NCBI GenBank assembly: GCA_963833535.1
Contig: CAWHYC010000006.1
Coordinates: 41,574-105,573, forward strand
Origin: an uncultured Chloroflexia bacterium
GTDB taxonomy: Bacteria > Chloroflexota > Limnocylindria > Limnocylindrales > CSP1-4
Reading direction: 5' to 3'
Length of the DNA: 64,000 nucleotides
Positions within the stretch are counted from its first letter, which is position 1, and each line of letters starts with the position of its first letter. The notes below the pieces were generated by a model that saw nothing but the letters and a program-made list of their open reading frames with translations, did no database searches and was not told where the DNA came from. The position numbers and the translations under genes are program-made. Shown here piece by piece: positions 1 through 64,000 of this stretch.

Positions 1-67
1 CGCTGCGCGCGCCCTCGCTGGCTCGGCGGGCGCCGCCCACGCCCGGTCAGTCAGCACCGCCAGCGCG

Positions 68-1054
68 ATGGGGCCAGCCATCGTCATCGAGGGCCTCGTC
101 AAGCGCTACCAGGGGCGAGCTGTCGTCGATGGGCTGGACCTGACCGTGGCGCGCGGTGAGATCCTGGCCATCCTCGGACCGAATGGCGCCGGCAAGACGA
201 CGACGGTCGAGATCATCGAAGGCTACCGGCGGCCGGACGAAGGGCGGGTCGAAGTCCTGGGCCTCGACCCCCGGACCGACCGGGCCGAGTTGCGCGCCAG
301 GGTCGGGGTCATGCTCCAGCGAGCCGACCTGTACAACCAGGTGCGGGTCCTCGAAGCGGTTCGGCTCTTCGCCGCCTTCTTCGCCGCGCCGCTGTCGCCG
401 GGCATGATCCTCGACCAGGTCGGCCTCGCTGACCGAGCCGACGACCCCTATCGCACGCTCTCCGGTGGCGAGCGCCAGCGTCTCAACCTCGCCCTGGCCG
501 TCGTCGGGCGGCCGGAGCTGATCATCCTCGACGAGCCGACAGCGGCCATGGACGTCGCCGCTCGCCGCTCGACCTGGGACCTGCTGCGGGCATTGCGAGC
601 GCAGCGCGCGACCGTGGTCCTGACCACCCACCTGATCGAGGAAGCCGAAGTGCTCGCCGACCGGGTGGCCATCATCGATGGCGGGCGCCTGCTCGCGTGC
701 GGCAGCCCAGCTGAGCTGCGCGCCGTCGGGGGCTCGGGCGCGCGCGACCATGGCGCAGGCGTCGAAGGCATCGGCGGCGCGCGATCGATCCGGCTCCGAC
801 TCCCGGCGCCGCTGGACCCGGCCGACGTGGCGGCGCTGTCGCGGGTCCCCGGCGTCTCCGCGGTCCGCCACCAGGGCGGGGCGGGTTACGCCCTCTCCGT
901 GGCCGACGCGGGCGAGGCCCTTGTCCGGCTCTCCGAGTGGTTGTGGGCCAAGCGCATCGAGCCGCTCGCCATCGAGGTCGGGACCGAGAGCCTCGAAGCG
1001 GTCTTCCTGCGCCTGACCAGCGAGGCGCCCACTCCGCCCGAGGTCCAGACGTGA
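68..1054 (+). CDS. ABC transporter ATP-binding protein (ABC-2/DrrA-like exporter)
   Basis: Walker A GPNGAGKTT, ABC signature LSGGERQR and Walker B ILDEPT are present. The stop overlaps the downstream permease start (GTGA). Confidence 0.9.
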   Translation: MGPAIVIEGLVKRYQGRAVVDGLDLTVARGEILAILGPNGAGKTTTVEIIEGYRRPDEGRVEVLGLDPRTDRAELRARVGVMLQRADLYNQVRVLEAVRLFAAFFAAPLSPGMILDQVGLADRADDPYRTLSGGERQRLNLALAVVGRPELIILDEPTAAMDVAARRSTWDLLRALRAQRATVVLTTHLIEEAEVLADRVAIIDGGRLLACGSPAELRAVGGSGARDHGAGVEGIGGARSIRLRLPAPLDPADVAALSRVPGVSAVRHQGGAGYALSVADAGEALVRLSEWLWAKRIEPLAIEVGTESLEAVFLRLTSEAPTPPEVQT

Positions 1055-1815
1055 GCGCGGCCGCGCCGGGCTGGCGAGCCTATCTGGCGATGACGGGCAT
1101 GGAGTTTCGGCTCGCCCGACGACGCGGTGAGAACCTCCTCGTGACCCTCGTCATCCCCGTCATCCTGCTCGTCTTCCTGGCCAACGTCGAGCTGGTCTCG
1201 GTCGCGGGCACGGCGACGATCGACCTCATCGTGCCCAGCATCCTCGCCCTGGCCGTCCTCTCGACGGGCATGGTCGCCCTGGGCATCTCGACCGCCTTCG
1301 AACGCGGCTCGGGCGTGCTCAAGCGCCTGGGCGGGTCGCCCCTGCCGACGTGGGCACTGATCGGTGCCAAGACGACGGTCGTGACGGGCACCGTCGCCCT
1401 CCAGGTCGTGCTCGTGGTCGCCATCGCCTGGCTGCTCGGCTGGGACCCGCCGATCGGCATCCCGGACACGCTCGCGGCGGCCGTCCCGTGGCTCATCCTG
1501 GGGACCCTGGCGTGCGCCGGCATCGGCCTGTCGATGGCGGGCCTGCTGCGAGCGGAGACCGTCCTGGCGCTGGCCAACGGCCTGTACGTGCTCGCCATCG
1601 TGGCCGGTGGCGTGATCGTGCCACTCGATCGACTGCCGGCGGTGGTCGCCATCCCCGCCTCGATCCTGCCGCCCGCGCTCATCGCCGACCTGCTGCGCGG
1701 CTCGATGGTGCCGGGCGGCACAGTCGTGCCGGTCGAGGCCATGGCGCTGACCCTCTGGGCAGTCGGGCTCATGGTGCTGGCCGCGCGTTCGTTCCGCGTC
1801 GCCGACGAGGCCTGA
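1051..1815 (+). CDS. ABC-2 family transporter permease
   Basis: GTG start overlapping the ATPase stop. The protein is polytopic and hydrophobic, with an ABC-2 permease-like layout. Confidence 0.8.
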   Translation: MSAAAPGWRAYLAMTGMEFRLARRRGENLLVTLVIPVILLVFLANVELVSVAGTATIDLIVPSILALAVLSTGMVALGISTAFERGSGVLKRLGGSPLPTWALIGAKTTVVTGTVALQVVLVVAIAWLLGWDPPIGIPDTLAAAVPWLILGTLACAGIGLSMAGLLRAETVLALANGLYVLAIVAGGVIVPLDRLPAVVAIPASILPPALIADLLRGSMVPGGTVVPVEAMALTLWAVGLMVLAARSFRVADEA

Positions 1816-1966
1816 GCTACCAGGCTCGGCGGCCGGGCGTGCGCACATGAGCGGACCCGCCGCACACGAGGCCTGTATGCTGCGCGGGCGTTCGACGAAT
1901 CGGGGTCGCTCGTGCGCGCTTGACGCATGCGGCCTCGGCATACCCGGACGCGCGGAGGGAGAGACC

Positions 1967-2569
1967 ATGACGCGTCGCGCTGCCCAGGCGCCCTTGCTGG
2001 TCGGGGTCGTCCTGCTAGTCGCCGCCTGTGGTGGTGGTGGAGGCACATCGCCGGCTGCTTCGGACGCCGGCGGCGGTGGCACGACAGCGACGACGGCGCC
2101 GGCCCCGACCGAGGCGCCGGCTGCGGGAGCGACCGAGGACCTCAGCTCCGGCTCCGGCGGTGGGGGCGCGGCAGGCGACTTTGCCGGCAAGGTCTGTGAC
2201 CTCGTCTCGCTCGAGGCGATGAGTGCCGTGACCGCTGTCCCAGCCACCATACAGGAGGAGCAACCGTTCACGCAGGGCAGCGGGTTCTGCACTTACACGT
2301 CCGCTGATGGGACGGCGGTGGGCGCGATCTCCCTCGTCGGCGGATCGATGGCCGACGCGAACGTCGTGTACAACGCCTACAAGGCGGATCCCAGCGCCGA
2401 GTCCGTCTCTGTGAACGGCGGCGACGCCATCTGGTACGGCAGCAACGCCGTCGCGATCGTGCTCAAGAACGGGTATACCGGGAGTGCCCAGATCCTGAAC
2501 CCGAAGGACGGCGACATGAAGGCCGCCTCCGTCGCGCTCTTGCAGGGCCTCGCCGACAAGATGCCCTGA
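1967..2569 (+). CDS. lipoprotein of unknown function
   Basis: Signal peptide with lipobox LVAAC, a Gly/Thr/Ala-rich linker, and a GGAGGG RBS before the ATG at 1967. Confidence 0.6.
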   Translation: MTRRAAQAPLLVGVVLLVAACGGGGGTSPAASDAGGGGTTATTAPAPTEAPAAGATEDLSSGSGGGGAAGDFAGKVCDLVSLEAMSAVTAVPATIQEEQPFTQGSGFCTYTSADGTAVGAISLVGGSMADANVVYNAYKADPSAESVSVNGGDAIWYGSNAVAIVLKNGYTGSAQILNPKDGDMKAASVALLQGLADKMP

Positions 2570-2584
2570 CCCGGGCACAAAGAA

Positions 2585-2614
2585 ACGACCCTTGCGGGCG
2601 GGCGCAAGGGTCGT
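2585..2614. terminator. intrinsic terminator-like hairpin (possibly bidirectional)
   Basis: Perfect 12-bp inverted repeat acgacccttgcg/cgcaagggtcgt with a 6-nt loop. It lies between the lipoprotein 3' end and the 3' end of the minus-strand tRNA. Confidence 0.5.
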
Positions 2615-2632
2615 CTGGTCAGTATTCGGTGT

Positions 2633-2707
2633 TGGTTGCGGGGGACGGATTCGAACCGCCGACCTTCGGGTTATGAGCCCGACGAGCTGCCGCTGCTCCA
2701 CCCCGCG
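2633..2707 (-). tRNA. initiator tRNA-fMet (anticodon CAT)
   Basis: The reverse complement reads CGCGGGGTGGAGCAGC...TCGGGCTCATAACCCGA...GGTTCGAATCC...CCCCGCAACCA. It has the C1·A72 mismatch and three consecutive G-C pairs in the anticodon stem, which are hallmarks of the bacterial initiator tRNA. Confidence 0.85.
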
Positions 2708-2775
2708 ACGGTGAATGCTACCCGAGGATGGCTCGGCGGTCAAACGCGCGCCCGACCGACGTCGTCGTGGGTCGG

Positions 2776-3264
2776 TCAGAAGCCGGGCTTGAAGACCATC
2801 AGCGCCACGATGATCGCCACCGCGGCCATCAGGATGATGCTGCCCTGGCGGAGCGTCTTGGCGGCCGCCATGAGCTCGGGCGGCGGGCCGCCGGCAGCCG
2901 GGTCAGGCGGCTTCGATGTCAACTCGACGAGCGTCCGGCCGGCCGGGCCCTGGACCATCAAGGCGTAGCCGATGGCGATGACGTAGATGACGATGGCCAC
3001 GTCCAGCCAGAGATTGGTCGTCGAGGTCAGGTCGCGGCCGGTCGCCCAGATGAGGAGCGCGCCGGTGACCGCCATGGAGAGCGCGAAGGGGATGATGCGG
3101 CGCTGCGAGATGACTCCGCTCGCCCGAGCGGCGAAGTTCGCGTGCTGCGGCTCTTTGCCGCTCATGGCGCCCATCAGCGGCAGGGCAAAGGTCGGTCCGA
3201 AGGCGATGATAGCTCCGCCGATGTGGAGGAATAGGAACAGCTTGACGAAGTCGCCGATGACCAT
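2776..3264 (-). CDS. small integral membrane protein (DUF2269-like)
   Basis: Four predicted TM segments. The internal ATG (MVIGDF...) is the preferred start. Confidence 0.45.
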   Translation of the reverse strand: MVIGDFVKLFLFLHIGGAIIAFGPTFALPLMGAMSGKEPQHANFAARASGVISQRRIIPFALSMAVTGALLIWATGRDLTSTTNLWLDVAIVIYVIAIGYALMVQGPAGRTLVELTSKPPDPAAGGPPPELMAAAKTLRQGSIILMAAVAIIVALMVFKPGF

Positions 3265-3363
3265 CTGGCCTCCCCTCGGAGCGGGCGTCGAGTAGACCGT
3301 CAGCGTATCAGCAGCAGGCCCACGCGGAAGCCCGATCCTTCCTCGTGTCGAACCGCCCATCAG

Positions 3364-6300
3364 TCAACTGATCGGCGTCTCTGGCGCGGGGGCCGCGACG
3401 GCTGAGACCGGCGTCGTATCCAGGCCGGGCAGGCCCTCTTCGCCGTCGTCGTCGGCGCGGCCTCGGTTCAGGAGTCGACCGACCCTGGCCGTGCCCCCGT
3501 GCGTCAGGGAGTAGACCACCGGCACCACGACCAGGGTCAGGAGCGTCGAGGTGAAGAGGCCGCCGATGACCACGGTGCCCAGCTCGGCCGCGATGATGCT
3601 GCCCTTGTTGATCCCCAGCGCCAGCGGTGTGAGCGCCAGGATGGTGGCCAGGGCGGTCATCACGATCGGCCGCACGCGAGTCCGACCCGCGTGATACAGG
3701 GCGTGCTCGACGGAGTAGCCCTTGCGGCGGAGCTGTTCGACGAGGTCCAGCAGGACGATGGCGTTGGTGACCACGATGCCGATCAGCATCAGGATGCCGA
3801 TCATCGAACTGATGCCCAGCGGCAGGCCCGAGATGAGCAGCGCCAGGATGGCGCCGATGAGCGCCAGCGGCAGGCTGAAGAGGATGATGAAGGGGTCGAG
3901 CAGGCTGCCGAAGACGATGACCATCACGATGTAGACGACGGCGATGGAGATGAGCATGGCGTAGGCCAGGTCGCTGAAGCCTTCGGTCTGCTGTTGGCTG
4001 ATGCCGGCCAGCTCGACGGTCACCGTCGAGGGTAGGGCGAGGTCGTCGATGGCGGCCTGGACCGCCTTCGAGGCGCCGCCGGTGTCCTTGGACAGGATGT
4101 CGCCGCTGATCGTCGCCGCGGGGCTCTGATCGACCCGGGTGATGGTCGCCTGGGAGTCGACCTCGGTGACCGTGGCGACGTCGGCGACCTTCTGCTTCTG
4201 GACGGTCCCGACCAGCAGGTCGCGGATCGAATCGGGGCCTTCGATCGAGGCCGGGTCGATGCGCACGAAGACCGGCGTCGCGCCTGACTGGCCCTCGAGG
4301 GCCGGTCGGATGGGCGTCTGGCCGAGGAGCAGGTTGCGGATCTCCTGGGCGATCTGCACGGTCGTCGAGCCGACGGCCAGGGCCTTGTCCGGGTCGACGT
4401 CGACCTGCAGCTCTGGCGCCTTCGAAGCGAGGTCGCTCTTGACGTTGACGATGCCGTCGATCTTGGCGACCGCCGTCGTGAGCTGGGAAGTCGCGGCCGC
4501 GAGCGCTGTCTCGTCCTCGCTGGAGACGATGATCTGGAGGCCGTTGCCGCCACTCGAGATGGCGCCGGCGCGGACGACGTAGCCATCGGTGGCGACGGGC
4601 GCGAGATCGGCGAGGAGTTGTTCGGTCTGCACGTTGAGGTCGGTGCCGGTCTTGAGATTGACGAGGATCGTCGCCGACCCTGATGCGGTGCCCAGGAACG
4701 ACTGCTGGGCGGTCGTGCCGGAGTCGTTCGAGCCTGCCAGCGAGGTCTGGTACGTCTCCACGTCCGGGTCCTGGGCGATGATCGCCTCGGCCTGGACGGC
4801 ACGATCCAGGGTCGCGCTGCTCGTCGTGCCCGGCGGCGGCGTGATGGTCACCGTCAGGACCTCATCCGAGCCGGCGCTCAGGAACGCGGTCGGGATCTGC
4901 GGGATGAGCGCGATCGCGGCCGCGAAGAGCAGCGCGGCGGCGGCCAGCGTGATCCACCGGAAACGCAGCGCCAGCTGCAGGATGGGGGTGTAGATGCGCT
5001 GCAGCCAGGTGTCCTTGTTGCCGACCTCGCCGGCGCCGGGCACGTGCTTGACGCGCGGCACCAGGAAGTAGGCCAGGACGGGGACCACGGTCAGGGCGCA
5101 GATGAGCGAGGCCAGCAGGGCGAAGGTGACGGTCAGGCTGAAGGGCAGGAAGAACTGCGTCACCAGGCCGCCGACGAGCCCGATGGGCAGGAAGACGGCG
5201 ACCGTGGTGATGGTCGACGAGGTGATCGCGCTGGACACCTCCTTGGTGCCCGCGATGACCGCGATGCCGATCGGCTCGCGGTTCGCGCGATGGTGCCGGA
5301 AGATGTTCTCGAGCACGACGATGGCGTCGTCGACGACGCGTCCGACTGCGACCGCCAAGCCGCCCAGGGTCATGATGTTCAGACTGACCCCGCCCACGAG
5401 CATGAGCACCAGGGCGGCCATCACGCTGAGCGGGATGCTGATGGCGGCCACGACCGTGCTGCGCACGCTGAGCAGGAACAGGAAGATCACGAGCACGGCC
5501 ATCAACGCGCCGAGGCCGCCCTCGCGGACGAGGCCCTCGATCGACTGCTCGACGAAATCGGCGCTGCGATAGACATACGTGGTGTTCAAGCCGAGGTCTT
5601 CGTCGAGCTGGCTCATCGCCGCCTCGACAGCCTTCGAAACGTCGACCGTGTTGGCATCCGAGGTCTTGATCACGGAGATGCCGACCGAGGGCTTGCCGTC
5701 GGTGCGCGAGACGCCGGCCGCCGGGTCCGGCCCGTACTCGACGGAGCCGAGGTCGCCGAGCGTGATCGGCGTGGGCGCGGCGGGTGGGGTAACGACGCTG
5801 TCGGGCGCTGGCGGGGCGGCCGGGTCGACCGGGAGCTGACCGGTGCCGGCGCCGGGCAGCGCTGCCGGGACGTCGTAGGTGATGAGCAGGTCGGCGAGCT
5901 GCTCGATGGTCGTGAAGCGGTGGCTGGTCGTGACCGGCAGCGTCGAGTCACCCTCGACGATGGTGCCCGACGGGATCGAGATCTCGTTCGCCTGGAGGAT
6001 CCCCGCGACCTGTTGGACGCTGACGTTGTGCCGGGCCAGCTTGACCGGATCGAGGACCACGTTGACGCGCTGCAGGTCACCACCGGTCACGCTGACCGAG
6101 GCGACGCCCGGCAGGCCGGCGAGCTCCGGCACGACCTCGTCGCGCACGAGCTTGCCGATGTCGACGCTCGCGTCGTCGGACTGGACGGTCAGCGAGGTGA
6201 TGGGGAAGGCGTTGATGTTGAGGGTCGAAACCTTGGGCTCGACGCTCGGCGGCAGGCCGGCGGAGGAGAGGTTCGACTCGATGTCGGCGATGGCCGCCTC

Positions 6301-6606
6301 GATGTCCGTGCCGTACTCGAACTCGGCGATGACGACGGCCAGGCTGGGCGACGAGGTCGAGCGCACCGATTTGACCCCCTGGACGCTCGACAACGTGCGC
6401 TCGATGGGCGCCGAGACCTGCTCGGCGACATCGGTCGTGCCAGCGCCCGGGTAGACGGCGATGACCGTCGCGACCGGGAAGTCGATGTCCGGCAGCAGCT
6501 CGGCTTGCAGCTGACCCCAGGCGAGGATGCCGCCAACGAAGACGCCGGCCGCCAGGAGCAGGGTCACGGATTTGCGGGCCAGCGCGAGCTGGGTCAGTCG
6601 GTACAC
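3364..6606 (-). CDS. RND-family efflux transporter permease (AcrB/HAE-like)
   Basis: 1080 aa with twelve TM helices, two large periplasmic loops and AcrB-like motifs. GTG start. Confidence 0.9.
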   Translation of the reverse strand: MYRLTQLALARKSVTLLLAAGVFVGGILAWGQLQAELLPDIDFPVATVIAVYPGAGTTDVAEQVSAPIERTLSSVQGVKSVRSTSSPSLAVVIAEFEYGTDIEAAIADIESNLSSAGLPPSVEPKVSTLNINAFPITSLTVQSDDASVDIGKLVRDEVVPELAGLPGVASVSVTGGDLQRVNVVLDPVKLARHNVSVQQVAGILQANEISIPSGTIVEGDSTLPVTTSHRFTTIEQLADLLITYDVPAALPGAGTGQLPVDPAAPPAPDSVVTPPAAPTPITLGDLGSVEYGPDPAAGVSRTDGKPSVGISVIKTSDANTVDVSKAVEAAMSQLDEDLGLNTTYVYRSADFVEQSIEGLVREGGLGALMAVLVIFLFLLSVRSTVVAAISIPLSVMAALVLMLVGGVSLNIMTLGGLAVAVGRVVDDAIVVLENIFRHHRANREPIGIAVIAGTKEVSSAITSSTITTVAVFLPIGLVGGLVTQFFLPFSLTVTFALLASLICALTVVPVLAYFLVPRVKHVPGAGEVGNKDTWLQRIYTPILQLALRFRWITLAAAALLFAAAIALIPQIPTAFLSAGSDEVLTVTITPPPGTTSSATLDRAVQAEAIIAQDPDVETYQTSLAGSNDSGTTAQQSFLGTASGSATILVNLKTGTDLNVQTEQLLADLAPVATDGYVVRAGAISSGGNGLQIIVSSEDETALAAATSQLTTAVAKIDGIVNVKSDLASKAPELQVDVDPDKALAVGSTTVQIAQEIRNLLLGQTPIRPALEGQSGATPVFVRIDPASIEGPDSIRDLLVGTVQKQKVADVATVTEVDSQATITRVDQSPAATISGDILSKDTGGASKAVQAAIDDLALPSTVTVELAGISQQQTEGFSDLAYAMLISIAVVYIVMVIVFGSLLDPFIILFSLPLALIGAILALLISGLPLGISSMIGILMLIGIVVTNAIVLLDLVEQLRRKGYSVEHALYHAGRTRVRPIVMTALATILALTPLALGINKGSIIAAELGTVVIGGLFTSTLLTLVVVPVVYSLTHGGTARVGRLLNRGRADDDGEEGLPGLDTTPVSAVAAPAPETPIS

Positions 6607-6646
6607 AGGGACTCCTTGGTGGGCTTCCGGTCGCTTGCGTCGCTCG

Positions 6647-7201
6647 TCATCTGGTCAGGGTCAGGGATGGGGGCTGATCGATGGGGCTCGGTCGATCGGC
6701 AGCGGCAGACGCGCGGGCGCTGTGGCGCTCGACCATCGTGCGCACGAGGCGCTCGAGCTGCTGGAGCTCGGCCGGCGTGAAGACGCTGAAGAGGTCGCGC
6801 AGGACGTCACGCTGCATGCCCAGCATGCCGGCCACGAGAGCGCTGCCGGCCTCGGTCAGGCGCAGATCCACGACGCGACGGTCGTCGCTCCGGTGGTGCC
6901 GCTCAGCGAGGCCCTGGCGCTCGATGCGGTCCGCGAACTGCGAGGCCGCCGTCATCGTGACCCCGAACCGTTCGGCGATATGGCCGATCGACTGGGGGCC
7001 CTGCTGCGACAGGAGGTACACGAGCCGAAGCTGACCGAAGGTCAGGTCGAGGCCCATCCAGGCTGGCGGGTCGACCAGCGGCCGGGTGGCCTCACCGGTC
7101 TGGAGCAAGTCGGCGATGCGGTCGACGGCGGCTCCGTGACCCTCGGTCGGGACGGTCGCGCCGGCGGTCGCGCGCGCTGATCCGCGCTTCGGTGTGGTCA
7201 T
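6647..7201 (-). CDS. MarR family transcriptional regulator
   Basis: Winged-helix MarR core (LTFGQLRLVYLLS...DRRVVDLRLTEAG). It sits directly upstream of, and co-oriented with, the RND pump. Confidence 0.8.
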   Translation of the reverse strand: MTTPKRGSARATAGATVPTEGHGAAVDRIADLLQTGEATRPLVDPPAWMGLDLTFGQLRLVYLLSQQGPQSIGHIAERFGVTMTAASQFADRIERQGLAERHHRSDDRRVVDLRLTEAGSALVAGMLGMQRDVLRDLFSVFTPAELQQLERLVRTMVERHSARASAAADRPSPIDQPPSLTLTR

Positions 7202-7202
7202 C

Positions 7203-7236
7203 GCTGGATAGTTTATCTCAATCAACACTATCCAGC
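7203..7236. promoter_or_regulatory. candidate MarR operator (perfect palindrome)
   Basis: GCTGGATAGT-N14-ACTATCCAGC is a perfect 10-bp inverted repeat immediately upstream of the marR start, in an AT-richer patch. Confidence 0.4.
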
Positions 7237-7303
7237 AAAGGCGTACCTTCTGCTGTCCGGCGCCGGGACGATGGATGGCATCGGCCGGCGCTACCCTTGA
7301 TCG

Positions 7304-8233
7304 GTGGCAGGGCGGGACTCGGGCGAGGTCATCGTGGTCGGCTCGGCGAACGTCGACCTGACCATCCGGGCCGGCCGCCTGCCAGCCCCCGGCGAGACGG
7401 TCATCGGCGGCGTCTTCAGCCGGCGAGCGGGCGGCAAGGGCGCCAACCAGGCCGTCGCCGCGGCGACGTACGGCGGCACCACCCGGTTCGTGGCCGCGAC
7501 CGGCGACGATCCGCTGGCCGATGAGGTGCTCGACGCGCTGCGTGCCGCAGGCGTCGCGACCGCCGGCGTGGCGCGGCTCCCGGACACAGCCACAGGCGTC
7601 GCACTCATCGTCGTCGATGCCCAGGGCGAGAACCAGATCGCCGTCGCCTCGGGCGCGAACAGCGCGCTGTCCGGCGCGCTGGTCAGCTGGGCCCTGGGCT
7701 CCGTCGAGCCAGCGCCTGGGTCGGTCTGTCTCATCGGCTTCGAGATCGGCGACGAGGCCGTGGTCGCCGCCGCGGCCTGGGCGCACGCCGCCGGTGTCCT
7801 GGTCATCGTCAACCCGGCGCCCGCGCGTCCCCTGCCTGCCGGCCTGCTCGGGATGGCTCCCATCCTGACGCCCAATCGTGCTGAGGCCACGGCCCTCACC
7901 GGCAGCGCCGACCCGGCCGACGCGGCGCGCATCCTTCAAGCGCGCTCCGGTGCGGCGGTCGTCGTCACGCTCGGTGGCGATGGCGCCCTGGTCGTCGACG
8001 AGGCCAGCGAGACCCATGTGGCCGCGCTGGCGGTCGCATCGCTGGACGCGACGGGTGCCGGCGATGTCTTCAACGGCATCCTGGCGACGGAGCTGGCCGC
8101 CGGCTCGGAGCTCAGGACCGCTGCGGCACGGGCAGCCGTCGGGGCTAGCCTCTCGACGCAGACGGTGGGGGCGCAGTCCGGATCCCCGTCGCGCGCCGAT
8201 GTCCTGGCCGCCATGACCAGCCTCGATCGCTGA
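7304..8233 (+). CDS. rbsK: ribokinase / PfkB-family carbohydrate kinase
   Basis: N-terminal VVGSANVDL motif, and the C-terminal anion-hole motif DATGAGD. Confidence 0.8.
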   Translation: MAGRDSGEVIVVGSANVDLTIRAGRLPAPGETVIGGVFSRRAGGKGANQAVAAATYGGTTRFVAATGDDPLADEVLDALRAAGVATAGVARLPDTATGVALIVVDAQGENQIAVASGANSALSGALVSWALGSVEPAPGSVCLIGFEIGDEAVVAAAAWAHAAGVLVIVNPAPARPLPAGLLGMAPILTPNRAEATALTGSADPADAARILQARSGAAVVVTLGGDGALVVDEASETHVAALAVASLDATGAGDVFNGILATELAAGSELRTAAARAAVGASLSTQTVGAQSGSPSRADVLAAMTSLDR

Positions 8234-8291
8234 TCGGACGCGCGGGGACGTCAGCCGCGCCAGGCGGCAGCGAGGGCGGCCACGGCGAACG

Positions 8292-8366
8292 TGGTGAGCC
8301 GGCTGGGATTCGAACCCAGGACACGAGGATTAAAAGTCCCCTGCTCTGCCGCTGAGCTACCGGCCC
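8292..8366 (-). tRNA. tRNA-Lys (anticodon TTT)
   Basis: The reverse complement reads GGGCCGGTAGCTCAGCGGCAGAGCAGGGGACTTTTAATCC...GGTTCGAATCCCAGCCGGCTCACCA. The anticodon loop is CTTTTAA. Confidence 0.85.
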
Positions 8367-8530
8367 AGGCGCAGGATAGGGCACGGGGCGGGGTGCCGAG
8401 GCCCGACCGGGGGGTGACCGCATCGTCTGCCGCGCGGTCGACTGGGTCACCGTCGGCCCGGCGACCGTTCGCGCCCGGCCGGTACCAACGACCCATTGCC
8501 CCAGCATCGACGCCCGACGACCCTCTCGGC

Positions 8531-8758
8531 ATGTACCGAGACATCGCCGCTGCCTACCTCTGGCTCGCCGTCTTCTGGACCCTCGGCTCGTGGGCCGAGG
8601 CGTACTTGGGAGTCAACGAGATCTGGGGCTTCGTGCTCGGCCTGGTCGTCGCCAACACGATCGTCGTGCGTGCCTACCGGCGCCAGCGACGCCTGGCGGC
8701 CGCAGCCGCGCCGGCTCCCGCGACGCGCGTCGAGGTCGGCCCCGCCGTCCAAGCCTGA
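8531..8758 (+). CDS. small two-TM membrane protein (hypothetical)
   Basis: 75 aa with two hydrophobic helices. The longer ORF from 8291 overlaps the tRNA and is rejected. Confidence 0.3.
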   Translation: MYRDIAAAYLWLAVFWTLGSWAEAYLGVNEIWGFVLGLVVANTIVVRAYRRQRRLAAAAAPAPATRVEVGPAVQA

Positions 8759-8801
8759 CCTACGCGGGGCGACGCGAGCTCAGGCTCGCCGGTCAGCGCG
8801 G

Positions 8802-9638
8802 CTAGGTCAGCGCCAACAGCGCGACTCCGACCACGACCAGGATGCTGCCGGCGAACCTGCGTGGGCCGACCTTTTCATGGAGGAACGCGGCGGCCATGGC
8901 CGTCGCGATGACCACGCTCGACTCCCGAGCCGCCGCCACCGACGCCGGTGGGGCGATGGTCAGCGCCGCCAGCGCGGCGCCATAGCCGACGAACATGGCC
9001 AGGCCGACGAAGGCGGTCAGCGGCCGGAGCTGTGACCGGACCAGCGAGCGACCCCGGCGCCGCGCGACCAGCACGAGGTAGACGAGACCCGGGGGCCCCA
9101 GGGCAAGGACGACGTACGCCGTCGGCGACGCGTACTGCAACCCCTGGCGGTCGACGAGCGTGTATGACGCGATGGTGGCCGCGACCGCCAGCGCCAGCAG
9201 CGTGCCCGGCCAGTCGGCCGAGCCCGATGACCCGCGACCGAGACCGCGCACCAACATCACCCCGGCCCCGACGGCCAGCACACCGACGATCTCGCCCGGA
9301 GAGTTCGAGAGCTGGAGCACGATGGTCCCGAAGATGAGCACGATGACCGGCGCCAGGCCACGGGCGAGCGGGTAGATGAGTGACAGGTCCGCCCGCCCGT
9401 AGGCAGCCGCAAGCAGGGCGAGGTAGACCAGCTCGAGGACCATCGACGTGATCAGGAACGGCCACGCCTCCGGCTCGATGCGCCAGGTCGGCAGCGCGAA
9501 CGGCAGGAAGATGAGGGCGCCGATGGGCACGGCCACGGCGGTCGTGACGTCGGTGTCACGGCTGCGCGCGATGAGCAGGTTCCAGGTCGCGTGGAGGGTA
9601 GCCGAGAGGAGGACGAGCGCCAGGGCGAGCGGCGGCAC
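8802..9638 (-). CDS. EamA/DMT-family transporter
   Basis: Ten TM segments with a duplicated EamA-like pattern. Confidence 0.75.
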   Translation of the reverse strand: MPPLALALVLLSATLHATWNLLIARSRDTDVTTAVAVPIGALIFLPFALPTWRIEPEAWPFLITSMVLELVYLALLAAAYGRADLSLIYPLARGLAPVIVLIFGTIVLQLSNSPGEIVGVLAVGAGVMLVRGLGRGSSGSADWPGTLLALAVAATIASYTLVDRQGLQYASPTAYVVLALGPPGLVYLVLVARRRGRSLVRSQLRPLTAFVGLAMFVGYGAALAALTIAPPASVAAARESSVVIATAMAAAFLHEKVGPRRFAGSILVVVGVALLALT

Positions 9639-9644
9639 GGCCGC

Positions 9645-10646
9645 TCAGCCGCCGGTCGGACGGTCGTACACCTCGGGGTTGACGGGCGTCGGCAGCCGCT
9701 CGCCACGTACACCTGCCAGCAGGTTCTCGGCCGCCATAGCCGCCATCCGACCGCGGGTCGCCCGCGATGCGGAGGCGATATGGGGCACGACCAGGCAGTT
9801 CGGCAATGACAGCAGCGGGTCGTCCGGGGCCATCGGCTCGGGATCGGTGACGTCGAGGGCGGCCGCCGCGATGCTGCCATCACGCAGCGCCGCCGCCAGC
9901 GCGACCTGGTCGACGACCGGACCACGAGAGGTGTTGACCAGGACGGCCGTGGGTTTCATCGCCGCCAGCGCCTCGGGCCCCATGAGGTGGCGGGTATCGG
10001 GCGTCAGGTTGACATGGAGGGTCACGAAGTCGGCCTCGGCGAGGAGCACATCCATCGTCACTGCCTCGACGCCGAGCGACCGCTGGTCCTCCTCGGGTGG
10101 CGGGAAGGCATCGTGGACGAGCACGCGCATCTCGAAGCCCCGCGCTCGTTTGGCCATCTCGCGGCCGATGCGGCCGAAGCCGACGATGCCCAACGTGGCG
10201 TGATGGATGTCCGGGCCGAGCAGCAACAGCGGTCCCCAGGTCAGCCACCGGCCTGCTCGAACGTAGTCGTAACCCTCGGGCAGCCGCCGGGCCGCGGCCA
10301 TCAGCAGCGCCCAGGCGAGGTCGGCCGTCGTCTCGGTCAGGACGCCTGGCGTATTGCCGACCGGGATGCCGCGGCGGGTGCAGGCGGGCACGTCGATGTT
10401 GTCGAAGCCGACCGCGAAGTTGCTGACCACCCGGAGGCCGGGGCCAGCGGCATCGAGCAGCTCGTCGTCGACGCGATCGGTGAGCAGAGAGAGCAGCCCA
10501 TCCACGCCGCGAACGCGCTCCAGCAGCGTGGCGCGCGGCGGCGGGAGCTCGTCGGGCCAGAGGTCGACCTCGACGGCGGCGAGCGGCGCCAGACCCTCGT
10601 CCGGCAGGCGCCGGGTGACGAAGACCCTGGGCCGAGCCGCGCTCAC
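9645..10646 (-). CDS. D-2-hydroxyacid dehydrogenase (glyoxylate/hydroxypyruvate reductase-like)
   Basis: NAD-binding motif GIVGFGRIGREMA, plus the catalytic R/E/H arrangement typical of the D-isomer-specific 2-hydroxyacid dehydrogenase family. Confidence 0.85.
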   Translation of the reverse strand: MSAARPRVFVTRRLPDEGLAPLAAVEVDLWPDELPPPRATLLERVRGVDGLLSLLTDRVDDELLDAAGPGLRVVSNFAVGFDNIDVPACTRRGIPVGNTPGVLTETTADLAWALLMAAARRLPEGYDYVRAGRWLTWGPLLLLGPDIHHATLGIVGFGRIGREMAKRARGFEMRVLVHDAFPPPEEDQRSLGVEAVTMDVLLAEADFVTLHVNLTPDTRHLMGPEALAAMKPTAVLVNTSRGPVVDQVALAAALRDGSIAAAALDVTDPEPMAPDDPLLSLPNCLVVPHIASASRATRGRMAAMAAENLLAGVRGERLPTPVNPEVYDRPTGG

Positions 10647-11815
10647 GCGACGGGCGTCGCCGCCAGGACGTCGGCCATCCGCTCCAACGCGCGCCGCAGG
10701 TTCTCCTGCGAGTTGGCGTAGCTGACGCGGACGTGATCGACGCCGACCCGCCCGAAGGCGTTGCCGCCAAGGACGGAGACGCCAGCTTCCTTGAGCATCC
10801 GGTCGGCGAACTCGGTGCCCGTCATGCCCGTGCCCGAGACGTTGGGAAAGGCGTAGAAAGCACCCGACGGGCGGAGGCAGCGGACGCCCGGCAGTGCGTT
10901 CAGACCATCGACGACGAGCGAACGGCGCGCACGGAACTCCTCGACCATGGTATCGACCGCGTCCTGTGGGCCGGTCAGCGCCTCGATGGCCGCGATCTGC
11001 GAGAAGACGGACGTGCAGGAGACCGAGTTGATGATCAGGCGGCTGAAGGCCGGCACCAGCTCTGGCGGCAGGGCCGCAAAACCGAGGCGCCAGCCGGTCA
11101 TGGCGAAGGTCTTACTAAAGCCGTCGAGCAGGATGGTGCGCTCGGCCATGCCGGGCAGCGAGGCGATGGAGATGTGTTCGCCTTCGTAGACGATACGGCC
11201 GTAGATCTCGTCGGCGAGGACCGGGATATCGCGCTCGATGGCGATGGCCGCGATGGCCTCGAGGTCCGCGCGGGCGAGCACGCCACCGGTCGGGTTGGCC
11301 GGGCTGTTGAAGATGATGAGGCGCGTGCGGTCGGTGACGAGCGAGCGCAGCTCGTCGACGTCGAGGCGGAAGCCGTGGGCTTCGCTCAGCGCGATGGGCA
11401 CCGGCCGAGCGCCGACGAAGCTGGCCATCGACTCGTATATCGGGAAGCCCGGGTCGGGGTAGATGACCTCGTCGCCAGGTCCGGCGAGGGCCGTGATCGC
11501 GTAGTGCATGATCGGCTTGGCACCTGGCGTGACCACCACGTTGGCGGGATCGATGGCCAGCCCGCGCCTGGTGTTCAGGTCGGCGGCGATGGCATCGCGC
11601 AATGCGGGCAGGCCGAGCGGCGGGCCGTAGTGCGTCCAACCGGCGTCGAGTGCGCGCTTGGCGGCTTCCCGCACGTTGACCGGCGTGTCGAAGTCGGGCT
11701 CGCCGATCTCCAAGTGGATCATGTCGACGCCGGTCGCCTCGAGCGCCCTGGCGCGCGCCGCCGCCTCGAACGCGGTCTCGGTCCCGAGGTCGCGCATCCG
11801 CTCCGCCATCCGCAT
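10643..11815 (-). CDS. class I/II PLP-dependent aminotransferase (AspC-like)
   Basis: Aminotransferase fold motifs, with the PLP lysine region SFSKTFAMTGWRLG. The stop overlaps the start of the dehydrogenase gene. Confidence 0.85.
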   Translation of the reverse strand: MRMAERMRDLGTETAFEAAARARALEATGVDMIHLEIGEPDFDTPVNVREAAKRALDAGWTHYGPPLGLPALRDAIAADLNTRRGLAIDPANVVVTPGAKPIMHYAITALAGPGDEVIYPDPGFPIYESMASFVGARPVPIALSEAHGFRLDVDELRSLVTDRTRLIIFNSPANPTGGVLARADLEAIAAIAIERDIPVLADEIYGRIVYEGEHISIASLPGMAERTILLDGFSKTFAMTGWRLGFAALPPELVPAFSRLIINSVSCTSVFSQIAAIEALTGPQDAVDTMVEEFRARRSLVVDGLNALPGVRCLRPSGAFYAFPNVSGTGMTGTEFADRMLKEAGVSVLGGNAFGRVGVDHVRVSYANSQENLRRALERMADVLAATPVA

Positions 11816-11900
11816 CGCCGAATGCTAGCAGGGCATCGGCTGTCGGCGAGAGCACCGTGGCCGCCGTCTCGCCCTACGACGCGCGTGCGAGAATCGGCGG

Positions 11901-12299
11901 GTGACCCGCTTCTACAGCATCGACCAGGCCGACGCCCGATTGCGCGAGCTCGCCCCCCTGCTCGATAAGCTGCGCGCCGACCGCCAGGAGGTCTCGACCG
12001 CCCGCGCCGCGCTCGAACGCTTCCGGACCGGCAACGGCAACGCAGACCACGGCGACGAGCTCGAGGCGCGCGAGGAGCAGATCCGTCAGGTCGTCTTCCG
12101 AATGGAGCGCTACGTCAGCCAGCTCGTCGCCTGGGACATCACCCTGCGCGACATCGACACCGGTCTGGTCGACTTCGCGGCGCTCGTCAACGGCCGCCAG
12201 GTCTGCCTCTGCTGGCGGCTCGGCGAGGAGCGCGTGGGGTTCTGGCACGAGCTCGACTCCGGCTTCGCCGGCCGGCGCCCGCTCATCGACCTCGCCTGA
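11901..12299 (+). CDS. DUF2203 family protein
   Basis: 132-aa conserved hypothetical protein with a DUF2203-like sequence pattern. Confidence 0.5.
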   Translation: MTRFYSIDQADARLRELAPLLDKLRADRQEVSTARAALERFRTGNGNADHGDELEAREEQIRQVVFRMERYVSQLVAWDITLRDIDTGLVDFAALVNGRQVCLCWRLGEERVGFWHELDSGFAGRRPLIDLA

Positions 12300-12312
12300 C
12301 GGCCAAGACCCC

Positions 12313-13497
12313 GTGCGCGCGCTGTGCATCGATGTCGGCACGGGCACCCAGGACATCCTCCTCTTCGACGCCGCCAGGGAGGTCGAGAACGCCTTCCGGA
12401 TGGTCCTTCCATCGCCGACGGTCCTGATCGCCGACCGCGTCCGCAGAGCGACGGTGGCCGGCCAGTCGGTCGTGCTGCGTGGTTCGATGATGGGCGGGGG
12501 GCCGTCGGCCTGGGCCATCCGCGACCATGCGCTGGCTGGCCTGCCGGTCGCGGCCACGGCCGCTGCTGCCCGGACGCTGGACGACGATCTCGATGGCGTG
12601 CGCAGCCTCGGCGTCCGGATCGTCGACGACGGTGAGGCCGCCGAGCTGGCCGCGTGGCCCGGCACCCTGGCCCTCCACTTGCGCGACATCGCCCTCGACG
12701 ACCTGGCCGCCGCGCTCGCTCGTTACGACATCGACCTTCGGACCATCGATGCGCTGGCGGTGGCGGTCTTCGATCATGGCGCCGCGCCGCCGGGTATCTC
12801 CGATCGACGCTTTCGTTTCGAGCGGCTCGCCGAGCGGCTGCGCGAGGAGCCCGAAGCCGGGCCGGCCGCCTTCGCCTACGCCGAGGGCACGATCCCGGCG
12901 CCGTTCACGCGGCTCCAGGCCGTCACGACCGACGCCCGTGCCTGGCTTGGCGAACAAGCCGAGACGGTGATCGTGGCCATGGATACGGGGCCTGCCGCCG
13001 TGCTCGGCGGCCTCGAGGATCCGGCGCCACGAGCCGCCCTGCGGGGTGGTCGGGAGGTCGTGGCCGTCAACGTCGGGAACTTCCACACCCTCGCTGTCCG
13101 CCTGGCGCCGGCGCCCGCTTCGGCCAGCGGCTGCCGGATCGCGTCGATCTACGAGCACCACACCGGCGAGATCGACGACGTCGGTCTCCAGCGTGACGTG
13201 GCAAGGGTCGCCGACGGCACCATCGACGGCGAGGCGGTCTTCGCCTCCATGGGCCACGGCGCGTTGATCGTCGCTCAGCCCGCGCGCTCGAGGCTCGGGC
13301 CGCTGGTCTCGGTCACGGGGCCACGGCGAGCGCGTCTGGTCGGCCGGAAGATCCGCCGGGCAGGCGTCGCTCTGGCGGCGGTGCCGCACGGCGACATGAT
13401 GCAGGCCGGTCCGTTCGGGCTCCTGCGCGCCCTGGCCACACGGCATGAGGTATGGCGCGAGCCGATCGAGCAGCGGCTCGGTACCATCGGCGGATGA
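12313..13497 (+). CDS. DUF1786-like ASKHA-fold protein (hypothetical)
   Basis: N-terminal LCIDVGTGTQDILLFD phosphate-1-like motif. GTG start. Confidence 0.45.
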   Translation: MRALCIDVGTGTQDILLFDAAREVENAFRMVLPSPTVLIADRVRRATVAGQSVVLRGSMMGGGPSAWAIRDHALAGLPVAATAAAARTLDDDLDGVRSLGVRIVDDGEAAELAAWPGTLALHLRDIALDDLAAALARYDIDLRTIDALAVAVFDHGAAPPGISDRRFRFERLAERLREEPEAGPAAFAYAEGTIPAPFTRLQAVTTDARAWLGEQAETVIVAMDTGPAAVLGGLEDPAPRAALRGGREVVAVNVGNFHTLAVRLAPAPASASGCRIASIYEHHTGEIDDVGLQRDVARVADGTIDGEAVFASMGHGALIVAQPARSRLGPLVSVTGPRRARLVGRKIRRAGVALAAVPHGDMMQAGPFGLLRALATRHEVWREPIEQRLGTIGG

Positions 13498-13868
13498 AGC
13501 AGCCGGCGGCGGTCGAGCGCATCTCGGTGGTCGAGGCCGCCCGTCGCTTGGACGCGGCCGGGTCGGACGCAGGGCCGATGCTCGTCGACGTCCGTGAGCC
13601 GGCCGAATACGCCCAGTTCCGAGCCACGGGAGCGGTGCTCATGCCGCTCAGCGTCTTCCAGCTCCGCTTCAGCCAGCTGCCGCGCGACCGGCCCCTGCAG
13701 CTCATCTGCGCGGCAGGACAACGCAGCCTGGCGGCCGGCGAGTTCCTGATCTCCCAGGGCTACGAGACGGTCGCCAACGTCGAGGGCGGCTCGATCGCCT
13801 GGATGCGCGCCGGCTTGCCCGTTCGGACCGGGCCGCCCGACGACGGCGAGGGCGATCTCCCGGGTTGA
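13494..13868 (+). CDS. rhodanese-domain sulfurtransferase
   Basis: Single rhodanese domain with the active-site CAAGQRS loop. Confidence 0.75.
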   Translation: MKQPAAVERISVVEAARRLDAAGSDAGPMLVDVREPAEYAQFRATGAVLMPLSVFQLRFSQLPRDRPLQLICAAGQRSLAAGEFLISQGYETVANVEGGSIAWMRAGLPVRTGPPDDGEGDLPG

Positions 13869-13947
13869 CCACGGCCACGGCGATGATCGACGCCGGACGA
13901 CGTCCTTTGGCGCTCGGCGCGAGCGTGCGACCCAGAGCGTCGCCTCG

Positions 13948-15480
13948 TTATGAGACCTTGCGCGTCGCGTCAAGGTCGAGCTCGTCCTCCGGCGGAGGCA
14001 GCTTGGTCCGGCCGCGCGTGATCGCGTGCAGCCAGCGCGCGCGCGTCCGGGGCCGCTGGACGAGCACGCCGACCGTGAGCAGGACGATGAAGTTGACGGC
14101 CGCGATCGTGGACGCGTTGATCTCGCCGAGCTGGATGCCGATCTGGCCGGGGATGGCCAGCCCCGGGATCGTGGCGCCGATCAGGCCCAGCTGGAAGAAC
14201 GGCCGCTTTGGCGCCAGGTTGGCACGAAGCGTGTCGACCTGGGGTCCGCTCTCGTCGGCCCCGCCGACGAGGTAAACGTAGGCTCCGACGATGGCCGCTG
14301 AGCCGGCGACACGAGGGCTCGGCAGGTCGTCCTGGCTGAGCGTCTGCCACGCCGCGATGTCGCCGGTCGTGACATTCGGGACCGCCCACAGCGTCGTAGC
14401 CACCGCTGAGCCGGCACCATCCCGCCCGCCGACGACGTAGAGCGCGCCGCTGTTCGTGAAGCCCGCCGCGTCCACGCGCGCGGCTGGCAGCGAGCTGGCA
14501 CCGGTGCTGACCGCCCAGGGCACGACCGGTGAGTCCGCGGTGGCGCCGGTACGCGCCGGTTGACCTGCGGAGTCGAGCTCGAGCCGCAGCACTTCGCCCG
14601 TCGGTCCGAGCGTCGTCTCGCCGCCGATGACGTACATGAAGCTGCCCGACAGGCCGGCCGTGCCATGGGCACGTCCGTTGGGCTGACCGGTCGAGTCCGG
14701 CAGCGTCAGCTCAGGATGCTCGATCCACGCCTGTAGTTCTGGAGGATCGGAATTGGGCACGATCTGCGCGCGCCAGGTAGACGCCGACAGGCCATCCGCC
14801 GTCCGGCCACCCATCAGCCAGACGCCGTTCGCGTCGGCGACCGCCATCGCTCCGCTGACGGGCACCTTCAGCGCCAGCGCGGTGGCCTCCTGCCAGCCGG
14901 TGATGGCACCCTCCTTGAGCGTGGCCACGAAGACGGTCGACGTGGGCTTGCGGTCGGCATCGAGGCCACCGATGACGAACGGGCGGCCATTGACGGAGAC
15001 GAATGCGGCATCAGTGCGCGGCGCAGGCAGGTCGGCACCGGCGGACCATTTCCCGAAGTTGCCATCCTCGGTCGTGGTCGTCTTGAGCACGGAGGCCGTG
15101 ACGCCGGTCGGCGTGGTGCCCCCGACGAGGTACAGATCCAACCCACCCTGGAAGGCTCCGGCATCCGTACGTCCTTCGGGCAGGGCGACCTCCGGCGGCG
15201 ACGACTGCCAGGGCACGACGGCCCCGGCCGGCACCGGGCAGGGCAGGTCGCCGTTGGAGGCGTCGCACAGGTTGACGACGCTGATCACGTTGTAGCCGAT
15301 CTGGACCGTCTGGCGGATGGTCAGGTAGAGCGCGATGTTGGGCACGTAGCCGAGCAGGAAGAGGACGGCCCCGAACCAGAAGAGCGCCTTCCAGAACGCC
15401 GCTGGCCAGCCGTCGGCGTCGAGCAGCCCGAAGGCTGTTCGCCGCCGCGTGGTGCCGCTGGGGAGCGCGCGCTGGGCCAC
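13948..15480 (-). CDS. membrane-anchored Kelch-repeat beta-propeller protein
   Basis: N-terminal TM helix, about six Kelch blades (repeated ...Y/FV(I/V)GG... motifs), and a C-terminal TM segment. It lies directly downstream of the cyt c–cupredoxin gene. Confidence 0.7.
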   Translation of the reverse strand: MAQRALPSGTTRRRTAFGLLDADGWPAAFWKALFWFGAVLFLLGYVPNIALYLTIRQTVQIGYNVISVVNLCDASNGDLPCPVPAGAVVPWQSSPPEVALPEGRTDAGAFQGGLDLYLVGGTTPTGVTASVLKTTTTEDGNFGKWSAGADLPAPRTDAAFVSVNGRPFVIGGLDADRKPTSTVFVATLKEGAITGWQEATALALKVPVSGAMAVADANGVWLMGGRTADGLSASTWRAQIVPNSDPPELQAWIEHPELTLPDSTGQPNGRAHGTAGLSGSFMYVIGGETTLGPTGEVLRLELDSAGQPARTGATADSPVVPWAVSTGASSLPAARVDAAGFTNSGALYVVGGRDGAGSAVATTLWAVPNVTTGDIAAWQTLSQDDLPSPRVAGSAAIVGAYVYLVGGADESGPQVDTLRANLAPKRPFFQLGLIGATIPGLAIPGQIGIQLGEINASTIAAVNFIVLLTVGVLVQRPRTRARWLHAITRGRTKLPPPEDELDLDATRKVS

Positions 15481-15494
15481 GGTCGTGCTCGCCC

Positions 15495-16661
15495 CTACTT
15501 CACGAACTCGAAGTCGCCGTGCATCGAGCCGTAGTGGCCCGGAAGCGTGCAGGCGAACTGGAGGGCATCGGTCGTCTCGAAGGTGTAGGTCACCTCCTTG
15601 GTGCCGCTCGAGAAGGTGGGGATGCCGGGCAGGTCCGGCGCCGGGTTGTTGGCGCTCAGCGCGTCAGCCGGCCCGATGTAGAAGTTGTGGTCGAAGCCGG
15701 CCGTGTTAGTCACGCGGAAGGTGACCGTCTCGCCGGCCACGACAGGGATCGAGGCGACCTTGGTGCCCGCGGGGTCGGTGATCTGGAGCGTGCCGGTCTC
15801 GTTCAGCTCGATGACCCGAGGCTTGTCCTTCGTGCCCGGCGTATCGACCGTCCCGCCGCCCGCGCTGCCTCCGCCCTCGTTCGGGCCGCCGACGAGCGGA
15901 CCGTCCGGGTCGCGCCAGCAGGCCGGGTAGGGCGTAGCGTCAGGTGCCGGCTTGAAGTTCGGGTCCCGCCAGCCGTGGACGTCGACCGGCTGCGGCGTCG
16001 GGCCAGTCTCGCCTTCGGCGGTGTGCGGCTGATAGGTCCACGTCGTCTCGTTGGTGGCACCGAGGAAGGCCACGATCTCCTCGATCTGGCGGTAGTTGAG
16101 CGGGCCGGCGGGCTGGGCCCAGACCGGCATGACGCTCTTCGCATCGCCACAGACCAGCCGGCCACCGTTCTGCAAGACCGCTGTGATGTAGCTCGGGTTG
16201 AGATGACCGGTACCGGGATCGCCGGTCGGCGTGTACGAGTTGTAGAGGGCCATCTGATCGTTGAGCGGCGCCCCGACGCCGCCCTTGCCATCCACGCCGT
16301 GGCAGGCAGAGCAGTTCGTCTGGAAGAGCGCGTAGCCTCGCGAGACGTCGGTGATGTACTGCTCTTGGCCGACCTGCGCCATGTCACCCGAGATGCCCAG
16401 CGCGGGCACGCCGATGGCGTAGAACCAGTAGAGCGGGATGAAGAAGACGAGGATGAAGACGCCCAGGAACGCGACGCGTCGCGCATTGCCGCTCTGGCGG
16501 ACGATCTGAGCGCCTCGCTCCTCGGTCAGCTCGACCCGATGGGTGCGCTCTCCGGCGTCGAAGCGCTCGACGCCCAGCGGACTGTCCTCACGTGGCGCGA
16601 CCTCGCTGCCAGGCTCGCGCGGCGTCAGCTCGCGCCCGGTCAGGTCATCACTCATATGCAA
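15495..16661 (-). CDS. cytochrome c – cupredoxin (type-1 copper) fusion protein, membrane anchored
   Basis: TM anchor, the heme-binding motif CSACHG, and a C-terminal azurin-like copper site (H...C-x4-H-x3-M, FACTLPGHYGSMHG). Confidence 0.75.
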   Translation of the reverse strand: MHMSDDLTGRELTPREPGSEVAPREDSPLGVERFDAGERTHRVELTEERGAQIVRQSGNARRVAFLGVFILVFFIPLYWFYAIGVPALGISGDMAQVGQEQYITDVSRGYALFQTNCSACHGVDGKGGVGAPLNDQMALYNSYTPTGDPGTGHLNPSYITAVLQNGGRLVCGDAKSVMPVWAQPAGPLNYRQIEEIVAFLGATNETTWTYQPHTAEGETGPTPQPVDVHGWRDPNFKPAPDATPYPACWRDPDGPLVGGPNEGGGSAGGGTVDTPGTKDKPRVIELNETGTLQITDPAGTKVASIPVVAGETVTFRVTNTAGFDHNFYIGPADALSANNPAPDLPGIPTFSSGTKEVTYTFETTDALQFACTLPGHYGSMHGDFEFVK

Positions 16662-17323
16662 CCCGTCGGGCTCGTCGGCGGGATGAGGCCCGGCTGTCCG
16701 AGCGCGATGGGCAGGGGCCCCAGCGTGATGGCTGCGGTGTTGACGGTCAGCACGCCATCGGCATTGACGGCCGATGCGAAGCGATCGAGGCTGCGGGGGG
16801 CGGGACCGAGCTTGTCGATCTTGGTTCCCAGGCGGTCATAGCGCGAGCCATGGCAGGCGCACTCGAACCAGTGGTTCTTGGTGCAGAAGTTCGGCTTGCA
16901 GCCGAGGTGAGGGCAGCGCTGATAGAGGGCCCGGACGTTGATGTCGATGCCCGAGCCGTCGCTGCTTTCGCCGGGCAGGAAGCCGCGCGATGTGTCGATG
17001 AGCTGGACGTAGGCCTTGGCGATCTGGAAGTAGGCCGGGGCGCCGTCTTCGAGCTTCGTGCCGGCCACGGCAGGCGCTGCGTTGACGTCGGTGATCGTGC
17101 CCAGCGTCACCAGGCTGCCGAACCCGCCGTGCAGGTTCGGCCACATGAAGCCGATCGTGCCGGCCAGCGTCTCGCCCAGCCAGAGCGCCACGCCGGCGCC
17201 CAGCGAGCGGCGCAGCAGCGTCCGTCGTGACAGGCCGGCGGCACGGCCATGGCGGAGTGAGGCCAGGGACTCGCGCGTCAGCGTCTGGGGCTCATCTGCC
17301 GCGCCCAGCTTCCAGTTGCCCAT
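16652..17323 (-). CDS. qcrA: Rieske [2Fe-2S] iron-sulfur subunit of a cytochrome bc/b6f-type complex
   Basis: Tat-like signal (RRTLLRRSLGAGVALW) and the Rieske boxes CPHLGC and CACHGS. Confidence 0.85.
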   Translation of the reverse strand: MGNWKLGAADEPQTLTRESLASLRHGRAAGLSRRTLLRRSLGAGVALWLGETLAGTIGFMWPNLHGGFGSLVTLGTITDVNAAPAVAGTKLEDGAPAYFQIAKAYVQLIDTSRGFLPGESSDGSGIDINVRALYQRCPHLGCKPNFCTKNHWFECACHGSRYDRLGTKIDKLGPAPRSLDRFASAVNADGVLTVNTAAITLGPLPIALGQPGLIPPTSPTGCI

Positions 17324-17336
17324 CAGTCCGCCATCC

Positions 17337-17981
17337 TCACAGCGCGAAGAAGAGACCGTCGACCCACGGCAGGGACCAGGCGTAGCCCGGGCCGCGGAAG
17401 AAGGCCCCGATGAAGGTCACGACCAGCCCGGAGATGCAGAAGATGGTGAAGATCATGACGCCCGTCTTGCGGTCGCTGGGTCGTGGCGACCCCCCGTCGC
17501 CGCGCGGGCCGCGGTCGATGTAAGGCACCAGCCCGGCGCCGACCAGGATGAAGGCCACGCCGAGCACGCCGACCACCGTCGGATGGAAATAGACGAGCAG
17601 CTCCTGGAGACCGACCAGGTACCAGGGCGCCTTGGTCACCACCGGTGTCACCGCGCTGTTGGCCAGCTCCTCGAGCGGAGCGTTGATGAAGACTCCCATG
17701 ACGATGAGGAAGACGCTGATCACGGCCGCCGCGAAGAACTCGATGGCCAACAGGTGCGGCCACGTCAGGACCGTGTCGTCGGGTTCCTTCTGGACGCGCA
17801 CGACGGCGTCCTGCTTGACCAGCGCCAGCAGGCGGTAGGGCCGGGCTGCCATCGGCACGCGCTGCTTGTCGATCTCCGTGGTGCGCCGCTCGGGTGGTGC
17901 GGCGGGCACGCTGGTCCGGCGCGCCGGGACCTCGGGCGCAGGGGGTGGGGTCGGCGTTGGCAGGCGGGTCTCGTCGGTCAT
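17337..17981 (-). CDS. cytochrome b6f-type subunit IV (C-terminal half of split cytochrome b)
   Basis: Three TM helices and the PEWY-equivalent motif APWYLVGLQELL. It sits downstream of cyt b6. Confidence 0.75.
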   Translation of the reverse strand: MTDETRLPTPTPPPAPEVPARRTSVPAAPPERRTTEIDKQRVPMAARPYRLLALVKQDAVVRVQKEPDDTVLTWPHLLAIEFFAAAVISVFLIVMGVFINAPLEELANSAVTPVVTKAPWYLVGLQELLVYFHPTVVGVLGVAFILVGAGLVPYIDRGPRGDGGSPRPSDRKTGVMIFTIFCISGLVVTFIGAFFRGPGYAWSLPWVDGLFFAL

Positions 17982-18002
17982 CGGGCGTTCGCGTCCATCC
18001 GC

Positions 18003-18731
18003 CTACAGCGGCCCGGAGATGCCGCCGTCCTTCCGGATCCGCCAGAAGTGGACGGCCAGAAAGAACGCCGCGGTCAAGGGCAGGAAGACGACGTGCAGGA
18101 CGTAGAAGCGCAGCAGGGTGTTCTGGCCGACCTCGAGGCCACCGAAGATGAGCAGCTTGGAGACGGTGTTGAAGACCGGCGCGCTCTCCGCGAAGTTGAA
18201 GCCGATGGTGATGGCCCAGTAGGCGATCTGGTCCCAGGGCAACAGATAGCCGGTGTAGGACAGGAAGATGGTCAGGAAGAGGAGCACGACCCCGACTACC
18301 CAGTTGAACTCACGCGGCGGCTTGTAGGCCCCGTGATAGAAGACCCGCATCATGTGCAGGAAGACGAAGAAGACCATCAGGTGGGCGGCCCAGCGGTGGA
18401 CGTTGCGGGTCAACAGCCCGAAGAGGACCTCCGACTGGATGCGCAGGATGTCGTTGTAGGCCTGCGTCGCCGACGGCACGTAGAAGAACATCAGGTAGAC
18501 GCCGGTGATGGTCAGCACGAGGAAGAGGAAGAAGGACAGCCCGCCGAGGCAGAAGGTGTAGGCGAACTTGACCGCGTGCTGGCGGACACGCACCGGGTGG
18601 AGATGGAGGAAGACGTTGTTCATGACCGCCATCGCCCGCGACCGCTCGTCCGCGGGATAGGGCTGACGGAAGATCGAACGCCAAGCTGCGCTGCGGCGGA
18701 TCGACTGGTCGACCCGCTCCAGGAAGCTCAC
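18003..18731 (-). CDS. cytochrome b6 (N-terminal half of split cytochrome b)
   Basis: Four conserved His heme ligands (HRWAAH...FLH and LHVVF...AVHFW), the C-terminal RKDGGISGPL, and an N-terminal FCLGG cysteine equivalent to the heme ci/cn-binding Cys of b6. Confidence 0.85.
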   Translation of the reverse strand: MSFLERVDQSIRRSAAWRSIFRQPYPADERSRAMAVMNNVFLHLHPVRVRQHAVKFAYTFCLGGLSFFLFLVLTITGVYLMFFYVPSATQAYNDILRIQSEVLFGLLTRNVHRWAAHLMVFFVFLHMMRVFYHGAYKPPREFNWVVGVVLLFLTIFLSYTGYLLPWDQIAYWAITIGFNFAESAPVFNTVSKLLIFGGLEVGQNTLLRFYVLHVVFLPLTAAFFLAVHFWRIRKDGGISGPL

Positions 18732-20647
18732 CGGATGACTCCTCCCGTGACCGGTGCGTTGCCCAGCCCGGCCAGGCCGAGCTGCGCATCCCGATAGCTC
18801 TCCTTGTAGAGGCGTCCGTCGCTGCTCACCTCCTGCAGCTCGAACCGTTCCATGGTAATGGCGTCATAGGGGCACCGTTTGACGCACAGGGCACAGCGGA
18901 TGCAGCGCTCCTCGTCGAGGACCATGGCGGCGCCCTGATCCCAGCCGTAGGCGTCGACGAGCTCCGGCAGCGCGCCCTCGGCCTTCATCTGGCTGACGTC
19001 GATCATGTGGATGACGCCCTCGGGGCAGACGTCCGCGCAGGCTCCGCAGAGCACGCACCGGAAGGGGTCGAACCAGATGTTGTAGTTGCACATCAGGCAG
19101 CGGGTCGACTCGGCGACCGCCTCGGTCACGCCATAGCCCTGCTCGACCTGGGTGTTGAAGTTGACGACCGGGTCGGTCGAGGGGATGCGGGCGTCGAGCG
19201 GCGTCATGGGCACGTGCTGGCGCGGCAGCACGTCGTACAGCTCGGGCATCTCGTGGCGCCAGGAGCTGACGATGCGCACGTTCGCGTCGACGCGTACGGT
19301 GCTCCGGCCGGCCAGGTAGCGATCGATGGCATAGGCACACTTCTTGCCGTGACCGGCCGCCTCGATGAGCGTCGTCGGGCCGGTCACGAAGTCGCCGCAG
19401 GCGAAGACGCCCTTGACGTTCGAGGCGTAGGTGCCGGGGTCGACCTTGACCCGACCGCGGTTGATCTCGAAGCTCGACTCGACGGGCAGGAATGTGTTGT
19501 CGGCGGCCTGGCTGACGGCCGGGATGACGGTCTGAGCGGCGATCACGAACTCGGAGCCGGCGATGGGCACCGGCGAGCGGCGGCCGGTCGCGTCGGGCTC
19601 GCCGAGCCGGTTGCGGATGAAGCGCACGCCGGTCACCTTGCCGTCCTCGCCGAGCACCTCGATGGGGCTGGCCAGGAACTCCATGCGCACGCCCTCGCGC
19701 TCGGTCTCACCGAGCTCCTCCTCGTCGACGACGAGCTCGGAGCGCGTTCGCCGGTAGGCGATGGTCACGTTGGCGGCACCGTGGCGCAGGCTCGTGCGCG
19801 AGCAGTCCATGGCCGTGTAGCCGCCACCGATGACGACCACGTCGCTGCCGACCTCGAGCGCCTGACCGAGGTTCGCTTTCTTCATGAAGTCGACGCCGTA
19901 CTGGATGCCCTCGAGATCCGAGCCCGGGACGTCCAACCCGACGGGGTCCATGGCGCCGGCGCAGATGGCTATAGCATCGAATTCGGCCTGGAGCTGCTCG
20001 AACGTGATGTCGCGCCCGATGCGGGTATCGAATCGGAAGCGCACACCCAGCCGCTCGACCAGTCGGACGTCCATCTCGATCGCCTCGCGCGGCAGTCGGA
20101 AGGCGGGCACGCCGATGAGCATCGTGCCGCCCGCGAAGGGGAGCTCGTCAAAGACCGTGACCTGGTGGCCGGCCGTGGCCAGCTCGCGGGCGACGGCGAT
20201 GCCAGCCGGTCCGGCGCCGACGACGGCGACCTTCGTGTCCTGCGGCGTGATGACCGGCACCTCGTCCGGGATGCCCGACGCCTCGTGCCACTCGACGAGG
20301 AAGCGCTTCATGGCTCGGATGGCCAATGGCCGGTCGATGTCGCCGCGGCGGCAAGCACGCTCACAGGGCGCGGAGCAGACGTAGGCGCACATGGCGGCCA
20401 CCGGGTTGGGCTCGCGCGATAGCACGTAGCCCTCCTCGAAGCGGCCTTCGGCGGCCAGGTTCAGGTAGCCACGACAGTTAGTGCCGACCGGGCAGGCTTC
20501 CTGGCATTCGATGTTGCACTGAAGCCAGGACGCATTGACGGGCTGGACGAGGAAGTCCTGGTCGATAGCCACGGGCAGGTGCGACGCCTTTCCGATGCGC
20601 TGGGGGGCGGGGGTCGGGGGGCTGGCGGACAGGCCGGAATCTACCAT
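18728..20647 (-). CDS. GltD-like NAD(P)H-dependent FAD/Fe-S oxidoreductase with a C-terminal 2×[4Fe-4S] ferredoxin domain
   Basis: N-terminal Cys cluster and the dinucleotide fold VAVVGAGPAGIAVA, both typical of glutamate synthase beta / SudA. The C-terminal region carries two CxxCxxCxxxCP motifs. The stop overlaps the cyt b6 start. The ORF extends to 20758, but the internal ATG was chosen as the start. Confidence 0.8.
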   Translation of the reverse strand: MVDSGLSASPPTPAPQRIGKASHLPVAIDQDFLVQPVNASWLQCNIECQEACPVGTNCRGYLNLAAEGRFEEGYVLSREPNPVAAMCAYVCSAPCERACRRGDIDRPLAIRAMKRFLVEWHEASGIPDEVPVITPQDTKVAVVGAGPAGIAVARELATAGHQVTVFDELPFAGGTMLIGVPAFRLPREAIEMDVRLVERLGVRFRFDTRIGRDITFEQLQAEFDAIAICAGAMDPVGLDVPGSDLEGIQYGVDFMKKANLGQALEVGSDVVVIGGGYTAMDCSRTSLRHGAANVTIAYRRTRSELVVDEEELGETEREGVRMEFLASPIEVLGEDGKVTGVRFIRNRLGEPDATGRRSPVPIAGSEFVIAAQTVIPAVSQAADNTFLPVESSFEINRGRVKVDPGTYASNVKGVFACGDFVTGPTTLIEAAGHGKKCAYAIDRYLAGRSTVRVDANVRIVSSWRHEMPELYDVLPRQHVPMTPLDARIPSTDPVVNFNTQVEQGYGVTEAVAESTRCLMCNYNIWFDPFRCVLCGACADVCPEGVIHMIDVSQMKAEGALPELVDAYGWDQGAAMVLDEERCIRCALCVKRCPYDAITMERFELQEVSSDGRLYKESYRDAQLGLAGLGNAPVTGGVIR

Positions 20648-21010
20648 CCCGACCGAGCCACACGCTGACCCAAGCACCCATCGTCCGCGGAACCATGGCC
20701 CATCGCGAGGATAGTCCCCGCAGGACTGTGTGGGACCAGCAGTCCCGGTCCGCGACACGATCCGGTCCGTCCGAGGAAGGATCCACGGGCACTCGGCCCC
20801 GTACCACGGGGGTTCCCACGCGGTGACGGCTGATTTCGCGACGCTCGGGCATGAAACCGGCGCTTTGCAGTCCTACGGGGACTAGGACATCAAGTCCACG
20901 GCCGCCTCCGGTTCGCGGCGGCCGATGGTCAGGTTGACGCCCCGAGTGGTCGCAGCTACGCTCATGGCCACGATGCGAGCTGCCCAGCCCGGGTCGATCC
21001 GGATCGACCG

Positions 21011-22543
21011 GTGAATGCCGACGAGATCCTCTTCCTGGCCATCGGCCTCTGCCTCGGCATCGCCGTCGGCGCGGCGCTCCTGGACCTGGTCCGGGCGCGG
21101 CCTGCCCCGCGCGAGGTCCGCCTGACGATCACCCGCAATGCCCTGCCGGAGCGGGAGGCGGCCATCGACCTCGAGCATGCCCCGCTCGTCGAACGCATGC
21201 CGATCAGGGTGGCGCGCGGCGTCGACCCGGCGTACGCTGCCATCCGGCAGGCCGACGAGCCGGCCATGGTCGGCGCCGTGGCCGTCAGCGCGGCAGCCGC
21301 GAGGCGATCCGGTGACGCCGGAACGATGTCGGAAGGACGGACCGCGGTGGCGATGGCCGACGATGAGGGCACGATCGAGACGGGCGCGGGAGCGTCTGGC
21401 ATCGTTGGCACGCAGGAGCCGAGCCTCGGGGCCGCTCTCGATCCCGACGACCCATGTGCCGCCCAGCGACGCCTGGCCGACGAGCGTTGCGCGGTCGCCG
21501 CGCGTGCCAATGAGCAGGCCGAGGCCGCCGCCACCAACCTGAGGAACGCCAGGCGCGCCTACGACGACGTCGCACGGCGCATCGACGAGGCGCACCAGCG
21601 AACAGACCCGCGTGCCGTGGATGGCGCCAAGGAGGCCGCCCGGCACGCCTTCCGGGGCGCTCGAGAGCGGGCGTCATCCCGCGCCGACCTGGAGCTGGCG
21701 GCGACCGTCTGGCTGACCGAGATCAATCGCATCAACCTCTCGACCCGGGACGCGTCGCTGCTCATCACTCGCGAGCAGTCCGACGCCGCGCTGCTGCTGA
21801 GCTCCATCGAGCGTCAGGCGCTTGAGGCCGATGCTGCGCGCATCACCGCCGAGGCCGCCGAGGAGGCCTGCGCCGAGGCCCAGGTCGCGCTGTCGGCCTG
21901 CGCTGCTGGCGACCGGCAGGCGGCGGCTCGGCCGTCGACGGCGCCCACCACGGTGCCCCTGACCGCCGCCATCTGGGACCGGGAAGGCGGACACCAGCCG
22001 GAGATCGTCCGGCTGTTGCGCGGCGAGACCGCCGCTCGCGAGCGCCTCGTTGCCCAGCTGGCCGGCTCCGACCCCGAGGAGCAGCGGCACTACCAGCTCT
22101 GGCTCAGCGAGCTGATCGATGCCATCTTCGCCGCCAGCATCGAGACCGCCATCCTGGACTTCCCGGACGAACACCCGTTCTGGTCGGCGTTCGACCGCGC
22201 CCAGAGCCGGGACATCACGGTCGCCCTGGCCTCGCTCGGCTATCGCTTCGACGGTCTCGGCGGCTTCGCCTCGGATCGCGTGCCCGGCCAACGCGAGCTG
22301 GCCCTGGCCGTCGGCTACGCCGCCCTCGACCCGATGCGCATCCGTCAGTGGCCGACGGTGACGGAGATGCCCGAGCTCTTCGGTCAGGTGACCGTCGCCG
22401 CCGACGAGTTCCTGGCGACGCGTGCGCCGGACCTGGACCTGGGCGAGATGGTGGCCGTCCTGGGGCGTCGCTCGGAGCAGCTCTCGGAGCTCTGGAACCG
22501 CTGGGCGCAGGTCCGCCCGCTGCTCCTGCTGGTCAAGGAGTAG
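21011..22543 (+). CDS. hypothetical membrane-anchored protein with an Ala-rich coiled-coil region
   Basis: One N-terminal TM helix, a long low-complexity and coiled-coil segment, and a C-terminal globular region. There are no recognisable motifs. Confidence 0.45.
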   Translation: MNADEILFLAIGLCLGIAVGAALLDLVRARPAPREVRLTITRNALPEREAAIDLEHAPLVERMPIRVARGVDPAYAAIRQADEPAMVGAVAVSAAAARRSGDAGTMSEGRTAVAMADDEGTIETGAGASGIVGTQEPSLGAALDPDDPCAAQRRLADERCAVAARANEQAEAAATNLRNARRAYDDVARRIDEAHQRTDPRAVDGAKEAARHAFRGARERASSRADLELAATVWLTEINRINLSTRDASLLITREQSDAALLLSSIERQALEADAARITAEAAEEACAEAQVALSACAAGDRQAAARPSTAPTTVPLTAAIWDREGGHQPEIVRLLRGETAARERLVAQLAGSDPEEQRHYQLWLSELIDAIFAASIETAILDFPDEHPFWSAFDRAQSRDITVALASLGYRFDGLGGFASDRVPGQRELALAVGYAALDPMRIRQWPTVTEMPELFGQVTVAADEFLATRAPDLDLGEMVAVLGRRSEQLSELWNRWAQVRPLLLLVKE

Positions 22544-22610
22544 GCCCTTCAGGCGCGATCATGGGACCGTCGGCTGCGGCTTCCCGGGCCGGCGCCCACG
22601 CCGGCGCCGC

Positions 22611-23340
22611 TCAGTCGAGGGCGATGACCCGGAAGACCTCGGCGCCCTCCACGCCGTGCGCCTTGCCGTCCTCGGCGGCCCACTCGCGCACCCGCGATTC
22701 GAGCATCTCGGGCTCACGGACCTGGCTGCGGTGCTCGCGCAGGGCGGCGATCTTGCGCTCGAGGGTTGCGCTCACGTCGACCCACGCGGTGGGCTGCTCG
22801 GTCCAGAAGAGGATCAACCGACCGACCGCGTGGGCAGCTAGGCCCTCGCGCGCCAGATGCGGGAAGGCCATCGGGTTGCGCGCGGCCGGATAGACGGCGT
22901 CGACCGCCGCCATCGCGGCCGCACGGTGATCCGTGTGCTGGATGTAACCGTCGGCGTGGAACAGGATGGTCGGGTCGAAGGTCAGCACCGCGTCCGGACG
23001 AGCCGTCCGGATGCTGCGCACGAGCTGCTCGCGCAGCGCCAGGTCGTTCTCCAGGGCTCCGTCTGGCCGATGCAGGAAGGTCACCTCGCGATAGCCGATG
23101 ATCGCCGCCGCGGATCGCTGCTCGGCTTCGCGCAGGCGCGCCAGCTCAAGAGGGTCGGTGGCCGGATCGTCGGCCCCGGCGTCGCCGCTCGTGCAGCACA
23201 CGAGGTCGCCGACCGAACCTTCGTCGATCCACCGGGCGACCGTCGCCGCCGGTCCGAAATCCGCGTCGTCGGGGTGGGCGACGATGACCATGAAGCGCTC
23301 CGGTCGGTCGGTCAGCGGTGTCAGCTCGTCAGCCGTCATG
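22611..23340 (-). CDS. PIG-L/LmbE-family N-acetylglucosaminyl deacetylase
   Basis: Zinc-binding motif AHPDDAD and the HxDH region. Confidence 0.75.
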
Positions 23341-23493
23341 ATCGACCGAGGCACCCGCCAGGCGGTCCGGCGCGGCCTGGGGCCGGTCGGCTGGAACGGC
23401 TTTGCATGCCGCGATGCGCCTTTGATAGACTCCGCTCCGAGGCGTCGCTCGTTTCCCCCCACGAGCGATGCCTCGCTCGATCCCGGCCCCCCA

Positions 23494-23979
23494 TCAGCCT
23501 GCGCGGACGGCGTCGATGACCGCCAGGACCTCGCTCGGGTGGCCCTCGGGCTTGACCTTCTCCCACGTCCTCGCGATACGCCCGTCGGCGTCGATAAGGA
23601 AGGTGCGACGCGCCACGCCCATGTAGGTGCGGCCGTTTTGCTGCTTCTCGACCCAGCTCCCGTAGGCGTCGGCGACGGCGTGATCGGCGTCGATCAGCAG
23701 TGGGAACCCCAGGCCGTACTTGGCGCGGAAGGCGGCCTTGCTGGCAGCGCCCTGCGGGCTCACGCCCCAGACGACGGCATCCCGCTGGCCGAACTCGGAT
23801 GCCGCATCGCGGAAGCCACAGGCCTCGGTCGTGCAGCCCGGCGTGTCGTCCTTGGGGTAGAAGTAGAGGACGACCCAGTGGCCACGCTGTTCGGCCAGGC
23901 GATGGATGACGCCGTCGCCATCCGCCAGGGCGATGTCTGGCGCGACCTGACCGGGCTGGGGGACGACGGGCTCGCTCAC
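23494..23979 (-). CDS. bcp: peroxiredoxin Bcp (thiol peroxidase)
   Basis: Active site PKDDTPGCTTEAC with peroxidatic and resolving Cys. Confidence 0.85.
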   Translation of the reverse strand: MSEPVVPQPGQVAPDIALADGDGVIHRLAEQRGHWVVLYFYPKDDTPGCTTEACGFRDAASEFGQRDAVVWGVSPQGAASKAAFRAKYGLGFPLLIDADHAVADAYGSWVEKQQNGRTYMGVARRTFLIDADGRIARTWEKVKPEGHPSEVLAVIDAVRAG

Positions 23980-24054
23980 CGGCGGAAGTCTACCGCGACC
24001 CTCCGTCGGGCACGCGCGGCCGTGAGGCTGACCCGGCCCCGGCGAACCGGTCCG

Positions 24055-24786
24055 TCAGGCGATGACCGTTGGCCCGATCACGACCGCCAGGATCGCGGCA
24101 GCGCCGACCCCCACCAGCAGGTCGCGAGCGCTCCAGGCCAGCGGTCGATAGGCCGTGCGGCGGCCCTGCCCGAAACCGCGGGCATCCATGGCCACGCCCA
24201 GTCGCTCCGCATGCCGGATGGCCAGCACCAGGAGCGCCACGAGCAGGCGCGGATGGAGGTCGGCGCGCAGCCCGCGCAGGGCACGTGCCTCCCGCAGGGC
24301 CCGCAGATCGCCCGCTAGGCGCGGCAATGCGCCATAGGCCGCCAGGGCGCCGAAGGCGAAGCGGTCGGAGACGCCCGCTTGCTGGACGAGGCTGTCGACG
24401 AGGGCGGTCGGGCTCGTCGTCGTCGCGTACGCGATGCTGATGGCCCCGATGGCGAGCAGGCGAGCCCCGACCAGCAGCCCCGCCTCGACCCCGGCGACGG
24501 AGATGACGATGGGGCCGACCTCGACCACCGAGACGGCGTCGGGTCGCCCGTTGCCGACGGCGAAGATGGTCGCGAAGAGGGCGACGCCGCAGGCGGCGAT
24601 AGCGAGCGGCGCCAGGCCCCGCAGGATGACGCGCATCGGCACCGAGCCGAGCGAGACGGCCGCCAGCAGGCCGGCCAGCCCCAGGATCAGCGATGCGCGC
24701 GGATCGGGCGTCACCACGACACCGAGCAGCCAGGCCACGACGACGAGCAGCTTGACCACGGCGCTCGTTCGGCCGAGGAGCGTCAT
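24055..24786 (-). CDS. ecfT: ECF transporter T component (EcfT/CbiQ)
   Basis: Five or six TM segments and the EcfT coupling-helix region ALRGLRAD. Confidence 0.75.
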   Translation of the reverse strand: MTLLGRTSAVVKLLVVVAWLLGVVVTPDPRASLILGLAGLLAAVSLGSVPMRVILRGLAPLAIAACGVALFATIFAVGNGRPDAVSVVEVGPIVISVAGVEAGLLVGARLLAIGAISIAYATTTSPTALVDSLVQQAGVSDRFAFGALAAYGALPRLAGDLRALREARALRGLRADLHPRLLVALLVLAIRHAERLGVAMDARGFGQGRRTAYRPLAWSARDLLVGVGAAAILAVVIGPTVIA

Positions 24787-24838
24787 GGATCGCGTGTCGT
24801 CGGCTGGCCCGATGCCGATCACGGGTCGCCCCGCTCGA

Positions 24839-26290
24839 TCACGGCGCGCCGCGTTCGTGCAGCCGGCCACCGTCCAGCTCCAGGACACGATCCGCGAAGG
24901 CGGCCACGAAGCGCGCGTCGTGCGAGACCGCCACGACGGCCATCCCATCGTCGGCACGCGACCGCAGCAGGTCGAGGAGCGCGATCACGCCGTGCCGGTC
25001 CTGGGCGAAAGTGGGCTCGTCCAGGACGAGGAGCCGCGGCCGACGCAGGAGTGCCGGGGCCAGCGACAGCCGGCGCTGCTCACCGCCGGACAACCGGTAG
25101 GGCGAGCGCGGCCCGAAGATCTCGAGCGGCAGTCCGAGCTCGGCCATCAGCGTAGCCGTGGCCGACGCCAGCTCGGGCGTTCCTGGCAGCCCCAGACGGA
25201 CCTCTTCGTCGACCGTCGTGGCCAGGAAGCCGAGCTCGGGGTCCTGGAAGACGAGGCCCGCCAGCGCCGCCCGTTCGCCCGCTGGTCGGCCATAAGGGGC
25301 GATGCCGCCGATCGCGATCTGGCCGGCATCCTGCTGCACGAGGCCGACCAGGAGCCGTGCCAGGGTCGACTTGCCGCTGCCGTTGGCGCCGACGATGGCC
25401 ACGCGTTCGCCGGCCGCGACAGCCAGCCCGAGGCCGCGAAGCACGGGCGGTCCACCGCGATAGGCGTAGACCAGGTCGCGCACCTCGACGAGCGGTCGGT
25501 CGCCGTCCCCGGCGGGCGACAGACCGGCGCGCACGACGGCGGACGGCCTGGCGCTCGGCGCGGGTTCGAGCCAGCGCGGCAGCCAGACGCCAGCCTCGAT
25601 CAGCTCGGCCGCCTGGCCCGCCGCCACATCGCCTGGGTTGCCACATGCCAAAGGCCGACCATCTCGACCCAGGACGAGCAGCCGATCGGCGAGCGCCCAG
25701 ACATCGTCGACGCGGTGCTCGACGACGACCATCGTCGCCGTGCCGCCGGCCTTGAGGACAGCCAGGCGCGAGATGAAAGCCGCCGCAGCAGCCGGATCGA
25801 GGTTCGCCGTCGGCTCATCGAGCACCAACAGCGCGGGCTCCGGCGCCAGGGCACCGGCCAACGCCAGCCGTTGGCGCTGCCCACCCGATAGCATGGCAGC
25901 GACTGCCCGTCGGCGATCGGCCAGCCCGACGTCATCCAACGCCTCGGGCACACGACGCCGCATCCGGTCCAGCGGCCAGCCGCGCGACTCGAGACCGAAG
26001 GCGACGTCGTCCTCGACGCGCTCCATGACCAGCTGTCGATCGGCGTCCTGGAAGACCAGCCCGCGATCGCCGCTGCCACACTCCAGGGTGCCCAAGGCTC
26101 GCCCTGGGATGTCGCCACCAAGGAGGCCGGCCAGACCGAGTGCCAGCGTGCTCTTGCCCGATCCGCTCGGACCGAGGACCAGCATGACCTCGCCCGGCGC
26201 GAGGTCGATGTCGACGTCCTGGACGGCCGGTCGCTCGGCTCCGGCGAAGCGAAAGCCGTACCCTTCGGCGTGGATCGAGGCCGCCGTCAG
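24839..26290 (-). CDS. ecfA: ECF transporter fused ATPase (EcfA–EcfA' duplicated ABC domains)
   Basis: Two Walker A sites (GPSGSGKST and GANGSGKST) and two LSGGQ signatures. The N-terminal about 35 aa lack a canonical start codon in frame, so the 5' end is uncertain (CTG/ATC candidates). Confidence 0.75.
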   Translation of the reverse strand: MTAASIHAEGYGFRFAGAERPAVQDVDIDLAPGEVMLVLGPSGSGKSTLALGLAGLLGGDIPGRALGTLECGSGDRGLVFQDADRQLVMERVEDDVAFGLESRGWPLDRMRRRVPEALDDVGLADRRRAVAAMLSGGQRQRLALAGALAPEPALLVLDEPTANLDPAAAAAFISRLAVLKAGGTATMVVVEHRVDDVWALADRLLVLGRDGRPLACGNPGDVAAGQAAELIEAGVWLPRWLEPAPSARPSAVVRAGLSPAGDGDRPLVEVRDLVYAYRGGPPVLRGLGLAVAAGERVAIVGANGSGKSTLARLLVGLVQQDAGQIAIGGIAPYGRPAGERAALAGLVFQDPELGFLATTVDEEVRLGLPGTPELASATATLMAELGLPLEIFGPRSPYRLSGGEQRRLSLAPALLRRPRLLVLDEPTFAQDRHGVIALLDLLRSRADDGMAVVAVSHDARFVAAFADRVLELDGGRLHERGAP

Positions 26291-26850
26291 GGCGTCGCCT
26301 CAGGCAGCGCCCCCGATCGTCGGACGGCGCGCTCGATGGCCATCGCCGCCAGCGGCAGGACGATCGCCCCGGAGATCGCCATCGCGATGGCGATGGCCAG
26401 CACGGCCTCGGGTGCGTAGTCGCGGTAGTAGACCGCCCAGTCGTGGACGAAGGCTGCGGCCGTCGCGGCCAGCGACGCTGCCACGACGACCGGCAGGTCG
26501 TAGCGGCGATACCGAGTAGCGGCGAAGACCAGCTCCGCCGCGGTGCCCTGCAGGAGGCCAGATACGAGCGTGTCCACCGCCCACTGCGAGCCCAGGAACA
26601 TCGACACGAAGGCCGCCACGAGCTCGGCGAAGATCGCCGCGCCGGGCTTGCGGACGAGAAGTGGCGCCACGATCGCCGGCAGCAGCCAGCCCGCGTAGAG
26701 GACCGACTGCGCCGGGCCGAGGACGGCCAGGCCGGCCCACACCAACCCGAACGCCCAGAAGAAGACGCCGAAGGCGACGGCGATGACGGCCACGACCAGG
26801 ATGTCGCGGGTCTGCCAACGCGCATCGACCGGGGGATCGGTGGTGGTCAC
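26287..26850 (-). CDS. ECF transporter S (substrate-specific) component, thiamine-related by context
   Basis: About 188 aa with six TM segments. GTG start overlapping the TPK stop. It lies between the TPK and EcfA genes, downstream of a TPP riboswitch. Confidence 0.6.
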   Translation of the reverse strand: MTTTDPPVDARWQTRDILVVAVIAVAFGVFFWAFGLVWAGLAVLGPAQSVLYAGWLLPAIVAPLLVRKPGAAIFAELVAAFVSMFLGSQWAVDTLVSGLLQGTAAELVFAATRYRRYDLPVVVAASLAATAAAFVHDWAVYYRDYAPEAVLAIAIAMAISGAIVLPLAAMAIERAVRRSGALPEATP

Positions 26851-27539
26851 GGGAGCACCTCCGGATGAGCGACGACCTCGATGACGAGCAGCCGGCCGGA
26901 TGCCACGCGGATGCGTGTGGCCGTGGTCGTTCGAACGTTGGACAGGCCGCGTGTCGAGCCGGCCGGCAGTGGCTCCGCCGCCAGCGGGTAGGCCAGCCCG
27001 TCCGTGCGAACGGCGCCGACGTCGCCACCGCTGGGCAGCAGGCTGACCAGGTCCCCCACCCGACCCGCCAGAGTCACGTCGGCCGGGCCACGAACCAGGC
27101 GTGTCCGACTGACCCCATCGAGGAGGACGACGTCGCTGCCGGCCAGCTCGGCCAGGCCCAGCAGCCCGACATTGGCCAGGGCGTGGTCCGGGCGCCGCCC
27201 GCCCAACGCGCCGAGGATGACGATACGGCCAGGTCGATGGCGAAGGGCGGCGCGCACGGCAAGCTCGGTGTCTGAGGCGTCCTTGTCGCGCGGCCACGTT
27301 TCGATCCCGACGCCGGCGGCCCGTAGCGCCGCCAGGCGGTCGTCGTCGATCGAGTCGAGATCGCCGACCAGCTCGTCGACCGCGAGCCCCAGCTGCGCGG
27401 CGCCATGAGCACCGCCATCCGCTGCCACGACCAGGCGGCGGCCATCGCTCCAGCCAGGCCAGGCGGCGTCGATCACCGCTCGCTGAGGGACCGCGCCACC
27501 GGCGACCACGACGGCGACATCGGGGACGTCGGCGGTCAT
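26847..27539 (-). CDS. thiamine pyrophosphokinase
   Basis: TPK catalytic-domain motifs (VVAADGGA, LGALGGRRPDH) and the C-terminal thiamine-binding domain. Confidence 0.8.
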   Translation of the reverse strand: MTADVPDVAVVVAGGAVPQRAVIDAAWPGWSDGRRLVVAADGGAHGAAQLGLAVDELVGDLDSIDDDRLAALRAAGVGIETWPRDKDASDTELAVRAALRHRPGRIVILGALGGRRPDHALANVGLLGLAELAGSDVVLLDGVSRTRLVRGPADVTLAGRVGDLVSLLPSGGDVGAVRTDGLAYPLAAEPLPAGSTRGLSNVRTTTATRIRVASGRLLVIEVVAHPEVLP

Positions 27540-27617
27540 GCGGCCACGCTGGTGGCGGGTGGTTCGGTCACGGACACGGTCGACCTCCGGATGCTCACGG
27601 GACGGAGGTCGCGTGGA

Positions 27618-27706
27618 GACTCCCTTCGCTGGTACGAACCAGATCAGGTTCCGAGGGTCTGCGGGCGAGCCGCACTCTCAGCGCCTTTCGGCGCTCCCCT
27701 GTCCCA
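27618..27706 (-). promoter_or_regulatory. TPP (THI-box) riboswitch
   Basis: The minus-strand sequence is gggacaggggagcgcc..ggcgcugagag...acccucggaaccugaucugguucguaccagcgaagggag. It matches the conserved CUGAGA, ACCC-GAACCUGAUC and ACCAGCG-AGGGA elements. It lies about 80 nt upstream of the TPK start. Confidence 0.85.
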
Positions 27707-27728
27707 TCTTCGTGCTGGTCGCCGGATG

Positions 27729-28427
27729 CTACACCCGGCCGGACGCCCTGACCACGGTCGGCACCGTGTCGGCCACCCAATGCGCGCCGGCCTTGCGCAA
27801 TCGACCGCGCTCGGCGGCACCGGTCAAGACGCCGATGGCGGTCGCGTCCGCGCGTCGCGCCATGGCCATGTCGTCCATGGCATCACCGACGAGGACCAGC
27901 CTGCTGGACTGCAGCCGCAGGTAGCGGGCGGCCAGCTGGAGGGGCGCCGGATCCGGCTTCTGGTGCGGCACCTCGTCCCCGAAGATGACGGTGTCGAAGG
28001 CGTCGGCGAGGCCGTTGGCACGCATCTCCAGCTCGACCCGGGCGCGGTGCCCTGCCGTCACCAGCGCCGTGCGCACGCCGGCCGCTCGCAGGCCGGCGAT
28101 GGCCGCTGCAGCGCCATCGACGAGCTGGGCGACCTCGGTCTCGTAGATCGAGACCCACAAGCGGTCCGCCTCCGGCCAGCGCGACTCGGCGAGCCCGACC
28201 CGCCGATAGATGCGACGCCAGTCGGGCGCGTAGTGAGCGCGGAACTCGGCTTCGTCGAAGGCCAGGCCGAAGTGCGCGAAGAGATCCCGATACGTCGCCA
28301 GCGTGCGCGCGAAGGAGTCGATGAGCGTTCCGTCCCAGTCGAACGCCCAGGCTTCCGCGGCGGCCAGGCGAGCGGCGACGGCACGAGGCGGTCGGGATCG
28401 ATCGAGGAGTTTCACGGGAGGCGCCAT
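27729..28427 (-). CDS. HAD-family hydrolase (phosphatase)
   Basis: HAD motif I FDWDGTL and the later VGDAMDD motif. Confidence 0.75.
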   Translation of the reverse strand: MAPPVKLLDRSRPPRAVAARLAAAEAWAFDWDGTLIDSFARTLATYRDLFAHFGLAFDEAEFRAHYAPDWRRIYRRVGLAESRWPEADRLWVSIYETEVAQLVDGAAAAIAGLRAAGVRTALVTAGHRARVELEMRANGLADAFDTVIFGDEVPHQKPDPAPLQLAARYLRLQSSRLVLVGDAMDDMAMARRADATAIGVLTGAAERGRLRKAGAHWVADTVPTVVRASGRV

Positions 28428-28468
28428 CGTAGCCGGTCGCGAGCAGGTCGCGTGCTAGACTCCCGGCC

Positions 28469-28984
28469 GTGCCCGAGGCCGATCACCCTGCGCATCGCCG
28501 TGTCCGCGAGGCGGCGCGCCGCAAGGGCGTGGAGATCGAGATCCTGACCTTTCCGGAGTCGACGCACACGGCACAGGACGCGGCTCAGGCCGTGGGCGCC
28601 GAGCTCGGCCAGATCGTCAAGTCGCTCGTCTTCGCCGCGCCCGGCGACGGGGGCAGCCTGGAGCCCGTGGTGGCCCTGGTGAGCGGCGTCAACCGCGTCG
28701 ATATCGGCCTGCTGGCGGCCTGCGTCAGCGAGCCCCGCCTGCGGCGCGCAAGCGCCCGGGAGGCCGATGCCATGACCGGCTTCGTCATCGGCGGCATCCC
28801 GCCCATCGGCTATGAACGCCCCATCCGAGTGGTCATGGACCCGGACCTGGGCCGCTTTCCCGTGGTCTGGGCGGCGGCCGGAACCCCGACCGCCGTCTTC
28901 GCCGTGCCGCCGGCGACCCTGCGCATGCTGGCGGATGCCGTGGTCGTGCCCATCGCCGAGTCCGCGCCCGCATCGGATCGGTGA
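28469..28984 (+). CDS. YbaK/ProX-type aminoacyl-tRNA deacylase
   Basis: YbaK domain with the conserved K..SLVF and GFVIGGIPP motifs. Confidence 0.75.
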   Translation: MPEADHPAHRRVREAARRKGVEIEILTFPESTHTAQDAAQAVGAELGQIVKSLVFAAPGDGGSLEPVVALVSGVNRVDIGLLAACVSEPRLRRASAREADAMTGFVIGGIPPIGYERPIRVVMDPDLGRFPVVWAAAGTPTAVFAVPPATLRMLADAVVVPIAESAPASDR

Positions 28985-29553
28985 TGGCCGAGGTCCAGCG
29001 CGCCAGCGTCCAGTATCCGGGCGGGCTAGCGGCGCGCTATCGGTGGGCAGGCAGCGGAGAGGGCGATGCCGTTTTTGCCCTCAGTGAGGCCGGCGGCTCC
29101 CTGGCCGACCACGGCAGCCTCAGCTCGGAGGCACCCGAGCGCGCCTGCCGAGCGGAGCTTCGGGTCGAGGGACCGCTCGGCGCCTGGACCGTCCGACTCG
29201 CCTCGCCGATCTTCGACCAACCGCAGGGCTTGCTGTGGGACGGACCCGGCCTGCTGATCGTCAAGTACGGGTTCACCGCCTACGCGTTCGTCGGCCGGAC
29301 GGGTGAGCTGCGCTGGCACCACGCCTGCGGCACGCCGATCCTCGCCGTCCTGGGCTCGTCGAGACTGGACCACGTCCTGGTCCAGGGCGAGGTGGAGACC
29401 GTCGCCATCCGCTCGGACGGCAGCGTCACCTGGCGTGCTGCGCACGACGAGGTCGTGATCGAGGCGGAGATCGTCGGCGGCCGCCTCGTCATCGTCGGTT
29501 TCGACGGGCGCGCCCGGGCGCTCGATCCGGCTACCGGTCGGTCATCCGGCTGA
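28981..29553 (+). CDS. hypothetical protein
   Basis: ATGA overlap with the upstream gene. No recognisable motifs. Confidence 0.4.
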   Translation: MMAEVQRASVQYPGGLAARYRWAGSGEGDAVFALSEAGGSLADHGSLSSEAPERACRAELRVEGPLGAWTVRLASPIFDQPQGLLWDGPGLLIVKYGFTAYAFVGRTGELRWHHACGTPILAVLGSSRLDHVLVQGEVETVAIRSDGSVTWRAAHDEVVIEAEIVGGRLVIVGFDGRARALDPATGRSSG

Positions 29554-29772
29554 CGATCGGCCCTCAAGATGTGGACGGCCTGTGGACGATCGGCCACCGA
29601 GCCATGCAGTTGGTGGACAAGCCCGGTTGACCCAGCCGAGCCGCGCCGGGTAGCGTTCATGACGTGCCCGGAGGGGCCTGCGAGCGATCGCTAACGGCTG
29701 AGATCACATCAAAGCCCACGCGGTCGTGACGGTTCCTCCGGGCCGTTCGCTGTCCTGCGCTACCATCCCGCC

Positions 29773-30672
29773 GTGCTTCCCCTCTGGCTCGTCGGCCTCG
29801 GCGTCGTCGTCTGCCTGATCGCGGGCCTGCTGCTCCGTCGGATCGGACCCGGCTTCCGCATCGCACGAGTCCTGGCAGCCGCGCCAGAGGTGTCCATCGG
29901 CGAGGTCGCCACGGCTGCCGCCGGCGGTCAGCCCTACGTTCGCGTGCACGGGCGCATCTCGAGCGAGGAGGAGTTCCCTGACGAGCTGGACCGGCCGCTG
30001 GTCTATCGTCGACGACGCCTCGAGCTGGCCACCGACGCCAGCCGACGACGATGGCGGACGCTCGAGGATGAGGTCATGGCGGTGCCCTTCGGGCTCGAGG
30101 AGCGCACGGCCTTCGTGGCCGTCGATGCGGCGCGACTCGACGAAGGCCTGGCGGTCATCGTGCGAGAGTCGGTCGGCACCGCTGCCGATGCCCCAGACCG
30201 AGTGCCGCCAGGCACCGCCCCAACGCTGGCGCTGCGGCACCGGATCCATCAGGTCTCTGCCGTCGAGCATGCCTTCGTGTCCGGTGCGCCGCGGATCGCT
30301 GAGAACGGCGCGCCGATGATCACCGCCGGGGCCGGACGGCCGCTCATCCTGACCACCCTCGAGCTGCCCGAGGCGATGCGACTCCTGGGGTCCGGGCATC
30401 GACGCACGGTCATCGCCGCGACCGTCCTGCTGGCTATCGGGCTCGGCCTCGTGGCCTGTGGCATCGTGCTCGCTTTGGCCATCTTCCTGGCCGCGCCAGC
30501 GATCGCTGCCTCGCCCGACCCATCGCCGATCATCGGCGGCGACACGCGCAGCGGGGGCGAAGGCGCCGGGTTGGCAGGCCAGCCGTTCGTGGCCTTGATG
30601 GGGGTCATCGTGCTCGGCCTGCTGACGGCCGGCTTCGCGACCGCCTACATTCGCCTGAGACGCGACGAATGA
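29773..30672 (+). CDS. hypothetical membrane protein
   Basis: TM helices at the N- and C-termini. Its stop overlaps the start of the M23 peptidase gene. Confidence 0.45.
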   Translation: MLPLWLVGLGVVVCLIAGLLLRRIGPGFRIARVLAAAPEVSIGEVATAAAGGQPYVRVHGRISSEEEFPDELDRPLVYRRRRLELATDASRRRWRTLEDEVMAVPFGLEERTAFVAVDAARLDEGLAVIVRESVGTAADAPDRVPPGTAPTLALRHRIHQVSAVEHAFVSGAPRIAENGAPMITAGAGRPLILTTLELPEAMRLLGSGHRRTVIAATVLLAIGLGLVACGIVLALAIFLAAPAIAASPDPSPIIGGDTRSGGEGAGLAGQPFVALMGVIVLGLLTAGFATAYIRLRRDE

Positions 30673-31601
30673 GCGATCGACCTCGACGCATACAGGCTCG
30701 CCCGATGAGCGCCCCGAAGACGCCATCGCCGGGGCGCCCGAGGCGCGGGCTGATCGCCCTTGGCGTGATCGTCGCGGCGGTGCTCCTCACCGTGGTCGGG
30801 CTGAGCGGCCTGCGAGGCGGAGGGTCGGCGTCGACCGCGACCCCATCGGCCGCCGTAGGGGGATCGGACGCTGGCACCCTTGGCACGCCGGCGGCCTCGA
30901 CCGCGTTCCCGACCGCGTCGCCTGGCGCGACGCGGTCGCCCGTGACGAGCGCCTCGCCATCGACAAACCTCTCCGCGACCACGAGCCCATCGGCGCCGCC
31001 GGCGACCGGCGCGTCCACCCCGGCGGCTCCGACCTCGGCCGCCGGCTTCGCCCTTCGCAAGACGGTCATCGACATCGCATTCCCCTTCCGGGCGACGGTC
31101 GGCTACCGGTACTCGGACCGCTTCCTGGCCCCCAGGGTCGGGGTCACACGGCGCTTCAACCACGCCCGCGGTGTCTCGGGAAGCGGCCGCCTCCTGCGCG
31201 CGCACGATGGAGTCGACCTGCGCGCCAAGCGGGGGACTCACGTCTACGCGGCCTTCTCGGGCACGGTCATCGACCCGGCCACGCGCTGGAAGCCATGGGA
31301 CGTCCCGCGATACGGCAAGTACGTGGCCATCGTCTCCGACGAGCCGACCAGTCCGGGCTACGCCGTCATCTACGCCCACCTGGCATCGGTGGCCGTCGCG
31401 ATCGGCGACCATGTCGAGCGCGGTCAATGGATCGGCCGGGTCGGCAATACCGGCAATGCCGCAAGCGAGCCACCCCAACTGCACGTCGAGCTGCGGGCGC
31501 CGTTCCGCATCCCGGTCCGGGAGGGTGGCCGGAACCGGCGCATCGATGCCTTCGACCCATTGCCCAGCCTCCTGGCGGCCGATCCGAAGCGTAAGCACTG
31601 A
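30669..31601 (+). CDS. M23-family metallopeptidase (peptidoglycan endopeptidase)
   Basis: TM anchor, a Pro/Ala/Ser linker, and the M23 motifs HDGVDL...YAHL...PHLHVE-like (QLHVEL). Confidence 0.8.
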   Translation: MSDRPRRIQARPMSAPKTPSPGRPRRGLIALGVIVAAVLLTVVGLSGLRGGGSASTATPSAAVGGSDAGTLGTPAASTAFPTASPGATRSPVTSASPSTNLSATTSPSAPPATGASTPAAPTSAAGFALRKTVIDIAFPFRATVGYRYSDRFLAPRVGVTRRFNHARGVSGSGRLLRAHDGVDLRAKRGTHVYAAFSGTVIDPATRWKPWDVPRYGKYVAIVSDEPTSPGYAVIYAHLASVAVAIGDHVERGQWIGRVGNTGNAASEPPQLHVELRAPFRIPVREGGRNRRIDAFDPLPSLLAADPKRKH

Positions 31602-31635
31602 GCGGGTCCCCCTCGCGGGGCGGGACCATCCGGTC

Positions 31636-34569
31636 ATGGCAAGCGTTGGTAGGTCAGCGCAGACTCGGCGCTCGGCCACCTACCAAGACCTGCCATCGGA
31701 GTCGACCACGGATCCGTTGCCCGCGCTCGGCGAGCGCACCGTCAGCGTCGCGCTGGCGGCGCGCATCCTGGGCGTCCACGCCAACACCGTCCGGACCTGG
31801 ACCCAGCAGCAGCGGCTGCCTGTCCTGCGCATCAACGCGCGCGGTGACCGCCGCTATCGCGTCGCCGACCTGGAGGCCTTCCTGGCGGCCGCGCAGGAGT
31901 CGCCACGGACGCAGCGTGGCGGACGAGGGTCCAGGGTGGCGGCCGACTTCGGCCTCGCCCGCGCCGAGGGCGCGCCTGGCGATCGGCGCAGCCGCGAGCT
32001 GCACGTACTCGGTGAGATCGCGCAACTGACGGCGCACATCAGCGACCTTGACACCGCCCTGCATCGCATCTGCCAGCTGTTGCGCGACGCGTTCGACTAT
32101 CGGCTGGTCGGCGTCGCACAGGTGCGCGACGGCGTCATCGTGGCACGCGTCGCGCATGGCGTGCCGGTCGACCGCCTGCCGGTCATGCCCCTCGGATCGG
32201 GCATCGTCGGGACCGCCGTCGCCGACGGCACGACGGTCTTGGCGCCTGACGTTCGACGGGATCCGCGCTACGTCGAGATCCTGCCCGAGATCGCGTCCGA
32301 GATGGTCGTCCCCATCGTAGGTCCCGATGGCACCTGGGGTTGCATCCTCGCCGCGCACACCAAGCCAGGCGGCCTCGGCATCGATGACGTCGGGTTGCTC
32401 GAGGCGGTCGCCCACCAGATCGCTGCCGCCATCGAGACGGCCGGCCTGATGCAGCGGCTCGAGCGCCAGCTGGAGCTGGCGGAGGCGCTTCGACGGGTCA
32501 GTGCGGACATCAGCTCCAAGCTCGACCTCCAGGTCATCCTGGCCGAGACGGTCGACCAGGCCACGACCCTCTTCGGTGCCGACCGGGCGGCCGTCTTCCG
32601 CCTGCGGGCCGGTGGCACCTTCGAGGCCCCGGTCGCCAGGGGCCTGTCCGAGCGCTACCTCCAGCGCGTCGCGGACCTGCCTTCGCCGTCGCTGCCGCGC
32701 CTGGCGATGGAGACCGGCGAGGCGCTCTTCGCGACCGGGTACGCCGATGACCCACGCGGGCTCGGCGTCCGGGATGCCGTCATCGAGGAGGGCTTCGACA
32801 CGGTCGCGGTGGCGCCGCTGGTGGCCGAGGGTCGATCGCTCGGCGTGCTCGTCCTCTACCACGACCGTCGCCGGCCGTGGTCGAACCCGGAGCTGGACGC
32901 GCTCAAGGCGCTCGCCGCCCAGGCCAGCATCGCCATCCAGAACGCCGGCACCTATGCCCAGATGGCACGCTGGGCGGCGCAGCTCCAGTCGATCCAGCAG
33001 CTCGGTACGCGCCTCGATCGGATGAGCAGCGTGCGCGACATCGGCATGGCCATCGCGGTCGAGCTCCAGCAGCTCATCGACTACCACAACGTGCGTGTCT
33101 ATCGCGTCGTGGGGGACGACTGCCAGCCGGTCGCCTGGCGCGGCAACATCGGCGAGTACACGGACGAGGTCGAGGACGAGCTCCGCCTCAAGGTCGGCGA
33201 GGGCATCACCGGCTGGGTGGCCGCGCATGGTGTCGCGCAGTACCTGCCCGACGCCAATGCCGACGACCGCGCCCAGACCATCGTGGGCACTGACACGATC
33301 GACGAGTCGATGCTCATCGCGCCCATGATCTTCGAGCAGCGCGTCATGGGCGTCATCGTCCTTTCCAAGCTCGGGCTCCACCAGTTCTCGAGCGACGACC
33401 TGCGACTGCTCGAGATCTACGCCTCCCTGGCGGCCCAGGCGATGGCCAATGCCGACGCCGCCGAGCAGCTCCGCGATCAGTCGGCGACGCTCGAGCGCCA
33501 GCTCCGGAGCCAACGCGAGCTGCTGCGGATGACAGAATCGATCTTCGCCTCGCTCGACCCGCACGTCGTCCTGGACGAGATCGCCAGCCGCCTCGTGGGC
33601 CTGGTCCCGGTCGACAACATCGGCATCGACAAGCTCGATCGCATCGCCGGCGAGTTCGTGCCGGTCGTGGCGCGCGGCGTCGACGAAGCCGAGTATCGCG
33701 GCCGCCGGCTGAAGATCGGCGAGGGCGTCGCCGGCTGGGTGGCCGAGCATGGCGAGGGCCAGCTGGTCCTCGACGAGCTGGCCGATCCCCGTGTCGCCCA
33801 CTTCGAGGCCGTCGGGCCGGAGGCAGGCTCGCTCATCGTGGTGCCGCTCCGCGGTCGCGACGGGACCGTCGGCGTGCTGACGCTCGAGCGGCTGGGTACC
33901 TCCGCCGCCTTCACGACCGAGGAGTTCGAGCTCGTGCAGCTCTTCGCCGCGCAAGCGTCGATCGCGATGCAGAACGCGGAGCTGCACGCGGACGTCGTGG
34001 TCCAGGCGCAGACCGACGGCCTGACCGGGCTCCTCAATCACGCCACTTTCACGGCCGACCTGGGGCGAGCCGTGGCGAGCGGCGAACGTTTTGGCCTGAT
34101 CATGCTCGACCTGGACGATTTCAAGGGCTTCAACGACACCCTCGGCCACCCGACCGGGGACCTGCTCCTGCAGGGCATCGCGAGAGCGCTGACCTCAGCC
34201 GGCCGGGACTCCGATCGGGCCTACCGCTACGGCGGTGACGAGTTCGTGCTCATCCTGCCGGGCACCGACGCCGCCGGCGCGCGGGCCGTCGCCGACCGCG
34301 TCCGTCGCGCGGTGCACGAGGAGGGTGGACTGCGCGGGGCGGGCGGCGAAGTCGAGGTCACCTGTTCGACGGGCGTGGCCGCCTTCCCAGGCGACGGTGC
34401 GGACGCGACCGCCATCCTGAGCGCCGCGGACCGCGCCTGTTTCCTGGCCAAACGCAATGGTCGCGACCGCGTGGCGACGGCGGGCGAGGCAGCCGCTGTG
34501 GGCGGCGATCTCGTGCCCGGCGCGACGACGCCCATCGACACGCCCAGTGCGCCGAGGTCGGCTGCCTGA
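31636..34569 (+). CDS. diguanylate cyclase with an N-terminal MerR/excisionase-type HTH and four GAF domains
   Basis: HTH (ARILGVHANTVRTW), four GAF-like repeats, and a C-terminal GGDEF domain with an intact GGDEF and an RxxD-like I-site context. The ATG at 31636 was chosen as the start; the upstream ORF extension overlaps the M23 gene. Confidence 0.8.
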   Translation: MASVGRSAQTRRSATYQDLPSESTTDPLPALGERTVSVALAARILGVHANTVRTWTQQQRLPVLRINARGDRRYRVADLEAFLAAAQESPRTQRGGRGSRVAADFGLARAEGAPGDRRSRELHVLGEIAQLTAHISDLDTALHRICQLLRDAFDYRLVGVAQVRDGVIVARVAHGVPVDRLPVMPLGSGIVGTAVADGTTVLAPDVRRDPRYVEILPEIASEMVVPIVGPDGTWGCILAAHTKPGGLGIDDVGLLEAVAHQIAAAIETAGLMQRLERQLELAEALRRVSADISSKLDLQVILAETVDQATTLFGADRAAVFRLRAGGTFEAPVARGLSERYLQRVADLPSPSLPRLAMETGEALFATGYADDPRGLGVRDAVIEEGFDTVAVAPLVAEGRSLGVLVLYHDRRRPWSNPELDALKALAAQASIAIQNAGTYAQMARWAAQLQSIQQLGTRLDRMSSVRDIGMAIAVELQQLIDYHNVRVYRVVGDDCQPVAWRGNIGEYTDEVEDELRLKVGEGITGWVAAHGVAQYLPDANADDRAQTIVGTDTIDESMLIAPMIFEQRVMGVIVLSKLGLHQFSSDDLRLLEIYASLAAQAMANADAAEQLRDQSATLERQLRSQRELLRMTESIFASLDPHVVLDEIASRLVGLVPVDNIGIDKLDRIAGEFVPVVARGVDEAEYRGRRLKIGEGVAGWVAEHGEGQLVLDELADPRVAHFEAVGPEAGSLIVVPLRGRDGTVGVLTLERLGTSAAFTTEEFELVQLFAAQASIAMQNAELHADVVVQAQTDGLTGLLNHATFTADLGRAVASGERFGLIMLDLDDFKGFNDTLGHPTGDLLLQGIARALTSAGRDSDRAYRYGGDEFVLILPGTDAAGARAVADRVRRAVHEEGGLRGAGGEVEVTCSTGVAAFPGDGADATAILSAADRACFLAKRNGRDRVATAGEAAAVGGDLVPGATTPIDTPSAPRSAA

Positions 34570-34601
34570 CCGATCCGGCCGGCGGTCGGTACCATCGTCG
34601 C

Positions 34602-35360
34602 GTGAGCGCGAACCGCGTCTCAGGCCCAAGGCCTCGCATCCTGGTCACCGTCCAGGCACCATCGGTCGCCGCGGACGCCGACCTGGCGCGGCTCAAGAAC
34701 GGCCGCTACCTGGAGCAGGTCGAGGCCGCCGGTGGCCAGCCGACGACCATCGACGAGACCGCCAGCGAGTCGGAGCGACGCGCCGCCTTCGCGGCCATGG
34801 ATGGCCTCTTGCTCTCGGGCGGCGCCGACCTGGATCCGGCTCTCTACGGCCAGCCGGTCGCCGGCTCGCGCGACATCGAGCCCGGCCGCGACGCCCTCGA
34901 GCTGGCCGCATGGCAGGCAGCCGCGGAGCGCGGCCGACCGGTGCTCGGCATCTGCCGCGGCATCCAGGCCATCAACGTCTTCGCCGGCGGCGGACTCATC
35001 CAGGACCTCGACGGCCACGGCAGCCCGGCCTACGGATCGGGTCCCGCCAAACTCCACCCCATGCGCGTCAGCCGCGCCTCTCGCCTGGCGCGCATCCTGC
35101 GCCCGGCCGATCCAGGTGATCTCGTGCTGCAAGTCAATACCTACCACCACCAGGGCTTCAGCCGCGACCAGCTGGCGCCCGGACTGGCCGTGGCGGGGAC
35201 CGCGACCCATCCGGCGGGCGAGATCGTCGAGGCCGTCGAATCGGCCGGCCGGGGCCAGCTCATCCTCGGCATCCAATGCCACCCCGAGCGCACGGAGTCG
35301 ACGCCGCCTGAGTTCGCACGCCTCTTCGCCTTCTTCGTCGACGCGGCTCGCGCCACCTGA
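34602..35360 (+). CDS. class I glutamine amidotransferase-like hydrolase (PuuD / peptidase C26 family)
   Basis: Catalytic triad context GICRG ... H..ER (QCHPE). Confidence 0.75.
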   Translation: MSANRVSGPRPRILVTVQAPSVAADADLARLKNGRYLEQVEAAGGQPTTIDETASESERRAAFAAMDGLLLSGGADLDPALYGQPVAGSRDIEPGRDALELAAWQAAAERGRPVLGICRGIQAINVFAGGGLIQDLDGHGSPAYGSGPAKLHPMRVSRASRLARILRPADPGDLVLQVNTYHHQGFSRDQLAPGLAVAGTATHPAGEIVEAVESAGRGQLILGIQCHPERTESTPPEFARLFAFFVDAARAT

Positions 35361-35384
35361 CCGAGACCCGGCACGCGGGTCAGC

Positions 35385-36239
35385 TCAACGGTTGGCCAGG
35401 TCGATGAGGATGGGCGGGACCCAGAGCTCGGAGATGGCGGTCGTGAAGCCGAGCACGGTCAGGATGAGGAACTGGGCCAGGAAGTAGCCGATCACGAGCT
35501 TGTCGGCACGGTCGTAGACGAGGTGCTTGAGCCAGGTCCGCTTGCCGGTCCCGAAGCCACGCAGGTCCATGGCGTCGATGGTGTCCTCGGCGCCGACGAG
35601 CGCATTGATGACCGACGGTACGACCACCGGCATGGTGTTGCGCAGGCGCGCGATCGGACCGCCCTTGGCATCTTGCCAATCGTGGCCTCGGACGCGTTGT
35701 GCATCGGCGGTCGTCTGCATGTCGTTGGCCAGGGAAGGCAGGAAGCGGAAGGTCAGGTCGATGGCGAAGGCGAACTTGTCGGGCACGCCGAGCCGCCGGA
35801 AGGCGATCCCGAAGTCATCCGGAGCCATGGCGTAGGCGACCGGGAAGCCGGCCATCGTCATGGCCAGGAAGCGCAGCAGCTGGGTCCCTGCATAGGCCAG
35901 GGACTGTGCCGAGATCGGCGTGCCCAGCAGGGGCATCGTGAAGAAGACGTCGTAGTCGCCGGTGTAGTTGGGCACGACGCCGTTGGTGATGAGGGTGTTG
36001 ACCAGGACGAGCAGTGTCACGAAGAAGAGGACGAAGGCCCACTGCCGGCGGACCTCGGCCCACGGGATGGATGCCGAGCGGTAGTAGAGGAACGCGACGA
36101 GGAGCAGGAAGAGGACGACGCGGGCGTCCCACATCTGGACCACGGTAAAGACGAAGATGAAGAGGACCAGGACGAGGACCCGGGGATCGCGGCGAGCCAG
36201 CCACGACCCCCGGCCCAGGTAGCGCGGGGCGAAGTTCAT
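35385..36239 (-). CDS. ecfT: ECF transporter T component (EcfT)
   Basis: TM topology and EcfT-like coupling motifs. It is the last gene of the second ECF operon. Confidence 0.75.
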   Translation of the reverse strand: MNFAPRYLGRGSWLARRDPRVLVLVLFIFVFTVVQMWDARVVLFLLLVAFLYYRSASIPWAEVRRQWAFVLFFVTLLVLVNTLITNGVVPNYTGDYDVFFTMPLLGTPISAQSLAYAGTQLLRFLAMTMAGFPVAYAMAPDDFGIAFRRLGVPDKFAFAIDLTFRFLPSLANDMQTTADAQRVRGHDWQDAKGGPIARLRNTMPVVVPSVINALVGAEDTIDAMDLRGFGTGKRTWLKHLVYDRADKLVIGYFLAQFLILTVLGFTTAISELWVPPILIDLANR

Positions 36240-36271
36240 GGCTCGCCCCGTGCTCGACGATGCGTGTTGAC

Positions 36272-36850
36272 CTAGCGGCCCATGCGCTCCTTGATGGGCT
36301 CCCAGATGAAGACCAGGATGGGCACCACGATGGCCGTCGAGATGAGGTTGGTCGTGATGACCGGGATGTACTCCGTGGTCAGGACGGTATTGAAGTCATA
36401 CCCGCCCAGGATCATGTCCGTCCAGATGAAGACGAAGCCCACGAGCGTGGCTACCACGCCGGCGATGGCGCCGCCGAGGGCCTTCTGGGGGAGCGTACCG
36501 TTCATCAACCGGGCCAGGTAGAGCGGAGCCAGACCGGCGATGAGTCCGACGAAGCCGTTGGCGAGGCTCCAGTTCCACGACGTCAGGGCGCCCCAGCCGG
36601 AGATCTGGTCGCCGATGGCGTTGCCGACGGTGCCGGTGAAGAAGCCGACGATGGGCCCGAAGGCATAGCCGAAGAAGCTGACCAGGCCGAAGGCCGGCCG
36701 GAGACTGACGTCCTTGGTGCCGGGGATCGGGATCTGGATGACCAGCAGCAGGCCGTACAGGACGGCCCCGATCGCGGCGTAGACGACGACGCGCGACGAG
36801 ACCTCCCAGAGCGTTTGCCGGGTGTTGCCAGACATCTGCATCGTTGCCAT
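36272..36850 (-). CDS. ECF transporter S component, unknown specificity
   Basis: About 192 aa with six TM helices. It lies between the fused EcfAA' and EcfT genes. Confidence 0.6.
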   Translation of the reverse strand: MATMQMSGNTRQTLWEVSSRVVVYAAIGAVLYGLLLVIQIPIPGTKDVSLRPAFGLVSFFGYAFGPIVGFFTGTVGNAIGDQISGWGALTSWNWSLANGFVGLIAGLAPLYLARLMNGTLPQKALGGAIAGVVATLVGFVFIWTDMILGGYDFNTVLTTEYIPVITTNLISTAIVVPILVFIWEPIKERMGR

Positions 36851-36867
36851 GAGCGTTCCCTTCCCTC

Positions 36868-38688
36868 CTATGGCCGGCTGGCCGCCACGACCGCCAGCCG
36901 CTCCGCGTCGACGAACCCTCCATCCGCCGGCGCCCAACGCGCGTTGGCCTGCATCAACGTCGTTTCGCGCAGATTGCATGCCCTCCATCGATCGAGGTCG
37001 GCGACGACCTTCGCCGGAGGTCCGTCGGCCACGACGCGACCCTCTCGAAAGAGCAGGATACGGTCTGCGTGCGTGAGCGCAAGGTCCACATCGTGAGTCA
37101 CGATGTACAGGCTCTCGATCCCAGGGATGGCACGGACCTGGGCCATGAAGCGCGTCGCGCTGGCGTGATCCTGGCCGGCCGAGGGCTCATCGAGGATCAG
37201 CGTCCGGGGCTGCATGCAGAGCGCGATGGCGATCGACAGCCGCTTCTGCTGGCCGAACGAAAGCGTCATCGGGGGTCGTTCGAGGATGTCCTCCTCGGCG
37301 TCGAGGCCGACGCGTGCCAGGGCGTCGCGCATCAGCTCGTCGAACGTGGTCGCGTCGGCGCCGAGGTTGCGTGGCCCGAAGAGCAGCTCCTCCTGGACGG
37401 TCCGCGCGAAGAACATCTGGCTGGGACTCTGGAAGACGTAGCCGAAGGTGCGTGCCATCTCGGCGACGCGACGCTGAGCGGTGTCCTCGCCGTCGCATGC
37501 GATGGCGCCGCCCATCAGCGCCAGCAGCTTCATGGCCGCCTTGAAGAGTGTGGTCTTGCCCGAGCCGTTGGGTCCCAACAGCGCGACCGTCTCGCCGGCG
37601 CCCAGACGCGCGCTGACGCCGTGCAGGATCTCGCGGTCACCATAGCCAGCACGGACGTCGGTGTAGGCGAGGCGAGGCGGGCGCAGCTCGCTGGGGACAG
37701 CTCCGGGATCCTCCGTCGACGCCGGGCCCGTCTCGCCCGACCGCGCGTGTGGCGAGTCGGCGATGCGCACCGGCTCGCGTGCGATCGTCGGCCCGGCCGA
37801 TGCCGCGGCGTGTGCGCGACGGCGGACCTGCTCCACGATGGCCGCGAAGGGCAGCTTGACGAGCGCCGGATCGGCGATCTCGAGGAAGCCGTCGACCGGG
37901 CCCAGGTAGGCGGTCGCGCCGCGCTCCATGTATAGGACGCGATCGGGGCGCAGTTCGAGCGCCTCCTCGACGCGATGCTCGACGATGACCACGGCGCTGC
38001 CCTCGTCGGCCATCCGTCGCAGGATGGCCAGGAGCTGCGAGGCGCTCGCGGGATCCAGGTTGGCGAGTGGCTCGTCCACGACGTAGAGCTTCGGCCGCAT
38101 CATCAGGATGCCGCCAACAGCCACCAGCTGACGCTCACCGCCCGACAGCGCGGCCGTCTCCCGGCCCGACAGGTGACCGATGCCGGTCCGCTCGAAGACC
38201 TCACGGATCCCGTCGCGGATGACCTCACGCGGCACGGCCAGGTTCTCGGGCCCGAAGGCCAGCTCGGCCTCGACGGTCGCGCCGACGATCTGTCGCGCCG
38301 GATCCTGCAGGACGGTGCCGACGACCTGCGCCAGGTCGCGCAAGCGGAGCTCGGCCACGGGCCGACCCTCGATGCGCACCTCGCCACTCGATGCGCCCTT
38401 GTAGGCGTGTGGGATGAGGCCGTTGATGCCGCGGATGAGCGTGCTCTTGCCGCAGCCAGAGGGCCCGGCCACCAGGAGGACCTCGCCGGCCTCGACGGTC
38501 AGTGAGACGTCGCGGACCGCCGGCTGACTGGCGCGACGGTAGGTGAACGTGAATCCCTCCAGCCGCAGGAGCGGCGCGACCGGGACACCGGTCGGTGACG
38601 TCGTGGCGCCAGGGCTGGACATGATCGGCGTCCCGGCGCCGTGCGCAGCCTCCCTGAGCCCGGCCTCTCCCTGCGGTGTCGCGGTCAC
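36868..38688 (-). CDS. ecfA: ECF transporter fused ATPase (EcfA–EcfA')
   Basis: Two ABC domains (GPSGCGKST...LSGGERQ...VVDEP and GPNGSGKTT...LSFGQQKR...ILDEP). Confidence 0.85.
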   Translation of the reverse strand: MTATPQGEAGLREAAHGAGTPIMSSPGATTSPTGVPVAPLLRLEGFTFTYRRASQPAVRDVSLTVEAGEVLLVAGPSGCGKSTLIRGINGLIPHAYKGASSGEVRIEGRPVAELRLRDLAQVVGTVLQDPARQIVGATVEAELAFGPENLAVPREVIRDGIREVFERTGIGHLSGRETAALSGGERQLVAVGGILMMRPKLYVVDEPLANLDPASASQLLAILRRMADEGSAVVIVEHRVEEALELRPDRVLYMERGATAYLGPVDGFLEIADPALVKLPFAAIVEQVRRRAHAAASAGPTIAREPVRIADSPHARSGETGPASTEDPGAVPSELRPPRLAYTDVRAGYGDREILHGVSARLGAGETVALLGPNGSGKTTLFKAAMKLLALMGGAIACDGEDTAQRRVAEMARTFGYVFQSPSQMFFARTVQEELLFGPRNLGADATTFDELMRDALARVGLDAEEDILERPPMTLSFGQQKRLSIAIALCMQPRTLILDEPSAGQDHASATRFMAQVRAIPGIESLYIVTHDVDLALTHADRILLFREGRVVADGPPAKVVADLDRWRACNLRETTLMQANARWAPADGGFVDAERLAVVAASRP

Positions 38689-39476
38689 GCGGCTCGGATG
38701 AGGATGCGGTCGCCTTCGCTGACCCCCAGCCGCTCGGCGGCCGAGGCCTGGTTGAGCGCGAGGCAGAGCCGGCCGTCGGAATCCTCGAAGAGCAGCGCCT
38801 CGCCGGGTGCGACCCGCCCGAATGTCTCGGCCCAGACGAGCTCCAGCGCACCAGCGCGCAGAGCCATGCCGGTCCTGAGGGGTCCCAGCACCGCCGCCAG
38901 GTCGGCCGGCTCTGCGCCGAGATAGAGGTTGCCGAACGAGTCGACCGTGACCACCGCCACCTGCAGGCCATCATCGAGCGCCTCGGGCCGCACCGGCGGC
39001 AGCTCCACAAGGCTCGTCGGGTCGACCGCCCGACCGAACGACTCGATGGGCACGCCGGCCGCGAGGTGCCCGGCCGCCGGGGCGAAGACGTCGCGCCCGT
39101 GGAAGGTCGTGGTCACCACCGGCAGGCGATAGTCGGCTACCTCGAGGGCGTGGACGCGCCGGATGCCCCCGAGCCGCTCAGCCGCCGAAATGAGCACGCC
39201 GTTGTCCGGGCCGACGAGGACATCGCCGCGGGCGACCTCGATCGCGACGCCGAGTCGCTCGGTGCCGACGCCCGGATCGACGACCGCGAGGTGCGTCCCG
39301 ACCGGCAGCCAGGGCAGGCCGTACCACAGCGCGAGCGACCCGGCGCGGACATCGAAGGCAGGCACGTTGGCGGTCAGGTCGATGACCGTAGCCCGCGGCG
39401 CGATGGTCAGGATGACGCCGCGGCAGATGGCGGTCGCCACGGGTCCGAAGTCGGCAGTCACGCTGATGAAGGCCAC
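38685..39476 (-). CDS. SAM hydroxide adenosyltransferase (DUF62 / SAM hydrolase family), paralog 1
   Basis: N-terminal ISVTADFG and the conserved VVDPGVGTER, GPDNG and DSFGN motifs of the fluorinase/chlorinase/SAM-hydrolase family. GTG start. Confidence 0.75.
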   Translation of the reverse strand: MAFISVTADFGPVATAICRGVILTIAPRATVIDLTANVPAFDVRAGSLALWYGLPWLPVGTHLAVVDPGVGTERLGVAIEVARGDVLVGPDNGVLISAAERLGGIRRVHALEVADYRLPVVTTTFHGRDVFAPAAGHLAAGVPIESFGRAVDPTSLVELPPVRPEALDDGLQVAVVTVDSFGNLYLGAEPADLAAVLGPLRTGMALRAGALELVWAETFGRVAPGEALLFEDSDGRLCLALNQASAAERLGVSEGDRILIRAA

Positions 39477-39487
39477 CTCGACTTCCC

Positions 39488-40381
39488 TCAGGCGCGGCTG
39501 AGCGACAGGCTGAGGCCCTCGCGCAGGCCCAGGACCTGAGCGCCCGAGGCCTGGTTGGCGGCCAGGCAGATGCGCCCATAGGCGTCCTCGTAGGCCAGCG
39601 GCCCGCCCTTCGGCACGCGTCCGAACGTCTCCACCCAAGGCACGACCACGGTCTGCTCGGCCGATCCGTCCGTCCATCGCAGGCGCAGCGGGTCGTCTGG
39701 AGCGAGCGCGCCGACAGCCGCCTCGAGGTCGGCGACCTCGCCGACGAGCTTGACGTTGCCGAACGAGTCGACGTACACGATGGCCGTCTCGAGCGCGCCG
39801 GGGCGTACGCGCGCGATCGGCCACTCCAGCCGCGCCAGCGTGGCCGGGTCCAATGCGCGCCCGAAGGCCTCGATGGGCACACCGTTGGCTAGGTGCGCGC
39901 CGGCGGGCGCGAAGATGTCCCGCCCGTGGAAGGATGTCGAGACGTCGGGCAGCTGGTATTCGCGTGCCTCGAGCCGGTGGGCGGCCGTGATGCCGCCGAG
40001 CCGTTCGGCGGCCGGGATGAGCAGCCCGTTGTCCGGGCCGACCAGGACGTCGCCACGGGCGGTCGCCAGGGCCAGGGGGTGACGCTCGGTCCCGACACCC
40101 GGGTCGACCACGGCGACGTGGGCGCCGACCGGCAGGTAGGGCAGCGTCGCCCAGAGCGTCACGGCGCCGTCGCGGATCTTGAACTTGGCGATCTCGGCGG
40201 TCACGGTCATGACCGTCGCCGTCGGAGCGATGGCGTGGACGACCCCGACACAGATGGCCGTCGATGGATCCCGGGCGCCGAAATCGGTGGTCAGGCTGAC
40301 GAACGGCCGCCCGCGACCAGCCGATGGGTCGGCCGCCAGCGCCGCGGGCGTGGTCTCGGGCTGCAGGAACGTCCTGGGCAT
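39488..40381 (-). CDS. SAM hydroxide adenosyltransferase (DUF62), paralog 2
   Basis: The same motif set (SLTTDFG, VVDPGVGTER, GPDNG, DSFGN). It sits in tandem with paralog 1. Confidence 0.75.
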   Translation of the reverse strand: MPRTFLQPETTPAALAADPSAGRGRPFVSLTTDFGARDPSTAICVGVVHAIAPTATVMTVTAEIAKFKIRDGAVTLWATLPYLPVGAHVAVVDPGVGTERHPLALATARGDVLVGPDNGLLIPAAERLGGITAAHRLEAREYQLPDVSTSFHGRDIFAPAGAHLANGVPIEAFGRALDPATLARLEWPIARVRPGALETAIVYVDSFGNVKLVGEVADLEAAVGALAPDDPLRLRWTDGSAEQTVVVPWVETFGRVPKGGPLAYEDAYGRICLAANQASGAQVLGLREGLSLSLSRA

Positions 40382-40437
40382 GGCGCGGATGGTAACGGCC
40401 GTCCAGCGTCGACGCGACCGGGGTACGCTTCGGGAAC

Positions 40438-41438
40438 GATGACCATGAACCGCGACCGGGGCGGCCTCAAGTGGGACAGGGCGGCCCGCTACCTCAAGGT
40501 CGCGATGATCCTGCACGCCCATCCCGAGGGCATCAGCGCCCAGCAGATCGCCGACCAGATCGGGGTCTCCAAGCGCACCGCCTATCGCGATCTGCAGGCC
40601 ATGGACAACGATGCCGAGCTGCCTATCTGGCAGGACAAGGGTCGCTGGGGCCTGGAGGCCGGCGCCTTCCTGCCGCCGCTCAACCTGACGACGCATGAGG
40701 CGATGGCCCTCTTCCTCGCAGCACGTGTGCTGGCCAAGGCGAGTGACGAGCTCGACAGCGAGCTGATCGCCGCCTTCCTCAAGCTCGGTGGCGTCCTGCC
40801 CGGTGTGCTCGGCGAACACGTCCAGTCGACCATCGACGCGTTCGCCGCGACCCGAACCGTGGACGAGCACTTCACGCGGGTGCTGCGCACGCTGACCGAG
40901 GCCTGGGCTGGGCGTCGCGTCGTCGAGATCGTCTACGGCGCCGGGGTCTACGACACGGCCAAGGAGGTCCGGCGGGCCCGCGTGCGTCCGTACCTCGTGG
41001 AACCCTCCGCCCTGACCCATGCGCTCTATCTCATCGGCTGGGACGAGGCGCGACAGGCGCGACGCACCTTCAAGGTCGAGCGCATCCTCGAGGCTGCGCT
41101 GACACCAGACACGTTCGAGCCGGACGCCGGCTGGGACCCGCGTATCGGCCATGCGCGACGGTTGGGACGTCATCGCCGACCAACCCATCGAGGTCATCGC
41201 GGTGCGCTTCTCGCCGACCGTCGCGCGACGCGTGGCGGAGACGACCTGGCATCCCAGCCAGCGGCTCGAGTGGCATCACGACGGCAGCCTGACATGGCAC
41301 GGCCGGGTGGCCGGGACGCACGAGATCCGTATCTGGATCCTGGGCTGGGGAGCCGACGCCACGGTCGTGGCCCCGCGCGCGCTGCGCGACTCCGTTGTCG
41401 ACGAGCTCGCCCGGGCCGTCGCTGCCTACGAGGCCTGA
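40438..41438 (+). pseudogene. HTH–WYL-domain transcriptional regulator (YafY-like) with an apparent +1 frameshift near 41140–41160
   Basis: N-terminal HTH (ISAQQIADQIGVSKRTAYRDLQ) and a WYL-like middle region in one frame. The conserved C-terminal domain (WDVIADQPIEVIAVRFSP...WHPSQRLE) continues in the +1 frame from 41151. Confidence 0.55.
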
Positions 41439-41461
41439 GCGCTCCCTCCGAGGCTCACTCC

Positions 41462-41882
41462 CTACGAGGCTGAAGCCGCGAGCGAGCGCGCGGCGTGCGC
41501 CGCCTCGACCAGGCGCGGGAACCAGTAGCGCCAGAGCGCCTCATGGTCATCGCGCGATCGGCCGCCGGCCAGCCCGACATGGCGCAGCGTCAGATGGGTG
41601 CGATGCCCGTGCGAGATGGCGTCGAAGGCGACCACCGATGGTGATGCCAAGGGCTCGGCCGGGTAGTCCCAGGTGAAGCTGATGTGCTGTGGCGCATCGA
41701 GGGCGACGACCTTGCCGGCGACCTCGGCGTCGAGCAGGCGCAGTCGGACGGCACCACCCGCCCGCGCTTCGATCGACGCTGCGTCGAGCCAGCGCGAGAG
41801 GCCATCGCCGGTGGATACCAGCGCGAAGACGACCTCGCGAGGCGCGTCGATCTCCGCCTGCAGCTCGACCCGGGCGTCCACG
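41462..41882 (-). CDS. SRPBCC/AHSA1-domain protein
   Basis: Pattern LSRWL...ISFTWDYP typical of the activator-of-Hsp90-ATPase-like family. GTG start inferred. Confidence 0.45.
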
Positions 41883-41940
41883 TCCGCACGATACCCCACC
41901 GAGCCAGCGCCAGCCCCGGTCGGCGCGGCCCGAGCGCCGG

Positions 41941-43383
41941 TCAGACTGCCTTGACGGCGGCGATCAGCTCGGCCAGGCCGGCCTTGGCGTCGGCGAAGAA
42001 CATGGCCGTCTTGGGGTTGACATAGAGCTCGTTGTCGATGCCAGCGTAGCCACGGCCCATCGAGCGCTTGATGACGATGATGCTCTTGGCCTGGTCGACG
42101 TCGAGGATGGGCATGCCCGAGACCGGCGTGCCGGGCCGCCGCGCGGCCGGGTTGGTGACGTCGTTGGCACCGATGACCAGGGCCACGTCGCAGCGCGGGA
42201 ACTCGGGGTTGATCTCCTCCATCTCCTTGAGCTGCGGGTAGGGCACGTTGGCCTCGGCCAGCAGCACGTTCATGTGGCCGGGCATGCGCCCGGCGACGGG
42301 ATGGATGGCGTACTTGACGTCGACCCCGCGCGACTCGAGGAGCTCGGCCAGCTCCCGGACGCCATGCTGCGCCTGGGCCACGGCCAGGCCGTAGCCGGGC
42401 ACGATGATGACGCTGCTGGCGTAGGCCAGCTGGATGGCAGCATCGTCCGCGGACACCGAGCGGACCGAGCCGCCGGGTCCACCAGCGTCGGCGACCGTGC
42501 CCTCGCCGCCGCCGAAGCCGCCGGCGATGATGTTCAGGATCGAGCGGTTCATGGCATCGGCCATGAGCTTGGTCAGGATGCCGCCCGAGGCACCGACCAG
42601 CGCGCCGGCGATGATGAGGACCGGGTTGCCGATGACGAAGCCGGCCATCGCGGCGGCGGTGCCGGTGAACGAGTTGAGCAGCGAGATGACGACCGGCATG
42701 TCGGCGCCGCCGATGGGCAGGACCATGGTCACGCCGAAGGCCAACCCGGCCAGGACCACGGCGGCCAGGATGGCCACGCTGGTCGTGGCGTCGAGGGTCA
42801 GCACGCCGGCCGAGCTGAGCACCAACGCGAGCAACCCGACCACGGCCACTGCGGCCAGCAGGAAGGTCACCGCGCGGCCGCCCGGGATATGGATCGGCTT
42901 GCCCGAGATGACGCCCTGCAGCTTGCCCGACGCGATCAGCGAGCCGGAGAAGGTGACGCAGCCGATGACCGCGCCGAGGACCACGAAGATCGACGTCGAG
43001 ACGGTCGCCTCCGGGGTGCCGACGATGTGCAGGTAGTCGTCGATGGCGACCAGCGCCGCCGCGCCACCGCCGACCGCGTTGAAGAGCGAGACCAGCTGCG
43101 GCATGGCCGTCATCTGCACGGTCCGGGCCATCCACAGGCCGACGCCGCCGCCGATGGCGAAGCCGACCACGATGATGACGATGGCCGTCGTGCTCAGACC
43201 GCCTGGCCGGGTGGCCAGGTACGGGATGGTCACCAGGACCGCCAGCGTCATGCCGCCGGCCGAGAGGCGGTTGCCGGACCGCGCCGTGGCCGGCGAGTTC
43301 ATCTGGTGCAGCCCGAGCACGAAGCAGGCGGCGCCGGCCAGCCAGGCCAGGAAGACGAAGGTGTAGATCCACTCCTGGGACAT
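41941..43383 (-). CDS. pntB: NAD(P) transhydrogenase subunit beta
   Basis: Multi-TM N-terminal domain and the C-terminal NADP(H)-binding dIII domain (GYGLAVAQAQ...). Confidence 0.9.
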   Translation of the reverse strand: MSQEWIYTFVFLAWLAGAACFVLGLHQMNSPATARSGNRLSAGGMTLAVLVTIPYLATRPGGLSTTAIVIIVVGFAIGGGVGLWMARTVQMTAMPQLVSLFNAVGGGAAALVAIDDYLHIVGTPEATVSTSIFVVLGAVIGCVTFSGSLIASGKLQGVISGKPIHIPGGRAVTFLLAAVAVVGLLALVLSSAGVLTLDATTSVAILAAVVLAGLAFGVTMVLPIGGADMPVVISLLNSFTGTAAAMAGFVIGNPVLIIAGALVGASGGILTKLMADAMNRSILNIIAGGFGGGEGTVADAGGPGGSVRSVSADDAAIQLAYASSVIIVPGYGLAVAQAQHGVRELAELLESRGVDVKYAIHPVAGRMPGHMNVLLAEANVPYPQLKEMEEINPEFPRCDVALVIGANDVTNPAARRPGTPVSGMPILDVDQAKSIIVIKRSMGRGYAGIDNELYVNPKTAMFFADAKAGLAELIAAVKAV

Positions 43384-43697
43384 CAGTCGCCCTCGGTCGG
43401 CTTGGCGGGGGCGACCGGCTTCTTGCGGAACATCTGGAGCATCCGGTCCGTGACCACGTAGCCACCGACCACGTTCATCGAGCCGAAGAGGACGGCGATG
43501 AAGGCCAGCGCATACGAGACCGGGTTGTCGGCCGTGGCGGCGATGAGCATGCCGCCCACTAGGACGATGCCGTGGATCGAGTTGGCGCCCGACATCAGCG
43601 GCGTGTGCAGCGTGGCCGGGACCTTGCTGATGACCTCGAAGCCGACCAGGATGGCCAGCACGAAGATGGCCAGTGCGTTGAGCAGCTCGGGGCTCAT
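43383..43697 (-). CDS. pntAB: NAD(P) transhydrogenase subunit alpha part 2 (membrane)
   Basis: About 100 aa with three TM helices. ATGA overlap with pntB. Confidence 0.8.
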   Translation of the reverse strand: MSPELLNALAIFVLAILVGFEVISKVPATLHTPLMSGANSIHGIVLVGGMLIAATADNPVSYALAFIAVLFGSMNVVGGYVVTDRMLQMFRKKPVAPAKPTEGD

Positions 43698-44854
43698 GCG
43701 GCACCTCCCGCGGCGGGCGCCGGCTCGAGGAGCTTGCGAGTGGCTTCCTGGACGACCGCGCCACCGGTCGCGATGACCGTGGCGGCAGTGATCTCGTCGC
43801 TCATATCGAGCGGCAGGGCGCCGTCCTTGACCAGGTGGCGCACCAGCTCGTAGACGTTCCGCGCGTAGAACGCGGACGCGCCGGCGGGCATCGATGCCGG
43901 CAGGTTGTCCGGTGCGATGATCGTCACGCCATTGTCGGTCACGGTCGTCTCGCCGGCGCGCGACAGCTCGACGTTGCCGCCCAGCGCGCTGGCCGCCATG
44001 TCCACGATGATCGAGCCGCTCTTCATCGCCCGCACCGCGTCGGCTGTGACCAGCAGCGGCGGCCGGCGGCCGGGCACCTGTGCCGTGGTGATGACCACGT
44101 CCATGTTCGCGATGTGGCCGTTCAGCTCGTCCTGCTGGGCTTTCTGCTCCTCGGCGGTCAGGGCGCGGGCATAGCCGCCCTCGCCGGTCGCATCGACGGC
44201 CGACTTGAGGACGATGAAGCCGGCGCCGAGCGACTCGGCCTGCTCCTTCGTCTCCTTGCGCACGTCGTAGGCCTTGACGATGGCACCCAGGCGGCGGGCG
44301 GTGCCGATGGCCTGCAGCCCCGCGACGCCGATGCCCAGGATGAGCACGTTGGCCGGCTTGGCCGTTCCTGCGGCCGTCGTCAGCAGCGGGAAGTAGCGGC
44401 CATAGGCTGCGGCCGCGATGAGCACCGCCTTGTAGCCGCCGACGTTGGCCTGCGAGCTCAGCGCGTCCATCGTCTGCGCCGAGCTGAGCATGCGTGGCAG
44501 GGCGTCGAGGCTGATGGCCGTCACGTTGCGATCGGCCAGCGTCCTGGCCGTGGCCGGATCGATGAGCGGCGTCAGCAGGCCGACGACCGCCTGGCCGGGC
44601 CGCAGGCTGGCGACCTCGTCGGCGTCCGGCTTGGCGACGCGCAGCACGATGTCGGCCTGCGCGTAGAGGGCCTCGGTCGAGACCACGGTCCCGCCGGCCT
44701 CGGCATAGGCGCTGTCGGGGATCAGCGCACCGGCGCCAGCGCCCGCCTCGACGAGCACCTCGAGGCCTGCCGCCTGGTACTTCCCGATGAGCTCGGGCAC
44801 GAGGGCCACGCGACGCTCGGAGGGCGCGCGCTCTCGGACGACTCCAACCTTCAT
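43694..44854 (-). CDS. pntAA: NAD(P) transhydrogenase subunit alpha part 1 (NAD(H)-binding dI)
   Basis: Alanine-dehydrogenase-like dI fold (VLILGIGVAGLQAIGTARRLGA). Confidence 0.85.
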   Translation of the reverse strand: MKVGVVRERAPSERRVALVPELIGKYQAAGLEVLVEAGAGAGALIPDSAYAEAGGTVVSTEALYAQADIVLRVAKPDADEVASLRPGQAVVGLLTPLIDPATARTLADRNVTAISLDALPRMLSSAQTMDALSSQANVGGYKAVLIAAAAYGRYFPLLTTAAGTAKPANVLILGIGVAGLQAIGTARRLGAIVKAYDVRKETKEQAESLGAGFIVLKSAVDATGEGGYARALTAEEQKAQQDELNGHIANMDVVITTAQVPGRRPPLLVTADAVRAMKSGSIIVDMAASALGGNVELSRAGETTVTDNGVTIIAPDNLPASMPAGASAFYARNVYELVRHLVKDGALPLDMSDEITAATVIATGGAVVQEATRKLLEPAPAAGGAA

Positions 44855-44984
44855 GCGGGGAACCCTTGTCGTACGTGGTCGATATCGCCGGTAAGGATAG
44901 CGGGTCAGGGTGCTCGTAACGGGCTGCCAGCGTGTCTCCTGGACCGCCATCAGAGCGCACTCTTATAGTGTTATGATACTAGCC

Positions 44985-45311
44985 ATGAGATCCGTATCAG
45001 CCCTCGATGTCCGAAAGCACTTCGGCCGGATCCTGGACGAGGCCAGCAAGGGTGAACGCTTCGTCATCCAGCGGGCCGGCCAGCCCATCGCCGCGCTCGT
45101 GCCGCTCGAGGACCTGTCGATGGTCGATCCGGAGCAGCGGCATGCCCGCCGCATGGCCGCCGTCGATGAGCTGCGACGCCTTGGCCAGGAGGCTCGCGAG
45201 CTGTATCCCATGCTCGACTTCGACGCAGTCGCGGCCATTCGGGCGGACCGTGATCGTGGGGGCCGCTGGGATGAAGCATCATCAGACCCCAACGCGGCGC
45301 GTTCGCCATGA
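44985..45311 (+). CDS. Phd/YefM-family antitoxin
   Basis: N-terminal VRKHFGRILDEASKGERFVI. ATGA overlap with the downstream PIN toxin gene. Confidence 0.7.
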   Translation: MRSVSALDVRKHFGRILDEASKGERFVIQRAGQPIAALVPLEDLSMVDPEQRHARRMAAVDELRRLGQEARELYPMLDFDAVAAIRADRDRGGRWDEASSDPNAARSP

Positions 45312-45730
45312 CCTTCCTGCGGCAGGCCATACCGGTCGTCCTTGATGCATCCGTCGCAGTCGATGCTGCGCTCGGCGGAGACGCTGACGCCGAGGCGATC
45401 AAAGCCTGGATAGCTGCGCGCCGGATGGTGCTCGTGCCCGATCATTTCTGGCCAGAGACGGCCAACGCCTTACTGGTCCGACGGCGCATGCCCATCGACG
45501 GGGTTCGTCTCCGGTTGGCAAGCCTCGCAGCCACGGGTCTGGAGCGAGTCCCGGCGACGACTCGTCGGCTCGATGAAGCCCTCGGCCTGGCTCATACCAA
45601 TCGGCTCTCGGTCTATGACGGTCTCTACCTACAGGTCGCGATCGAGGCTGACGCCAGCCTTGCGACGCGCGACCGGGCATTGGCCCGCGCCGCCTCAGCC
45701 GAGGGCGTTGAGCTCGAGTCGCTCGACTGA
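45308..45730 (+). CDS. vapC: PIN-domain toxin (VapC-like)
   Basis: PIN acidic residues: D at the N-terminus (VLDASV), the later E/D residues, and the C-terminal D. Confidence 0.75.
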   Translation: MTFLRQAIPVVLDASVAVDAALGGDADAEAIKAWIAARRMVLVPDHFWPETANALLVRRRMPIDGVRLRLASLAATGLERVPATTRRLDEALGLAHTNRLSVYDGLYLQVAIEADASLATRDRALARAASAEGVELESLD

Positions 45731-45788
45731 TTCGACGTCCAGCCCGGCCGATACGAGGTCTCGTGGGAGCCACGGCTAGACTCCAGCC

Positions 45789-46454
45789 ATGAAGCGAACC
45801 GCCGCCGCTCTGCTCGTCCTGGTCCTTGCCGCCTGCACGGCCACGACCGCCCCAACACCATCTGGCTCGCCTGGGCCGACGACCTCCGCACCCACGGCCG
45901 CCCCGACGACGCCGACGGCCACGGACGCGCCGACAACAGCGCCGACAAGCACCGAGACAGCGGAACCCGAGCCGACGGCCGGCCTGGGCGACTTCATCTG
46001 CAGCTTTCCGTACGCCGTAGATGGGAACGCGGAGCGCGCGCAGATCAGCGACGTGCGCGTCGGTGCCCACGAAGGCTATGACCGCATCGTCTTCGAGTTC
46101 GAAAAGGGCATCCCGGCGCTGGACGTCAAGGTCGGCAAGCCACCCTTCACCAAGGACCCCAGCGGGCTCCCGCTCGAGGTCGCCGGTGACGTCTTCCTGG
46201 TCTTCACCCTCCGGGGTGGCACGGCGGTCACCCCGACCGGTCGGGTGACCTATGACGGCCCGACCGACTTCACGCCCGGTTTCACGCCCGACCACCCACC
46301 TCTCGTCCAGTTCGTCCAGGCCGGGGACTTCGAGGCGCAGAGCGAGTGGGTCGCCGGCCTGACCAAACCGGTCGGCATGACCGAGCCTGACTGCATCCGC
46401 GTCTTCGCCCTCAGCGACCCAGACCGCCTCGTCATCGACCTCGCGGCGCCTTAG
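45789..46454 (+). CDS. secreted lipoprotein, unknown function
   Basis: Lipobox LAAC, a Thr/Pro/Ala-rich linker, and a C-terminal globular domain. Confidence 0.55.
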   Translation: MKRTAAALLVLVLAACTATTAPTPSGSPGPTTSAPTAAPTTPTATDAPTTAPTSTETAEPEPTAGLGDFICSFPYAVDGNAERAQISDVRVGAHEGYDRIVFEFEKGIPALDVKVGKPPFTKDPSGLPLEVAGDVFLVFTLRGGTAVTPTGRVTYDGPTDFTPGFTPDHPPLVQFVQAGDFEAQSEWVAGLTKPVGMTEPDCIRVFALSDPDRLVIDLAAP

Positions 46455-46515
46455 ACGCTCGACGCATCACGGCTGAGGCCCGCTCCTTCTGGCAGCGGTC
46501 CGTACACTGCGGTCC

Positions 46516-48009
46516 ATGGCGCATCCGCAGTTCGAAGCGGTCAACCTCATCAGCGACCCGATCCACGGGTATATCGAGCTCACGAAGCGCCTCACCGGCG
46601 AGCAGAGCCGGCGTGCCGGATTGCCTCCCGAGGAGCGCGCCGAGGCCGACCTGCTCGACACGCCGTGGGTCCAGCGACTCCGTCGCATCAGCCAGCTGCA
46701 GAGCGCGCGCTGGGTCTTCCCGACCGCCGAGCACAGCCGTTTCACGCACGGCCTGGGCGTCATGCACGAAGGCGGGCTGTGGGCGCGCGCCCTGTATCCG
46801 ACGCTGCGCGAGGTGCTGCTCGCCGACACGCTGGCCGAGGGCGACGCCTCGGAGGATCCCATCCCGTCGGAGGCGCTGGTGGTCGAGACCGTCCGCGTCG
46901 CAGGCCTGCTTCACGATGTCGGTCACGGGCCGTTCGCCCACTACTTCGACGAGCACGTCCTGTCGGCCTTCGCCGCGCCGGCGCACCCGAGCCGTGACCC
47001 GGACAAACGCCTGTCGCACGAGGATCTGGGCCAGGCGATCGTCGAGCGCGAGCTGGCGCCCATCATCGCCGGCCTGCGGCGCGCGCCGGCGCTCGAGGCC
47101 GAACGCGCCGCCTTCGCCGCCGGTGAGGCGATCGAACCGCGCTGGATCAGCTTCCTGATGTCCAAGCCGCCGCTGGCCGATCCCACCATGCCGCTCTGGG
47201 TTCGCCGTTTGCAGCCGCTCTTCAGCGGCATCTTCACGGTCGACAACCTCGATTACGTGCGTCGCGACGCGTACATGACTGGCGTCTCGACGGGACCGGT
47301 CGATGCCGACCGACTGCGCCGCTATGCCTTCATGAGCCCTCGCGGCCTGGCGCTCTACGAGCCCGGCCTCGGGGCGCTCGAACAATTCCTGATGTCCCGG
47401 CTGTTCATGTACAACACCGTCTATTTCCATCGGACCGTGCGAGCCATCGACCTCGACCTCGAGGAGGTCTTCGCGCCCAGCATCCGGGCCATCCACGGCG
47501 AGGGCAACCCGCTCGACGACCTGGGCGCCTACGTGGCCCTCGAGGAATACGCGCTCCTTCATCAGGCGTCCTTGTGGGCGGCGGGAGCCTCGCTCGACCC
47601 TTCCCCGTCCGCGGGCTCGGGCTGCGTGACGCCGGAGGTCGGCCGGCTATGGCGCGGCATCCTGCTGCGAAACCCGAGCTGGCATGCGGTGGCCGAGGTA
47701 CGCCGCGACTCCCGGTTCGGTGGCACGCGCGCTGATGCCGAGGCCGAGCTGCGCGCGGCGCTGCAGGTCTACCTCGATGGTGCGGCCTCGACCGGTGGCG
47801 GCGGGGACCAGCCGGCGCCCGCCGTTCGCTTCGACCTGGCCGAGGCCGACGGACGGCCACAGAATCCGCTCCACGCCCACGGCAGCCTGATCATCGCGCG
47901 ACGCGACGGCACGCTCGATCCGACGCTCCTCGACGACCTGCTGCAGCGGCTGCCTGCGGTCGTGGTCACCGGTCGCGCCTACGTGCGCAACTCGCCGAGC
48001 ACTGACTGA
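46516..48009 (+). CDS. HD-domain dNTP triphosphohydrolase-like protein (dGTPase/Dgt family)
   Basis: HD motifs HSRFTHGLGV ... LLHDVGHGPFAH. Confidence 0.8.
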   Translation: MAHPQFEAVNLISDPIHGYIELTKRLTGEQSRRAGLPPEERAEADLLDTPWVQRLRRISQLQSARWVFPTAEHSRFTHGLGVMHEGGLWARALYPTLREVLLADTLAEGDASEDPIPSEALVVETVRVAGLLHDVGHGPFAHYFDEHVLSAFAAPAHPSRDPDKRLSHEDLGQAIVERELAPIIAGLRRAPALEAERAAFAAGEAIEPRWISFLMSKPPLADPTMPLWVRRLQPLFSGIFTVDNLDYVRRDAYMTGVSTGPVDADRLRRYAFMSPRGLALYEPGLGALEQFLMSRLFMYNTVYFHRTVRAIDLDLEEVFAPSIRAIHGEGNPLDDLGAYVALEEYALLHQASLWAAGASLDPSPSAGSGCVTPEVGRLWRGILLRNPSWHAVAEVRRDSRFGGTRADAEAELRAALQVYLDGAASTGGGGDQPAPAVRFDLAEADGRPQNPLHAHGSLIIARRDGTLDPTLLDDLLQRLPAVVVTGRAYVRNSPSTD

Positions 48010-48044
48010 TCGCTCCGAGTGGTCGCCGGGCGTAGAGTCGGGGC

Positions 48045-48752
48045 GTGGCCAACTCCGCACGAGCCTTCGTCCGTCGGCATACGCGCCTTCGTCCCGTTCC
48101 AGGGCTCGACCGCGTCCGACTCCACCTGGCCGACGATGTGCTGGCGCTGTGGCGTGCGGTCCAGACAGAGACAGGCGACCCGGACACGGCACTGCCATAT
48201 TGGGCCTTCGCCTGGGCCGGTGGCCTGGCCGTCGGGCGCTACCTCCAGGAGCACCCCGAGGCCGTGGCGGGCCGGCGCGTCCTCGACCTGGCATCGGGCT
48301 CCGGGCTGTGCGGCATCGCCGCGATGCAGGCCGGAGCGTCGGCCGTCACGGCGATCGATATCGATCCCTTTGCGGCCGCGAGCATCGAGCTCAACGCCCG
48401 TGCCAATGCCTGCCGGATGACGGTCGTCCGCCGTGACGTGCTGGACGAGGAGCCGCCCGAGGTCGACGTCATCATGGCCGGCGACTGCTGGTACGAGGCC
48501 AGGCTCGCCGACCGCGTCCTGCCCTGGCTCGAACGGGCGCGGGCGTCCGGCATCGACGTCGTCACCGGCGACCCGGGTCGTCGCTACCTGCCGCTCGAGG
48601 CGCTGGTCGAGCTTGCCGTCTACGAGGTCCGGACGACGACCGAGCTCGAGGATCTCGACCTCAAACACGGCCACGTCTATGCCCTGCGTCCGGCTGCCGA
48701 GCCGACCGGGATCCGGGGCCGCTCGGATGCAGCGGGTCGAGGGACCGCCTGA
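48045..48752 (+). CDS. class I SAM-dependent methyltransferase (Methyltransf_16-like)
   Basis: Motif I VLDLASGSGLCGIAA and an acidic post-I motif DID. Confidence 0.65.
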   Translation: MANSARAFVRRHTRLRPVPGLDRVRLHLADDVLALWRAVQTETGDPDTALPYWAFAWAGGLAVGRYLQEHPEAVAGRRVLDLASGSGLCGIAAMQAGASAVTAIDIDPFAAASIELNARANACRMTVVRRDVLDEEPPEVDVIMAGDCWYEARLADRVLPWLERARASGIDVVTGDPGRRYLPLEALVELAVYEVRTTTELEDLDLKHGHVYALRPAAEPTGIRGRSDAAGRGTA

Positions 48753-48878
48753 GGCGCGACGGCGGGCCACGACCGCGGCCGAGCAGCCAGACGACCGTCG
48801 GTTGCCGTTTCTTCGCCGCGTCCTCACCGACCTCGACTTGCCCTTGCCGGATGCGCAGGCTAGGCTCGCGGGCACACC

Positions 48879-49994
48879 ATGACCATCCCACCGGCGTCCC
48901 CTGACGCGCCCGAGATCCGCCTGGTCGCGCTCACCAAGCGGTTCCACGACGTGGTCGCCGTCGACGCCATCTCGTTGACCATCGAGAGCGGCGAGTTCTT
49001 CTCGTTGCTCGGTCCGTCCGGCTGCGGCAAGACGACGACGCTGCGCATGATCGGCGGCTTCGAGCAGCCGACATCGGGCACCATCGAGCTGCGCGGGCGC
49101 GACGTGACGACCGACCCCCCGGACAAGCGGCCGGTCAACATGGTCTTCCAGAACTACGCGCTCTTCCCGCATCTCGATGTCGGCGAGAACATCGCCTTCG
49201 GCCTCCGTCGTCGCAAGGTCGAGCGGTCGGAGATCACGCGCCGCGTCGGCGAGGCCCTCGCCCTGGTGCACCTCGACGGATATCAGCGGCGGCGCGCCAA
49301 TCAGCTCTCTGGCGGTCAGCAGCAGCGTGTCGCCCTGGCGCGTGCGTTGGTCAACCGACCACAGGTCCTGCTCCTCGACGAGCCGCTCGGGGCGCTCGAT
49401 CTGAAGCTTCGTCGCGCGCTCCAGCTGGAGCTCAAACGCATCCAGCAGGACGTCGGCATCACCTTCGTCTACGTGACCCACGATCAGGAGGAGGCGCTCA
49501 CGATGAGCGACCGGATCGCGGTCATGCACGGCGGCAGGGTCGAGCAGGTCGGCGCGCCCGAGGCGCTCTATGACCACCCGACGACCCGCTTCGTGGCCGA
49601 CTTCATCGGCACCACCAACATCCTCGATGGGACCGTCGAACGTGTCGATGCGACCACCGCGCTGGTCCGGCTGGAGGGCGGCGATCTGTGCCGCGTCGGG
49701 GCCGACGGGCTAGTATCCGGCGGTCGGATCGAGATGTCCGTGCGCCCCGAGTCGATCGTGCTCGCGACCGCGGGGGCCGAGGAGGCCATGGGCGGACGTG
49801 TCGAGCAGGTCGCGTTCCTGGGCACGAGCACGCAATACCAGGTCCGCACGGATGGCGGACTGCTGATCACCGCTCTCATCCCTCGGGCCGGGTTGCGAGT
49901 CTCGGTCGGCGCCGATGTCGCACTCAGCTGGGAGCCCGGGGAGGCGCTCGTTCTGGGCAGCGCACCCGTGGCACGCTTGGAGGAACCTTCATGA
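48879..49994 (+). CDS. potA: spermidine/putrescine ABC transporter ATP-binding protein
   Basis: Walker A GPSGCGKTT, LSGGQQQR, the C-terminal TOBE-like domain, and the typical PotA N-terminus. Confidence 0.9.
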   Translation: MTIPPASPDAPEIRLVALTKRFHDVVAVDAISLTIESGEFFSLLGPSGCGKTTTLRMIGGFEQPTSGTIELRGRDVTTDPPDKRPVNMVFQNYALFPHLDVGENIAFGLRRRKVERSEITRRVGEALALVHLDGYQRRRANQLSGGQQQRVALARALVNRPQVLLLDEPLGALDLKLRRALQLELKRIQQDVGITFVYVTHDQEEALTMSDRIAVMHGGRVEQVGAPEALYDHPTTRFVADFIGTTNILDGTVERVDATTALVRLEGGDLCRVGADGLVSGGRIEMSVRPESIVLATAGAEEAMGGRVEQVAFLGTSTQYQVRTDGGLLITALIPRAGLRVSVGADVALSWEPGEALVLGSAPVARLEEPS

Positions 49995-51217
49995 CGCACG
50001 AATACGACGGCTCGTCGCTCGACCTGGAGCGGGCGCTCGTCCGCTACATGGCGGAGCGACGCGTCAGCCGGCGGGAGCTCTTGCAGCGGATCGCGGCGGT
50101 GGGGGCGACCGCGGCCCTGGCGCCGGTCGTCGCCGCCTGCACGACCGGCGGCGCAGCAAGCGAGTCACCGTCAGCCGCGGCCGTCGCTTCGTCAGCCCCC
50201 ACGGCGACGAGTGGCCCGACGGCCAGCCCCGTCCCCACGCCCGCGCCGTCGCCGGAGAGCGAGCTGCTCATCTACAACTACTCGGGCTACATGGCCCCTG
50301 AGGTCATCGACGCGTTCGAGCAGAAGTACGGCGTCAAGGTCAGCGAAAGCTACTTCGACTCGTACGACGTCATGTATCCCAAGATCCAGGCCGGCAACAG
50401 CGGCTACGACCTGACCTTCCCGACCGACACCGACATCCCGGGCCTCGTCACGCAGGGCCGCGTCCAGCCCCTGGACAAGACGCTCATCCCCAACATCGTC
50501 AATCTGGCCGAGGACTGGCTGCACCCGGCCTACGACCCCGACCACACCTACTCGATGCCCTACATGTGGTGGACGACCGGGGTCGCCTACGACACCGAGA
50601 AGTTTCCCGAGCCGCCGACCAGCCTGGCTGCGCTGTGGGATCCGCAGTTCAAGAACCACATCATGATGCTCGACGATCAGCGCGAGGCGTTCGCAGCCGC
50701 CCTCATCCGCCTCGGCAAGGACGTCAACACCGTCATCGACGCCGAGCTCGACGCGGCATTGGCGCTACTCAAGGAACAGAAGCCGTTGCTGCGGCTGTAC
50801 GCCCCCGATCCGATCAGCGAGATGTCGTCGGGCGACATCTGGATCGGACAGGAGTGGTCAGGGGACGTCTATTCCATCCAGCAGGAGCGCCCGTCGGTCT
50901 CCTACTACATCCCCGAGGAGGGTGGCGTTCGCGGATCCGACGCCGCAGTGGTCCTCCAGGGTGCACCGCACCCCATCGCCGCCACGCTGTTCATCAACCA
51001 CCTGCTCGATGCCCAGATGAGTGCCCTGAACACGAATGCCATCGGCTACATGGGCCCCAACGCCGCTGCCAAGGAATTCATCGACCCGGCCATCCTCGCC
51101 GACCCGACCGTCAACCCCGACCAGGCGCTCATCGCCAAGCTGCAGGAGCTGCTCGACCCTGGTGCCGACCTGGAGAAGTACTCCACACGCTGGACCGAGC
51201 TCCGGGCGGGTGGGTAG
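49991..51217 (+). CDS. potD: spermidine/putrescine ABC substrate-binding lipoprotein
   Basis: Tat-like RRELLQR signal with lipobox VAAC, and a PotD/PotF-type binding protein fold. Confidence 0.85.
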   Translation: MTHEYDGSSLDLERALVRYMAERRVSRRELLQRIAAVGATAALAPVVAACTTGGAASESPSAAAVASSAPTATSGPTASPVPTPAPSPESELLIYNYSGYMAPEVIDAFEQKYGVKVSESYFDSYDVMYPKIQAGNSGYDLTFPTDTDIPGLVTQGRVQPLDKTLIPNIVNLAEDWLHPAYDPDHTYSMPYMWWTTGVAYDTEKFPEPPTSLAALWDPQFKNHIMMLDDQREAFAAALIRLGKDVNTVIDAELDAALALLKEQKPLLRLYAPDPISEMSSGDIWIGQEWSGDVYSIQQERPSVSYYIPEEGGVRGSDAAVVLQGAPHPIAATLFINHLLDAQMSALNTNAIGYMGPNAAAKEFIDPAILADPTVNPDQALIAKLQELLDPGADLEKYSTRWTELRAGG

Positions 51218-52055
51218 GCGGCTCGGCCCGGGCTCACTCGCCCTGCCGGGCGTCGTCTGGCTGGCGCTCTTCTTCCTGGTCCCGCTGGGCATCATCGGCG
51301 TCGTCAGCCTCGGCACCCACGACCGCTTCGGTGGTGTCGTGCTCGACAGCCTGAACCTGGATAACTACACCAGGGCCCTCGACCCGGTCTTCCTGCCCAC
51401 GATCTGGAACTCCTTCCGCTACGCGGCGCTGACGACCGTCCTGAGCCTGGCCATCGGCTATCCCGTGGCCTACTGGATCTCGCGCTACGGCGGCCGCCAC
51501 AAGGCGCTCTTGCTGATCCTCGTGATGCTGCCCTTCTGGACCAGCTACCTCATCCGGACCTATGCCTGGATGATCATCCTGCGTGACAACGGCGTCGTGA
51601 ACTCGGTCCTCCAGGCGGTCGGCCTGACGAGTGAGCCGATCGTGTTGCTCAACACCGACCTGGCCGTCGTGCTGGGCATGACCTACGGCTTCCTGCCCTT
51701 CGCGATCCTGCCGCTCTTCGTGTCCATCGACCGCCTCGACGACGCGCTGGTCGGCGCCGCCCGCGACCTGTATGCCAGCGGCCGTGCGGCCTTCATCCAC
51801 GTCACGCTGCCGCTCACCATGCCGGGCATCGTGGCGGCCTCGATCCTGACCTTCATCCCGGCCATCGGCGACTTCGTGACGCCTGACATCCTGGGCGGTG
51901 CGCAGACGACGACCATCGCCAAGATCGTCCAGAACGAGTTCCTCGGCGCGCGCGACTGGCCGGCGGGCTCGGCGCTCGGCGTGCTGCTCATGGCCGTCAC
52001 CATCATCGGCTCGCTGGCCGTCATCCGGACCCTGCGCCGCGAGGTCCTCGGCTAG
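51210..52055 (+). CDS. potB: spermidine/putrescine ABC permease
   Basis: GTG start overlapping the potD end. EAA-loop region DLYASGRAAFIHVTLP. Confidence 0.8.
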   Translation: MGRRLGPGSLALPGVVWLALFFLVPLGIIGVVSLGTHDRFGGVVLDSLNLDNYTRALDPVFLPTIWNSFRYAALTTVLSLAIGYPVAYWISRYGGRHKALLLILVMLPFWTSYLIRTYAWMIILRDNGVVNSVLQAVGLTSEPIVLLNTDLAVVLGMTYGFLPFAILPLFVSIDRLDDALVGAARDLYASGRAAFIHVTLPLTMPGIVAASILTFIPAIGDFVTPDILGGAQTTTIAKIVQNEFLGARDWPAGSALGVLLMAVTIIGSLAVIRTLRREVLG

Positions 52056-52057
52056 CC

Positions 52058-52870
52058 GTGCATCGCGAGCGCAACCGGCTGCTGTCCGCCTACGCCCTGC
52101 TGGTCTACATCTTCCTGTTCATCCCTATCGCGGTCCTCATCCTGTTCAGCTTCAACGTCTCGAAGCGCAACTTCGCCTGGCGCGGCTTCACGTTCGATTG
52201 GTACCCCTCCCTGTTCCACAACGACGACCTCCTGCAGGCGCTGGTCGTGACGCTCCAGGTGGCGGGCGTGGCGGTCATCGTCTCGACCGTGCTGGGCACC
52301 CTCCTGGGCCTCGGTCTGGCCCGCATGCGCTCGAGGGCGGCCGCCGGGACCGCAGAGACGCTGCTGCTGCTGCCGATGGTGGCGCCGGAGATCATCCTGG
52401 GTATCAGCCTGCTGCTGCTCTTCGCGGAACTGTTCAACGCCAACGGCTCGTTCGCCCAGATCTCCGTCGCCCACATCACCTTTTGCGTCTCGTATGTCGC
52501 GGTCGTCGTCCGGGCCCGGGCGGTGGCGCTCGATCCACACATCGAGGAGGCGGCCAGGGACCTGGGCTCGTCGGCGTACGGAGCCTTCCGCTACGTGACG
52601 CTGCCGCTCCTGCTGCCGGCCATCGCGGCCGGGGCGATGCTGGCCTTCGCCCTGTCCTTCGACGACCTGATCATCACGACCTTCAACGCCGGCCCGGGTT
52701 CGTCGACCCTGCCGCTCTACATCTACTCGCGCATCCGCTTCGGCGTGACGCCCGAGATCAACGCCATCTCGACCATCATCGTGGCCATCACCGCGGTCGC
52801 CATCCTGCTCGCCTGGCGACTGGGGCGGCTGGGCGGCGAGACCGCCCGGCCGATCGATACCGAGACCTGA
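52058..52870 (+). CDS. potC: spermidine/putrescine ABC permease
   Basis: GTG start, and the EAA loop ARDLGSSAYGAFRYVTLP. Confidence 0.8.
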   Translation: MHRERNRLLSAYALLVYIFLFIPIAVLILFSFNVSKRNFAWRGFTFDWYPSLFHNDDLLQALVVTLQVAGVAVIVSTVLGTLLGLGLARMRSRAAAGTAETLLLLPMVAPEIILGISLLLLFAELFNANGSFAQISVAHITFCVSYVAVVVRARAVALDPHIEEAARDLGSSAYGAFRYVTLPLLLPAIAAGAMLAFALSFDDLIITTFNAGPGSSTLPLYIYSRIRFGVTPEINAISTIIVAITAVAILLAWRLGRLGGETARPIDTET

Positions 52871-52930
52871 CCGAAAGGCGAGCCGTCGGAAGGCCGAGCG
52901 GCCGCGCATGACCTCCGAGCGGGCGGTGAG

Positions 52931-54101
52931 TCAGCCCAGCGGGATGGCCTTCTTGGCGTCGAGGAAGGGGATGGCGGCCGTCCGGGCGGCCCAGCGATCG
53001 CCGTCGGGGGCCAGGATCTCGAGCGGCGTACCGGGCGCAGCCAGCTCGATGGGCACCCAGACGTAGCCGATGTTGCGCTCCAGCCGCGGCGACCAGATGA
53101 GGTCGGTCAGGGTACCGACCGGCTGGCCGTCGTGGAGCGCGGGCCGCTTGTCGGCGATCTCGAACGAGAGCGCATCGCCGTCGACCTCGATGCCGACGAG
53201 CTTGCGGCTGACGCCGCGCTGGCGGATCTCCTCGAGGGCGGCCTTGCCGATGTAGTCGGCGTCCTGGGTCTCGACCAGGCGCTCCAGGCCCATGACCTCG
53301 AAGGGGTTGTTGGCGATGGTCATGTCGGAGCCGTAGTTGAAGATGCCGGCCTCGATGCGGCGCGCCTCGCAAGGCGCGATGGGTCGGATGTCGTGCGGAC
53401 GCCCAGCCTCCATGACCCGGTCCCAGAGATCGCCGCCGCGCGATGCATCGCGCAGGTAGATCTCGTAGCCGACCTCACCGGTCCAGCCGGTCCGGCTGAT
53501 GACCACGGGGATCTTGTCGAGCTCCGTGGTCATCGTCCAGTAGTACTTGATGTCGAGGACCGCGTCGCCGAAGAGCGTGCGCATGACGTCCTTCGACTTC
53601 GGGCCTTGGACCTGGATGGGGTAGATCTCCGGCTCGCGGACCGTGACGTCGAGCCCCGAGTTGATGGCCACGCCGCGCGCCCAGAGGCCGGCGTCGCTAT
53701 CGGCCAGGGCCAGCCACCAGCGATCCGCCTCGACGCGGAGCAGGACCGGGTCGTTGACGATGCCGCCGTCCTCGGCCGTGATGAGCACGTACTTGCCCTG
53801 GCCGACCGCGCACTTCGTGAGATCGCGACAGGTCAGCCTGTTGGTGAAGGTCGATGCGTCGGGCCCGGTGATCTCGACGATCCGCTCGACCGACACGTCC
53901 CAGACCGTGACCGCGTTGAGGAGGTGCCAGTACTCCTCGATCGGGTCGGCGAAGTAGCCGGGCAGGTACATGTGGTTGTAGATGTCGTAGGCCGAGCAGC
54001 CGGCCGCCAGGGTGCGATCGAAGAACGGCGAGCGCCGGTACCAGGGGCCGAAGTAGAGGGTGCTCGAGGTCGCCTGGGGGACGGTCTGGATCGCGCTCAT
54101 C
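52931..54101 (-). CDS. aminomethyltransferase-family protein (GcvT/DmdA-like, tetrahydrofolate-dependent)
   Basis: GcvT fold motifs (ISRTGWTGEVGYEI; CEARRIEAG). Confidence 0.8.
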
Positions 54102-54134
54102 GGGTCTCCTTGCTGGGCGGGGACAGCCTGAATC

Positions 54135-56374
54135 CTACGACGGGGAGCCGGACGCAGGCGCATCGACGACGATGAGGGCGTCAACGGCGATGGCACCGGC
54201 GGGGCCGGCGATGACCGGGTTAAGGTCGACGTCGCGCCAGGCGGGATGATCGACCATCGCGCGGCCGAGGTCGCAGATGAGCTGCGCGAGCGCGGCCAGA
54301 TCGGCCGCCGGTCGGCCGCGGACACCGCGCAGGACGGCGGCGCCGCGCAGCTCGTCGATCATCGACAGGACGTCGCTCGGGGTCAGCGGCGCCAGCCTGA
54401 TGACGACGTCGTCGAGCACCTCGGCGAGCACGCCACCCAACCCGACGAGCACGACCACCCCGAACTGCGGGTCACGGCGGGCGCCCACGATGACCTCCGT
54501 CCCGCCAGCGACCATGGCCTGGACGAGGACGCCACGGATCGTGGCTCCCACCCGTCGACCGGCCCCGACGACCGCCACGACCGCCCCCCGGACGGCGTCG
54601 GGGTCTGCGAGGCCAAGGACGACCGCGCCGACGTCGCTCTTGTGCGCCAGGTCCCGCGCGTCGAGCTTGACCACTACCGGCCAGCCTATCGCGGTCGCCG
54701 CTTCGGCTGTCGCGTCGGCCGCCGCGGCAAGGGCGCCCGTCGAGACGTCGACGACGGGGATCGCGCGCCAGGTCACCACGGGCAGCCCGAGCGAGCCCAG
54801 CGACTCGAGGGACTCGCGCTCCGGTATGGCCCGCACGCTCGACGCGGCAGGCTCGAGGGCTGGGACGGATCGGTCGTAGCCGTACGGTGTCCGGTCGGCG
54901 GCCAGCGCCGTCCACGCCGCTCGCGCCGGCCCAACGACGGCGCGACGCTCACGGCGAGCTTCCCACCACGCCAACCGGGCGATGGCCGCGAAGGCCGGGA
55001 CCGAGCCGCGCACGATGGGGATGCCGCCGGCGGCATCGAGCGCCTCCTGCAGCTCCGGCGATGCGTCGCCGGAGGTCAGCGAGACGTAGACCGGCAGCAC
55101 GTCGGCGTGGTCCGCGGTCGCCGTCGCCAGCTCGCCGGCCAGCTCGAGGGCCAGGCTCAGCTCGCCGGGCTGCGAGCGGAACGGGAAGTCGTGGACCAGG
55201 GCCAGCACGTCGTAGGCTCCGGAGGTGGTGAACGCCTCGAAGCAGGTGCGGTACGCCGGCGTGGCCTCGTCCGCCCCCCAGGGGTCCATGGGGTTGCCGA
55301 TGTAGCCCAGGCTGGGCAACGCGGCGGCGATCCGGGCACGGGCGGCGTCCGGGACGTCCGGCAGGTCGATGCCGGTCCGCGCGGCCAGGTCGGCGATGAG
55401 CGAGCCCTCCCCGGTCGAGACGGTGACCACCGCCGTCCGGCCCCGGCCCACGCGACGACCGAGCCGGTGTGCCCCGGTGACGAGGGCGGCGGCCTCCAGG
55501 AGCTCGTCGAGGTCGTCACAGCGGATCACGCCTGCCGCGCGTAGGGCCGCCTGGGTGACGCGATCCTCGCCGGCCAGCGATCCCGTGTGCGCGACGGCCG
55601 CCGCCTGCGCCTGGGCGCTGCGACCGACCTTGACGGCCAGGATCGGCTTGCCCATCGCGAGGGCCTGGTCGGCCAGGGCGAGGAACCGCTCCGGGCCGCT
55701 TGAAGCCCTCGACGAAGAGGACCACGGCATCGGTCGAGGGATCGTCGAGGCAGTAGGCCAGGTAGTCGCACAGGTCGAGCACGACCTCGGAGCCGCAGCT
55801 GACGATGCGGCTCCAGCCGATGCGCGTGCCGGCGTGCATGAACGCGTCGGCGACGCTGCCCGACTGGGCGATGGCCGCCACGCCGCCGCGCCGGATGAAC
55901 GGATGGATCTCGTCGATGTACGTCGCGCAGCCGGTCGTGAGGTCGATGAGGCCCATGCAGTTGGGGCCGAGGATGGCGGTCCCGGTGGCGCGCGCGATCT
56001 CGGCCACCTCGGCCTGCATCCGCGCCGCGGCCTCGCCGCCCTCGACCACGCCGCCACCCGGGATGACCACGGCCGGGACGCCGGCGGCCGCCGCCTCGCG
56101 CGTGAACGGCGCCGCGCGCAGCGGGATTGACGGCCAGGACGACGGTGTCGGGCACCTCGGGCAGCGAGGCGAGGTCCGGATGGCAGGGCGTGCCGTCGAT
56201 CTCGTCGTACTTCGGGTTCACGAAGTAGCAGCGCGTCGGGGCACCCGAGCAGCGCGGATGTTGTCGCGGACGCGTGGTCGCCAGGTCGCCCCGCGGCGAG
56301 GCGCCGACGATGGCCACCGAGCGAGGCGCGAAGAGCGCGCGCAGGTCGAAGCGTGGCTCGGTGGCGGCCGTCAC
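54135..56374 (-). pseudogene. acyl-CoA synthetase (NDP/ADP-forming, fused alpha-beta) disrupted by two apparent +1 frameshifts
   Basis: Three consecutive reading frames carry, in order, the CoA-binding N-terminus (SVAIVGAS...VNPKYDEIDG), the middle part (GPNCMGLID...), and the ligase and ATP-grasp parts (KPILAVKVGRS...). The breaks lie at about 56075–56130 and about 55695–55700. Confidence 0.6.
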
Positions 56375-57548
56375 CCGACCACCCGATCGACCCCCCGTCG
56401 CTCGAGCGACCGGGCGATGATCAGGCGCTGGATCTCGGACGTGCCCTCCCAGATCCGATCGACGCGCAGCTCGCGCAGGTAGCGCTCGGGGGCGAAGTCA
56501 CGCATGTAGCCGCGGCCACCGAAGACCTGCACGACCCGGTCGGCGCAGCGGTAGGCGGCCTCCGAGGCGAAGAGCTTGGCGATCGATGCCTTGGCATGGA
56601 CGACCTTGGGGTCGGCACCGGTGTCGGCCAGCCAGGCGCACTCGCGGGTCAGGGCACGGGCCGCGGCCGCGTCGGCCGCCGAGTCGGCCAGCGGGAAGCT
56701 GACGCCCTGGAAGTCGTAGATGCGTTGCCCGAACTGGATCCGGCTCGTGGCCCATTCGACGGCCAGCGTCAGCAGCCGCTCCATGGCGCCGGTGCACCTG
56801 GCCGCGATGTGGATGCGCTCCTCGACGAACCAGGCGTTGGTCAGCTCGTCCGCCTGGCCGACGCCGCCGAGGACGGCCGAGTCGGGCACGCGCACGTCTT
56901 CGAGCGCGAACTGCGGGTGCCGGTCGGCGAAGGTGTGGGTGTGGTCGGGGTCGGCCAGGATTCGCAGGCCAGGCGTGTCGTAGTCGACCAGGAAGAGGGT
57001 CGCGCCGCGCGGCTCGCCGTCGGTGGCGAGGGCGTGGAAGATCATGAAGTCGGTGTCGTCGGGGCCGGTCACGAACCACTTCTCGCCGTTCAGGACCCAC
57101 TCGCCCCTGGCCGCATCGCGCACGGCGGTGGCACGGATGCTCCGGGCGTCCGATCCGGCCTCGGGCTCGGTGATCGCATAGCTGCCCGAATCGCTCGCCG
57201 CGCAGGCACGGATCGAGGTAGCGCGCGCCGTTGCTCGGCGTCGCCGTGGACGAGCACGTTGTAGGCATCGGGCACGAGCGTCCAGAGGCCGCCGGTCGAC
57301 TGGCCGAACTGCTCGTGGACGAGGACCTGCTCGAGGACCGACCAGCCGTGCCCGCCGTAGGCGGTGGGAAAGGCGCCACCGGCCAGGCCAGCTGCGATCG
57401 ATCGCTCTCGGAGCTGGGCGCTGTCCTCGGCCGAGACACGCCCTCCGGCACGCTCCAGCGCCTCCTCCCGGGGCTGGAGCTCGTCGACCACGAAACGGCG
57501 AGCTCGGTCGCGCAGGTCTTCCTGCGCTGGCGTCAGGGTGAGGTCCAC
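56371..57548 (-). pseudogene. acyl-CoA dehydrogenase disrupted by two apparent +1 frameshifts within about 50 nt
   Basis: The N-terminal domain lies in one frame (to ...GDAEQRRA), about 13 codons in a second frame (RYLDPCLRGERFG), and the rest (SYAITEPEAGSDA...) in a third. The breaks are at about 57220–57230 and about 57184–57188. Confidence 0.6.
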
Positions 57549-57597
57549 GGGTCGCTCGTCGCACCCTCGATCGGTCGTGCCCAGGCACGACCGTCGG

Positions 57598-59224
57598 TCA
57601 GGCGCGGCCTCCGGTGCTGGCGCGATCCTTGAGGATCTGGCCGGCCGCCAGCTTGCCCGGCGCGCCCATCACGCAGCCGCCCGGGTGGGTCCCCGAGCCA
57701 CACTGGTAGTAGCCGTCGATCGGCGTCCGGTACTGCGACCAGCCGGGGGCCGGGCGGAAGAAGAACATCTGCGGCGCCAGGAACTCACCGGCGAAGATGT
57801 TGCCCTCCGAGAGACCGACGGTGCGCTCGATGTCGAGCGGCGTGCGCACCTCGCGCTGCAGGACCAGGTCGCCGAAGCCAGGGAAGAACGACTCCAGGGT
57901 GGCCTGCACGGTGTCGCCAAGGTTCTCCTTCTCGGCGTCCCAGTCGCTCTTGCGCAGGTGGTAGGGCGCGTACTGGATGAAGCAGCTCATGACCGCCTTG
58001 CCCGGCGGCGCCATGTCCGGGTCGACCTCGGACTGCACGGCGCGTGTCGATGTACGGCCGCTTCGAGTACCAGCCGTACTTGGCGTCGTCGTAGGCGCGC
58101 TCGAGGTACTCCATCGAGGGGCCGATGTTGGTGAAGCCGCGGTACTGGTCGGTCCGGTCGCCGAGGGCCGGGTACTTGGGCGGCGCGTCGAGCGCGAAGT
58201 TGACCTTGGCCGAGGTGCCCTGGAAGCGGAAGCGGCGAATGTTCTCGACGAGGTCCGTGGGCAGCTCGCGCGGCTCGACCAGCTCCATGAACGTGCGTCG
58301 CGGGTCGAGCGCGGAGACGACCACCGGCGCCAGGAACTCGGTGCCGTCGGCGAGGGCGACGCCGGTTGCCCGACCGTCGCGCGTGATGACGTGATCGACG
58401 GCTGAGTCGAGTCGGATCTCCGCACCCAGCGCCTGGGCGGCCCGCGAGAGGACCTGCGTGAAGCCGCCGTTGCCGCGCTTGTGGAACGACCAGGCGCCCA
58501 TCTCGCCATCGTGCTCACCGAGGATGTGGTACAGCAGCACGAGCCCCGAACCCTGCGAGTAGGGCCCGACCTTGGTGCCGATGATGCTCGACGAGGCCAG
58601 GTAGCCCTTCAGGATGTCCGACTCGAAGTAGTCGTCCAGGAAGTCGGCCGCCGAGCCGGTCAGCAGGCGGACCGCGTCATGGAGCACCTTGCGGTCCATC
58701 TTCCGGAAGCGCTGACCGAGGGCCGCCAGCGCGACGAGCTCCTCCGGGTCGTCGCTGAAGAGGTCGGGTGGGACCTGGTCGAGGAGCGGCTTCAGCGCTC
58801 GTAGGACCTGGTTGACGTCGTGGTTGAAGGCGTCGTACGCGTCGGCGTCGTGCGGGCTGTGGCGGGCGATCTCTTTGAGGTTCTCGCCGTGATCCTGGCC
58901 GAGCAGCAGGTAGTCGCCGTTCTCCATCGGACAGAAGGTGGTCGGCATGAGGATGGGCATGAAGCCGTGCTTGACCAGGTCGAGGTCCTGCACGATGTCG
59001 GGCCGCAGCAGGCTCAGGGCATAGGAGAAGGTCGTGAACCAGAAGCCCGGCCGCAGCTCCTCCGTGATGGCCGCGCCGCCGACGAACGGGCGCCGCTCGA
59101 GGATCAGCGTGCGCAGGCCGGCCTTGGCCAGGTACGACCCGTTGACGAGGCCGTTGTGGCCGCCGCCGATGACGATCGCGTCGTAGCTCCGGTCGGCCTT
59201 CGTGGTGGCCTTCGTCTTGGGCAT
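57598..59224 (-). pseudogene. CrtI-family NAD(P)/FAD-dependent oxidoreductase with one apparent +1 frameshift
   Basis: FAD motif YDAIVIGGGHNGL near the N-terminus. The C-terminal 300 aa continue in the next frame after ...KRPYID, at about 58045–58060. Confidence 0.6.
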
Positions 59225-59225
59225 C

Positions 59226-60425
59226 TCAGGCCGTCCTTCGCTCGGGGTTGAAGAGTGGCAGGCGCGTCACGTGCGCGTCGAAGTATTCGTAGCGGTGGTT
59301 GACGGCCAGCTCGAGCTTGACGCGTGAGCCGGGCGCCAGGTGGTCGAGCGGGACCCGGGCCAGCGCGATGTGGCGCTGGAGCATCGGCGAGTACATCTGG
59401 CTGGTGGCATAGCCGAGCTGGTTCAGCTCGTCGTCGTAGATGTAGTACTCGTCCTGGATGGGGGTGTGGTCCTTGGGCGGGATGAGGCCCGCCTGGTCGT
59501 AGATCCGGTCGTACTCGCGCCAGTCGACGACGAGGCCGGTCAGCTTCCAGCGCGAGGTCTTGTCGGCCAGCTCGCGGCGGAGGGCGTCGCGTCCGATGAA
59601 GAGCCGCTCGTCGGCCTCGATCCCGCGCAGCATCCAGCCCAGGCCGAGCTCGACCGGCGTCGTGCGCTGGGCATCCGTCCACGCGTAGCGGCTCGACTGG
59701 AAGTCGACGTCGAGGAGGACGAGGCCGGCCTCGATGCGCGCCATGTAGAGGGCGATCATGCCGATGGGGATGACGTGGCGACCACGACCCGCCGCCCAGA
59801 TCGCATCCCACAGCGCCAGGGCATCCTCGCTCCTGACCCAGATCTCGTAGCCCAGGTCGCCCGTGTAGCCGGTCCTCGAGACGCGCACGGGGATCTTGGC
59901 GATCTTGGTCGTCAGGTGGCCGAAATAGGGCAGCTCGGCGACGCCACGGGCGATCGGCGCCAGCAGATCGCGCGCACGCGGACCCTGGACGGCCAGCACG
60001 GCCCACTGGTCGGAGACGTCCTCGATGCCGACGTCGAGCCGCCCGACGAGTGCCTCGAAATAGGCGAGGTTCGGCTCTGCCGCAGTGAGCAGGTACTCGT
60101 CCTTGGCGTGGCGCAGGACGACGCCGTCCTCGACCACGAAGCCGCGGTCGTCGCACCAGGCGGTGTACTGCGCATGACCGGGCTGACAGGTCCGGATGTC
60201 GCGCGTCAGCACGCCGGCCAGGAAGCGCTCGGCGTCCGGCCCGGCGATGCGGTACTTGTAGAGCGGCGACGAGTCGAAGAGGCCGGCGCTGTTGCGGATG
60301 GCGAAGTACTCGAACTTCTCCGACATCTGATAGCGGGTCGCGGCCAAGTGGTTCGACCAGTGCTCCCAGAGGCCGGTCTCGTTGAGCGGGGCGAGGCGCT
60401 CGTAAAAGGGCGTGGTCCGGATCAT
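59226..60425 (-). CDS. aminomethyltransferase-family protein (GcvT-like), second paralog
   Basis: GcvT motifs (VSRTGYTGDLGYEIW) in an intact frame. Confidence 0.8.
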   Translation of the reverse strand: MIRTTPFYERLAPLNETGLWEHWSNHLAATRYQMSEKFEYFAIRNSAGLFDSSPLYKYRIAGPDAERFLAGVLTRDIRTCQPGHAQYTAWCDDRGFVVEDGVVLRHAKDEYLLTAAEPNLAYFEALVGRLDVGIEDVSDQWAVLAVQGPRARDLLAPIARGVAELPYFGHLTTKIAKIPVRVSRTGYTGDLGYEIWVRSEDALALWDAIWAAGRGRHVIPIGMIALYMARIEAGLVLLDVDFQSSRYAWTDAQRTTPVELGLGWMLRGIEADERLFIGRDALRRELADKTSRWKLTGLVVDWREYDRIYDQAGLIPPKDHTPIQDEYYIYDDELNQLGYATSQMYSPMLQRHIALARVPLDHLAPGSRVKLELAVNHRYEYFDAHVTRLPLFNPERRTA

Positions 60426-60435
60426 GGGCGGCTCG

Positions 60436-61818
60436 CTAGCCCGTGGCCTGGCCGGCGGTCGGCCGGTTCGCCGTCGACGCCGAAGCGCCGGCGACCGCTC
60501 GAGCCTCCAGGGCCGCGTCCAGCGCGACCTCGAAGATGCCGACCACGCGATCGATGGTGTCGCCGGCGGCGTGCAATTCGGACAGGAACCACGGCTCGCG
60601 CGAGTCCGGTTCCGGCATCGCACCGCGCAGGATCATCTGCCACACGACCTCGTCGTAGAGGTCGTGGTCGGTGTCGACCCAGCCTCGATAGTCGGTCGGC
60701 GCAGCCTCAGCGAAGACGATGCCAAACATGATGGGATGACCGCTGAACACATGCGGCACACTGCGCTCGGTCATCACCTCGTGGAGACCCGCCTGGAGAC
60801 GCCGGCCGGTGCCATCGATGATGGCCAGGGCTTCTGTGTCTCGAAGGATGCGCAGCGTGGCCACGGCCGCCGATGCCGCGATGCGGTTCCCGGCGTACGT
60901 ACCACCATGGCTGACCCGCTCTGGCAGGAGGCTCATCACGTCCCGCCGACCGCCGAAGGCGGCGGCTGGATAACCGTTGGCCAATGCCTTGGCGTACGTG
61001 GCAAGGTCCGGCGTCACGCCGTATAGCTCGGCGGCACCGCCGCGGGCGAGGCGGAAGCCGGTCTTGACCTCGTCGAAGATGAGCAGGGCGCCGTACTCGC
61101 TGGTCAGCGCGCGGAGCTCGTCGAGGAACCCCGGGCGCGGCAGCAGCGCCTGGGCGTTGCCGAGGATCGGCTCCACGATGACCGCCGCGATGCGATCGCC
61201 TTCGCGCTCGAACACCCGTTGTAGCGCCGCGATGTCATTGAATGGCACCGGGATCACGGTCTGCGCGACGACTTCCGGGATGCCTCGGCCCTGGACGAAG
61301 CGGAGCGGATCGTCGCGTTCGCCCAGTTCGGTGGCCTCGTCGGGCGAGGCGAGCGCGTAGTCATGGACCCCGTGGTAACCGCCCTCGAACTTCACGATCC
61401 GGTCGCGGCCGGTGAAGGCCCGCGCGAGGCGCATGGCATGCATGGTGGCCTCGGTACCCGAGACCGTCAGACGGGCCATGTCACAGAAGGTCAGCTCGGT
61501 GATCAGCTCGCAGGCCTGGACCTCGTCCTCGCTGGTCAGGCTGAAGCTGATGCCGCGGGAGAGTCGCTCGATGACATGGGCGTCCACGCGCTCGTCGGCA
61601 TGCCCCAGGATGGCCGGACCGTAGCCCATGCGCAGGTCGATGTACTCGTTGCCGTCGATGTCCCAGATCGTCGCGCCCTTGCCACGGTCGACGTAGACCG
61701 TGTCCGCGTCCCAGATCCGGAAGTTCGAGTCGGCCCCGCCGGGCATGACGCGCAGCGCACGACGGTACATCTCGGCTTGGCGTTCACGGGCGAGGGGCGT
61801 GAGGGGCTTGACGGTCAT
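60436..61818 (-). CDS. class III PLP-dependent aminotransferase (glutamate-1-semialdehyde aminomutase-like)
   Basis: PLP lysine context IFDEVKTGFR and the GSA-aminomutase/ω-transaminase fold. Confidence 0.8.
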   Translation of the reverse strand: MTVKPLTPLARERQAEMYRRALRVMPGGADSNFRIWDADTVYVDRGKGATIWDIDGNEYIDLRMGYGPAILGHADERVDAHVIERLSRGISFSLTSEDEVQACELITELTFCDMARLTVSGTEATMHAMRLARAFTGRDRIVKFEGGYHGVHDYALASPDEATELGERDDPLRFVQGRGIPEVVAQTVIPVPFNDIAALQRVFEREGDRIAAVIVEPILGNAQALLPRPGFLDELRALTSEYGALLIFDEVKTGFRLARGGAAELYGVTPDLATYAKALANGYPAAAFGGRRDVMSLLPERVSHGGTYAGNRIAASAAVATLRILRDTEALAIIDGTGRRLQAGLHEVMTERSVPHVFSGHPIMFGIVFAEAAPTDYRGWVDTDHDLYDEVVWQMILRGAMPEPDSREPWFLSELHAAGDTIDRVVGIFEVALDAALEARAVAGASASTANRPTAGQATG

Positions 61819-61953
61819 GCCGGGCTCCAAGAGGGCGACTCGGGGCTGCTTCTGACGCGAGATTCGTGGGATTCGCCGCGAAACATTGCGAAATCCTGTG
61901 GTGACCTTGCCCAGATTGTACCCAACCCGCAAGCCGCGCCTATCATCCCGACG

Positions 61954-63354
61954 ATGCCCGAAGCGCCCACTCCCGACAGCCGCGCGGCCGCGTTCCTGGC
62001 TGCCCTTCGCGATGCGTTGCCAGACCTCGACCTGTCTGTCGACCGGGTCGAGTGGCGGCCTTCCGGTACGACGAGACCGAGTACACCTATCCCGGCTGGC
62101 CACTGGCGGTAGCGCTGCCGCGAACCACCGCGGAGGTCGCGACGATCGTCAGCCTGGCCGCCCGCCACGGCGTGCCGATCGTGCCACGCGGGGCCGGCAG
62201 CGGGCTTTCCGGTGGTGCCACGGCGGTCGACGGGGCGCTGACCCTGGTGACCACGAAGATGGATCACATCGTGGAGATCGACACCGCAAATCTCGCCGCG
62301 GTCGTCCAGCCGGGCGTCATCAACGCAGACCTCGGCCGAGCGGCCGCGTCGCACGGCCTGTTCTATGCCCCGGACCCCGCCAGCTTCGAGATCTGCACCA
62401 TCGGCGGCAACCTGGCCGAGAACTCGGGCGGCCTGCGCTGCGTCAAATACGGCGTCACTCGCGACGCCGTCCTCGGCCTCGAGGTCGTGCTCGCCGACGG
62501 CAGCGTCATCCGGACCGGTGGTCGAACGGTCAAGGACGTGGCCGGCTACGACCTGACGCACCTCTTCGTCGGCTCGGAAGGCACGCTGGGCATCATCACC
62601 GAGGCGACCCTGCGGCTGCGCCCGATGCCCGCCGAGAAGCTGACCGTGCTGGCCTTCTTCGCCAGCGTCGCGGCGGCCGGCGACGCGGTCGCCGCGGATC
62701 ACCGCCGCGGGCATCGTGCCCGTGACCCTCGAGCTGATGGATCGTTTCACCATCCGTGCGGTCGACGATGCCGCGCACCTCGGGCTCGACCGGGACGCGG
62801 GCGCGATGCTGATGATCGAGTCCGATGCCGGCGGCGCCGCGGCGGAGGAGGAGCTCGATCGTGCCGAGCGCGCGTGCAGCGAGGCCGGGGCGACCAGCCT
62901 GGTGCGAGCCAAGGATCCGACCGAGGCCGACTGGCTGCGCCAGGCACGACGTGCCGCGCACAGCTCGCTCGAGCGGGCCGGCGTGGCGCGCATGGACGAC
63001 GTCGGCGTGCCCCGCTCGCGCGTGCCGGAGATGCTGGCTGCCATCGAGCGCATCAGCGCCATGCACGATCTGCCGGTCGGGGTCTTCGGCCACGCCGGCG
63101 ACGGCAACCTGCATCCGACGTTCGTCGTCGATCGCGACGACCCCACCGCGGAGTCGCGCATCAACAGCGCGCGCGCCGCCATCTACCAGGCGGCCATCGA
63201 CCTCGGCGGCACGATCACGGGTGAGCACGGCACGGGCATCGCCAAGCGTGCCTACCTCGAGGCGCAGCTCGGACCCCGGGCGGTGGAGGTGATGCGCTCG
63301 CTGAAGACGGCCCTCGACCCACAGGGCATCCTGAACCCGGGGAAGGTGCTCTAG
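61954..63354 (+). pseudogene. FAD-linked oxidase (GlcD / D-lactate dehydrogenase family) with a compensating −1/+1 frameshift pair
   Basis: The N-terminal 35 aa and the C-terminal about 210 aa share one frame. The central FAD-binding domain (AVALPRTTAEV...PRGAGSGLSGGA...) is read −1 from them, between about 62060 and about 62700. Confidence 0.6.
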
Positions 63355-63431
63355 GACCGCACAGAAGTAACGCCTCGAGGGCATCGCGCGTTCACATCAC
63401 CGACCGCTATCGAACGTTGTGGAGCACGGCG

Positions 63432-64000
63432 ATGTCACTGGGGCGTCGGATCCTCATCCTCGCCACGTGCCTCATCCTTGCCGCCTGCGCCCCGACTGGA
63501 TCGGCCCCGACAGGCGACCAGGCAGACCTGGGGACCCCGACCCCGCCCGCGCCGAGCACGCTGTCGACGATCGAACCGTCCCACACGGCGCCAGAGTCCA
63601 CATCGGGGACCGAGTCCGTGAGCCTCGTGATCCGGTCTATGACCTGCAACGACGTCTGCGGGCCAAACCCCGGCACGACCATCCTCTCGGACGGCCGAGC
63701 GATCTGGCGGCCCGAAGGATCGCCAGACGGTGGCCTAGCCGAGCGCACGCTTACGCCTGCCGGGCTCCTCGCTGTACGCCATGCGATCGACGCCACCGGC
63801 CTGCTCGACGCCGATGGCTCATATGGGGTCACCCAACGACCGGGCACGGAGCCCCCTGGTCACGGGACCACGAGTCATGTGCTTCGGGCGGGCTACGGCG
63901 ACCGCACGGTGACGGTGTCTGCCGATGACCCAGGGTCGTTCGAGGCCGACAACAAGCTGTTCGGAAGGGTGTGGGACATCCCGCCGCAGACGTACGTGCT
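63432..64000 (+). CDS. lipoprotein, unknown function (3' truncated by the window edge)
   Basis: ATG followed by the lipobox ILAAC, with no stop to the end of the window. The listed overlapping ORF at 63419 is in another frame and is not the lipoprotein reading frame. Confidence 0.45.
   Translation, partial: MSLGRRILILATCLILAACAPTGSAPTGDQADLGTPTPPAPSTLSTIEPSHTAPESTSGTESVSLVIRSMTCNDVCGPNPGTTILSDGRAIWRPEGSPDGGLAERTLTPAGLLAVRHAIDATGLLDADGSYGVTQRPGTEPPGHGTTSHVLRAGYGDRTVTVSADDPGSFEADNKLFGRVWDIPPQTYV

Follow-up and report, generated by a model that had tools for sequence, protein, structure and literature searches.

The locus raises the question of whether an NAD(P)H-type flavoprotein encoded together with a Rieske/cytochrome b complex is part of that complex and, if so, in which direction it passes electrons. 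It lies in a window of 64,000 nt (assembly GCA_963833535.1, contig CAWHYC010000006.1, positions 41,574 to 105,573 of the forward strand) from an uncultured soil bacterium of the Limnocylindrales (Chloroflexota). Gene content, cofactor motifs, homology and conserved synteny were established for a cluster of six co-oriented, apparently translationally coupled minus-strand genes (13948–20572, or to 20647). The features are as follows:

18728..20572, minus strand: NfnB/GltD-like FAD/NADP(H) flavoprotein with four Fe–S cluster sites (Pfam, PDB matches, Foldseek)
18003..18731, minus strand: cytochrome b6, a four-helix cytochrome b with haem bL/bH ligands and the haem-cn Cys (Pfam, NCBIfam, alignment)
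17337..17981, minus strand: subunit IV, three transmembrane (TM) helices and APWY Qo motif (Pfam Cytochrom_B_C, TM scan)
16652..17323, minus strand: Rieske [2Fe–2S] protein with twin-arginine signal/anchor for Tat export (Pfam Rieske, motifs)
15495..16655, minus strand: membrane-anchored monohaem cytochrome c with auracyanin-like type-1 copper domain (Pfam, 2aan match)
13948..15480, minus strand: six-blade Kelch beta-propeller between N- and C-terminal TM helices (Pfam Kelch families, AF2)
20573..21010, no strand: intergenic region upstream of the operon, reaching to a divergent gene, presumed promoter region

The spacing from the flavoprotein gene to the Kelch gene is a GTGA overlap, 21 nt, 13 nt, an ATGA overlap and 14 nt, and the GC3 of all six genes is of the coding type (0.84–0.91), in agreement with the tightly spaced cluster of the original prediction. 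The GTGA, in which the stop of the flavoprotein gene overlaps the GTG start of cytochrome b6, points to translational coupling. Sequence scanning revealed no terminator-like or promoter-like sites between the genes inside the cluster, so that separate transcription of the flavoprotein gene gained no support. The probable start of the flavoprotein is GTG 20572 (614 aa), preceded by GGAAAGG 14 nt upstream, because the orthologues begin at M/V-AIDxxQEFLVQP; ATG 20647 is the alternative. The cytochrome c–cupredoxin protein most likely starts at ATG 16655, within the ATGA overlap with the Rieske stop, rather than at TTG 16661. The position of the cluster had been predicted correctly, but the flavoprotein had been extended too far, to the end of the open frame at 20758, and the less likely TTG had been taken for the cytochrome c. 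Searches of the upstream region returned neither a sigma-70-like site nor an Rfam family; the divergent ORF (510 aa) starts at 21011. The six genes very probably form a single operon that encodes a quinol oxidoreductase of the Rieske/cytochrome b6 type, within the cytochrome b "subfamily G"/"APWY" class, and all expected cofactor motifs were found in its products. With high confidence, the membrane core consists of cytochrome b6 (haems bL, bH, and cn), subunit IV and the Rieske protein, with an NfnB-like subunit on the cytoplasmic side.

The flavoprotein contains the Pfam domains Fer4_20 and Pyr_redox_2 followed by two C-terminal Fer4 domains, which confirms the predicted C-terminal 2×[4Fe–4S] module. 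The nucleotide-binding regions carry GAGPAG, GGGYTAMD, and YRRTR, and 15 cysteines are invariant, eight in the C-terminal dicluster domain and seven in the N-terminal domain plus RCLMC. It is soluble, located on the cytoplasmic side and free of TM helices in the TM scan; Pfam detected no regulatory domain. The best NCBIfam match, PRK12771, reached a score of 426 (cut-off 516), and the GltD models missed every cut-off with less than half of the required scores. Since these scores fell short, no gltB was found near the gene and its stop overlaps the cytochrome b6 start, the gene was assigned to the operon as predicted. A function as glutamate synthase subunit was rejected on the same scores and missing gltB and on the synteny with cytochrome b6 described below. 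The PDB sequence matches are NfnABC (9bov_A, 6e-107), NfnA (9n5u), StnC (8oh5_C), and NfnB (4ylf_B/5jca_L), and Foldseek returned the same Nfn/StnC proteins for the AF2 model. Thus, the closest relatives in sequence and fold are the NADPH-binding subunits of NfnAB, NfnABC, and StnABC (NfnB and the NfnB-like domains of NfnA and StnC), with which the protein has in common the domains for FAD and NADPH, a pair of N-terminal [4Fe–4S] sites, one of them lacking part of its Cys set, and further ferredoxin-type clusters. Unlike these systems, the operon encodes neither an NfnA-type (2Fe–2S/FAD) partner nor a Bfu B/C partner. Because the partners are membrane haem proteins, any bifurcation would be quinone-based at the Qo site and not flavin-based.

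Cytochrome b6 was identified by Pfam (Cytochrome_B, 2.7e-44) and by the NCBIfam model ExtP (292.9, cut-off 290). Its alignment with spinach b6 (6rqf_I, E 5.8e-50) and cyanobacterial b6 covers the full length, and it contains FCLGG at positions 60–64 with the haem-cn cysteine Cys61 as well as the haem ligands His112, 126, 213, and 228. Subunit IV matched Cytochrom_B_C (7.8e-5) and ExtQ (51.8, under the cut-off of 150). It carries APWY at 118–121 and AIEFF at 79–83, with the Glu at the position facing haem cn. These motifs, together with those of the Rieske protein, verify the predicted split-cytochrome-b operon of the haem-cn type. The N-terminal extension of subunit IV (about 70 aa, cytoplasmic side) is kept across groups and, like W(R/K)S(I/V)FR in b6, is a family-specific conserved n-side motif; both could form a docking surface. 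The last-residue alignment, the haem-cn Cys and the four His ligands are shared with the cytochrome b6f complex (PetBDCA), as is a blue-copper acceptor analogous to plastocyanin. The n-side NADP(H) flavoenzyme is conceptually akin to FNR bound to b6f (PMC5600118). In contrast to b6f, the motif is APWY instead of PEWY, Glu replaces Phe beside haem cn, genes for cytochrome f and PetG/L/M/N are absent from the operon, and the flavoprotein is NfnB-like with an Fe–S wire and unrelated to FNR.

The Rieske protein (Pfam 4.5e-8; weak NCBIfam PetC-type matches) contains RRTLLRR at 33–39, CPHLGC at 137–142, and CACHGSRY at 155–162. The same Ser/Tyr pair is found in Kuste4569 of Kuenenia, whose potential is +303 mV and for which the pair is discussed as raising the potential (PMC12954380). 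The signature suggests a high potential for the operon protein. The following protein, predicted as a cytochrome c–cupredoxin fusion, indeed combines both domains. It has one TM helix (65–83), a single haem motif (CSACH at 117) and Pfam matches to Cytochrome_CBB3 and Cytochrom_C, and residues 263–383 matched auracyanin A (2aan, E 3.3e-4); the orthologue in locus L005 matched Cupredoxin_1 and Copper-bind. The haem Met and the copper ligands His325, Cys371, His376, and Met380 (His...Cys-x4-His-x3-Met) are conserved in 20 orthologues. The fusion probably serves as the P-side electron output. The alternative complex III of Chloroflexus also uses an auracyanin-type cupredoxin as high-potential acceptor of a Chloroflexota quinol oxidase; here, however, the cupredoxin forms one protein with a monohaem cytochrome c, the gene belongs to a Rieske/cytochrome b operon, and the quinol oxidase is not an alternative complex III. 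Blue-copper acceptors are also known from archaeal Rieske/cytochrome b systems.

According to the original prediction, an NAD(P)H-binding flavoprotein with a Rieske/cytochrome b complex had been discussed only for anammox bacteria. This does not hold, because the co-occurrence of "subfamily G" cytochrome b with such oxidoreductases has been described (Dibrova et al., 2013, 2017; PMC5600118), the short cytochromes b of many phyla being accompanied by large NAD(P)-binding Fe–S oxidoreductases "in many other cases" (Dibrova et al., 2017). Furthermore, the "APWY clade" includes Chloroflexi (Kao & Hunte, 2014; PMC4122944). New here are the P side, with its copper/monohaem module, and the Kelch subunit; the flavoprotein-linked, uncharacterized kind of complex III to which they are added is already known.

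We compared 80 GTDB loci with flavoprotein relatives from at least seven phylum-level lineages. Cytochrome b6 adjoins the flavoprotein gene in 75 of them, and all three core genes do so in 70. Homologues inside or beside Rieske/b6/IV genes, arranged in four different orders, occur in Scalindua, Brocadia, Acidobacteriota, Binatota, Eisenbacteria, Ignavibacteriales, and Syntrophaceae, and the APWY motif is present in every partner subunit IV sequence read (74/74), which indicates a special Qo site tied to the presence of the flavoprotein. Within the Limnocylindrales, the flavoprotein (79–88% identity) and cytochrome b6 (81–88%) are more conserved than the Rieske, cytochrome c, and Kelch proteins; the copper/monohaem module and the Kelch protein are conserved across this order.

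The flavoprotein and the corresponding subunit of anammox bacteria are true homologues; identity to the "NAD(P) oxidoreductase" of Scalindua rubra is 41% across 571 aa (E 1e-157). The anammox complexes (Kuste4569-4574 and Kustd1480-1485 of Kuenenia; the Scalindua and Brocadia clusters L004 and L012) likewise combine a split cytochrome b that has the haem-cn Cys in CxGG, a subunit IV with APWY and a Glu directed towards haem cn, a Rieske Ser(/Tyr) signature and a cytoplasmic FAD/NAD(P) flavoprotein of about 570–615 aa with four Fe–S sites, one with three Cys only. They differ in their P side, where hexa-/octahaem cytochromes and an HAO-like protein take the place of one monohaem c and type-1 copper, and in subunit IV, which has five instead of three TM helices. 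The flavoprotein gene is first in the present operon but is located between b6 and subunit IV in anammox planctomycetes; the 46-aa small ORF and the CarboxypepD_reg protein are missing here, a Kelch membrane propeller is added, and the host is a high-GC member of the Chloroflexota. The "subfamily G"/APWY systems of Acidobacteriota, Binatota, Eisenbacteria, Ignavibacteriales, and Syntrophaceae, all known from genes, share the short cytochrome b, APWY subunit IV and Rieske protein beside a large NAD(P)-binding Fe–S oxidoreductase. The Acidobacteriota type differs by the order flavoprotein-Rieske-b6-IV, a multihaem cytochrome of about 700 aa, the frequent presence of an upstream Cu-binding/fn3 protein, and the absence of the Kelch gene and the cytochrome c–cupredoxin fusion. 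Since it retains the flavoprotein but not the haem-cn Cys (YYLGS), haem cn appears dispensable for coupling.

The explanation that we favor overall, with somewhat better than even confidence, is an APWY-class operon in which quinol oxidation feeds a copper/haem and an NADP+ branch. The mechanism itself, quinol bifurcation, is put forward tentatively and falls a little short of probable; for it we infer subunit contacts, quinone type, redox potentials, and electron-flow direction. Menaquinol would be oxidized at the APWY Qo site with release of its protons outside. One electron would pass from the Rieske cluster via haem c and type-1 copper to a terminal acceptor, and the other would cross the membrane via bL, bH (and cn) to the n-side subunit with its wire of four Fe–S clusters, FAD and NADP(H) site. 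After two turnovers, FAD would reduce NADP+, an uphill step paid for by the exergonic high-potential branch. Quinol bifurcation to NAD(P)+ has been proposed for anammox bacteria; in Kuenenia, the homologous subunits migrate together as one complex, and the Rieske potentials (+303 and +335 mV) fit this proposal (PMC12954380). Against this mechanism, APWY complexes have been suggested to run in reverse (Kao & Hunte, 2014). A ferredoxin branch found no specific support. By a rough estimate the energy balance is tight, because electron transfer to the n side opposes the membrane potential. Moreover, with a host that resembles a heterotroph and genes for a PntAB transhydrogenase in the window, the need for a second energized source of NADPH is in doubt, which counts against bifurcation. 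Nothing on the quinone type or the terminal oxidases of the host was seen within the 64,000-nt window. Ordinary quinone reduction would also be compatible with the Glu by haem cn and with the n-side pocket, which appears intact, as discussed for the anammox complexes (PMC12954380).

The main rival, which we regard as rather unlikely, is NADPH-fed quinone reduction: the flavoprotein would oxidize NADPH and deliver electrons through the Fe–S wire and haem cn/bH to menaquinone at the n-side site, with cytochrome b6 as membrane anchor and the Rieske/Qo half running an ordinary Q cycle to cytochrome c/Cu, a hard-wired analogue of b6f-bound FNR in cyclic electron flow. Fe–S-wired dehydrogenases are often anchored by four-helix dihaem cytochromes, Dibrova et al. 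read the clusters in this way, and b6f co-purifies with FNR (PMC5600118, and cited therein). The conserved Glu and a His near haem cn would suit proton-coupled quinone reduction (PMC12954380), the reaction would be exergonic by about 250 mV and need no special energetics, and PntAB already makes NADPH. Because NfnB-type modules are reversible, their fold accommodates either direction. However, this reading leaves unexplained both the invariant APWY of the partner Qo sites and the constant co-encoding of Rieske protein and P-side acceptor, and it wastes the NADPH-to-quinone energy span, for which the anammox authors judged it unlikely (PMC12954380). Improbable in our view is an ordinary Q-cycle complex III that mainly carries out standard quinol:cytochrome c/Cu oxidoreduction and whose flavoprotein acts as a conditional overflow/redox-balancing valve or sensor, passing electrons from an over-reduced quinone pool or b haems to NADP+, or taking them from NADPH, and limiting semiquinone and reactive oxygen species. 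All Q-cycle parts are present, from the four His and the haem-cn Cys to subunit IV, Rieske protein and high-potential acceptor, the complex has a wide distribution among aerobic soil lineages and may be their main complex III, and a nearby peroxiredoxin gene in conserved synteny agrees weakly. Nevertheless, a four-cluster flavoprotein of 614 aa lacking a regulatory domain would be costly for a side path, and it is as conserved as cytochrome b6 and retained across phyla despite changed gene orders. Very improbable is a separate soluble NADPH-dependent oxidoreductase or glutamate-synthase-type subunit that merely shares the transcript. Consistent with such a product are the missing TM helix, the nearest outgroup paralogues (33–36% identity) with other partners, such as the 2-oxoacid:ferredoxin oxidoreductase genes adjoining the L079 paralogue, and the Limnocylindrales orthologue in L032 (79% identity), which is followed by a different Fe–S flavoprotein and nuoK/L-like genes and not by cytochrome b6. 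Against it stand the adjacency to cytochrome b6 in 75 of 80 loci with four gene orders, the insertion between b6 and subunit IV in anammox bacteria, the GTGA overlap, the absence of a nearby gltB, the low GltD scores and the co-migration of the homologous subunit in Kuenenia (PMC12954380).

The last gene of the operon encodes the Kelch protein, a lineage-specific and presumably accessory protein. Its prediction as a TM-anchored propeller was substantiated by two TM helices (28–46 and 456–474 in the TM scan; 25–55 and 445–475 in the AF2 model) and six blades in the model (pLDDT 89.3). Of the 844 homologues, all named ones belong to Limnocylindrales or Chloroflexi, and theirs is the next gene downstream in each of the 19 GTDB loci that reach far enough. 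A comparison of orthologues revealed no conserved His/Tyr metal site, and the pair Cys72/Cys81 is invariant. The best Foldseek matches of the model are the Kelch domains of KLHDC10, LZTR1, KLHL, and Keap1.

Six minus-strand ORFs between positions 13948 and 20758 of the window (G+C approximately 70%) have a third-position GC content of 0.84 to 0.91, which is of the coding type. Together with the Pfam and NCBIfam assignments, this confirmed the six-gene Rieske/cytochrome b cluster of the original prediction.

Genes of the Rieske/cytochrome b operon in the window, with the databases supporting each assignment
18728-20758, minus strand: flavoprotein ORF with Fer4_20, Pyr_redox_2 and two ferredoxin-type 4Fe-4S motifs (Pfam, NCBIfam)
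18003-18731, minus strand: cytochrome b/b6 (Pfam Cytochrome_B, NCBIfam)
17337-17981, minus strand: cytochrome b C-terminal/PetD-like protein, subunit IV (Pfam Cytochrom_B_C, NCBIfam)
16652-17323, minus strand: Rieske protein (Pfam, NCBIfam)
15495-16661, minus strand: class I cytochrome c with a C-terminal cuproprotein match (Pfam, NCBIfam)
13948-15480, minus strand: Kelch repeat protein (Pfam, NCBIfam)

The coordinates proposed earlier were generally accurate, except for the starts of the flavoprotein and cytochrome c genes. For the flavoprotein, the most likely start is GTG 20572 (614 amino acids) rather than 20758, because the orthologous sequences begin there and a GGAAAGG motif is located 14 nt upstream; for cytochrome c, it is ATG 16655. 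The junctions are, in gene order, a GTGA stop/start overlap, gaps of 21 and 13 nt, an ATGA overlap, and a gap of 14 nt. Neighbours of the operon are a divergent ORF of 510 amino acids on the upstream side and, on the downstream side, a rhodanese gene in convergent orientation. A terminator scan yielded matches only within coding sequence, and their number did not exceed that in shuffled sequence. No sigma-70-like site, including internal promoters, was found, which is a weak negative because the scan covered sigma-70 consensus sites only. The cluster did not contain any Rfam family.

The flavoprotein is predicted to lack transmembrane helices. Among solved structures, sequence and fold comparisons both place it closest to the NADPH-binding NfnB-like modules of NfnABC, StnABC, and NfnAB, with GltD and dihydropyrimidine dehydrogenase next, and it accordingly has an NfnB-like fold. 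An NfnA-like gene (2Fe-2S and FAD) was found neither within the operon nor in its flanks; membership in an NfnAB transhydrogenase was rejected for want of this partner. The second Rossmann strand is followed by YRRTR, which we take to be the motif of NADPH-specific GltD and NfnB; the flavoprotein is thus presumably specific for NADPH. Among the 15 cysteines that are invariant in the family, eight belong to the C-terminal dicluster domain and seven to two further clusters, and one cluster therefore has only three cysteine residues. A three-cysteine cluster has likewise been reported for the anammox subunit (PMC12954380). Many full-length relatives (570-650 amino acids) share this architecture. 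Using a profile built from such full-length sequences, an "NAD(P) oxidoreductase" of Scalindua rubra was recovered (41% identity over 571 amino acids, E 1e-157), the gene of which is located within a Rieske/cytochrome b cluster. The likeness to the subunit Kuste4570 of the anammox bacterium Kuenenia rests on reported relatives, the PDB entries NfnABC and FwdF being common to both proteins. Among representatives at 50% identity, identity to the flavoprotein falls from 88% via 50% to approximately 41%. Source databases label the protein "formate dehydrogenase beta subunit" or "glutamate synthase beta-like". The scores against the GltD models stayed below the cut-offs (TIGR01317, 219 vs. 447.7; TIGR01318, 267.7 vs. 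482.95), and the Pfam scan of the flanking genes did not reveal any domain of the glutamate synthase large subunit (gltB).

The genomic context of the flavoprotein was conserved far beyond the Limnocylindrales. Four distant relatives were all encoded inside Rieske/cytochrome b6/subunit IV clusters. For a scan of GTDB with one genome per species, an alignment of 11 sequences was headed by a consensus sequence, because no single clade should dominate the 80 loci. The scan detected flavoprotein relatives in at least 585 GTDB stretches, and the 80 best loci were analyzed. These belong to Limnocylindria and other Chloroflexota, Brocadia and another Planctomycetota genome, many Acidobacteriota (Terriglobia, Bryobacteraceae, Sulfotelmatobacter, Geothrix), Binatota, Eisenbacteria, Ignavibacteriales, a "Cytophagia" bin, and Syntrophaceae. 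Linkage was assessed by tblastn with the six window proteins, requiring the same strand and a distance within 5 kb in locus flanks of 7-10 kb. Cytochrome b6 was encoded beside the flavoprotein gene in 75 of the 80 loci, and all three core genes were present in 70, in four different gene orders. The five loci without cytochrome b6 comprised two contig ends, two outgroup paralogues of 33-36% identity, one of which adjoins 2-oxoacid:ferredoxin oxidoreductase genes, and one Limnocylindrales orthologue. All 74 partner subunit IV sequences read contained APWY. From the linkage and the invariable APWY, it follows that the flavoprotein is a conserved component of one Rieske/cytochrome b class and not a passenger. 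An ordinary GltD was ruled out by the sub-cut-off HMM scores, the lack of a nearby gltB, and the synteny. The same evidence upholds the earlier claim that the GltD-like gene belongs to the operon, since its adjacency to cytochrome b6 was kept across genomes. Divergence of the flavoprotein and of cytochrome b6 was tightly correlated (Pearson r = 0.98); shared phylogeny alone would give this value, which denotes an absence of partner swapping and nothing beyond. The flavoprotein may be physically associated with the membrane core, as the conserved synteny and a published co-migration in Kuenenia (PMC12954380) would suggest.

Cytochrome b is split in this operon, with the four-helix cytochrome b6 and subunit IV encoded by separate genes. 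Cytochrome b6 could be aligned with the spinach and cyanobacterial proteins (6rqf_I, 1vf5_A) through the last residue (E 6e-50) and contains the haem-ligating histidines 112, 126, 213, and 228 as well as the cysteine in FCLGG. In b6f complexes, haem cn is covalently attached to the cysteine at this position. Subunit IV has three transmembrane helices, a conserved cytoplasmic N-terminal extension of approximately 70 residues, and APWY at residues 118-121 in place of PEWY. A glutamate occupies the position of the plant phenylalanine facing haem cn, as judged by alignment with a plant subunit IV sequence. A canonical b6f complex was rejected: the histidine and cysteine ligands of cytochrome b6 are present, but the motif is APWY rather than PEWY, no cytochrome f domain was found in the operon with Pfam, and small Pet subunit ORFs are absent because the intergenic gaps of 13-21 nt leave no space for them. 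The Firmicutes b6c complex was likewise ruled out by APWY and by a subunit IV that is not fused to cytochrome c. Cytochrome b6 exceeded the cut-off of the NCBIfam family ExtP ("selenite/tellurite reduction operon b-type cytochrome") by 2.9 bits (292.9 vs. 290), so that ExtP is the name it would receive from automatic annotation. Subunit IV did not reach the ExtQ cut-off (51.8 vs. 150). No Ext family was among the NCBIfam matches listed for the other four proteins (for the flavoprotein, the best 25 of 149), and no ext operon context was seen in the flanking genes scanned with Pfam. An identity with ExtP/ExtQ of the Geobacter ext operon was thus rejected.

On the outer side, the Rieske protein carries the motifs RRTLLRR, CPHLGC, and CACHGSRY. 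Cytochrome c is predicted to have one N-terminal transmembrane helix and contains a single CSACH motif; the last 125 residues are similar to auracyanin A (2aan, E 3e-4). The haem methionine and the copper ligands (His...Cys-x4-His-x3-Met) are conserved in 20 orthologues. The AF2 model of the Kelch protein (pLDDT 89) displays a six-blade propeller flanked by N-terminal and C-terminal transmembrane helices, and the closest solved folds identified by Foldseek are protein-binding Kelch domains. Orthologues conserve a cysteine pair and the blade glycines. A copper-radical enzyme similar to galactose oxidase was rejected, as a conserved His/Tyr/Cys metal set is missing and the top Foldseek matches are protein-binding. 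Named homologues of this Kelch family are assigned only to Limnocylindrales or Chloroflexi. Within the Limnocylindrales type, it was encoded in all 19 loci of sufficient length, and this type also conserves the copper ligands.

The flavoprotein-containing clusters fall into several types, which differ in gene order and in the outer-side proteins.

Types of flavoprotein-containing Rieske/cytochrome b clusters
Limnocylindrales type (window): flavoprotein, b6, subunit IV, Rieske, cytochrome c/cupredoxin, Kelch; haem-cn cysteine present (FCLGG)
Second Limnocylindria type (flavoprotein 46-53% identical, b6 61-72%): same gene order, no Kelch gene; haem-cn cysteine present
Acidobacteriota type: flavoprotein, Rieske, b6, subunit IV, and a multihaem cytochrome of approximately 700 amino acids; haem-cn cysteine absent
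Anammox type: flavoprotein gene between b6 and a longer subunit IV, with large multihaem cytochromes; haem-cn cysteine present

The second Limnocylindria type was observed at loci L052, L053, L056, L059, L060, L073, L078, L082, L085, and L087. The cysteine of CxGG is absent (YYLGS and similar) from cytochrome b6, located at approximately 9450-10200 of each locus, in seven loci of the Acidobacteriota, Binatota, and Eisenbacteria types (L006, L041, L045, L054, L066, L068, and L040), which retain the flavoprotein and APWY. In these complexes haem cn is therefore likely absent, and coupling to the flavoprotein would be independent of it. Within the Limnocylindrales, conservation decreases from the flavoprotein and cytochrome b6 toward the outer-side proteins.

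Amino acid identity within the Limnocylindrales (reference: window proteins)
Flavoprotein: 79-88%
Cytochrome b6: 81-88%
Subunit IV: 59-78%
Rieske protein: 49-70%
Cytochrome c domain: 39-61%
Kelch protein: 36-50%

Anammox complexes possess hexa- or octahaem cytochromes c on the P side and a five-helix subunit IV, whereas the window encodes a single CSACH motif, with the cupredoxin replacing further haems, and a subunit IV of three helices. The multihaem cytochrome and the five-helix subunit IV are features of the anammox subgroup and not of the whole cytochrome b subfamily G. According to this comparison, the novelty consists in a monohaem-c/blue-copper output module and a Kelch membrane protein on a known core.

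For two Kuenenia Rieske/cytochrome b complexes with such a subunit, Kartal and colleagues proposed that NAD(P)H is formed by quinol bifurcation. A structural and electrochemical study of 2025 reported Rieske potentials of +303 and +335 mV, modeled an electron path from the n-side haems via four Fe-S clusters to FAD, and cited the co-migration of the subunits, while still terming the role of the complexes unclear (PMC12954380). That the architecture had been discussed for anammox bacteria only, as originally assumed, proved wrong. Kao & Hunte (PMC4122944) defined an "APWY clade" with split cytochrome b in delta-proteobacteria, Chloroflexi, Nitrospirales, Planctomycetes, deep Actinobacteria, and two Firmicutes genera; no member had been characterized at that time, and reverse operation was suggested. 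According to Dibrova et al., the co-occurrence of cytochrome b and the oxidoreductase had been noted in 2011-2013 and is found "in many other cases"; they interpreted cytochrome b as the membrane anchor of a dehydrogenase (PMC5600118). The assignment as a split-cytochrome-b Rieske operon with a flavoprotein was correct as judged by domains, motifs, homology, and synteny, and the split cytochrome b, APWY, and the co-encoded large cytoplasmic NAD(P)-binding Fe-S flavoprotein, a homologue of the Kuste4570/Kustd1483-type subunits, place the complex in subfamily G/APWY. It is a previously recognized sort of complex III, biochemically uncharacterized, with new P-side elements. No assay or solved structure of a complex of this kind from organisms other than anammox bacteria was found in the literature, PDB sequence searches with cytochrome b6 and the flavoprotein did not retrieve one, and a recent genomics paper on Limnocylindria does not mention the complex.

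Going beyond gene content, cofactor motifs, predicted topology, homology, and conserved linkage, we infer that the flavoprotein docks onto the cytoplasmic face. Candidate docking surfaces are the family-specific N-terminal W(R/K)S(I/V)FR of cytochrome b6 and the conserved extension of subunit IV. By analogy with the anammox scheme, we tentatively prefer, at slightly less than even confidence, a bifurcation that uses a high-potential Cu/haem acceptor. The APWY Qo site would oxidize quinol and pass one electron via the Rieske cluster and haem c to the type-1 Cu; the Ser/Tyr of the Rieske protein may be read as a high-potential signature. The other electron would travel through bL and bH (and cn) along an Fe-S wire to FAD and NADP+.

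Several points argue against bifurcation: the host is apparently a heterotroph, PntAB genes lie within this window as well, quinone could seemingly be accommodated in the n-side pocket, the Acidobacteriota-type complexes dispense with haem cn, and the energetics are tight by our own estimate. Electrons might flow in the opposite direction, NADPH feeding the n-side haems, which would reduce quinone. This main rival, which we regard as somewhat less likely than bifurcation, corresponds to the dehydrogenase-anchor view of Dibrova and has an analogue in the FNR-b6f association. In favour of bifurcation, APWY is strictly paired with the flavoprotein, and a Rieske protein and a P-side acceptor are constantly present, which argues for a coupling of the Qo chemistry to the n-side arm. 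Of minor weight is a function of the flavoprotein as an overflow or balancing valve. An independent soluble enzyme is very unlikely, as the synteny data weigh against it.

Whether a Rieske/cytochrome b complex can send the low-potential quinol electron to NAD(P)+ instead of returning it to quinone has so far been asked for anammox bacteria alone, the cultivation of which is difficult. The locus described here is a much simpler version: the core is the same, but it is accompanied by a single haem c and a single blue copper and lacks multihaem cytochromes. The flavoprotein/APWY module is co-inherited in Chloroflexota, Acidobacteriota, Planctomycetota, and other lineages, including very abundant soil groups. 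If NADPH is produced or used by it at the membrane, respiratory models and metabolic reconstructions of these lineages miss a major redox link. The pipeline labels "glutamate synthase beta-like", "formate dehydrogenase beta", and "ExtP" are all misleading. A bifurcating, NADPH-forming reaction, if true, would be of high importance, given how widely the module occurs among abundant soil and freshwater lineages. A further-reaching reading, which we consider doubtful, is that quinone-based bifurcation to NADP+ is a common respiratory mode of such bacteria: a compact six-subunit Limnocylindrales complex III would split each menaquinol between a haem c/blue-copper branch toward the terminal acceptor and an Fe-S/FAD branch making NADPH directly at the membrane, with the Kelch protein organizing the P-side partner. 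This mode could extend beyond anammox bacteria to Limnocylindria, Acidobacteriota, and others, in keeping with the 585 or more stretches that encode a flavoprotein relative.

Metagenome contigs of identical gene order carry the cytochrome b6 sequence of the window unchanged. These contigs (L001-L003, ERZ250394xx) have gene calls that are split by frameshifts or fused, which look like long-read assembly errors. Flavoprotein homologues of 83-97% identity carry the source name Candidatus Limnocylindrales (Chloroflexota). Several taxon labels seem to disagree with the cluster type and the flanks: L005, labeled "Dormibacteraeota", shows Limnocylindrales synteny, and L085 ("Steroidobacteraceae") and L048 ("Limnocylindrales") have the cluster types the other way round. 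In the Limnocylindrales MAG at L032:937-8499, where cytochrome b6 is not next to the flavoprotein orthologue (79% identical), the downstream genes encode an 870-aa Fer2_4, Fer4_20, Pyr_redox_2, and 2x4Fe-4S protein and nuoK- and nuoL-like products. The locus may have been rearranged or be an assembly chimera; alternatively, the module may have a second use together with membrane subunits of complex I.

The divergent 510-aa ORF directly upstream of the operon (21011-22543, plus strand) comprises an N-terminal transmembrane helix, an Ala/Arg-rich middle part, and a conserved C-terminal domain of approximately 180 amino acids; it has no Pfam match. It occupies the same position in many Limnocylindrales loci (e.g., L005, L017, L022-L025, L035) and could encode an assembly factor or reflect generally conserved synteny alone. 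To our knowledge, no haem-cn attachment system is known outside cyanobacteria. The rhodanese-domain gene convergent with the operon end (13452-13868, plus strand) is present in same-species contigs and is probably unrelated to the complex, because L005 has a DUF309 gene instead. PntA and PntB, which form a proton-translocating NAD(P) transhydrogenase, are encoded approximately 21 kb from the operon (41941-44962, minus strand); pmf-driven formation of NADPH is therefore already available to the organism. A large HTH/MerR, 4xGAF, and GGDEF protein (30946-34569, plus strand) and an AcrB-family transporter (3364-6654, minus strand) appear unrelated to the operon.

Follow-up and report, generated by a model that had tools for sequence, protein, structure and literature searches.

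What is the role of two adjacent DUF62 genes placed at the head of the operon of an energy-coupling factor (ECF) transporter? DUF62 proteins are reportedly present in some 20% of bacteria and 40% of archaea. We have studied a locus of an uncultured Chloroflexota bacterium of the class Limnocylindria in which such genes precede those of a transporter; the surrounding 64,000 nucleotides of DNA that were analyzed are referred to here as the window. An earlier note on this DNA had proposed that the locus encodes a dedicated ECF importer, functionally linked to DUF62 enzymes, for the uptake and cleavage of a compound related to S-adenosylmethionine (SAM).

The operon occupies positions 35385–40381 on the minus strand, in the order DUF62-up, DUF62-dn, EcfAA′, S, EcfT. 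DUF62-up (39488–40381) encodes 297 amino acids, matching PF01887 with 147.6 bits (2.8e-43) and PF20257 with 44.5 bits (2e-11). DUF62-dn (38685–39476) encodes 263 amino acids, matching the same two families with 134 bits (3.5e-39) and 57 bits (2.4e-15); its GTG start lies 9 nt past the DUF62-up stop codon, with GAGGGAAG immediately 5′ to it. The GTG start of the fused EcfAA′ ATPase (36868–38688, 606 amino acids) overlaps the DUF62-dn stop (GTGA). The ATPase contains two ABC_tran domains, and scores 320 bits with TIGR04521 and 319 bits with TIGR04520. It is followed after 17 nt by the S component (36272–36850, 192 amino acids; PF07155, 68.2 bits against a cutoff of 26.7), and after a further gap of 32 nt by the transmembrane coupling component EcfT (35385–36239, 284 amino acids), which matches PF02361 (CbiQ) with 86.5 bits and TIGR02454 with 63 bits, the latter under its cutoff. 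With A and A′ domains, T and S co-encoded in one strand-contiguous operon, this is a group I ECF system. Domain searches thus recovered all the genes that the earlier note had named, and the DUF62 motifs that it quoted were likewise present, as TDFG/ADFG, VVDPGVGTER, GPDNG and DSFGN. A convergent Peptidase_C26 amidotransferase gene and a GAF-GGDEF gene were considered as parts of the system and rejected; they lie on the opposite strand and their synteny is found only in Limnocylindria.

What reaction might the DUF62 proteins catalyze? Both paralogs comprise an N-terminal PF01887 and a C-terminal PF20257 domain, each above the gathering cutoff, and they are 30–40% identical to members of known structure. 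The best solved relatives of DUF62-up are SalL and PH0463 (E values 1e-35 to 1e-30). An Asp-Arg-His triad that activates water is strictly conserved in DUF62 SAM hydrolases, and missing from halogenases (PMC10491745). In DUF62-up the Asp and Arg lie within VVDPGVGTER and the His within SFHGRD, and in an alignment the VVDPGVGTER and (S/T)FHGRD motifs of both paralogs correspond to DPGVGTER and FHGRD of PH0463. In SalL, YPETGT and WYGKD stand in place of the DPGVGTER and FHGRD of the window proteins. Because both copies keep the triad, they look like SAM hydrolases, not halogenases. Neither reached the cutoff of 400 for the fluorinase model TIGR04507, scoring 53–60 bits. The (R)-SAM hydrolase equivalog models were not reached either, with 151–158 bits for NF058624 (cutoff 350) and 111–120 bits for NF053629 (cutoff 470), and the two copies rank as family members but not as equivalogs.

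The paralogs are 56% identical to each other. DUF62-dn has a two-residue deletion after the DFG motif, and the two also differ in one C-terminal motif. A neighbor-joining tree places them as sisters, grouped with the proteins of the related loci L007 and L008. Separate duplications are seen in other clades, and in most relatives the gene is single. The pair is a recent lineage-specific duplicate; an ancient, functionally separate pair in the lineage of the window was rejected, since the tree makes the two paralogs sisters. The earlier note had suggested that the paralogs might differ in nucleophile or leaving-group specificity, and had extended the possible substrates to halogenated adenosines. 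Neither suggestion was borne out: both members of this recent duplicate retain the hydrolase triad, and halogenase signatures are missing from both. In some other lineages a canonical DUF62 protein is accompanied by a second copy in which Leu replaces the Asp of D-x-FGN.

The sole activity reported for characterized DUF62 enzymes is the hydrolysis of SAM, with selectivity toward its (R,S) epimer (bioRxiv 10.1101/2025.08.29.672840; PMC12120602). Whether this is their physiological role has been doubted, and the role is still disputed (PMC12120602). The window proteins have the PF01887 plus PF20257 architecture and the Asp-Arg-His triad in common with PH0463, the Salinispora DUF62 protein and Saci0719, but differ in that their genes are tandemly duplicated and stand first in a transporter operon. 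The neighbors of Saci0719 encode a triphosphate tunnel metalloenzyme and an NMN adenylyltransferase (bioRxiv 10.1101/2025.08.29.672840), and no transporter-operon context is described for characterized DUF62 enzymes in the literature that we examined.

Is the association of DUF62 with the transporter conserved? DUF62 lies immediately 5′ of the EcfAA′-S-T genes in all 68 of the Limnocylindria loci having upstream DNA. It is found in the same position before the ECF cassette in seven of eight sampled Anaerolineae contexts (L085, L087, L088, L117, L125, L126 and L127), with S proteins only about 35–37% identical to that of the window. Two Enterococcus faecium plasmids carry IS-flanked ECF cassettes with DUF62 in front; the plasmid S protein is homologous to that of the window, with an hhalign probability of 96% and approximately 29% identity. 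The metagenome scan for relatives of the S component used a narrow S alignment. In a sister S subgroup (44–48% identical) the slot of DUF62 is taken by adenosylhomocysteinase (431 bits, cutoff 275), with an amidohydrolase after EcfT, or else by an O-methyltransferase. In one of the DUF62-linked Anaerolineae loci, L088, a nucleoside-kinase-like gene and ahcY lie at a distance of 2.5 kb. These partner enzymes of the sister subgroup and of L088 all act on SAM or S-adenosylhomocysteine (SAH). A SET-domain protein is another partner in contexts of the PF07155 S family. On an E. faecium plasmid, mmuM is found 3 kb from the ECF cassette; MmuM is a member of the second family known to remediate (R,S)-SAM. 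Because the DUF62 pairing recurs, and the sister S subgroup pairs with adenosylhomocysteinase, the transporter most likely imports compounds of the SAM/SAH type. The core idea of the earlier note is in this way strongly supported by gene neighborhood, in Limnocylindria, Anaerolineae and Enterococcus, and by the enzyme in the sister slot.

The S component has nevertheless a riboflavin label, PF07155 being named by Pfam "ECF-type riboflavin transporter S component", and this raises the alternative that the protein is an ordinary importer of riboflavin or another flavin with DUF62 as a mere neighbor. The earlier note had staked its idea on the S component lying outside vitamin families such as RibU and FolT. 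Formally the Pfam label touches on this point, but in substance the results place the protein in neither family. Its best NCBIfam match is indeed the RibU model NF010182, but the score of 78.5 bits is under the cutoff of 99, and when PDB sequences were searched with an S-family profile no solved S component was matched, RibU included. Its resemblance to solved S components is confined to the fold. The AlphaFold2 model (pLDDT 81, pTM 0.79) has the six-helix fold, with TM scores of 0.5–0.65 against solved ECF S components, and the top 26 Foldseek matches in the PDB are all ECF S subunits, with probabilities of at least 0.97. The protein also contains a WNW motif. TmRibU is nominally first among them, yet RibU, FolT, ThiT and PanT are nearly equal at 15–21% identity. 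No FMN riboswitch was found in the 64-kb window, whereas the YkoEDC-like thiamine ECF operon of the same window (24055–27710) has a TPP riboswitch. Moreover the pairing with DUF62 is kept over two phyla and about 80 species, for which chance adjacency is no explanation. We consider flavin import with an incidental DUF62 neighbor very improbable. From its gene neighborhood, the S component is predicted to bind an adenosyl compound of the SAM/SAH type.

The explanation that we favor, and regard as somewhat better than an even choice, is that a dedicated group I ECF importer takes up a SAM-type compound, which the DUF62 pair cleaves in the cytoplasm. The S component would bind an extracellular adenosyl-sulfur compound of the S-adenosylmethionine type, most likely SAM itself, including the aged (R,S) epimer, and the fused EcfAA′ ATPase and EcfT would power uptake. 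Both DUF62 enzymes would be made from the transporter's own mRNA, which is probably leaderless, and would hydrolyze the imported sulfonium compound at C5′ to give adenosine and L-methionine. The purpose could be the salvage of methionine and purine, or the disposal of inactive epimer in scavenged SAM. Coupling is supported by the tightness of the operon, whose genes are set apart by a stop/start overlap or by 9–32 nt. Several points count against SAM import. Pfam and NCBI call the PF07155 S component riboflavin-type, while its link to SAM is a prediction, and to hydrolyze a costly imported cofactor looks wasteful. There are PF07155 cassettes that have no DUF62, in Cetobacterium (L111), Vibrio (L109), Bacillus (L110) and Anaerolineales (L112–L114, with thrC instead), and numerous DUF62 genes, those of Listeria and E. 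coli among them, are not close to a transporter gene. The DUF62 scores, too, are far under the cutoffs of the (R)-SAM hydrolase equivalogs.

Could the imported SAM instead be used directly as a cofactor, as in obligate intracellular bacteria that have SAM carriers? DUF62 would then act in proofreading only, destroying inactive (R,S) epimer admitted by a transporter unable to reject it. From the favored explanation this variant differs in purpose. The (R,S)-SAM selectivity of characterized DUF62 enzymes is in keeping with it, as are the proximity of mmuM to the plasmid cassette and the other partners of the S family, which use SAM or clear SAH (O-methyltransferase, SET-domain protein and AhcY). 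Proofreading creates no obvious need for a tandem duplication, however, and we think it unlikely, if still worth entertaining. A wider version, that of the earlier note, has the transporter carrying some other 5′-substituted adenosine (methylthioadenosine (MTA), 5′-deoxyadenosine, a halogenated adenosine or a nucleoside antibiotic), with paralogs of different substitution chemistry. The DUF62 superfamily does hold fluorinases and chlorinases, which are also reversible on 5′-haloadenosines (PMC10491745), and the loop following DFG and one C-terminal motif distinguish the two paralogs. But the hydrolase triad is present in both copies, the SalL-type YPETGT and WYGKD residues are not, their scores with the fluorinase model are far from its cutoff, and the pair is a recent duplicate of what is a single gene in most relatives. 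Chemical reasoning adds that thioethers and 5′-deoxyadenosine have no leaving group for SN2 displacement. Taken with these objections, such a substrate seems to us distinctly improbable.

A more general form of the SAM-import explanation can be put forward tentatively, and we would not count it as probable: that PF07155 ECF systems are importers of SAM and SAH with DUF62 as the obligate cytoplasmic partner, a scavenged mixture of epimers being hydrolyzed for methionine and adenosine salvage or for detoxification, and that the recurrent tandem paralogs either specialize, one on the (S,S) and the other on the (R,S) epimer, or assemble as heterotrimers. The physiological role of DUF62 would then be settled.

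How might the operon be controlled? The 57 nt between the starts of DUF62-up and of a divergent gene form the control region (40382–40438). TACCAT is found at 40389–40394 on the minus strand, ending 7 nt ahead of the DUF62-up ATG, and in most of the related loci listed this sequence or a close variant occurs 6–9 nt ahead of the start codon of the leading DUF62 gene. A palindrome, GCGTCGACGC, is present at 40406–40415. Both emerged only on comparing orthologous upstream regions; a scan of the control region for consensus promoters and terminators, and a search for inverted repeats, found nothing. We infer that TACCAT may act as −10 box for a leaderless transcript, and that the palindrome may be an operator.

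The divergent gene (40439–41438, plus strand) is a putative HTH-WYL-WCX regulator gene in which all three domains were detected, but in two frames. HTH_11 and WYL are in frame 1, and WCX (65 bits) is in another frame, in an ORF at 41151–41438. Relative to the orthologs of L007 and L008, a single base is inserted in the window near 41136–41150. This insertion splits the reading frame, and is due either to a genuine frameshift or to a mistake in assembly. The earlier note had described a WYL-like regulator transcribed divergently 56 nt away; the divergent gene is there, but the gap is 57 nt and the gene is not one intact ORF. HTH_11, WYL and WCX domains are shared with PafBC, YafY and regulators of the BrxR/CapW type, as is the divergent position beside a putative target operon, whereas the window gene is frameshifted and its link to the operon is seen only in Limnocylindria. 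In the Anaerolineae contexts that were compared, no WYL gene lies next to the DUF62-ECF operon. The evidence that WYL might control the operon is synteny within a single class, and the gene is frameshifted in the window; such control is at most putative. We know of no member of the HTH-WYL-WCX family that senses SAM-like ligands.

Some of these properties are shared with known ECF systems. Like group I systems with a fused ATPase, such as YkoEDC for thiamine precursor, the operon combines a double ATPase with a T component of the CbiQ type and an S component of six helices. Unlike YkoEDC it has no riboswitch, an enzyme gene leads in place of S, the order is enzyme-AA′-S-T, and the predicted substrate is a SAM-type compound and not a vitamin. 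The PF07155/NF010182 cassettes of Bacillota, Fusobacteriota and Vibrio are presumably UniProt UPF0397, the HtsTUV of Rodionov, with substrate not assigned. They have the Pfam family, fused ATPase and T component in common with the window, and the E. faecium plasmid version is also led by DUF62; however, their order is S-AA′-T, several are without DUF62, and the window S component is approximately 29% identical and under the NF010182 cutoff. The prediction for MtaT was built on linkage to MTA salvage, not on DUF62. MtaT (TCDB 3.A.1.33) is listed as a predicted methylthioadenosine ECF family (PMC3654945), and, compared by description only, it resembles the present system as an ECF system predicted by genomics alone for a SAM-derived adenosyl-sulfur compound.

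A search found no description of a DUF62-ECF module in the literature examined, and an earlier one elsewhere may exist. The pairing probably reflects uptake of SAM-type compounds together with their intracellular cleavage, and a physiological role would thereby be assigned to the enigmatic DUF62 enzymes. The strictly conserved operon link provides a concrete hypothesis, that DUF62 processes SAM of extracellular origin. Because the cassette sits on conjugative Enterococcus plasmids, a transferable nutritional advantage is suggested. If the hypothesis is true, SAM-type compounds would for the first time have an ECF transporter, SAM uptake systems, to our knowledge so far confined to obligate intracellular bacteria, would be extended beyond them, and the "riboflavin transporter" label of Pfam and of NCBI annotation would be corrected. 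It would also point to a trade in SAM and SAH as public goods among the Chloroflexota of soil and freshwater.

The locus under study (35385-41438) contains five closely packed genes on the minus strand of a window with a G+C content of about 70%, the nearest relatives of which are MAGs labelled Candidatus Limnocylindrales or Limnocylindria (Chloroflexota). It is headed by two tandem genes of the SAM-hydrolase family, DUF62-up (39488-40381) and DUF62-dn (38685-39476); the latter starts with GTG, preceded by GAGGGAAG, 9 nt past the DUF62-up stop. The fused EcfA-EcfA' ATPase (EcfAA', 36868-38688), whose start overlaps the DUF62-dn stop, is followed by a PF07155 S component (36272-36850) and EcfT (35385-36239). 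Pfam and NCBIfam assign the DUF62 domains, the double ABC domain and the CbiQ-type T component unambiguously. The gene calls and domain matches bear out the arrangement proposed in the earlier note, i.e., tandem DUF62 genes, an ECF operon and a divergent regulator, except for the reading frame of the regulator. The genes encoding a large HTH-GAF-GGDEF protein and a Peptidase_C26 amidotransferase (31171-35360) converge on EcfT and keep their synteny across Limnocylindria; the pntA/pntB transhydrogenase genes (41941-44950) lie beyond the regulator; there is no sign that any of these flanking genes forms part of the system.

Both DUF62 proteins match solved members of their family with E values of 1e-30 to 1e-37. 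On alignment with the hydrolase PH0463, both are seen to retain DPGVGTER and FHGRD, the motifs carrying the Asp-Arg-His triad, where the chlorinase SalL has YPETGT and WYGKD. A review describes this triad as invariant among DUF62 hydrolases and missing from the halogenases (PMC10491745). The fluorinase model of NCBIfam gives only 53-60 bits, against a cutoff of 400. Because the triad is kept, the SalL residues differ and the fluorinase score is far below cutoff, the sequences indicate that the pair is of the hydrolase type and not halogenases. Both copies score well below the two cutoffs that NCBIfam sets for '(R)-SAM hydrolase' equivalogs.

The two proteins are 56% identical, DUF62-dn missing two residues after the ribose-binding DFG motif. 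A neighbour-joining tree built from 92 DUF62 sequences of related loci makes them sisters, grouped with the copies of two other Limnocylindria loci (L007 and L008); duplicates of their own are present in other clades. Of 68 Limnocylindria loci, a single copy is present in about 37 and two in about 25, the remainder being fragmented, and tandem pairs also occur in Anaerolineae (L088, L126). The sister placement, the separate duplicates and the Anaerolineae pairs argue that duplication has been recurrent, and that the window does not hold an ancient pair with two functions. Many Limnocylindria copies (e.g., L016, L024, L026, L034) carry Leu (HVL-IYGN) where the D-x-FGN motif elsewhere has a conserved Asp, and two-copy loci often pair one such protein with a canonical one; both window copies are canonical. 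The Leu-type proteins may represent a sub-family in which substrate binding is altered.

When GTDB species genomes were scanned, 80 Limnocylindria loci were recovered, and DUF62 lies directly before EcfAA'-S-T in all 68 that have DNA upstream of EcfAA' (L064 among them). The same cassette is found in seven distinct Anaerolineae contexts (L085/86, L087, L088/89, L117/118, L125, L126, L127), with S proteins about 35-37% identical to that of the window. In L088 a nucleoside-kinase-like gene is present together with a bona fide ahcY 2.5 kb downstream, in L117 DUF62 is immediately preceded by a SET-domain gene, and one Anaerolineae lineage has thrC where DUF62 is expected. Two E. faecium plasmids, one conjugative and one mobilizable (L120, NZ_CP064407.1; L123, NZ_CP034950.1), carry an IS-flanked cassette in the order DUF62, PF07155 S, fused ATPase, EcfT. 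By hhalign (probability 96%) their S protein is a homologue of the window family; its gene carries a riboflavin transporter annotation. At a distance of 3 kb from the L120 cassette are mmuM (homocysteine S-methyltransferase) and a gene for an amino-acid permease. This comparative evidence, which carries the most weight, supports the dedicated ECF linkage suggested earlier. PF07155 cassettes of Cetobacterium, Vibrio and Bacillus have no DUF62, and in Listeria and E. coli DUF62 stands by itself.

What might the S component bind? It scores 68 bits against PF07155 ('ECF-type riboflavin transporter S component') and 78.5 bits against NCBI NF010182, under the cutoff of 99. A profile of 25 family members found no solved S component by sequence, and an AlphaFold2 model (pLDDT 81) matched TmRibU, FolT, ThiT, PanT, HmpT and BioY about equally (TM 0.5-0.65, 15-21% identity). 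The family is small, with 427 representatives at 50% identity (E < 1e-3). There is no FMN riboswitch in the window, in contrast to a second group I ECF-type operon there (24055-27710, minus strand), which is led by a TPP riboswitch (27604-27710, 73.7 bits). Behind the riboswitch come genes for thiamine pyrophosphokinase (26847-27539), a YkoE-like membrane protein (PF09819, within 26287-27297), a double ABC ATPase in fused form (within 24839-26185) and, last, a T component of CbiQ type (24055-24957); the operon looks like a YkoEDC-type importer of thiamine precursors. The window thus encodes a genuine S component whose specificity is unassigned and, despite the PF07155 name, these results do not place it firmly within a known vitamin family, the outcome that would have spoken against the earlier proposal.

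A sister S subgroup, 44-48% identical to the window protein, occurs on high-GC metagenome contigs (L094 4892-10659; L095 646-6209; also L099, L100, L096, L097) in the order adenosylhomocysteinase, EcfAA', S, EcfT, amidohydrolase. The adenosylhomocysteinase scores 431 bits (cutoff 275), and its stop overlaps the ATPase start; the amidohydrolase is of nucleoside/base deaminase type, under all NCBIfam cutoffs. Some members have an O-methyltransferase in the first slot. The adenosylhomocysteinase cassette is probably a module for SAH uptake and degradation, and across the compared lineages SAM or SAH is the substrate of almost every partner enzyme of the S family.

The best reading is a dedicated importer of a SAM-type adenosyl-sulfur compound coupled to DUF62. 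The ECF transporter would bring the compound into the cell, where cytoplasmic DUF62 would hydrolyse it to adenosine and methionine; by analogy, the AhcY-linked cassettes fit a corresponding route in which SAH would be imported and cleaved. Such a system could serve nutrient salvage. Another possible purpose is to clear the inactive (R,S) epimer, since SAM that has aged in the environment is a mixture of epimers and characterised DUF62 enzymes prefer (R,S)-SAM (bioRxiv 10.1101/2025.08.29.672840; PMC12120602).

Most related loci have TACCAT or a close variant 6-9 nt 5' of the first DUF62 start codon (40389-40394 in the window). We read this as the predicted -10 box of a leaderless mRNA, which would leave no space for a riboswitch. 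A 10-bp palindrome, GCGTCGACGC (40406-40415), partly conserved in the Limnocylindria loci L008 and L003, lies about where the -35 element is expected; it may serve as an operator. In many loci (e.g., L016, L018, L022, L033, L044) a GC-rich hairpin (CGAAGCGGCGCC...GGCGCCGCTTCG), probably the terminator of the preceding gene, is conserved some 30-50 nt 5' of the box; the window has no equivalent.

The regulator gene, which is on the plus strand, begins at 40439 and is separated from the start of DUF62-up by 57 nt. Its divergent position and its HTH-WYL type are as the earlier note described, but it is not one intact reading frame: alignment with the L007 and L008 orthologues reveals a 1-nt insertion near 41136-41150, so that the WCX domain (41151-41438) is out of frame with HTH_11-WYL. 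The gene is therefore either a pseudogene or affected by an assembly error, and an assembly indel is as likely as a real pseudogene because several related long-read MAG loci contain split genes (EcfAA' in L016 and L034, EcfT in L013). Most Limnocylindria loci have the WYL gene in a syntenic position, often parted from DUF62 by a gene for a 396-aa protein of unknown function (e.g., L001 5405-6595) that has no Pfam or NCBIfam match and is absent from the window. A protein of about 485 aa with only a weak HD-domain match (L001 2092-3549, with equivalents in many Limnocylindria loci) is encoded in the minus-strand gene run that includes the WYL gene; in L003 its gene comes immediately after the WYL gene, and in L001 a CAP-domain gene intervenes. 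The WYL protein may plausibly control the operon; in the cassettes of Anaerolineae and Enterococcus, MarR or nothing is in its place.

In the literature searched, which covered the key papers in part, we found no paper linking DUF62 to an ECF system; TCDB has MtaT as a predicted methylthioadenosine ECF family (PMC3654945). The DUF62-ECF module is widespread rather than specific to this window, and apparently undescribed. Public annotation calls its S component riboflavin-type. The interest of the module is that it opens a direct way to address by experiment what DUF62 does in the cell.

Follow-up and report, generated by a model that had tools for sequence, protein, structure and literature searches.

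The window analysed here, a stretch of 64,000 nucleotides from contig CAWHYC010000006.1 of an uncultured Chloroflexia bacterium, held a conserved cluster of five genes on the minus strand. Its first gene encoded a GcvT-like aminomethyltransferase of 399 aa (59226..60425) and its last a second, DmdA-like GcvT aminomethyltransferase of 389 aa (52931..54100). Both were intact. Between them lay genes for a CrtI-like flavoprotein of the amine-oxidase family (57598..59224), an acyl-CoA dehydrogenase (ACAD; 56371..57548) and an NDP/ADP-forming acyl-CoA synthetase (ACS; 54135..56374). A class-III aminotransferase of 460 aa (60436..61818, minus strand) adjoined the cluster as one uninterrupted ORF, and transaminase models matched along its whole length. 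Both GcvT paralogues showed one frame against their orthologues in tblastn. The first-pass annotation had described these flanking genes as intact, and they were.

The CrtI-like protein, 541 aa after removal of one base, contained the Pfam domains Amino_oxidase and NAD_binding_8. It stayed under the family cut-offs, with 263 bits against 1000 for CrtO and 90 against 238 for crtI_fam. 'CrtI-like' is a label for the fold, not for a function. The corrected ACAD comprised 391 aa, equal to its orthologues, and its N-terminal, middle and C-terminal ACAD domains in Pfam were all complete. Every one of its best NCBIfam matches, AcrC-like and others, was under its cut-off. The corrected ACS of about 744 aa (744/745) united CoA_binding_2, Succ_CoA_lig and ATP-grasp_5 in one chain in Pfam and reached no NCBIfam equivalog cut-off. 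The cluster resembled the DMSP demethylation set DmdA/DmdB/DmdC in combining a GcvT-family methyltransferase, nearest to the DmdA model, with an ACAD and a CoA ligase step. However, the ligase in the window was NDP-forming, not AMP-forming, and the cluster had an extra GcvT paralogue and the CrtI-like flavoprotein. The DmdA-like protein scored 328 bits against the DmdA cut-off of 410, and any function assigned to the cluster would be putative.

Codon-position GC profiles and ORF maps revealed frame changes inside the three adjacent minus-strand genes for the CrtI-like protein, ACAD and ACS. In DNA alignments with the orthologous sequences of L003-L007, L010 and L011, five breaks were found, each a single extra base private to the window, at 58045, 57225, 57187, 56126 and about 55697. 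The CrtI-like gene occupied two frames, and tblastn with intact orthologues located the break at 58041-58046. The extra nucleotide (58042..58045, minus strand) appeared as GACAC[G]CGCC in the window versus GACAC-CGCC in the closest relative. The corrected protein was 85-92% identical to intact homologues, of which there were more than 100, and aligned ungapped across the junction RPYIDTAVQSEVDPDMAPPGK. The ACAD gene was placed by tblastn in three frames, -3 and -2 among them, with breaks at about 57225 and 57187 caused by two extra bases approximately 38 nt apart. The first of these (57225..57227, minus strand) fell in the run CGGCGCGCGC, where orthologues read CAGC-GCGCGCGC or CGGCG-GCGC. The second (57185..57188, minus strand) was located in GATTCGGGC; compared with L007 (CGA-TCGGGG) the simplest reading is an added T, with an added G as the alternative. 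The ACS gene ran through three frames, with tblastn breaks at about 56124 and 55693. One of its two ORF-breaking bases (56126..56129, minus strand) gave GTCAA[T]CCCGCTG where orthologues had GTCAA-CCCGCTG. The other (55692..55697, minus strand) gave AAGCGGCCCG[G]AGCGG, versus GGCCC-GAGCGG in L007 and AAGCG-CCCAGAGCGG in L003.

A compensated set of extra bases was also present near the N-terminus of ACS (56255..56272, minus strand), comprising +1 at 56272 (ACCAC[G]CGTCC) and a +2 change around 56255-56256. About 6 codons were garbled before the frame was regained, and the conserved VRDNI motif was legible only in the alternative frame. All 8 extra bases of the cluster were private to the window compared with L003-L007, L010 and L011. 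Their removal yielded proteins of orthologue length that could be aligned ungapped with intact orthologues. Runs at the break sites reached 3-4 nt at most. Relative to the closest relative, two events were most simply T insertions, in ATTC at about 57187 and in AATCCC at about 56126. The insertion context C[G]CG recurred; with about 16 sites in a genome of 70% GC, this context was not treated as established. A public protein collection held broken fragments of these genes, namely a 479-aa CrtI-like protein (P0241) and a 506-aa C-terminal part of ACS (P0122).

Most of the first-pass annotation's account of the cluster was reproduced. It had claimed five breaks in three genes, and tblastn and DNA alignments placed them where it had, at about 58045, 57225, 57187, 56126 and 55695. 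Each was a 1-nt insertion as described, one extra base absent from every orthologue, and the homology that it had called seamless across the frames continued ungapped in the corrected proteins. Beyond the five breaks that it counted, the ACS N-terminus contained three further extra bases, at 56272 and 56255-56256, which cancel each other out. Its statement that all insertions lie in G/C repeats applied to some sites and failed for the two probable T insertions (~57187 and ~56126), and no run exceeded 4 nt. The remaining 55 kb or so, which it had considered intact, carried +1 breaks in two further genes.

Neither gene is related to the cluster; one lay 14 kb upstream of the cluster breaks and the other 5 kb downstream. 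A WYL/WCX transcriptional regulator (40439..41438, plus strand) had a +1 break at about 41147. The split was called on Pfam architecture and on a homologue of 27% identity in L002. The first ORF contained the HTH and WYL domains and the second the WCX domain, and the joined protein had all three domains and matched the L002 homologue in architecture and length. A GlcD-like FAD-linked oxidase (62052..63354, plus strand) was broken by +1 at about 62697. Its joined protein matched FAD_binding_4 and the full FAD-oxidase_C profile, and aligned ungapped across the junction with the glycolate oxidase 9qgz. Frameshift candidates were flagged using a GC3 Viterbi detector, and the translations were read to weed out false positives. 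Four flags were rejected in this way: a low-complexity N-terminus of an M23 peptidase (30.7-31.05 kb), a Thr/Pro-rich lipoprotein linker (45952), an imprecise gene boundary (48103) and a variable region without indel versus L003 (54916-54960). At low penalty, the detector also flagged the short stretches 13020-13052 and 50133-50226.

All seven ORF-breaking events in the window were +1. Five of the seven were situated inside 2,350 nt (P ~2e-4, simulation), and this dense 2.35 kb contained three further extra bases. The dense stretch, 55.7-58.0 kb, had a GC content of 0.718. This value was only the 75th percentile of windows of the same size, and GC was rejected as the reason for the clustering.

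The five-gene cluster was intact in four relatives, including the sole identifiable MEGAHIT-named contig, L010. This contig bears a k141-style name and is the only relative whose name identifies a short-read assembler. L003, a JGI contig with 90% nucleotide identity, had an intact ACS gene without the extra base at 55697; the sole gap in the coding alignment was the extra base of the window. The closest relatives in the genome collection were L007 (MFD00392.bin.2.404) and L011 (MFD02199.bin.1.52), both Nanopore-only Microflora Danica MAGs. By homology, they carried +1 frameshifts of their own in the cluster, at least five in L007 and at least four in L011, at positions differing from those of the window. 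All 16 alignment-verified cluster events were insertions (seven in the window, five in L007 and four in L011). Per 22 kb, the GC3 detector returned 10 candidates in L007, 10 in L011 and 18 in L036, mostly +1, versus 0-1 in L001, L004, L005, L006, L010 and L012. Among the relatives without this signature, only L010 carries a name that points to a short-read assembler; L004, L005 and L006 carry none that does. The Microflora Danica relatives L008 and L009 had intact ACAD and ACS genes. The segment of ACAD, ACS and the second GcvT gene was absent from L001, L002 and L041. L041/P0247, with 95% amino acid identity, lacked the disruption of the window. L042, an independent but noisy contig from a close relative, lacked the extra base at six of the eight comparable sites and was ambiguous at two. 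Its use as a same-species reference, suggested by 97% identity over the CrtI-like N-terminus, was rejected at 0.63x coverage and 204 gap openings in 13.8 kb, and it was considered usable site by site only. Altogether, the disruptions of the window were not common to its close relatives L007, L003, L041/P0247 and L042. The comparison with orthologous loci that the first-pass annotation had proposed thus showed breaks absent from the orthologues and genes in a single frame outside the Nanopore MAGs.

On the basis of these sequence comparisons, the frame breaks are very likely spurious insertions in the consensus of a long-read metagenome assembly of a high-GC Limnocylindria-like soil bacterium, and not mutations of the organism. 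We infer, from the source contig of 205,896 bp being in NCBI and ENA like the large MFD contigs and from the nearest relatives being MFD-LR MAGs, that the source assembly was most probably Nanopore-only, of the type produced by Flye with one round of Medaka. Each artefact would add one base and the gene caller would then split the gene. The real genome would most likely encode an intact GcvT-like protein, CrtI-like flavoprotein, ACAD, NDP-forming ACS and DmdA-like GcvT paralogue. Assembly error is favoured over gene decay because the same type of extra base breaks other genes of the window and sister long-read genomes, and because the extra bases are private, are all insertions and are accompanied by no substitution-level decay in the CrtI-like protein. 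Of the two alternatives that the first-pass annotation had offered, pseudogenisation and locally clustered assembly errors, the second is preferred here, without its confinement to three genes.

Nanopore consensus indels are a known source of frameshifted gene calls, and near-finished R10.4 genomes need approximately 40x depth (PMC9262707). The Microflora Danica MAGs were assembled from Nanopore reads only, using Flye and one Medaka polishing round, and their authors described Nanopore-associated errors at lower coverage (PMC12313526). The window resembled such consensus frameshifts, the problem addressed by the IDEEL test (PMC9262707, PMC12313526), in its single-base indels private to one assembly, its adjacent split ORFs across which homology continued, and the scatter of these over unrelated genes. 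The rate also varied among MAGs of one project, with the other relatives examined being clean. It departed from the classic description of long homopolymers and low-GC genomes, as the GC content here is about 70% and runs did not exceed 4 nt. The verified events were insertions only, several in a C[G]CG-like context, and were dense over 2.35 kb. Three observations run counter to an assembly error. The density in 55.7-58.0 kb was far above that of the rest of the window. Long homopolymers are the classic error context of Nanopore sequencing, and no site was a long homopolymer. The intact L008 and L009 indicate that the artefact was not universal in the MFD dataset.

The local density might, as a guess, stem from fewer usable reads at this place or from collapsed strain variants. 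The latter would be a sub-case of consensus error, and a tentative one. Variants, some without ACAD, ACS and the second GcvT gene, may have been co-assembled, so that few consistent reads remained and the polisher kept spurious insertions. This would account for the local density, which GC content does not explain, and it agrees with the differing content of the cluster among close relatives. However, the dense stretch at 55.7-58.05 kb was out of register with the variable segment at 52.9-57.6 kb, and the entire second GcvT gene, like the 3' 1.5 kb of ACS, was clean.

True and very recent pseudogenisation, in which a catabolic cluster under relaxed selection gained independent single-base insertions in this strain, is unlikely. 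The breaks were strongly clustered in three adjacent and probably co-transcribed genes, the ACAD, ACS and second GcvT genes are dispensable in some relatives (missing from L001, L002 and L041), and real mutation and error look alike without reads. As in bacterial frameshift pseudogenes of reductive evolution, adjacent genes of one pathway were broken by small indels. Such pseudogenes differ from the present case, which showed insertions only, no stops or truncations and relatives not sharing the lesions. Despite eight extra bases, the corrected ORFs contained no truncation and no stop codon was found in any corrected protein. The CrtI-like protein, the one protein tested, showed no relaxed constraint. 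It had nine private changes at otherwise invariant sites, compared with 1-10 in eight homologues and thus no excess of missense changes; one of the nine, a conservative change, was downstream of the break. Mira, Ochman and Moran reportedly described bacterial mutation as deletion-biased in 2001, whereas all events here were insertions. The same lesion also occurred in the unrelated WYL regulator and GlcD-like oxidase and, at other sites, in the sister Nanopore MAGs of the same project and in no other relative examined, and the contig of the close relative L042 lacked the extra bases at six of eight sites. It is still less probable that the extra bases are real in the sense that a natural Limnocylindria-like population has just inactivated a conserved GcvT/flavoprotein/ACAD/ACS catabolic cluster via a local burst of insertions. 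If true, mutation in this high-GC lineage would have to be biased towards insertions and focused locally.

It is extremely improbable that full-length proteins are still made by programmed +1 ribosomal frameshifting or by transcriptional slippage: every break was +1 with homology unbroken across it, and read-through would need a +1 shift as in prfB, but no site was conserved, orthologues outside the Nanopore-only MAGs were single-frame, two Nanopore MAGs broke elsewhere, and the five sites shared no heptamer, slippery, stop or rare-codon context. No repeat of more than 4 nt was available for slippage, the tract of about seven units or more of a slippage-prone contingency locus was not found (longest 3-4 nt), and Rfam gave no match between 53.5 and 60 kb, even with the threshold relaxed to E<=1, in agreement with the earlier remark that no programmed frameshift signals were obvious.

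Under the favoured explanation of consensus insertion errors, the value of the finding is practical. In high-GC Nanopore-only MAGs of this lineage, errors outside long homopolymers are insertions only. Because the published quality check of the catalogue looks at coding density, low GC and long homopolymers, such errors would go unflagged. The fragments P0122 and P0241, listed publicly as separate 'proteins', show how such errors spread. A frame-aware scan using codon-position GC or homology would be useful before pseudogene, gene-content and selection analyses on such MAGs. Correction is advised for the cluster genes as well as for the genes of the WYL regulator and GlcD-like oxidase, which should be read neither as pseudogenes nor as gene loss. 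For the organism, the outcome is biologically ordinary, with five intact genes very probably present.

The GC content of the window is approximately 70%, and because the third-codon-position GC signal is so strong, the reading frame could be read directly from composition. Frames were mapped in two ways, from GC profiles by codon position and by Viterbi segmentation with seven states. In the 52.9–61.8 kb region, this identified six genes on the minus strand, with frame switches without a nearby stop codon at approximately 55692, 56126, 57187–57225 and 58040. In three-frame translations, homology moved into the next frame at each switch point. All switches were the effect of one extra base, the phase passing from 2 to 1 to 0 along the minus strand in the 5′ to 3′ direction. 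Removal of one base at each of five sites yielded three stop-free minus-strand proteins: a flavoprotein of 541 aa with Amino_oxidase and NAD_binding_8 domains, an acyl-CoA dehydrogenase (ACAD) of 391 aa with all three ACAD domains and an NDP-forming acyl-CoA synthetase (ACS) of 744/745 aa with CoA_binding_2, Succ_CoA_lig and ATP-grasp_5 domains. In tblastn with intact orthologues as queries, matches to the flavoprotein were spread over two frames, and those to the ACAD and to the synthetase over three each. Both flanking GcvT-like genes, GcvT1 and the DmdA-like paralogue GcvT2, were in one frame. The frame breaks that the first-pass annotation had described in three adjacent genes are real and had even been understated.

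MAFFT alignments with relatives, gene by gene and for the whole cluster, located window-private insertions at 58045, 57225, 57187, 56272, 56255–56256 (2 nt), 56126 and 55697. Neither set of alignments showed a deletion private to the window that shifts the frame of conserved coding sequence. Against L003, a JGI contig with 90% nucleotide identity, the sole gap in the coding alignment was exactly at 55697. The five sites listed previously were confirmed, but a compensated set at the synthetase N-terminus had been missed. It consists of +1 at 56272 and +2 at 56255–56256, which sum to three bases, so that the frame recovers. The ORF stays open with about six garbled codons, and the conserved TTVRDNI motif is legible in the alternative frame only. 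In the comparison with L007, the closest relative, the inserted base sometimes lengthens a G or C run of 2–3 nt and is most simply T at two sites. The longest run at any insertion site was at most 4 nt. At three sites, window 58045 and 56272 and cluster position 2619 of the related locus L011, a G was inserted between C and CG (CCG to CGCG). This recurrent C[G]CG context could reflect a systematic error related to basecalling or methylation, with too few sites to define a motif.

The statement that the rest of the window is intact did not hold. The GC3 detector, i.e., the Viterbi segmentation on codon-position GC, flagged 41151 and 62698, and domain architecture and homologue alignment placed +1 breaks at approximately 41147 and 62697. 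The first splits a WYL/WCX transcriptional regulator (40439–41438), with HTH and WYL in one ORF and WCX in the next. Joined, it comprises 332 aa with all three domains, in architecture and length as in the homologue of the related contig L002. The second splits a GlcD-like FAD-linked oxidase (62052–63354), which after joining matches the FAD-oxidase_C profile over its full length and shows no gap at the junction when aligned with glycolate oxidase 9qgz. Five of the seven ORF-breaking +1 events in the window fall inside 2,350 nt, a clustering far from random (P about 2e-4), and the GC of this dense stretch is unremarkable (0.718, 75th percentile). Other GC3 flags in the window were rejected as false positives due to low-complexity protein segments or imprecise boundaries. 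At 13020–13052 and 50133–50226, short low-penalty flags briefly favoured another frame inside a long ORF; these could be either noise or additional indel pairs that compensate each other.

In a scan of genome collections, the nearest relatives were long-read MAGs of the Microflora Danica catalogue (MFD-LR): L007 (MFD00392.bin.2.404), L011 (MFD02199.bin.1.52), L008, L009 and L036. By homology, L007 carried one +1 break in GcvT1 and two each in flavoprotein and GcvT2, and L011 had +1 breaks in GcvT1, flavoprotein, synthetase and GcvT2, all at sites other than those of the window. All 16 alignment-verified events in the cluster were insertions (seven in the window, five in L007, four in L011). 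Per 22 kb, the GC3 detector gave, for the high-GC MAGs, 10 candidates in L007, 10 in L011 and 18 in L036, mostly +1, two in L009, none in L008 and 0–1 in L001, L004, L005, L006, L010 and L012; its own background was 0, 1 and 5 candidates in actinobacterial isolate loci. The MFD-LR MAGs are Nanopore-only assemblies, built with Flye and polished by one round of Medaka; their reads and assemblies are deposited under ENA BioProject PRJEB58634, and the catalogue authors report Nanopore-associated errors in MAGs of lower coverage (PMC12313526). It is known that indels in Nanopore consensus sequences lead to frameshifted gene calls, and near-finished R10.4 genomes need approximately 40x depth (PMC9262707).

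Very probably, the breaks are bases wrongly inserted into the consensus of a long-read metagenome assembly. Their density at 55.7–58.05 kb could plausibly stem from a local drop in consistent read depth, and the absence of the ACAD-ACS-GcvT2 segment from some relatives may play a part. That the genes were truly inactivated, very recently, is very unlikely. Given the indel-to-substitution ratios and deletion bias of bacterial mutation, a gene drifting long enough for eight indels should also have accumulated numerous substitutions and a few stop codons, whereas the corrected ORFs had no stops and the flavoprotein no excess of private changes. The latter held nine private differences at sites where eight homologues agree, compared with 1–10 in the homologues themselves. 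Its changes were mostly conservative, and the 148 residues after the break contained only one of them. There was no sign of relaxed selection in the flavoprotein, the gene on which this was tested. Programmed frameshifting, for which the first-pass annotation had seen no signal, is excluded for practical purposes, as the sites lack conservation, a common motif and any slippery tract, and Rfam gave no match in 53.5–60 kb at E ≤ 1.

Intact homologues of the flavoprotein number more than 100, with 84–92% identity; several are named Chloroflexi or Candidatus Limnocylindrales, and the corrected protein aligns with homologues without gaps over the junction. The flavoprotein P0247, from the JGI contig L041, is intact and 95% identical. 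L042, a noisy independent contig of a close relative, lacks the extra base at six of eight comparable sites. This contig (NODE_4316_length_14983_cov_0.629957), of very low coverage and deposited in ENA and JGI, has the gene order of window 49.9–63.7 kb, but its alignment over 13.8 kb opens 204 gaps, and almost all of its genes are fragmented. The synthetase search retrieved P0122 (506 aa), 100% identical to the synthetase C-terminal fragment, and a 479-aa flavoprotein fragment, P0241, is likewise in the public collection; the public record thus already holds these genes as broken pieces.

The five-gene cluster encodes a GcvT-like protein of 399 aa, the flavoprotein (541–546 aa), ACAD (391 aa), synthetase (732–759 aa) and a second GcvT-like protein of 389 aa. 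In Limnocylindria-like Chloroflexota it was located at 52931–61818 in the window, 5941–13446 in L004, 5924–13488 in L006 and 1–6226 in L010. L004, L005 and L006 all retain the conserved cluster in fully intact form, as does L010, a MEGAHIT-named contig, in the portion that it covers. The cluster is flanked upstream by an aminotransferase or TetR gene and downstream by an ABC transporter. Some close relatives lack ACAD-ACS-GcvT2 and keep aminotransferase, GcvT and flavoprotein (L001 4900–7501; L002 10001–12555; L041 9998–13061). In L001, the gene immediately after that of the flavoprotein encodes a heliorhodopsin. The called flavoprotein of L002 (10001–12013) is 670 aa long and has a tail rich in arginine and serine without counterpart in any homologue; an indel in this contig has likely removed the stop codon. 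Ribonucleotide reductase genes of L001 (14053–16522) and L002 (18700–22013) contain one or two LAGLIDADG-domain inteins. In model searches, GcvT2 was nearest to the DMSP demethylase model with a score under the cut-off, and ACAD and synthetase reached no equivalog cut-off. The logic of the cluster is like that of DmdA/DmdB/DmdC, but its proteins miss all equivalog cut-offs. Judged from its sequence, the cluster looks like a predicted demethylation and CoA-dependent catabolic pathway.
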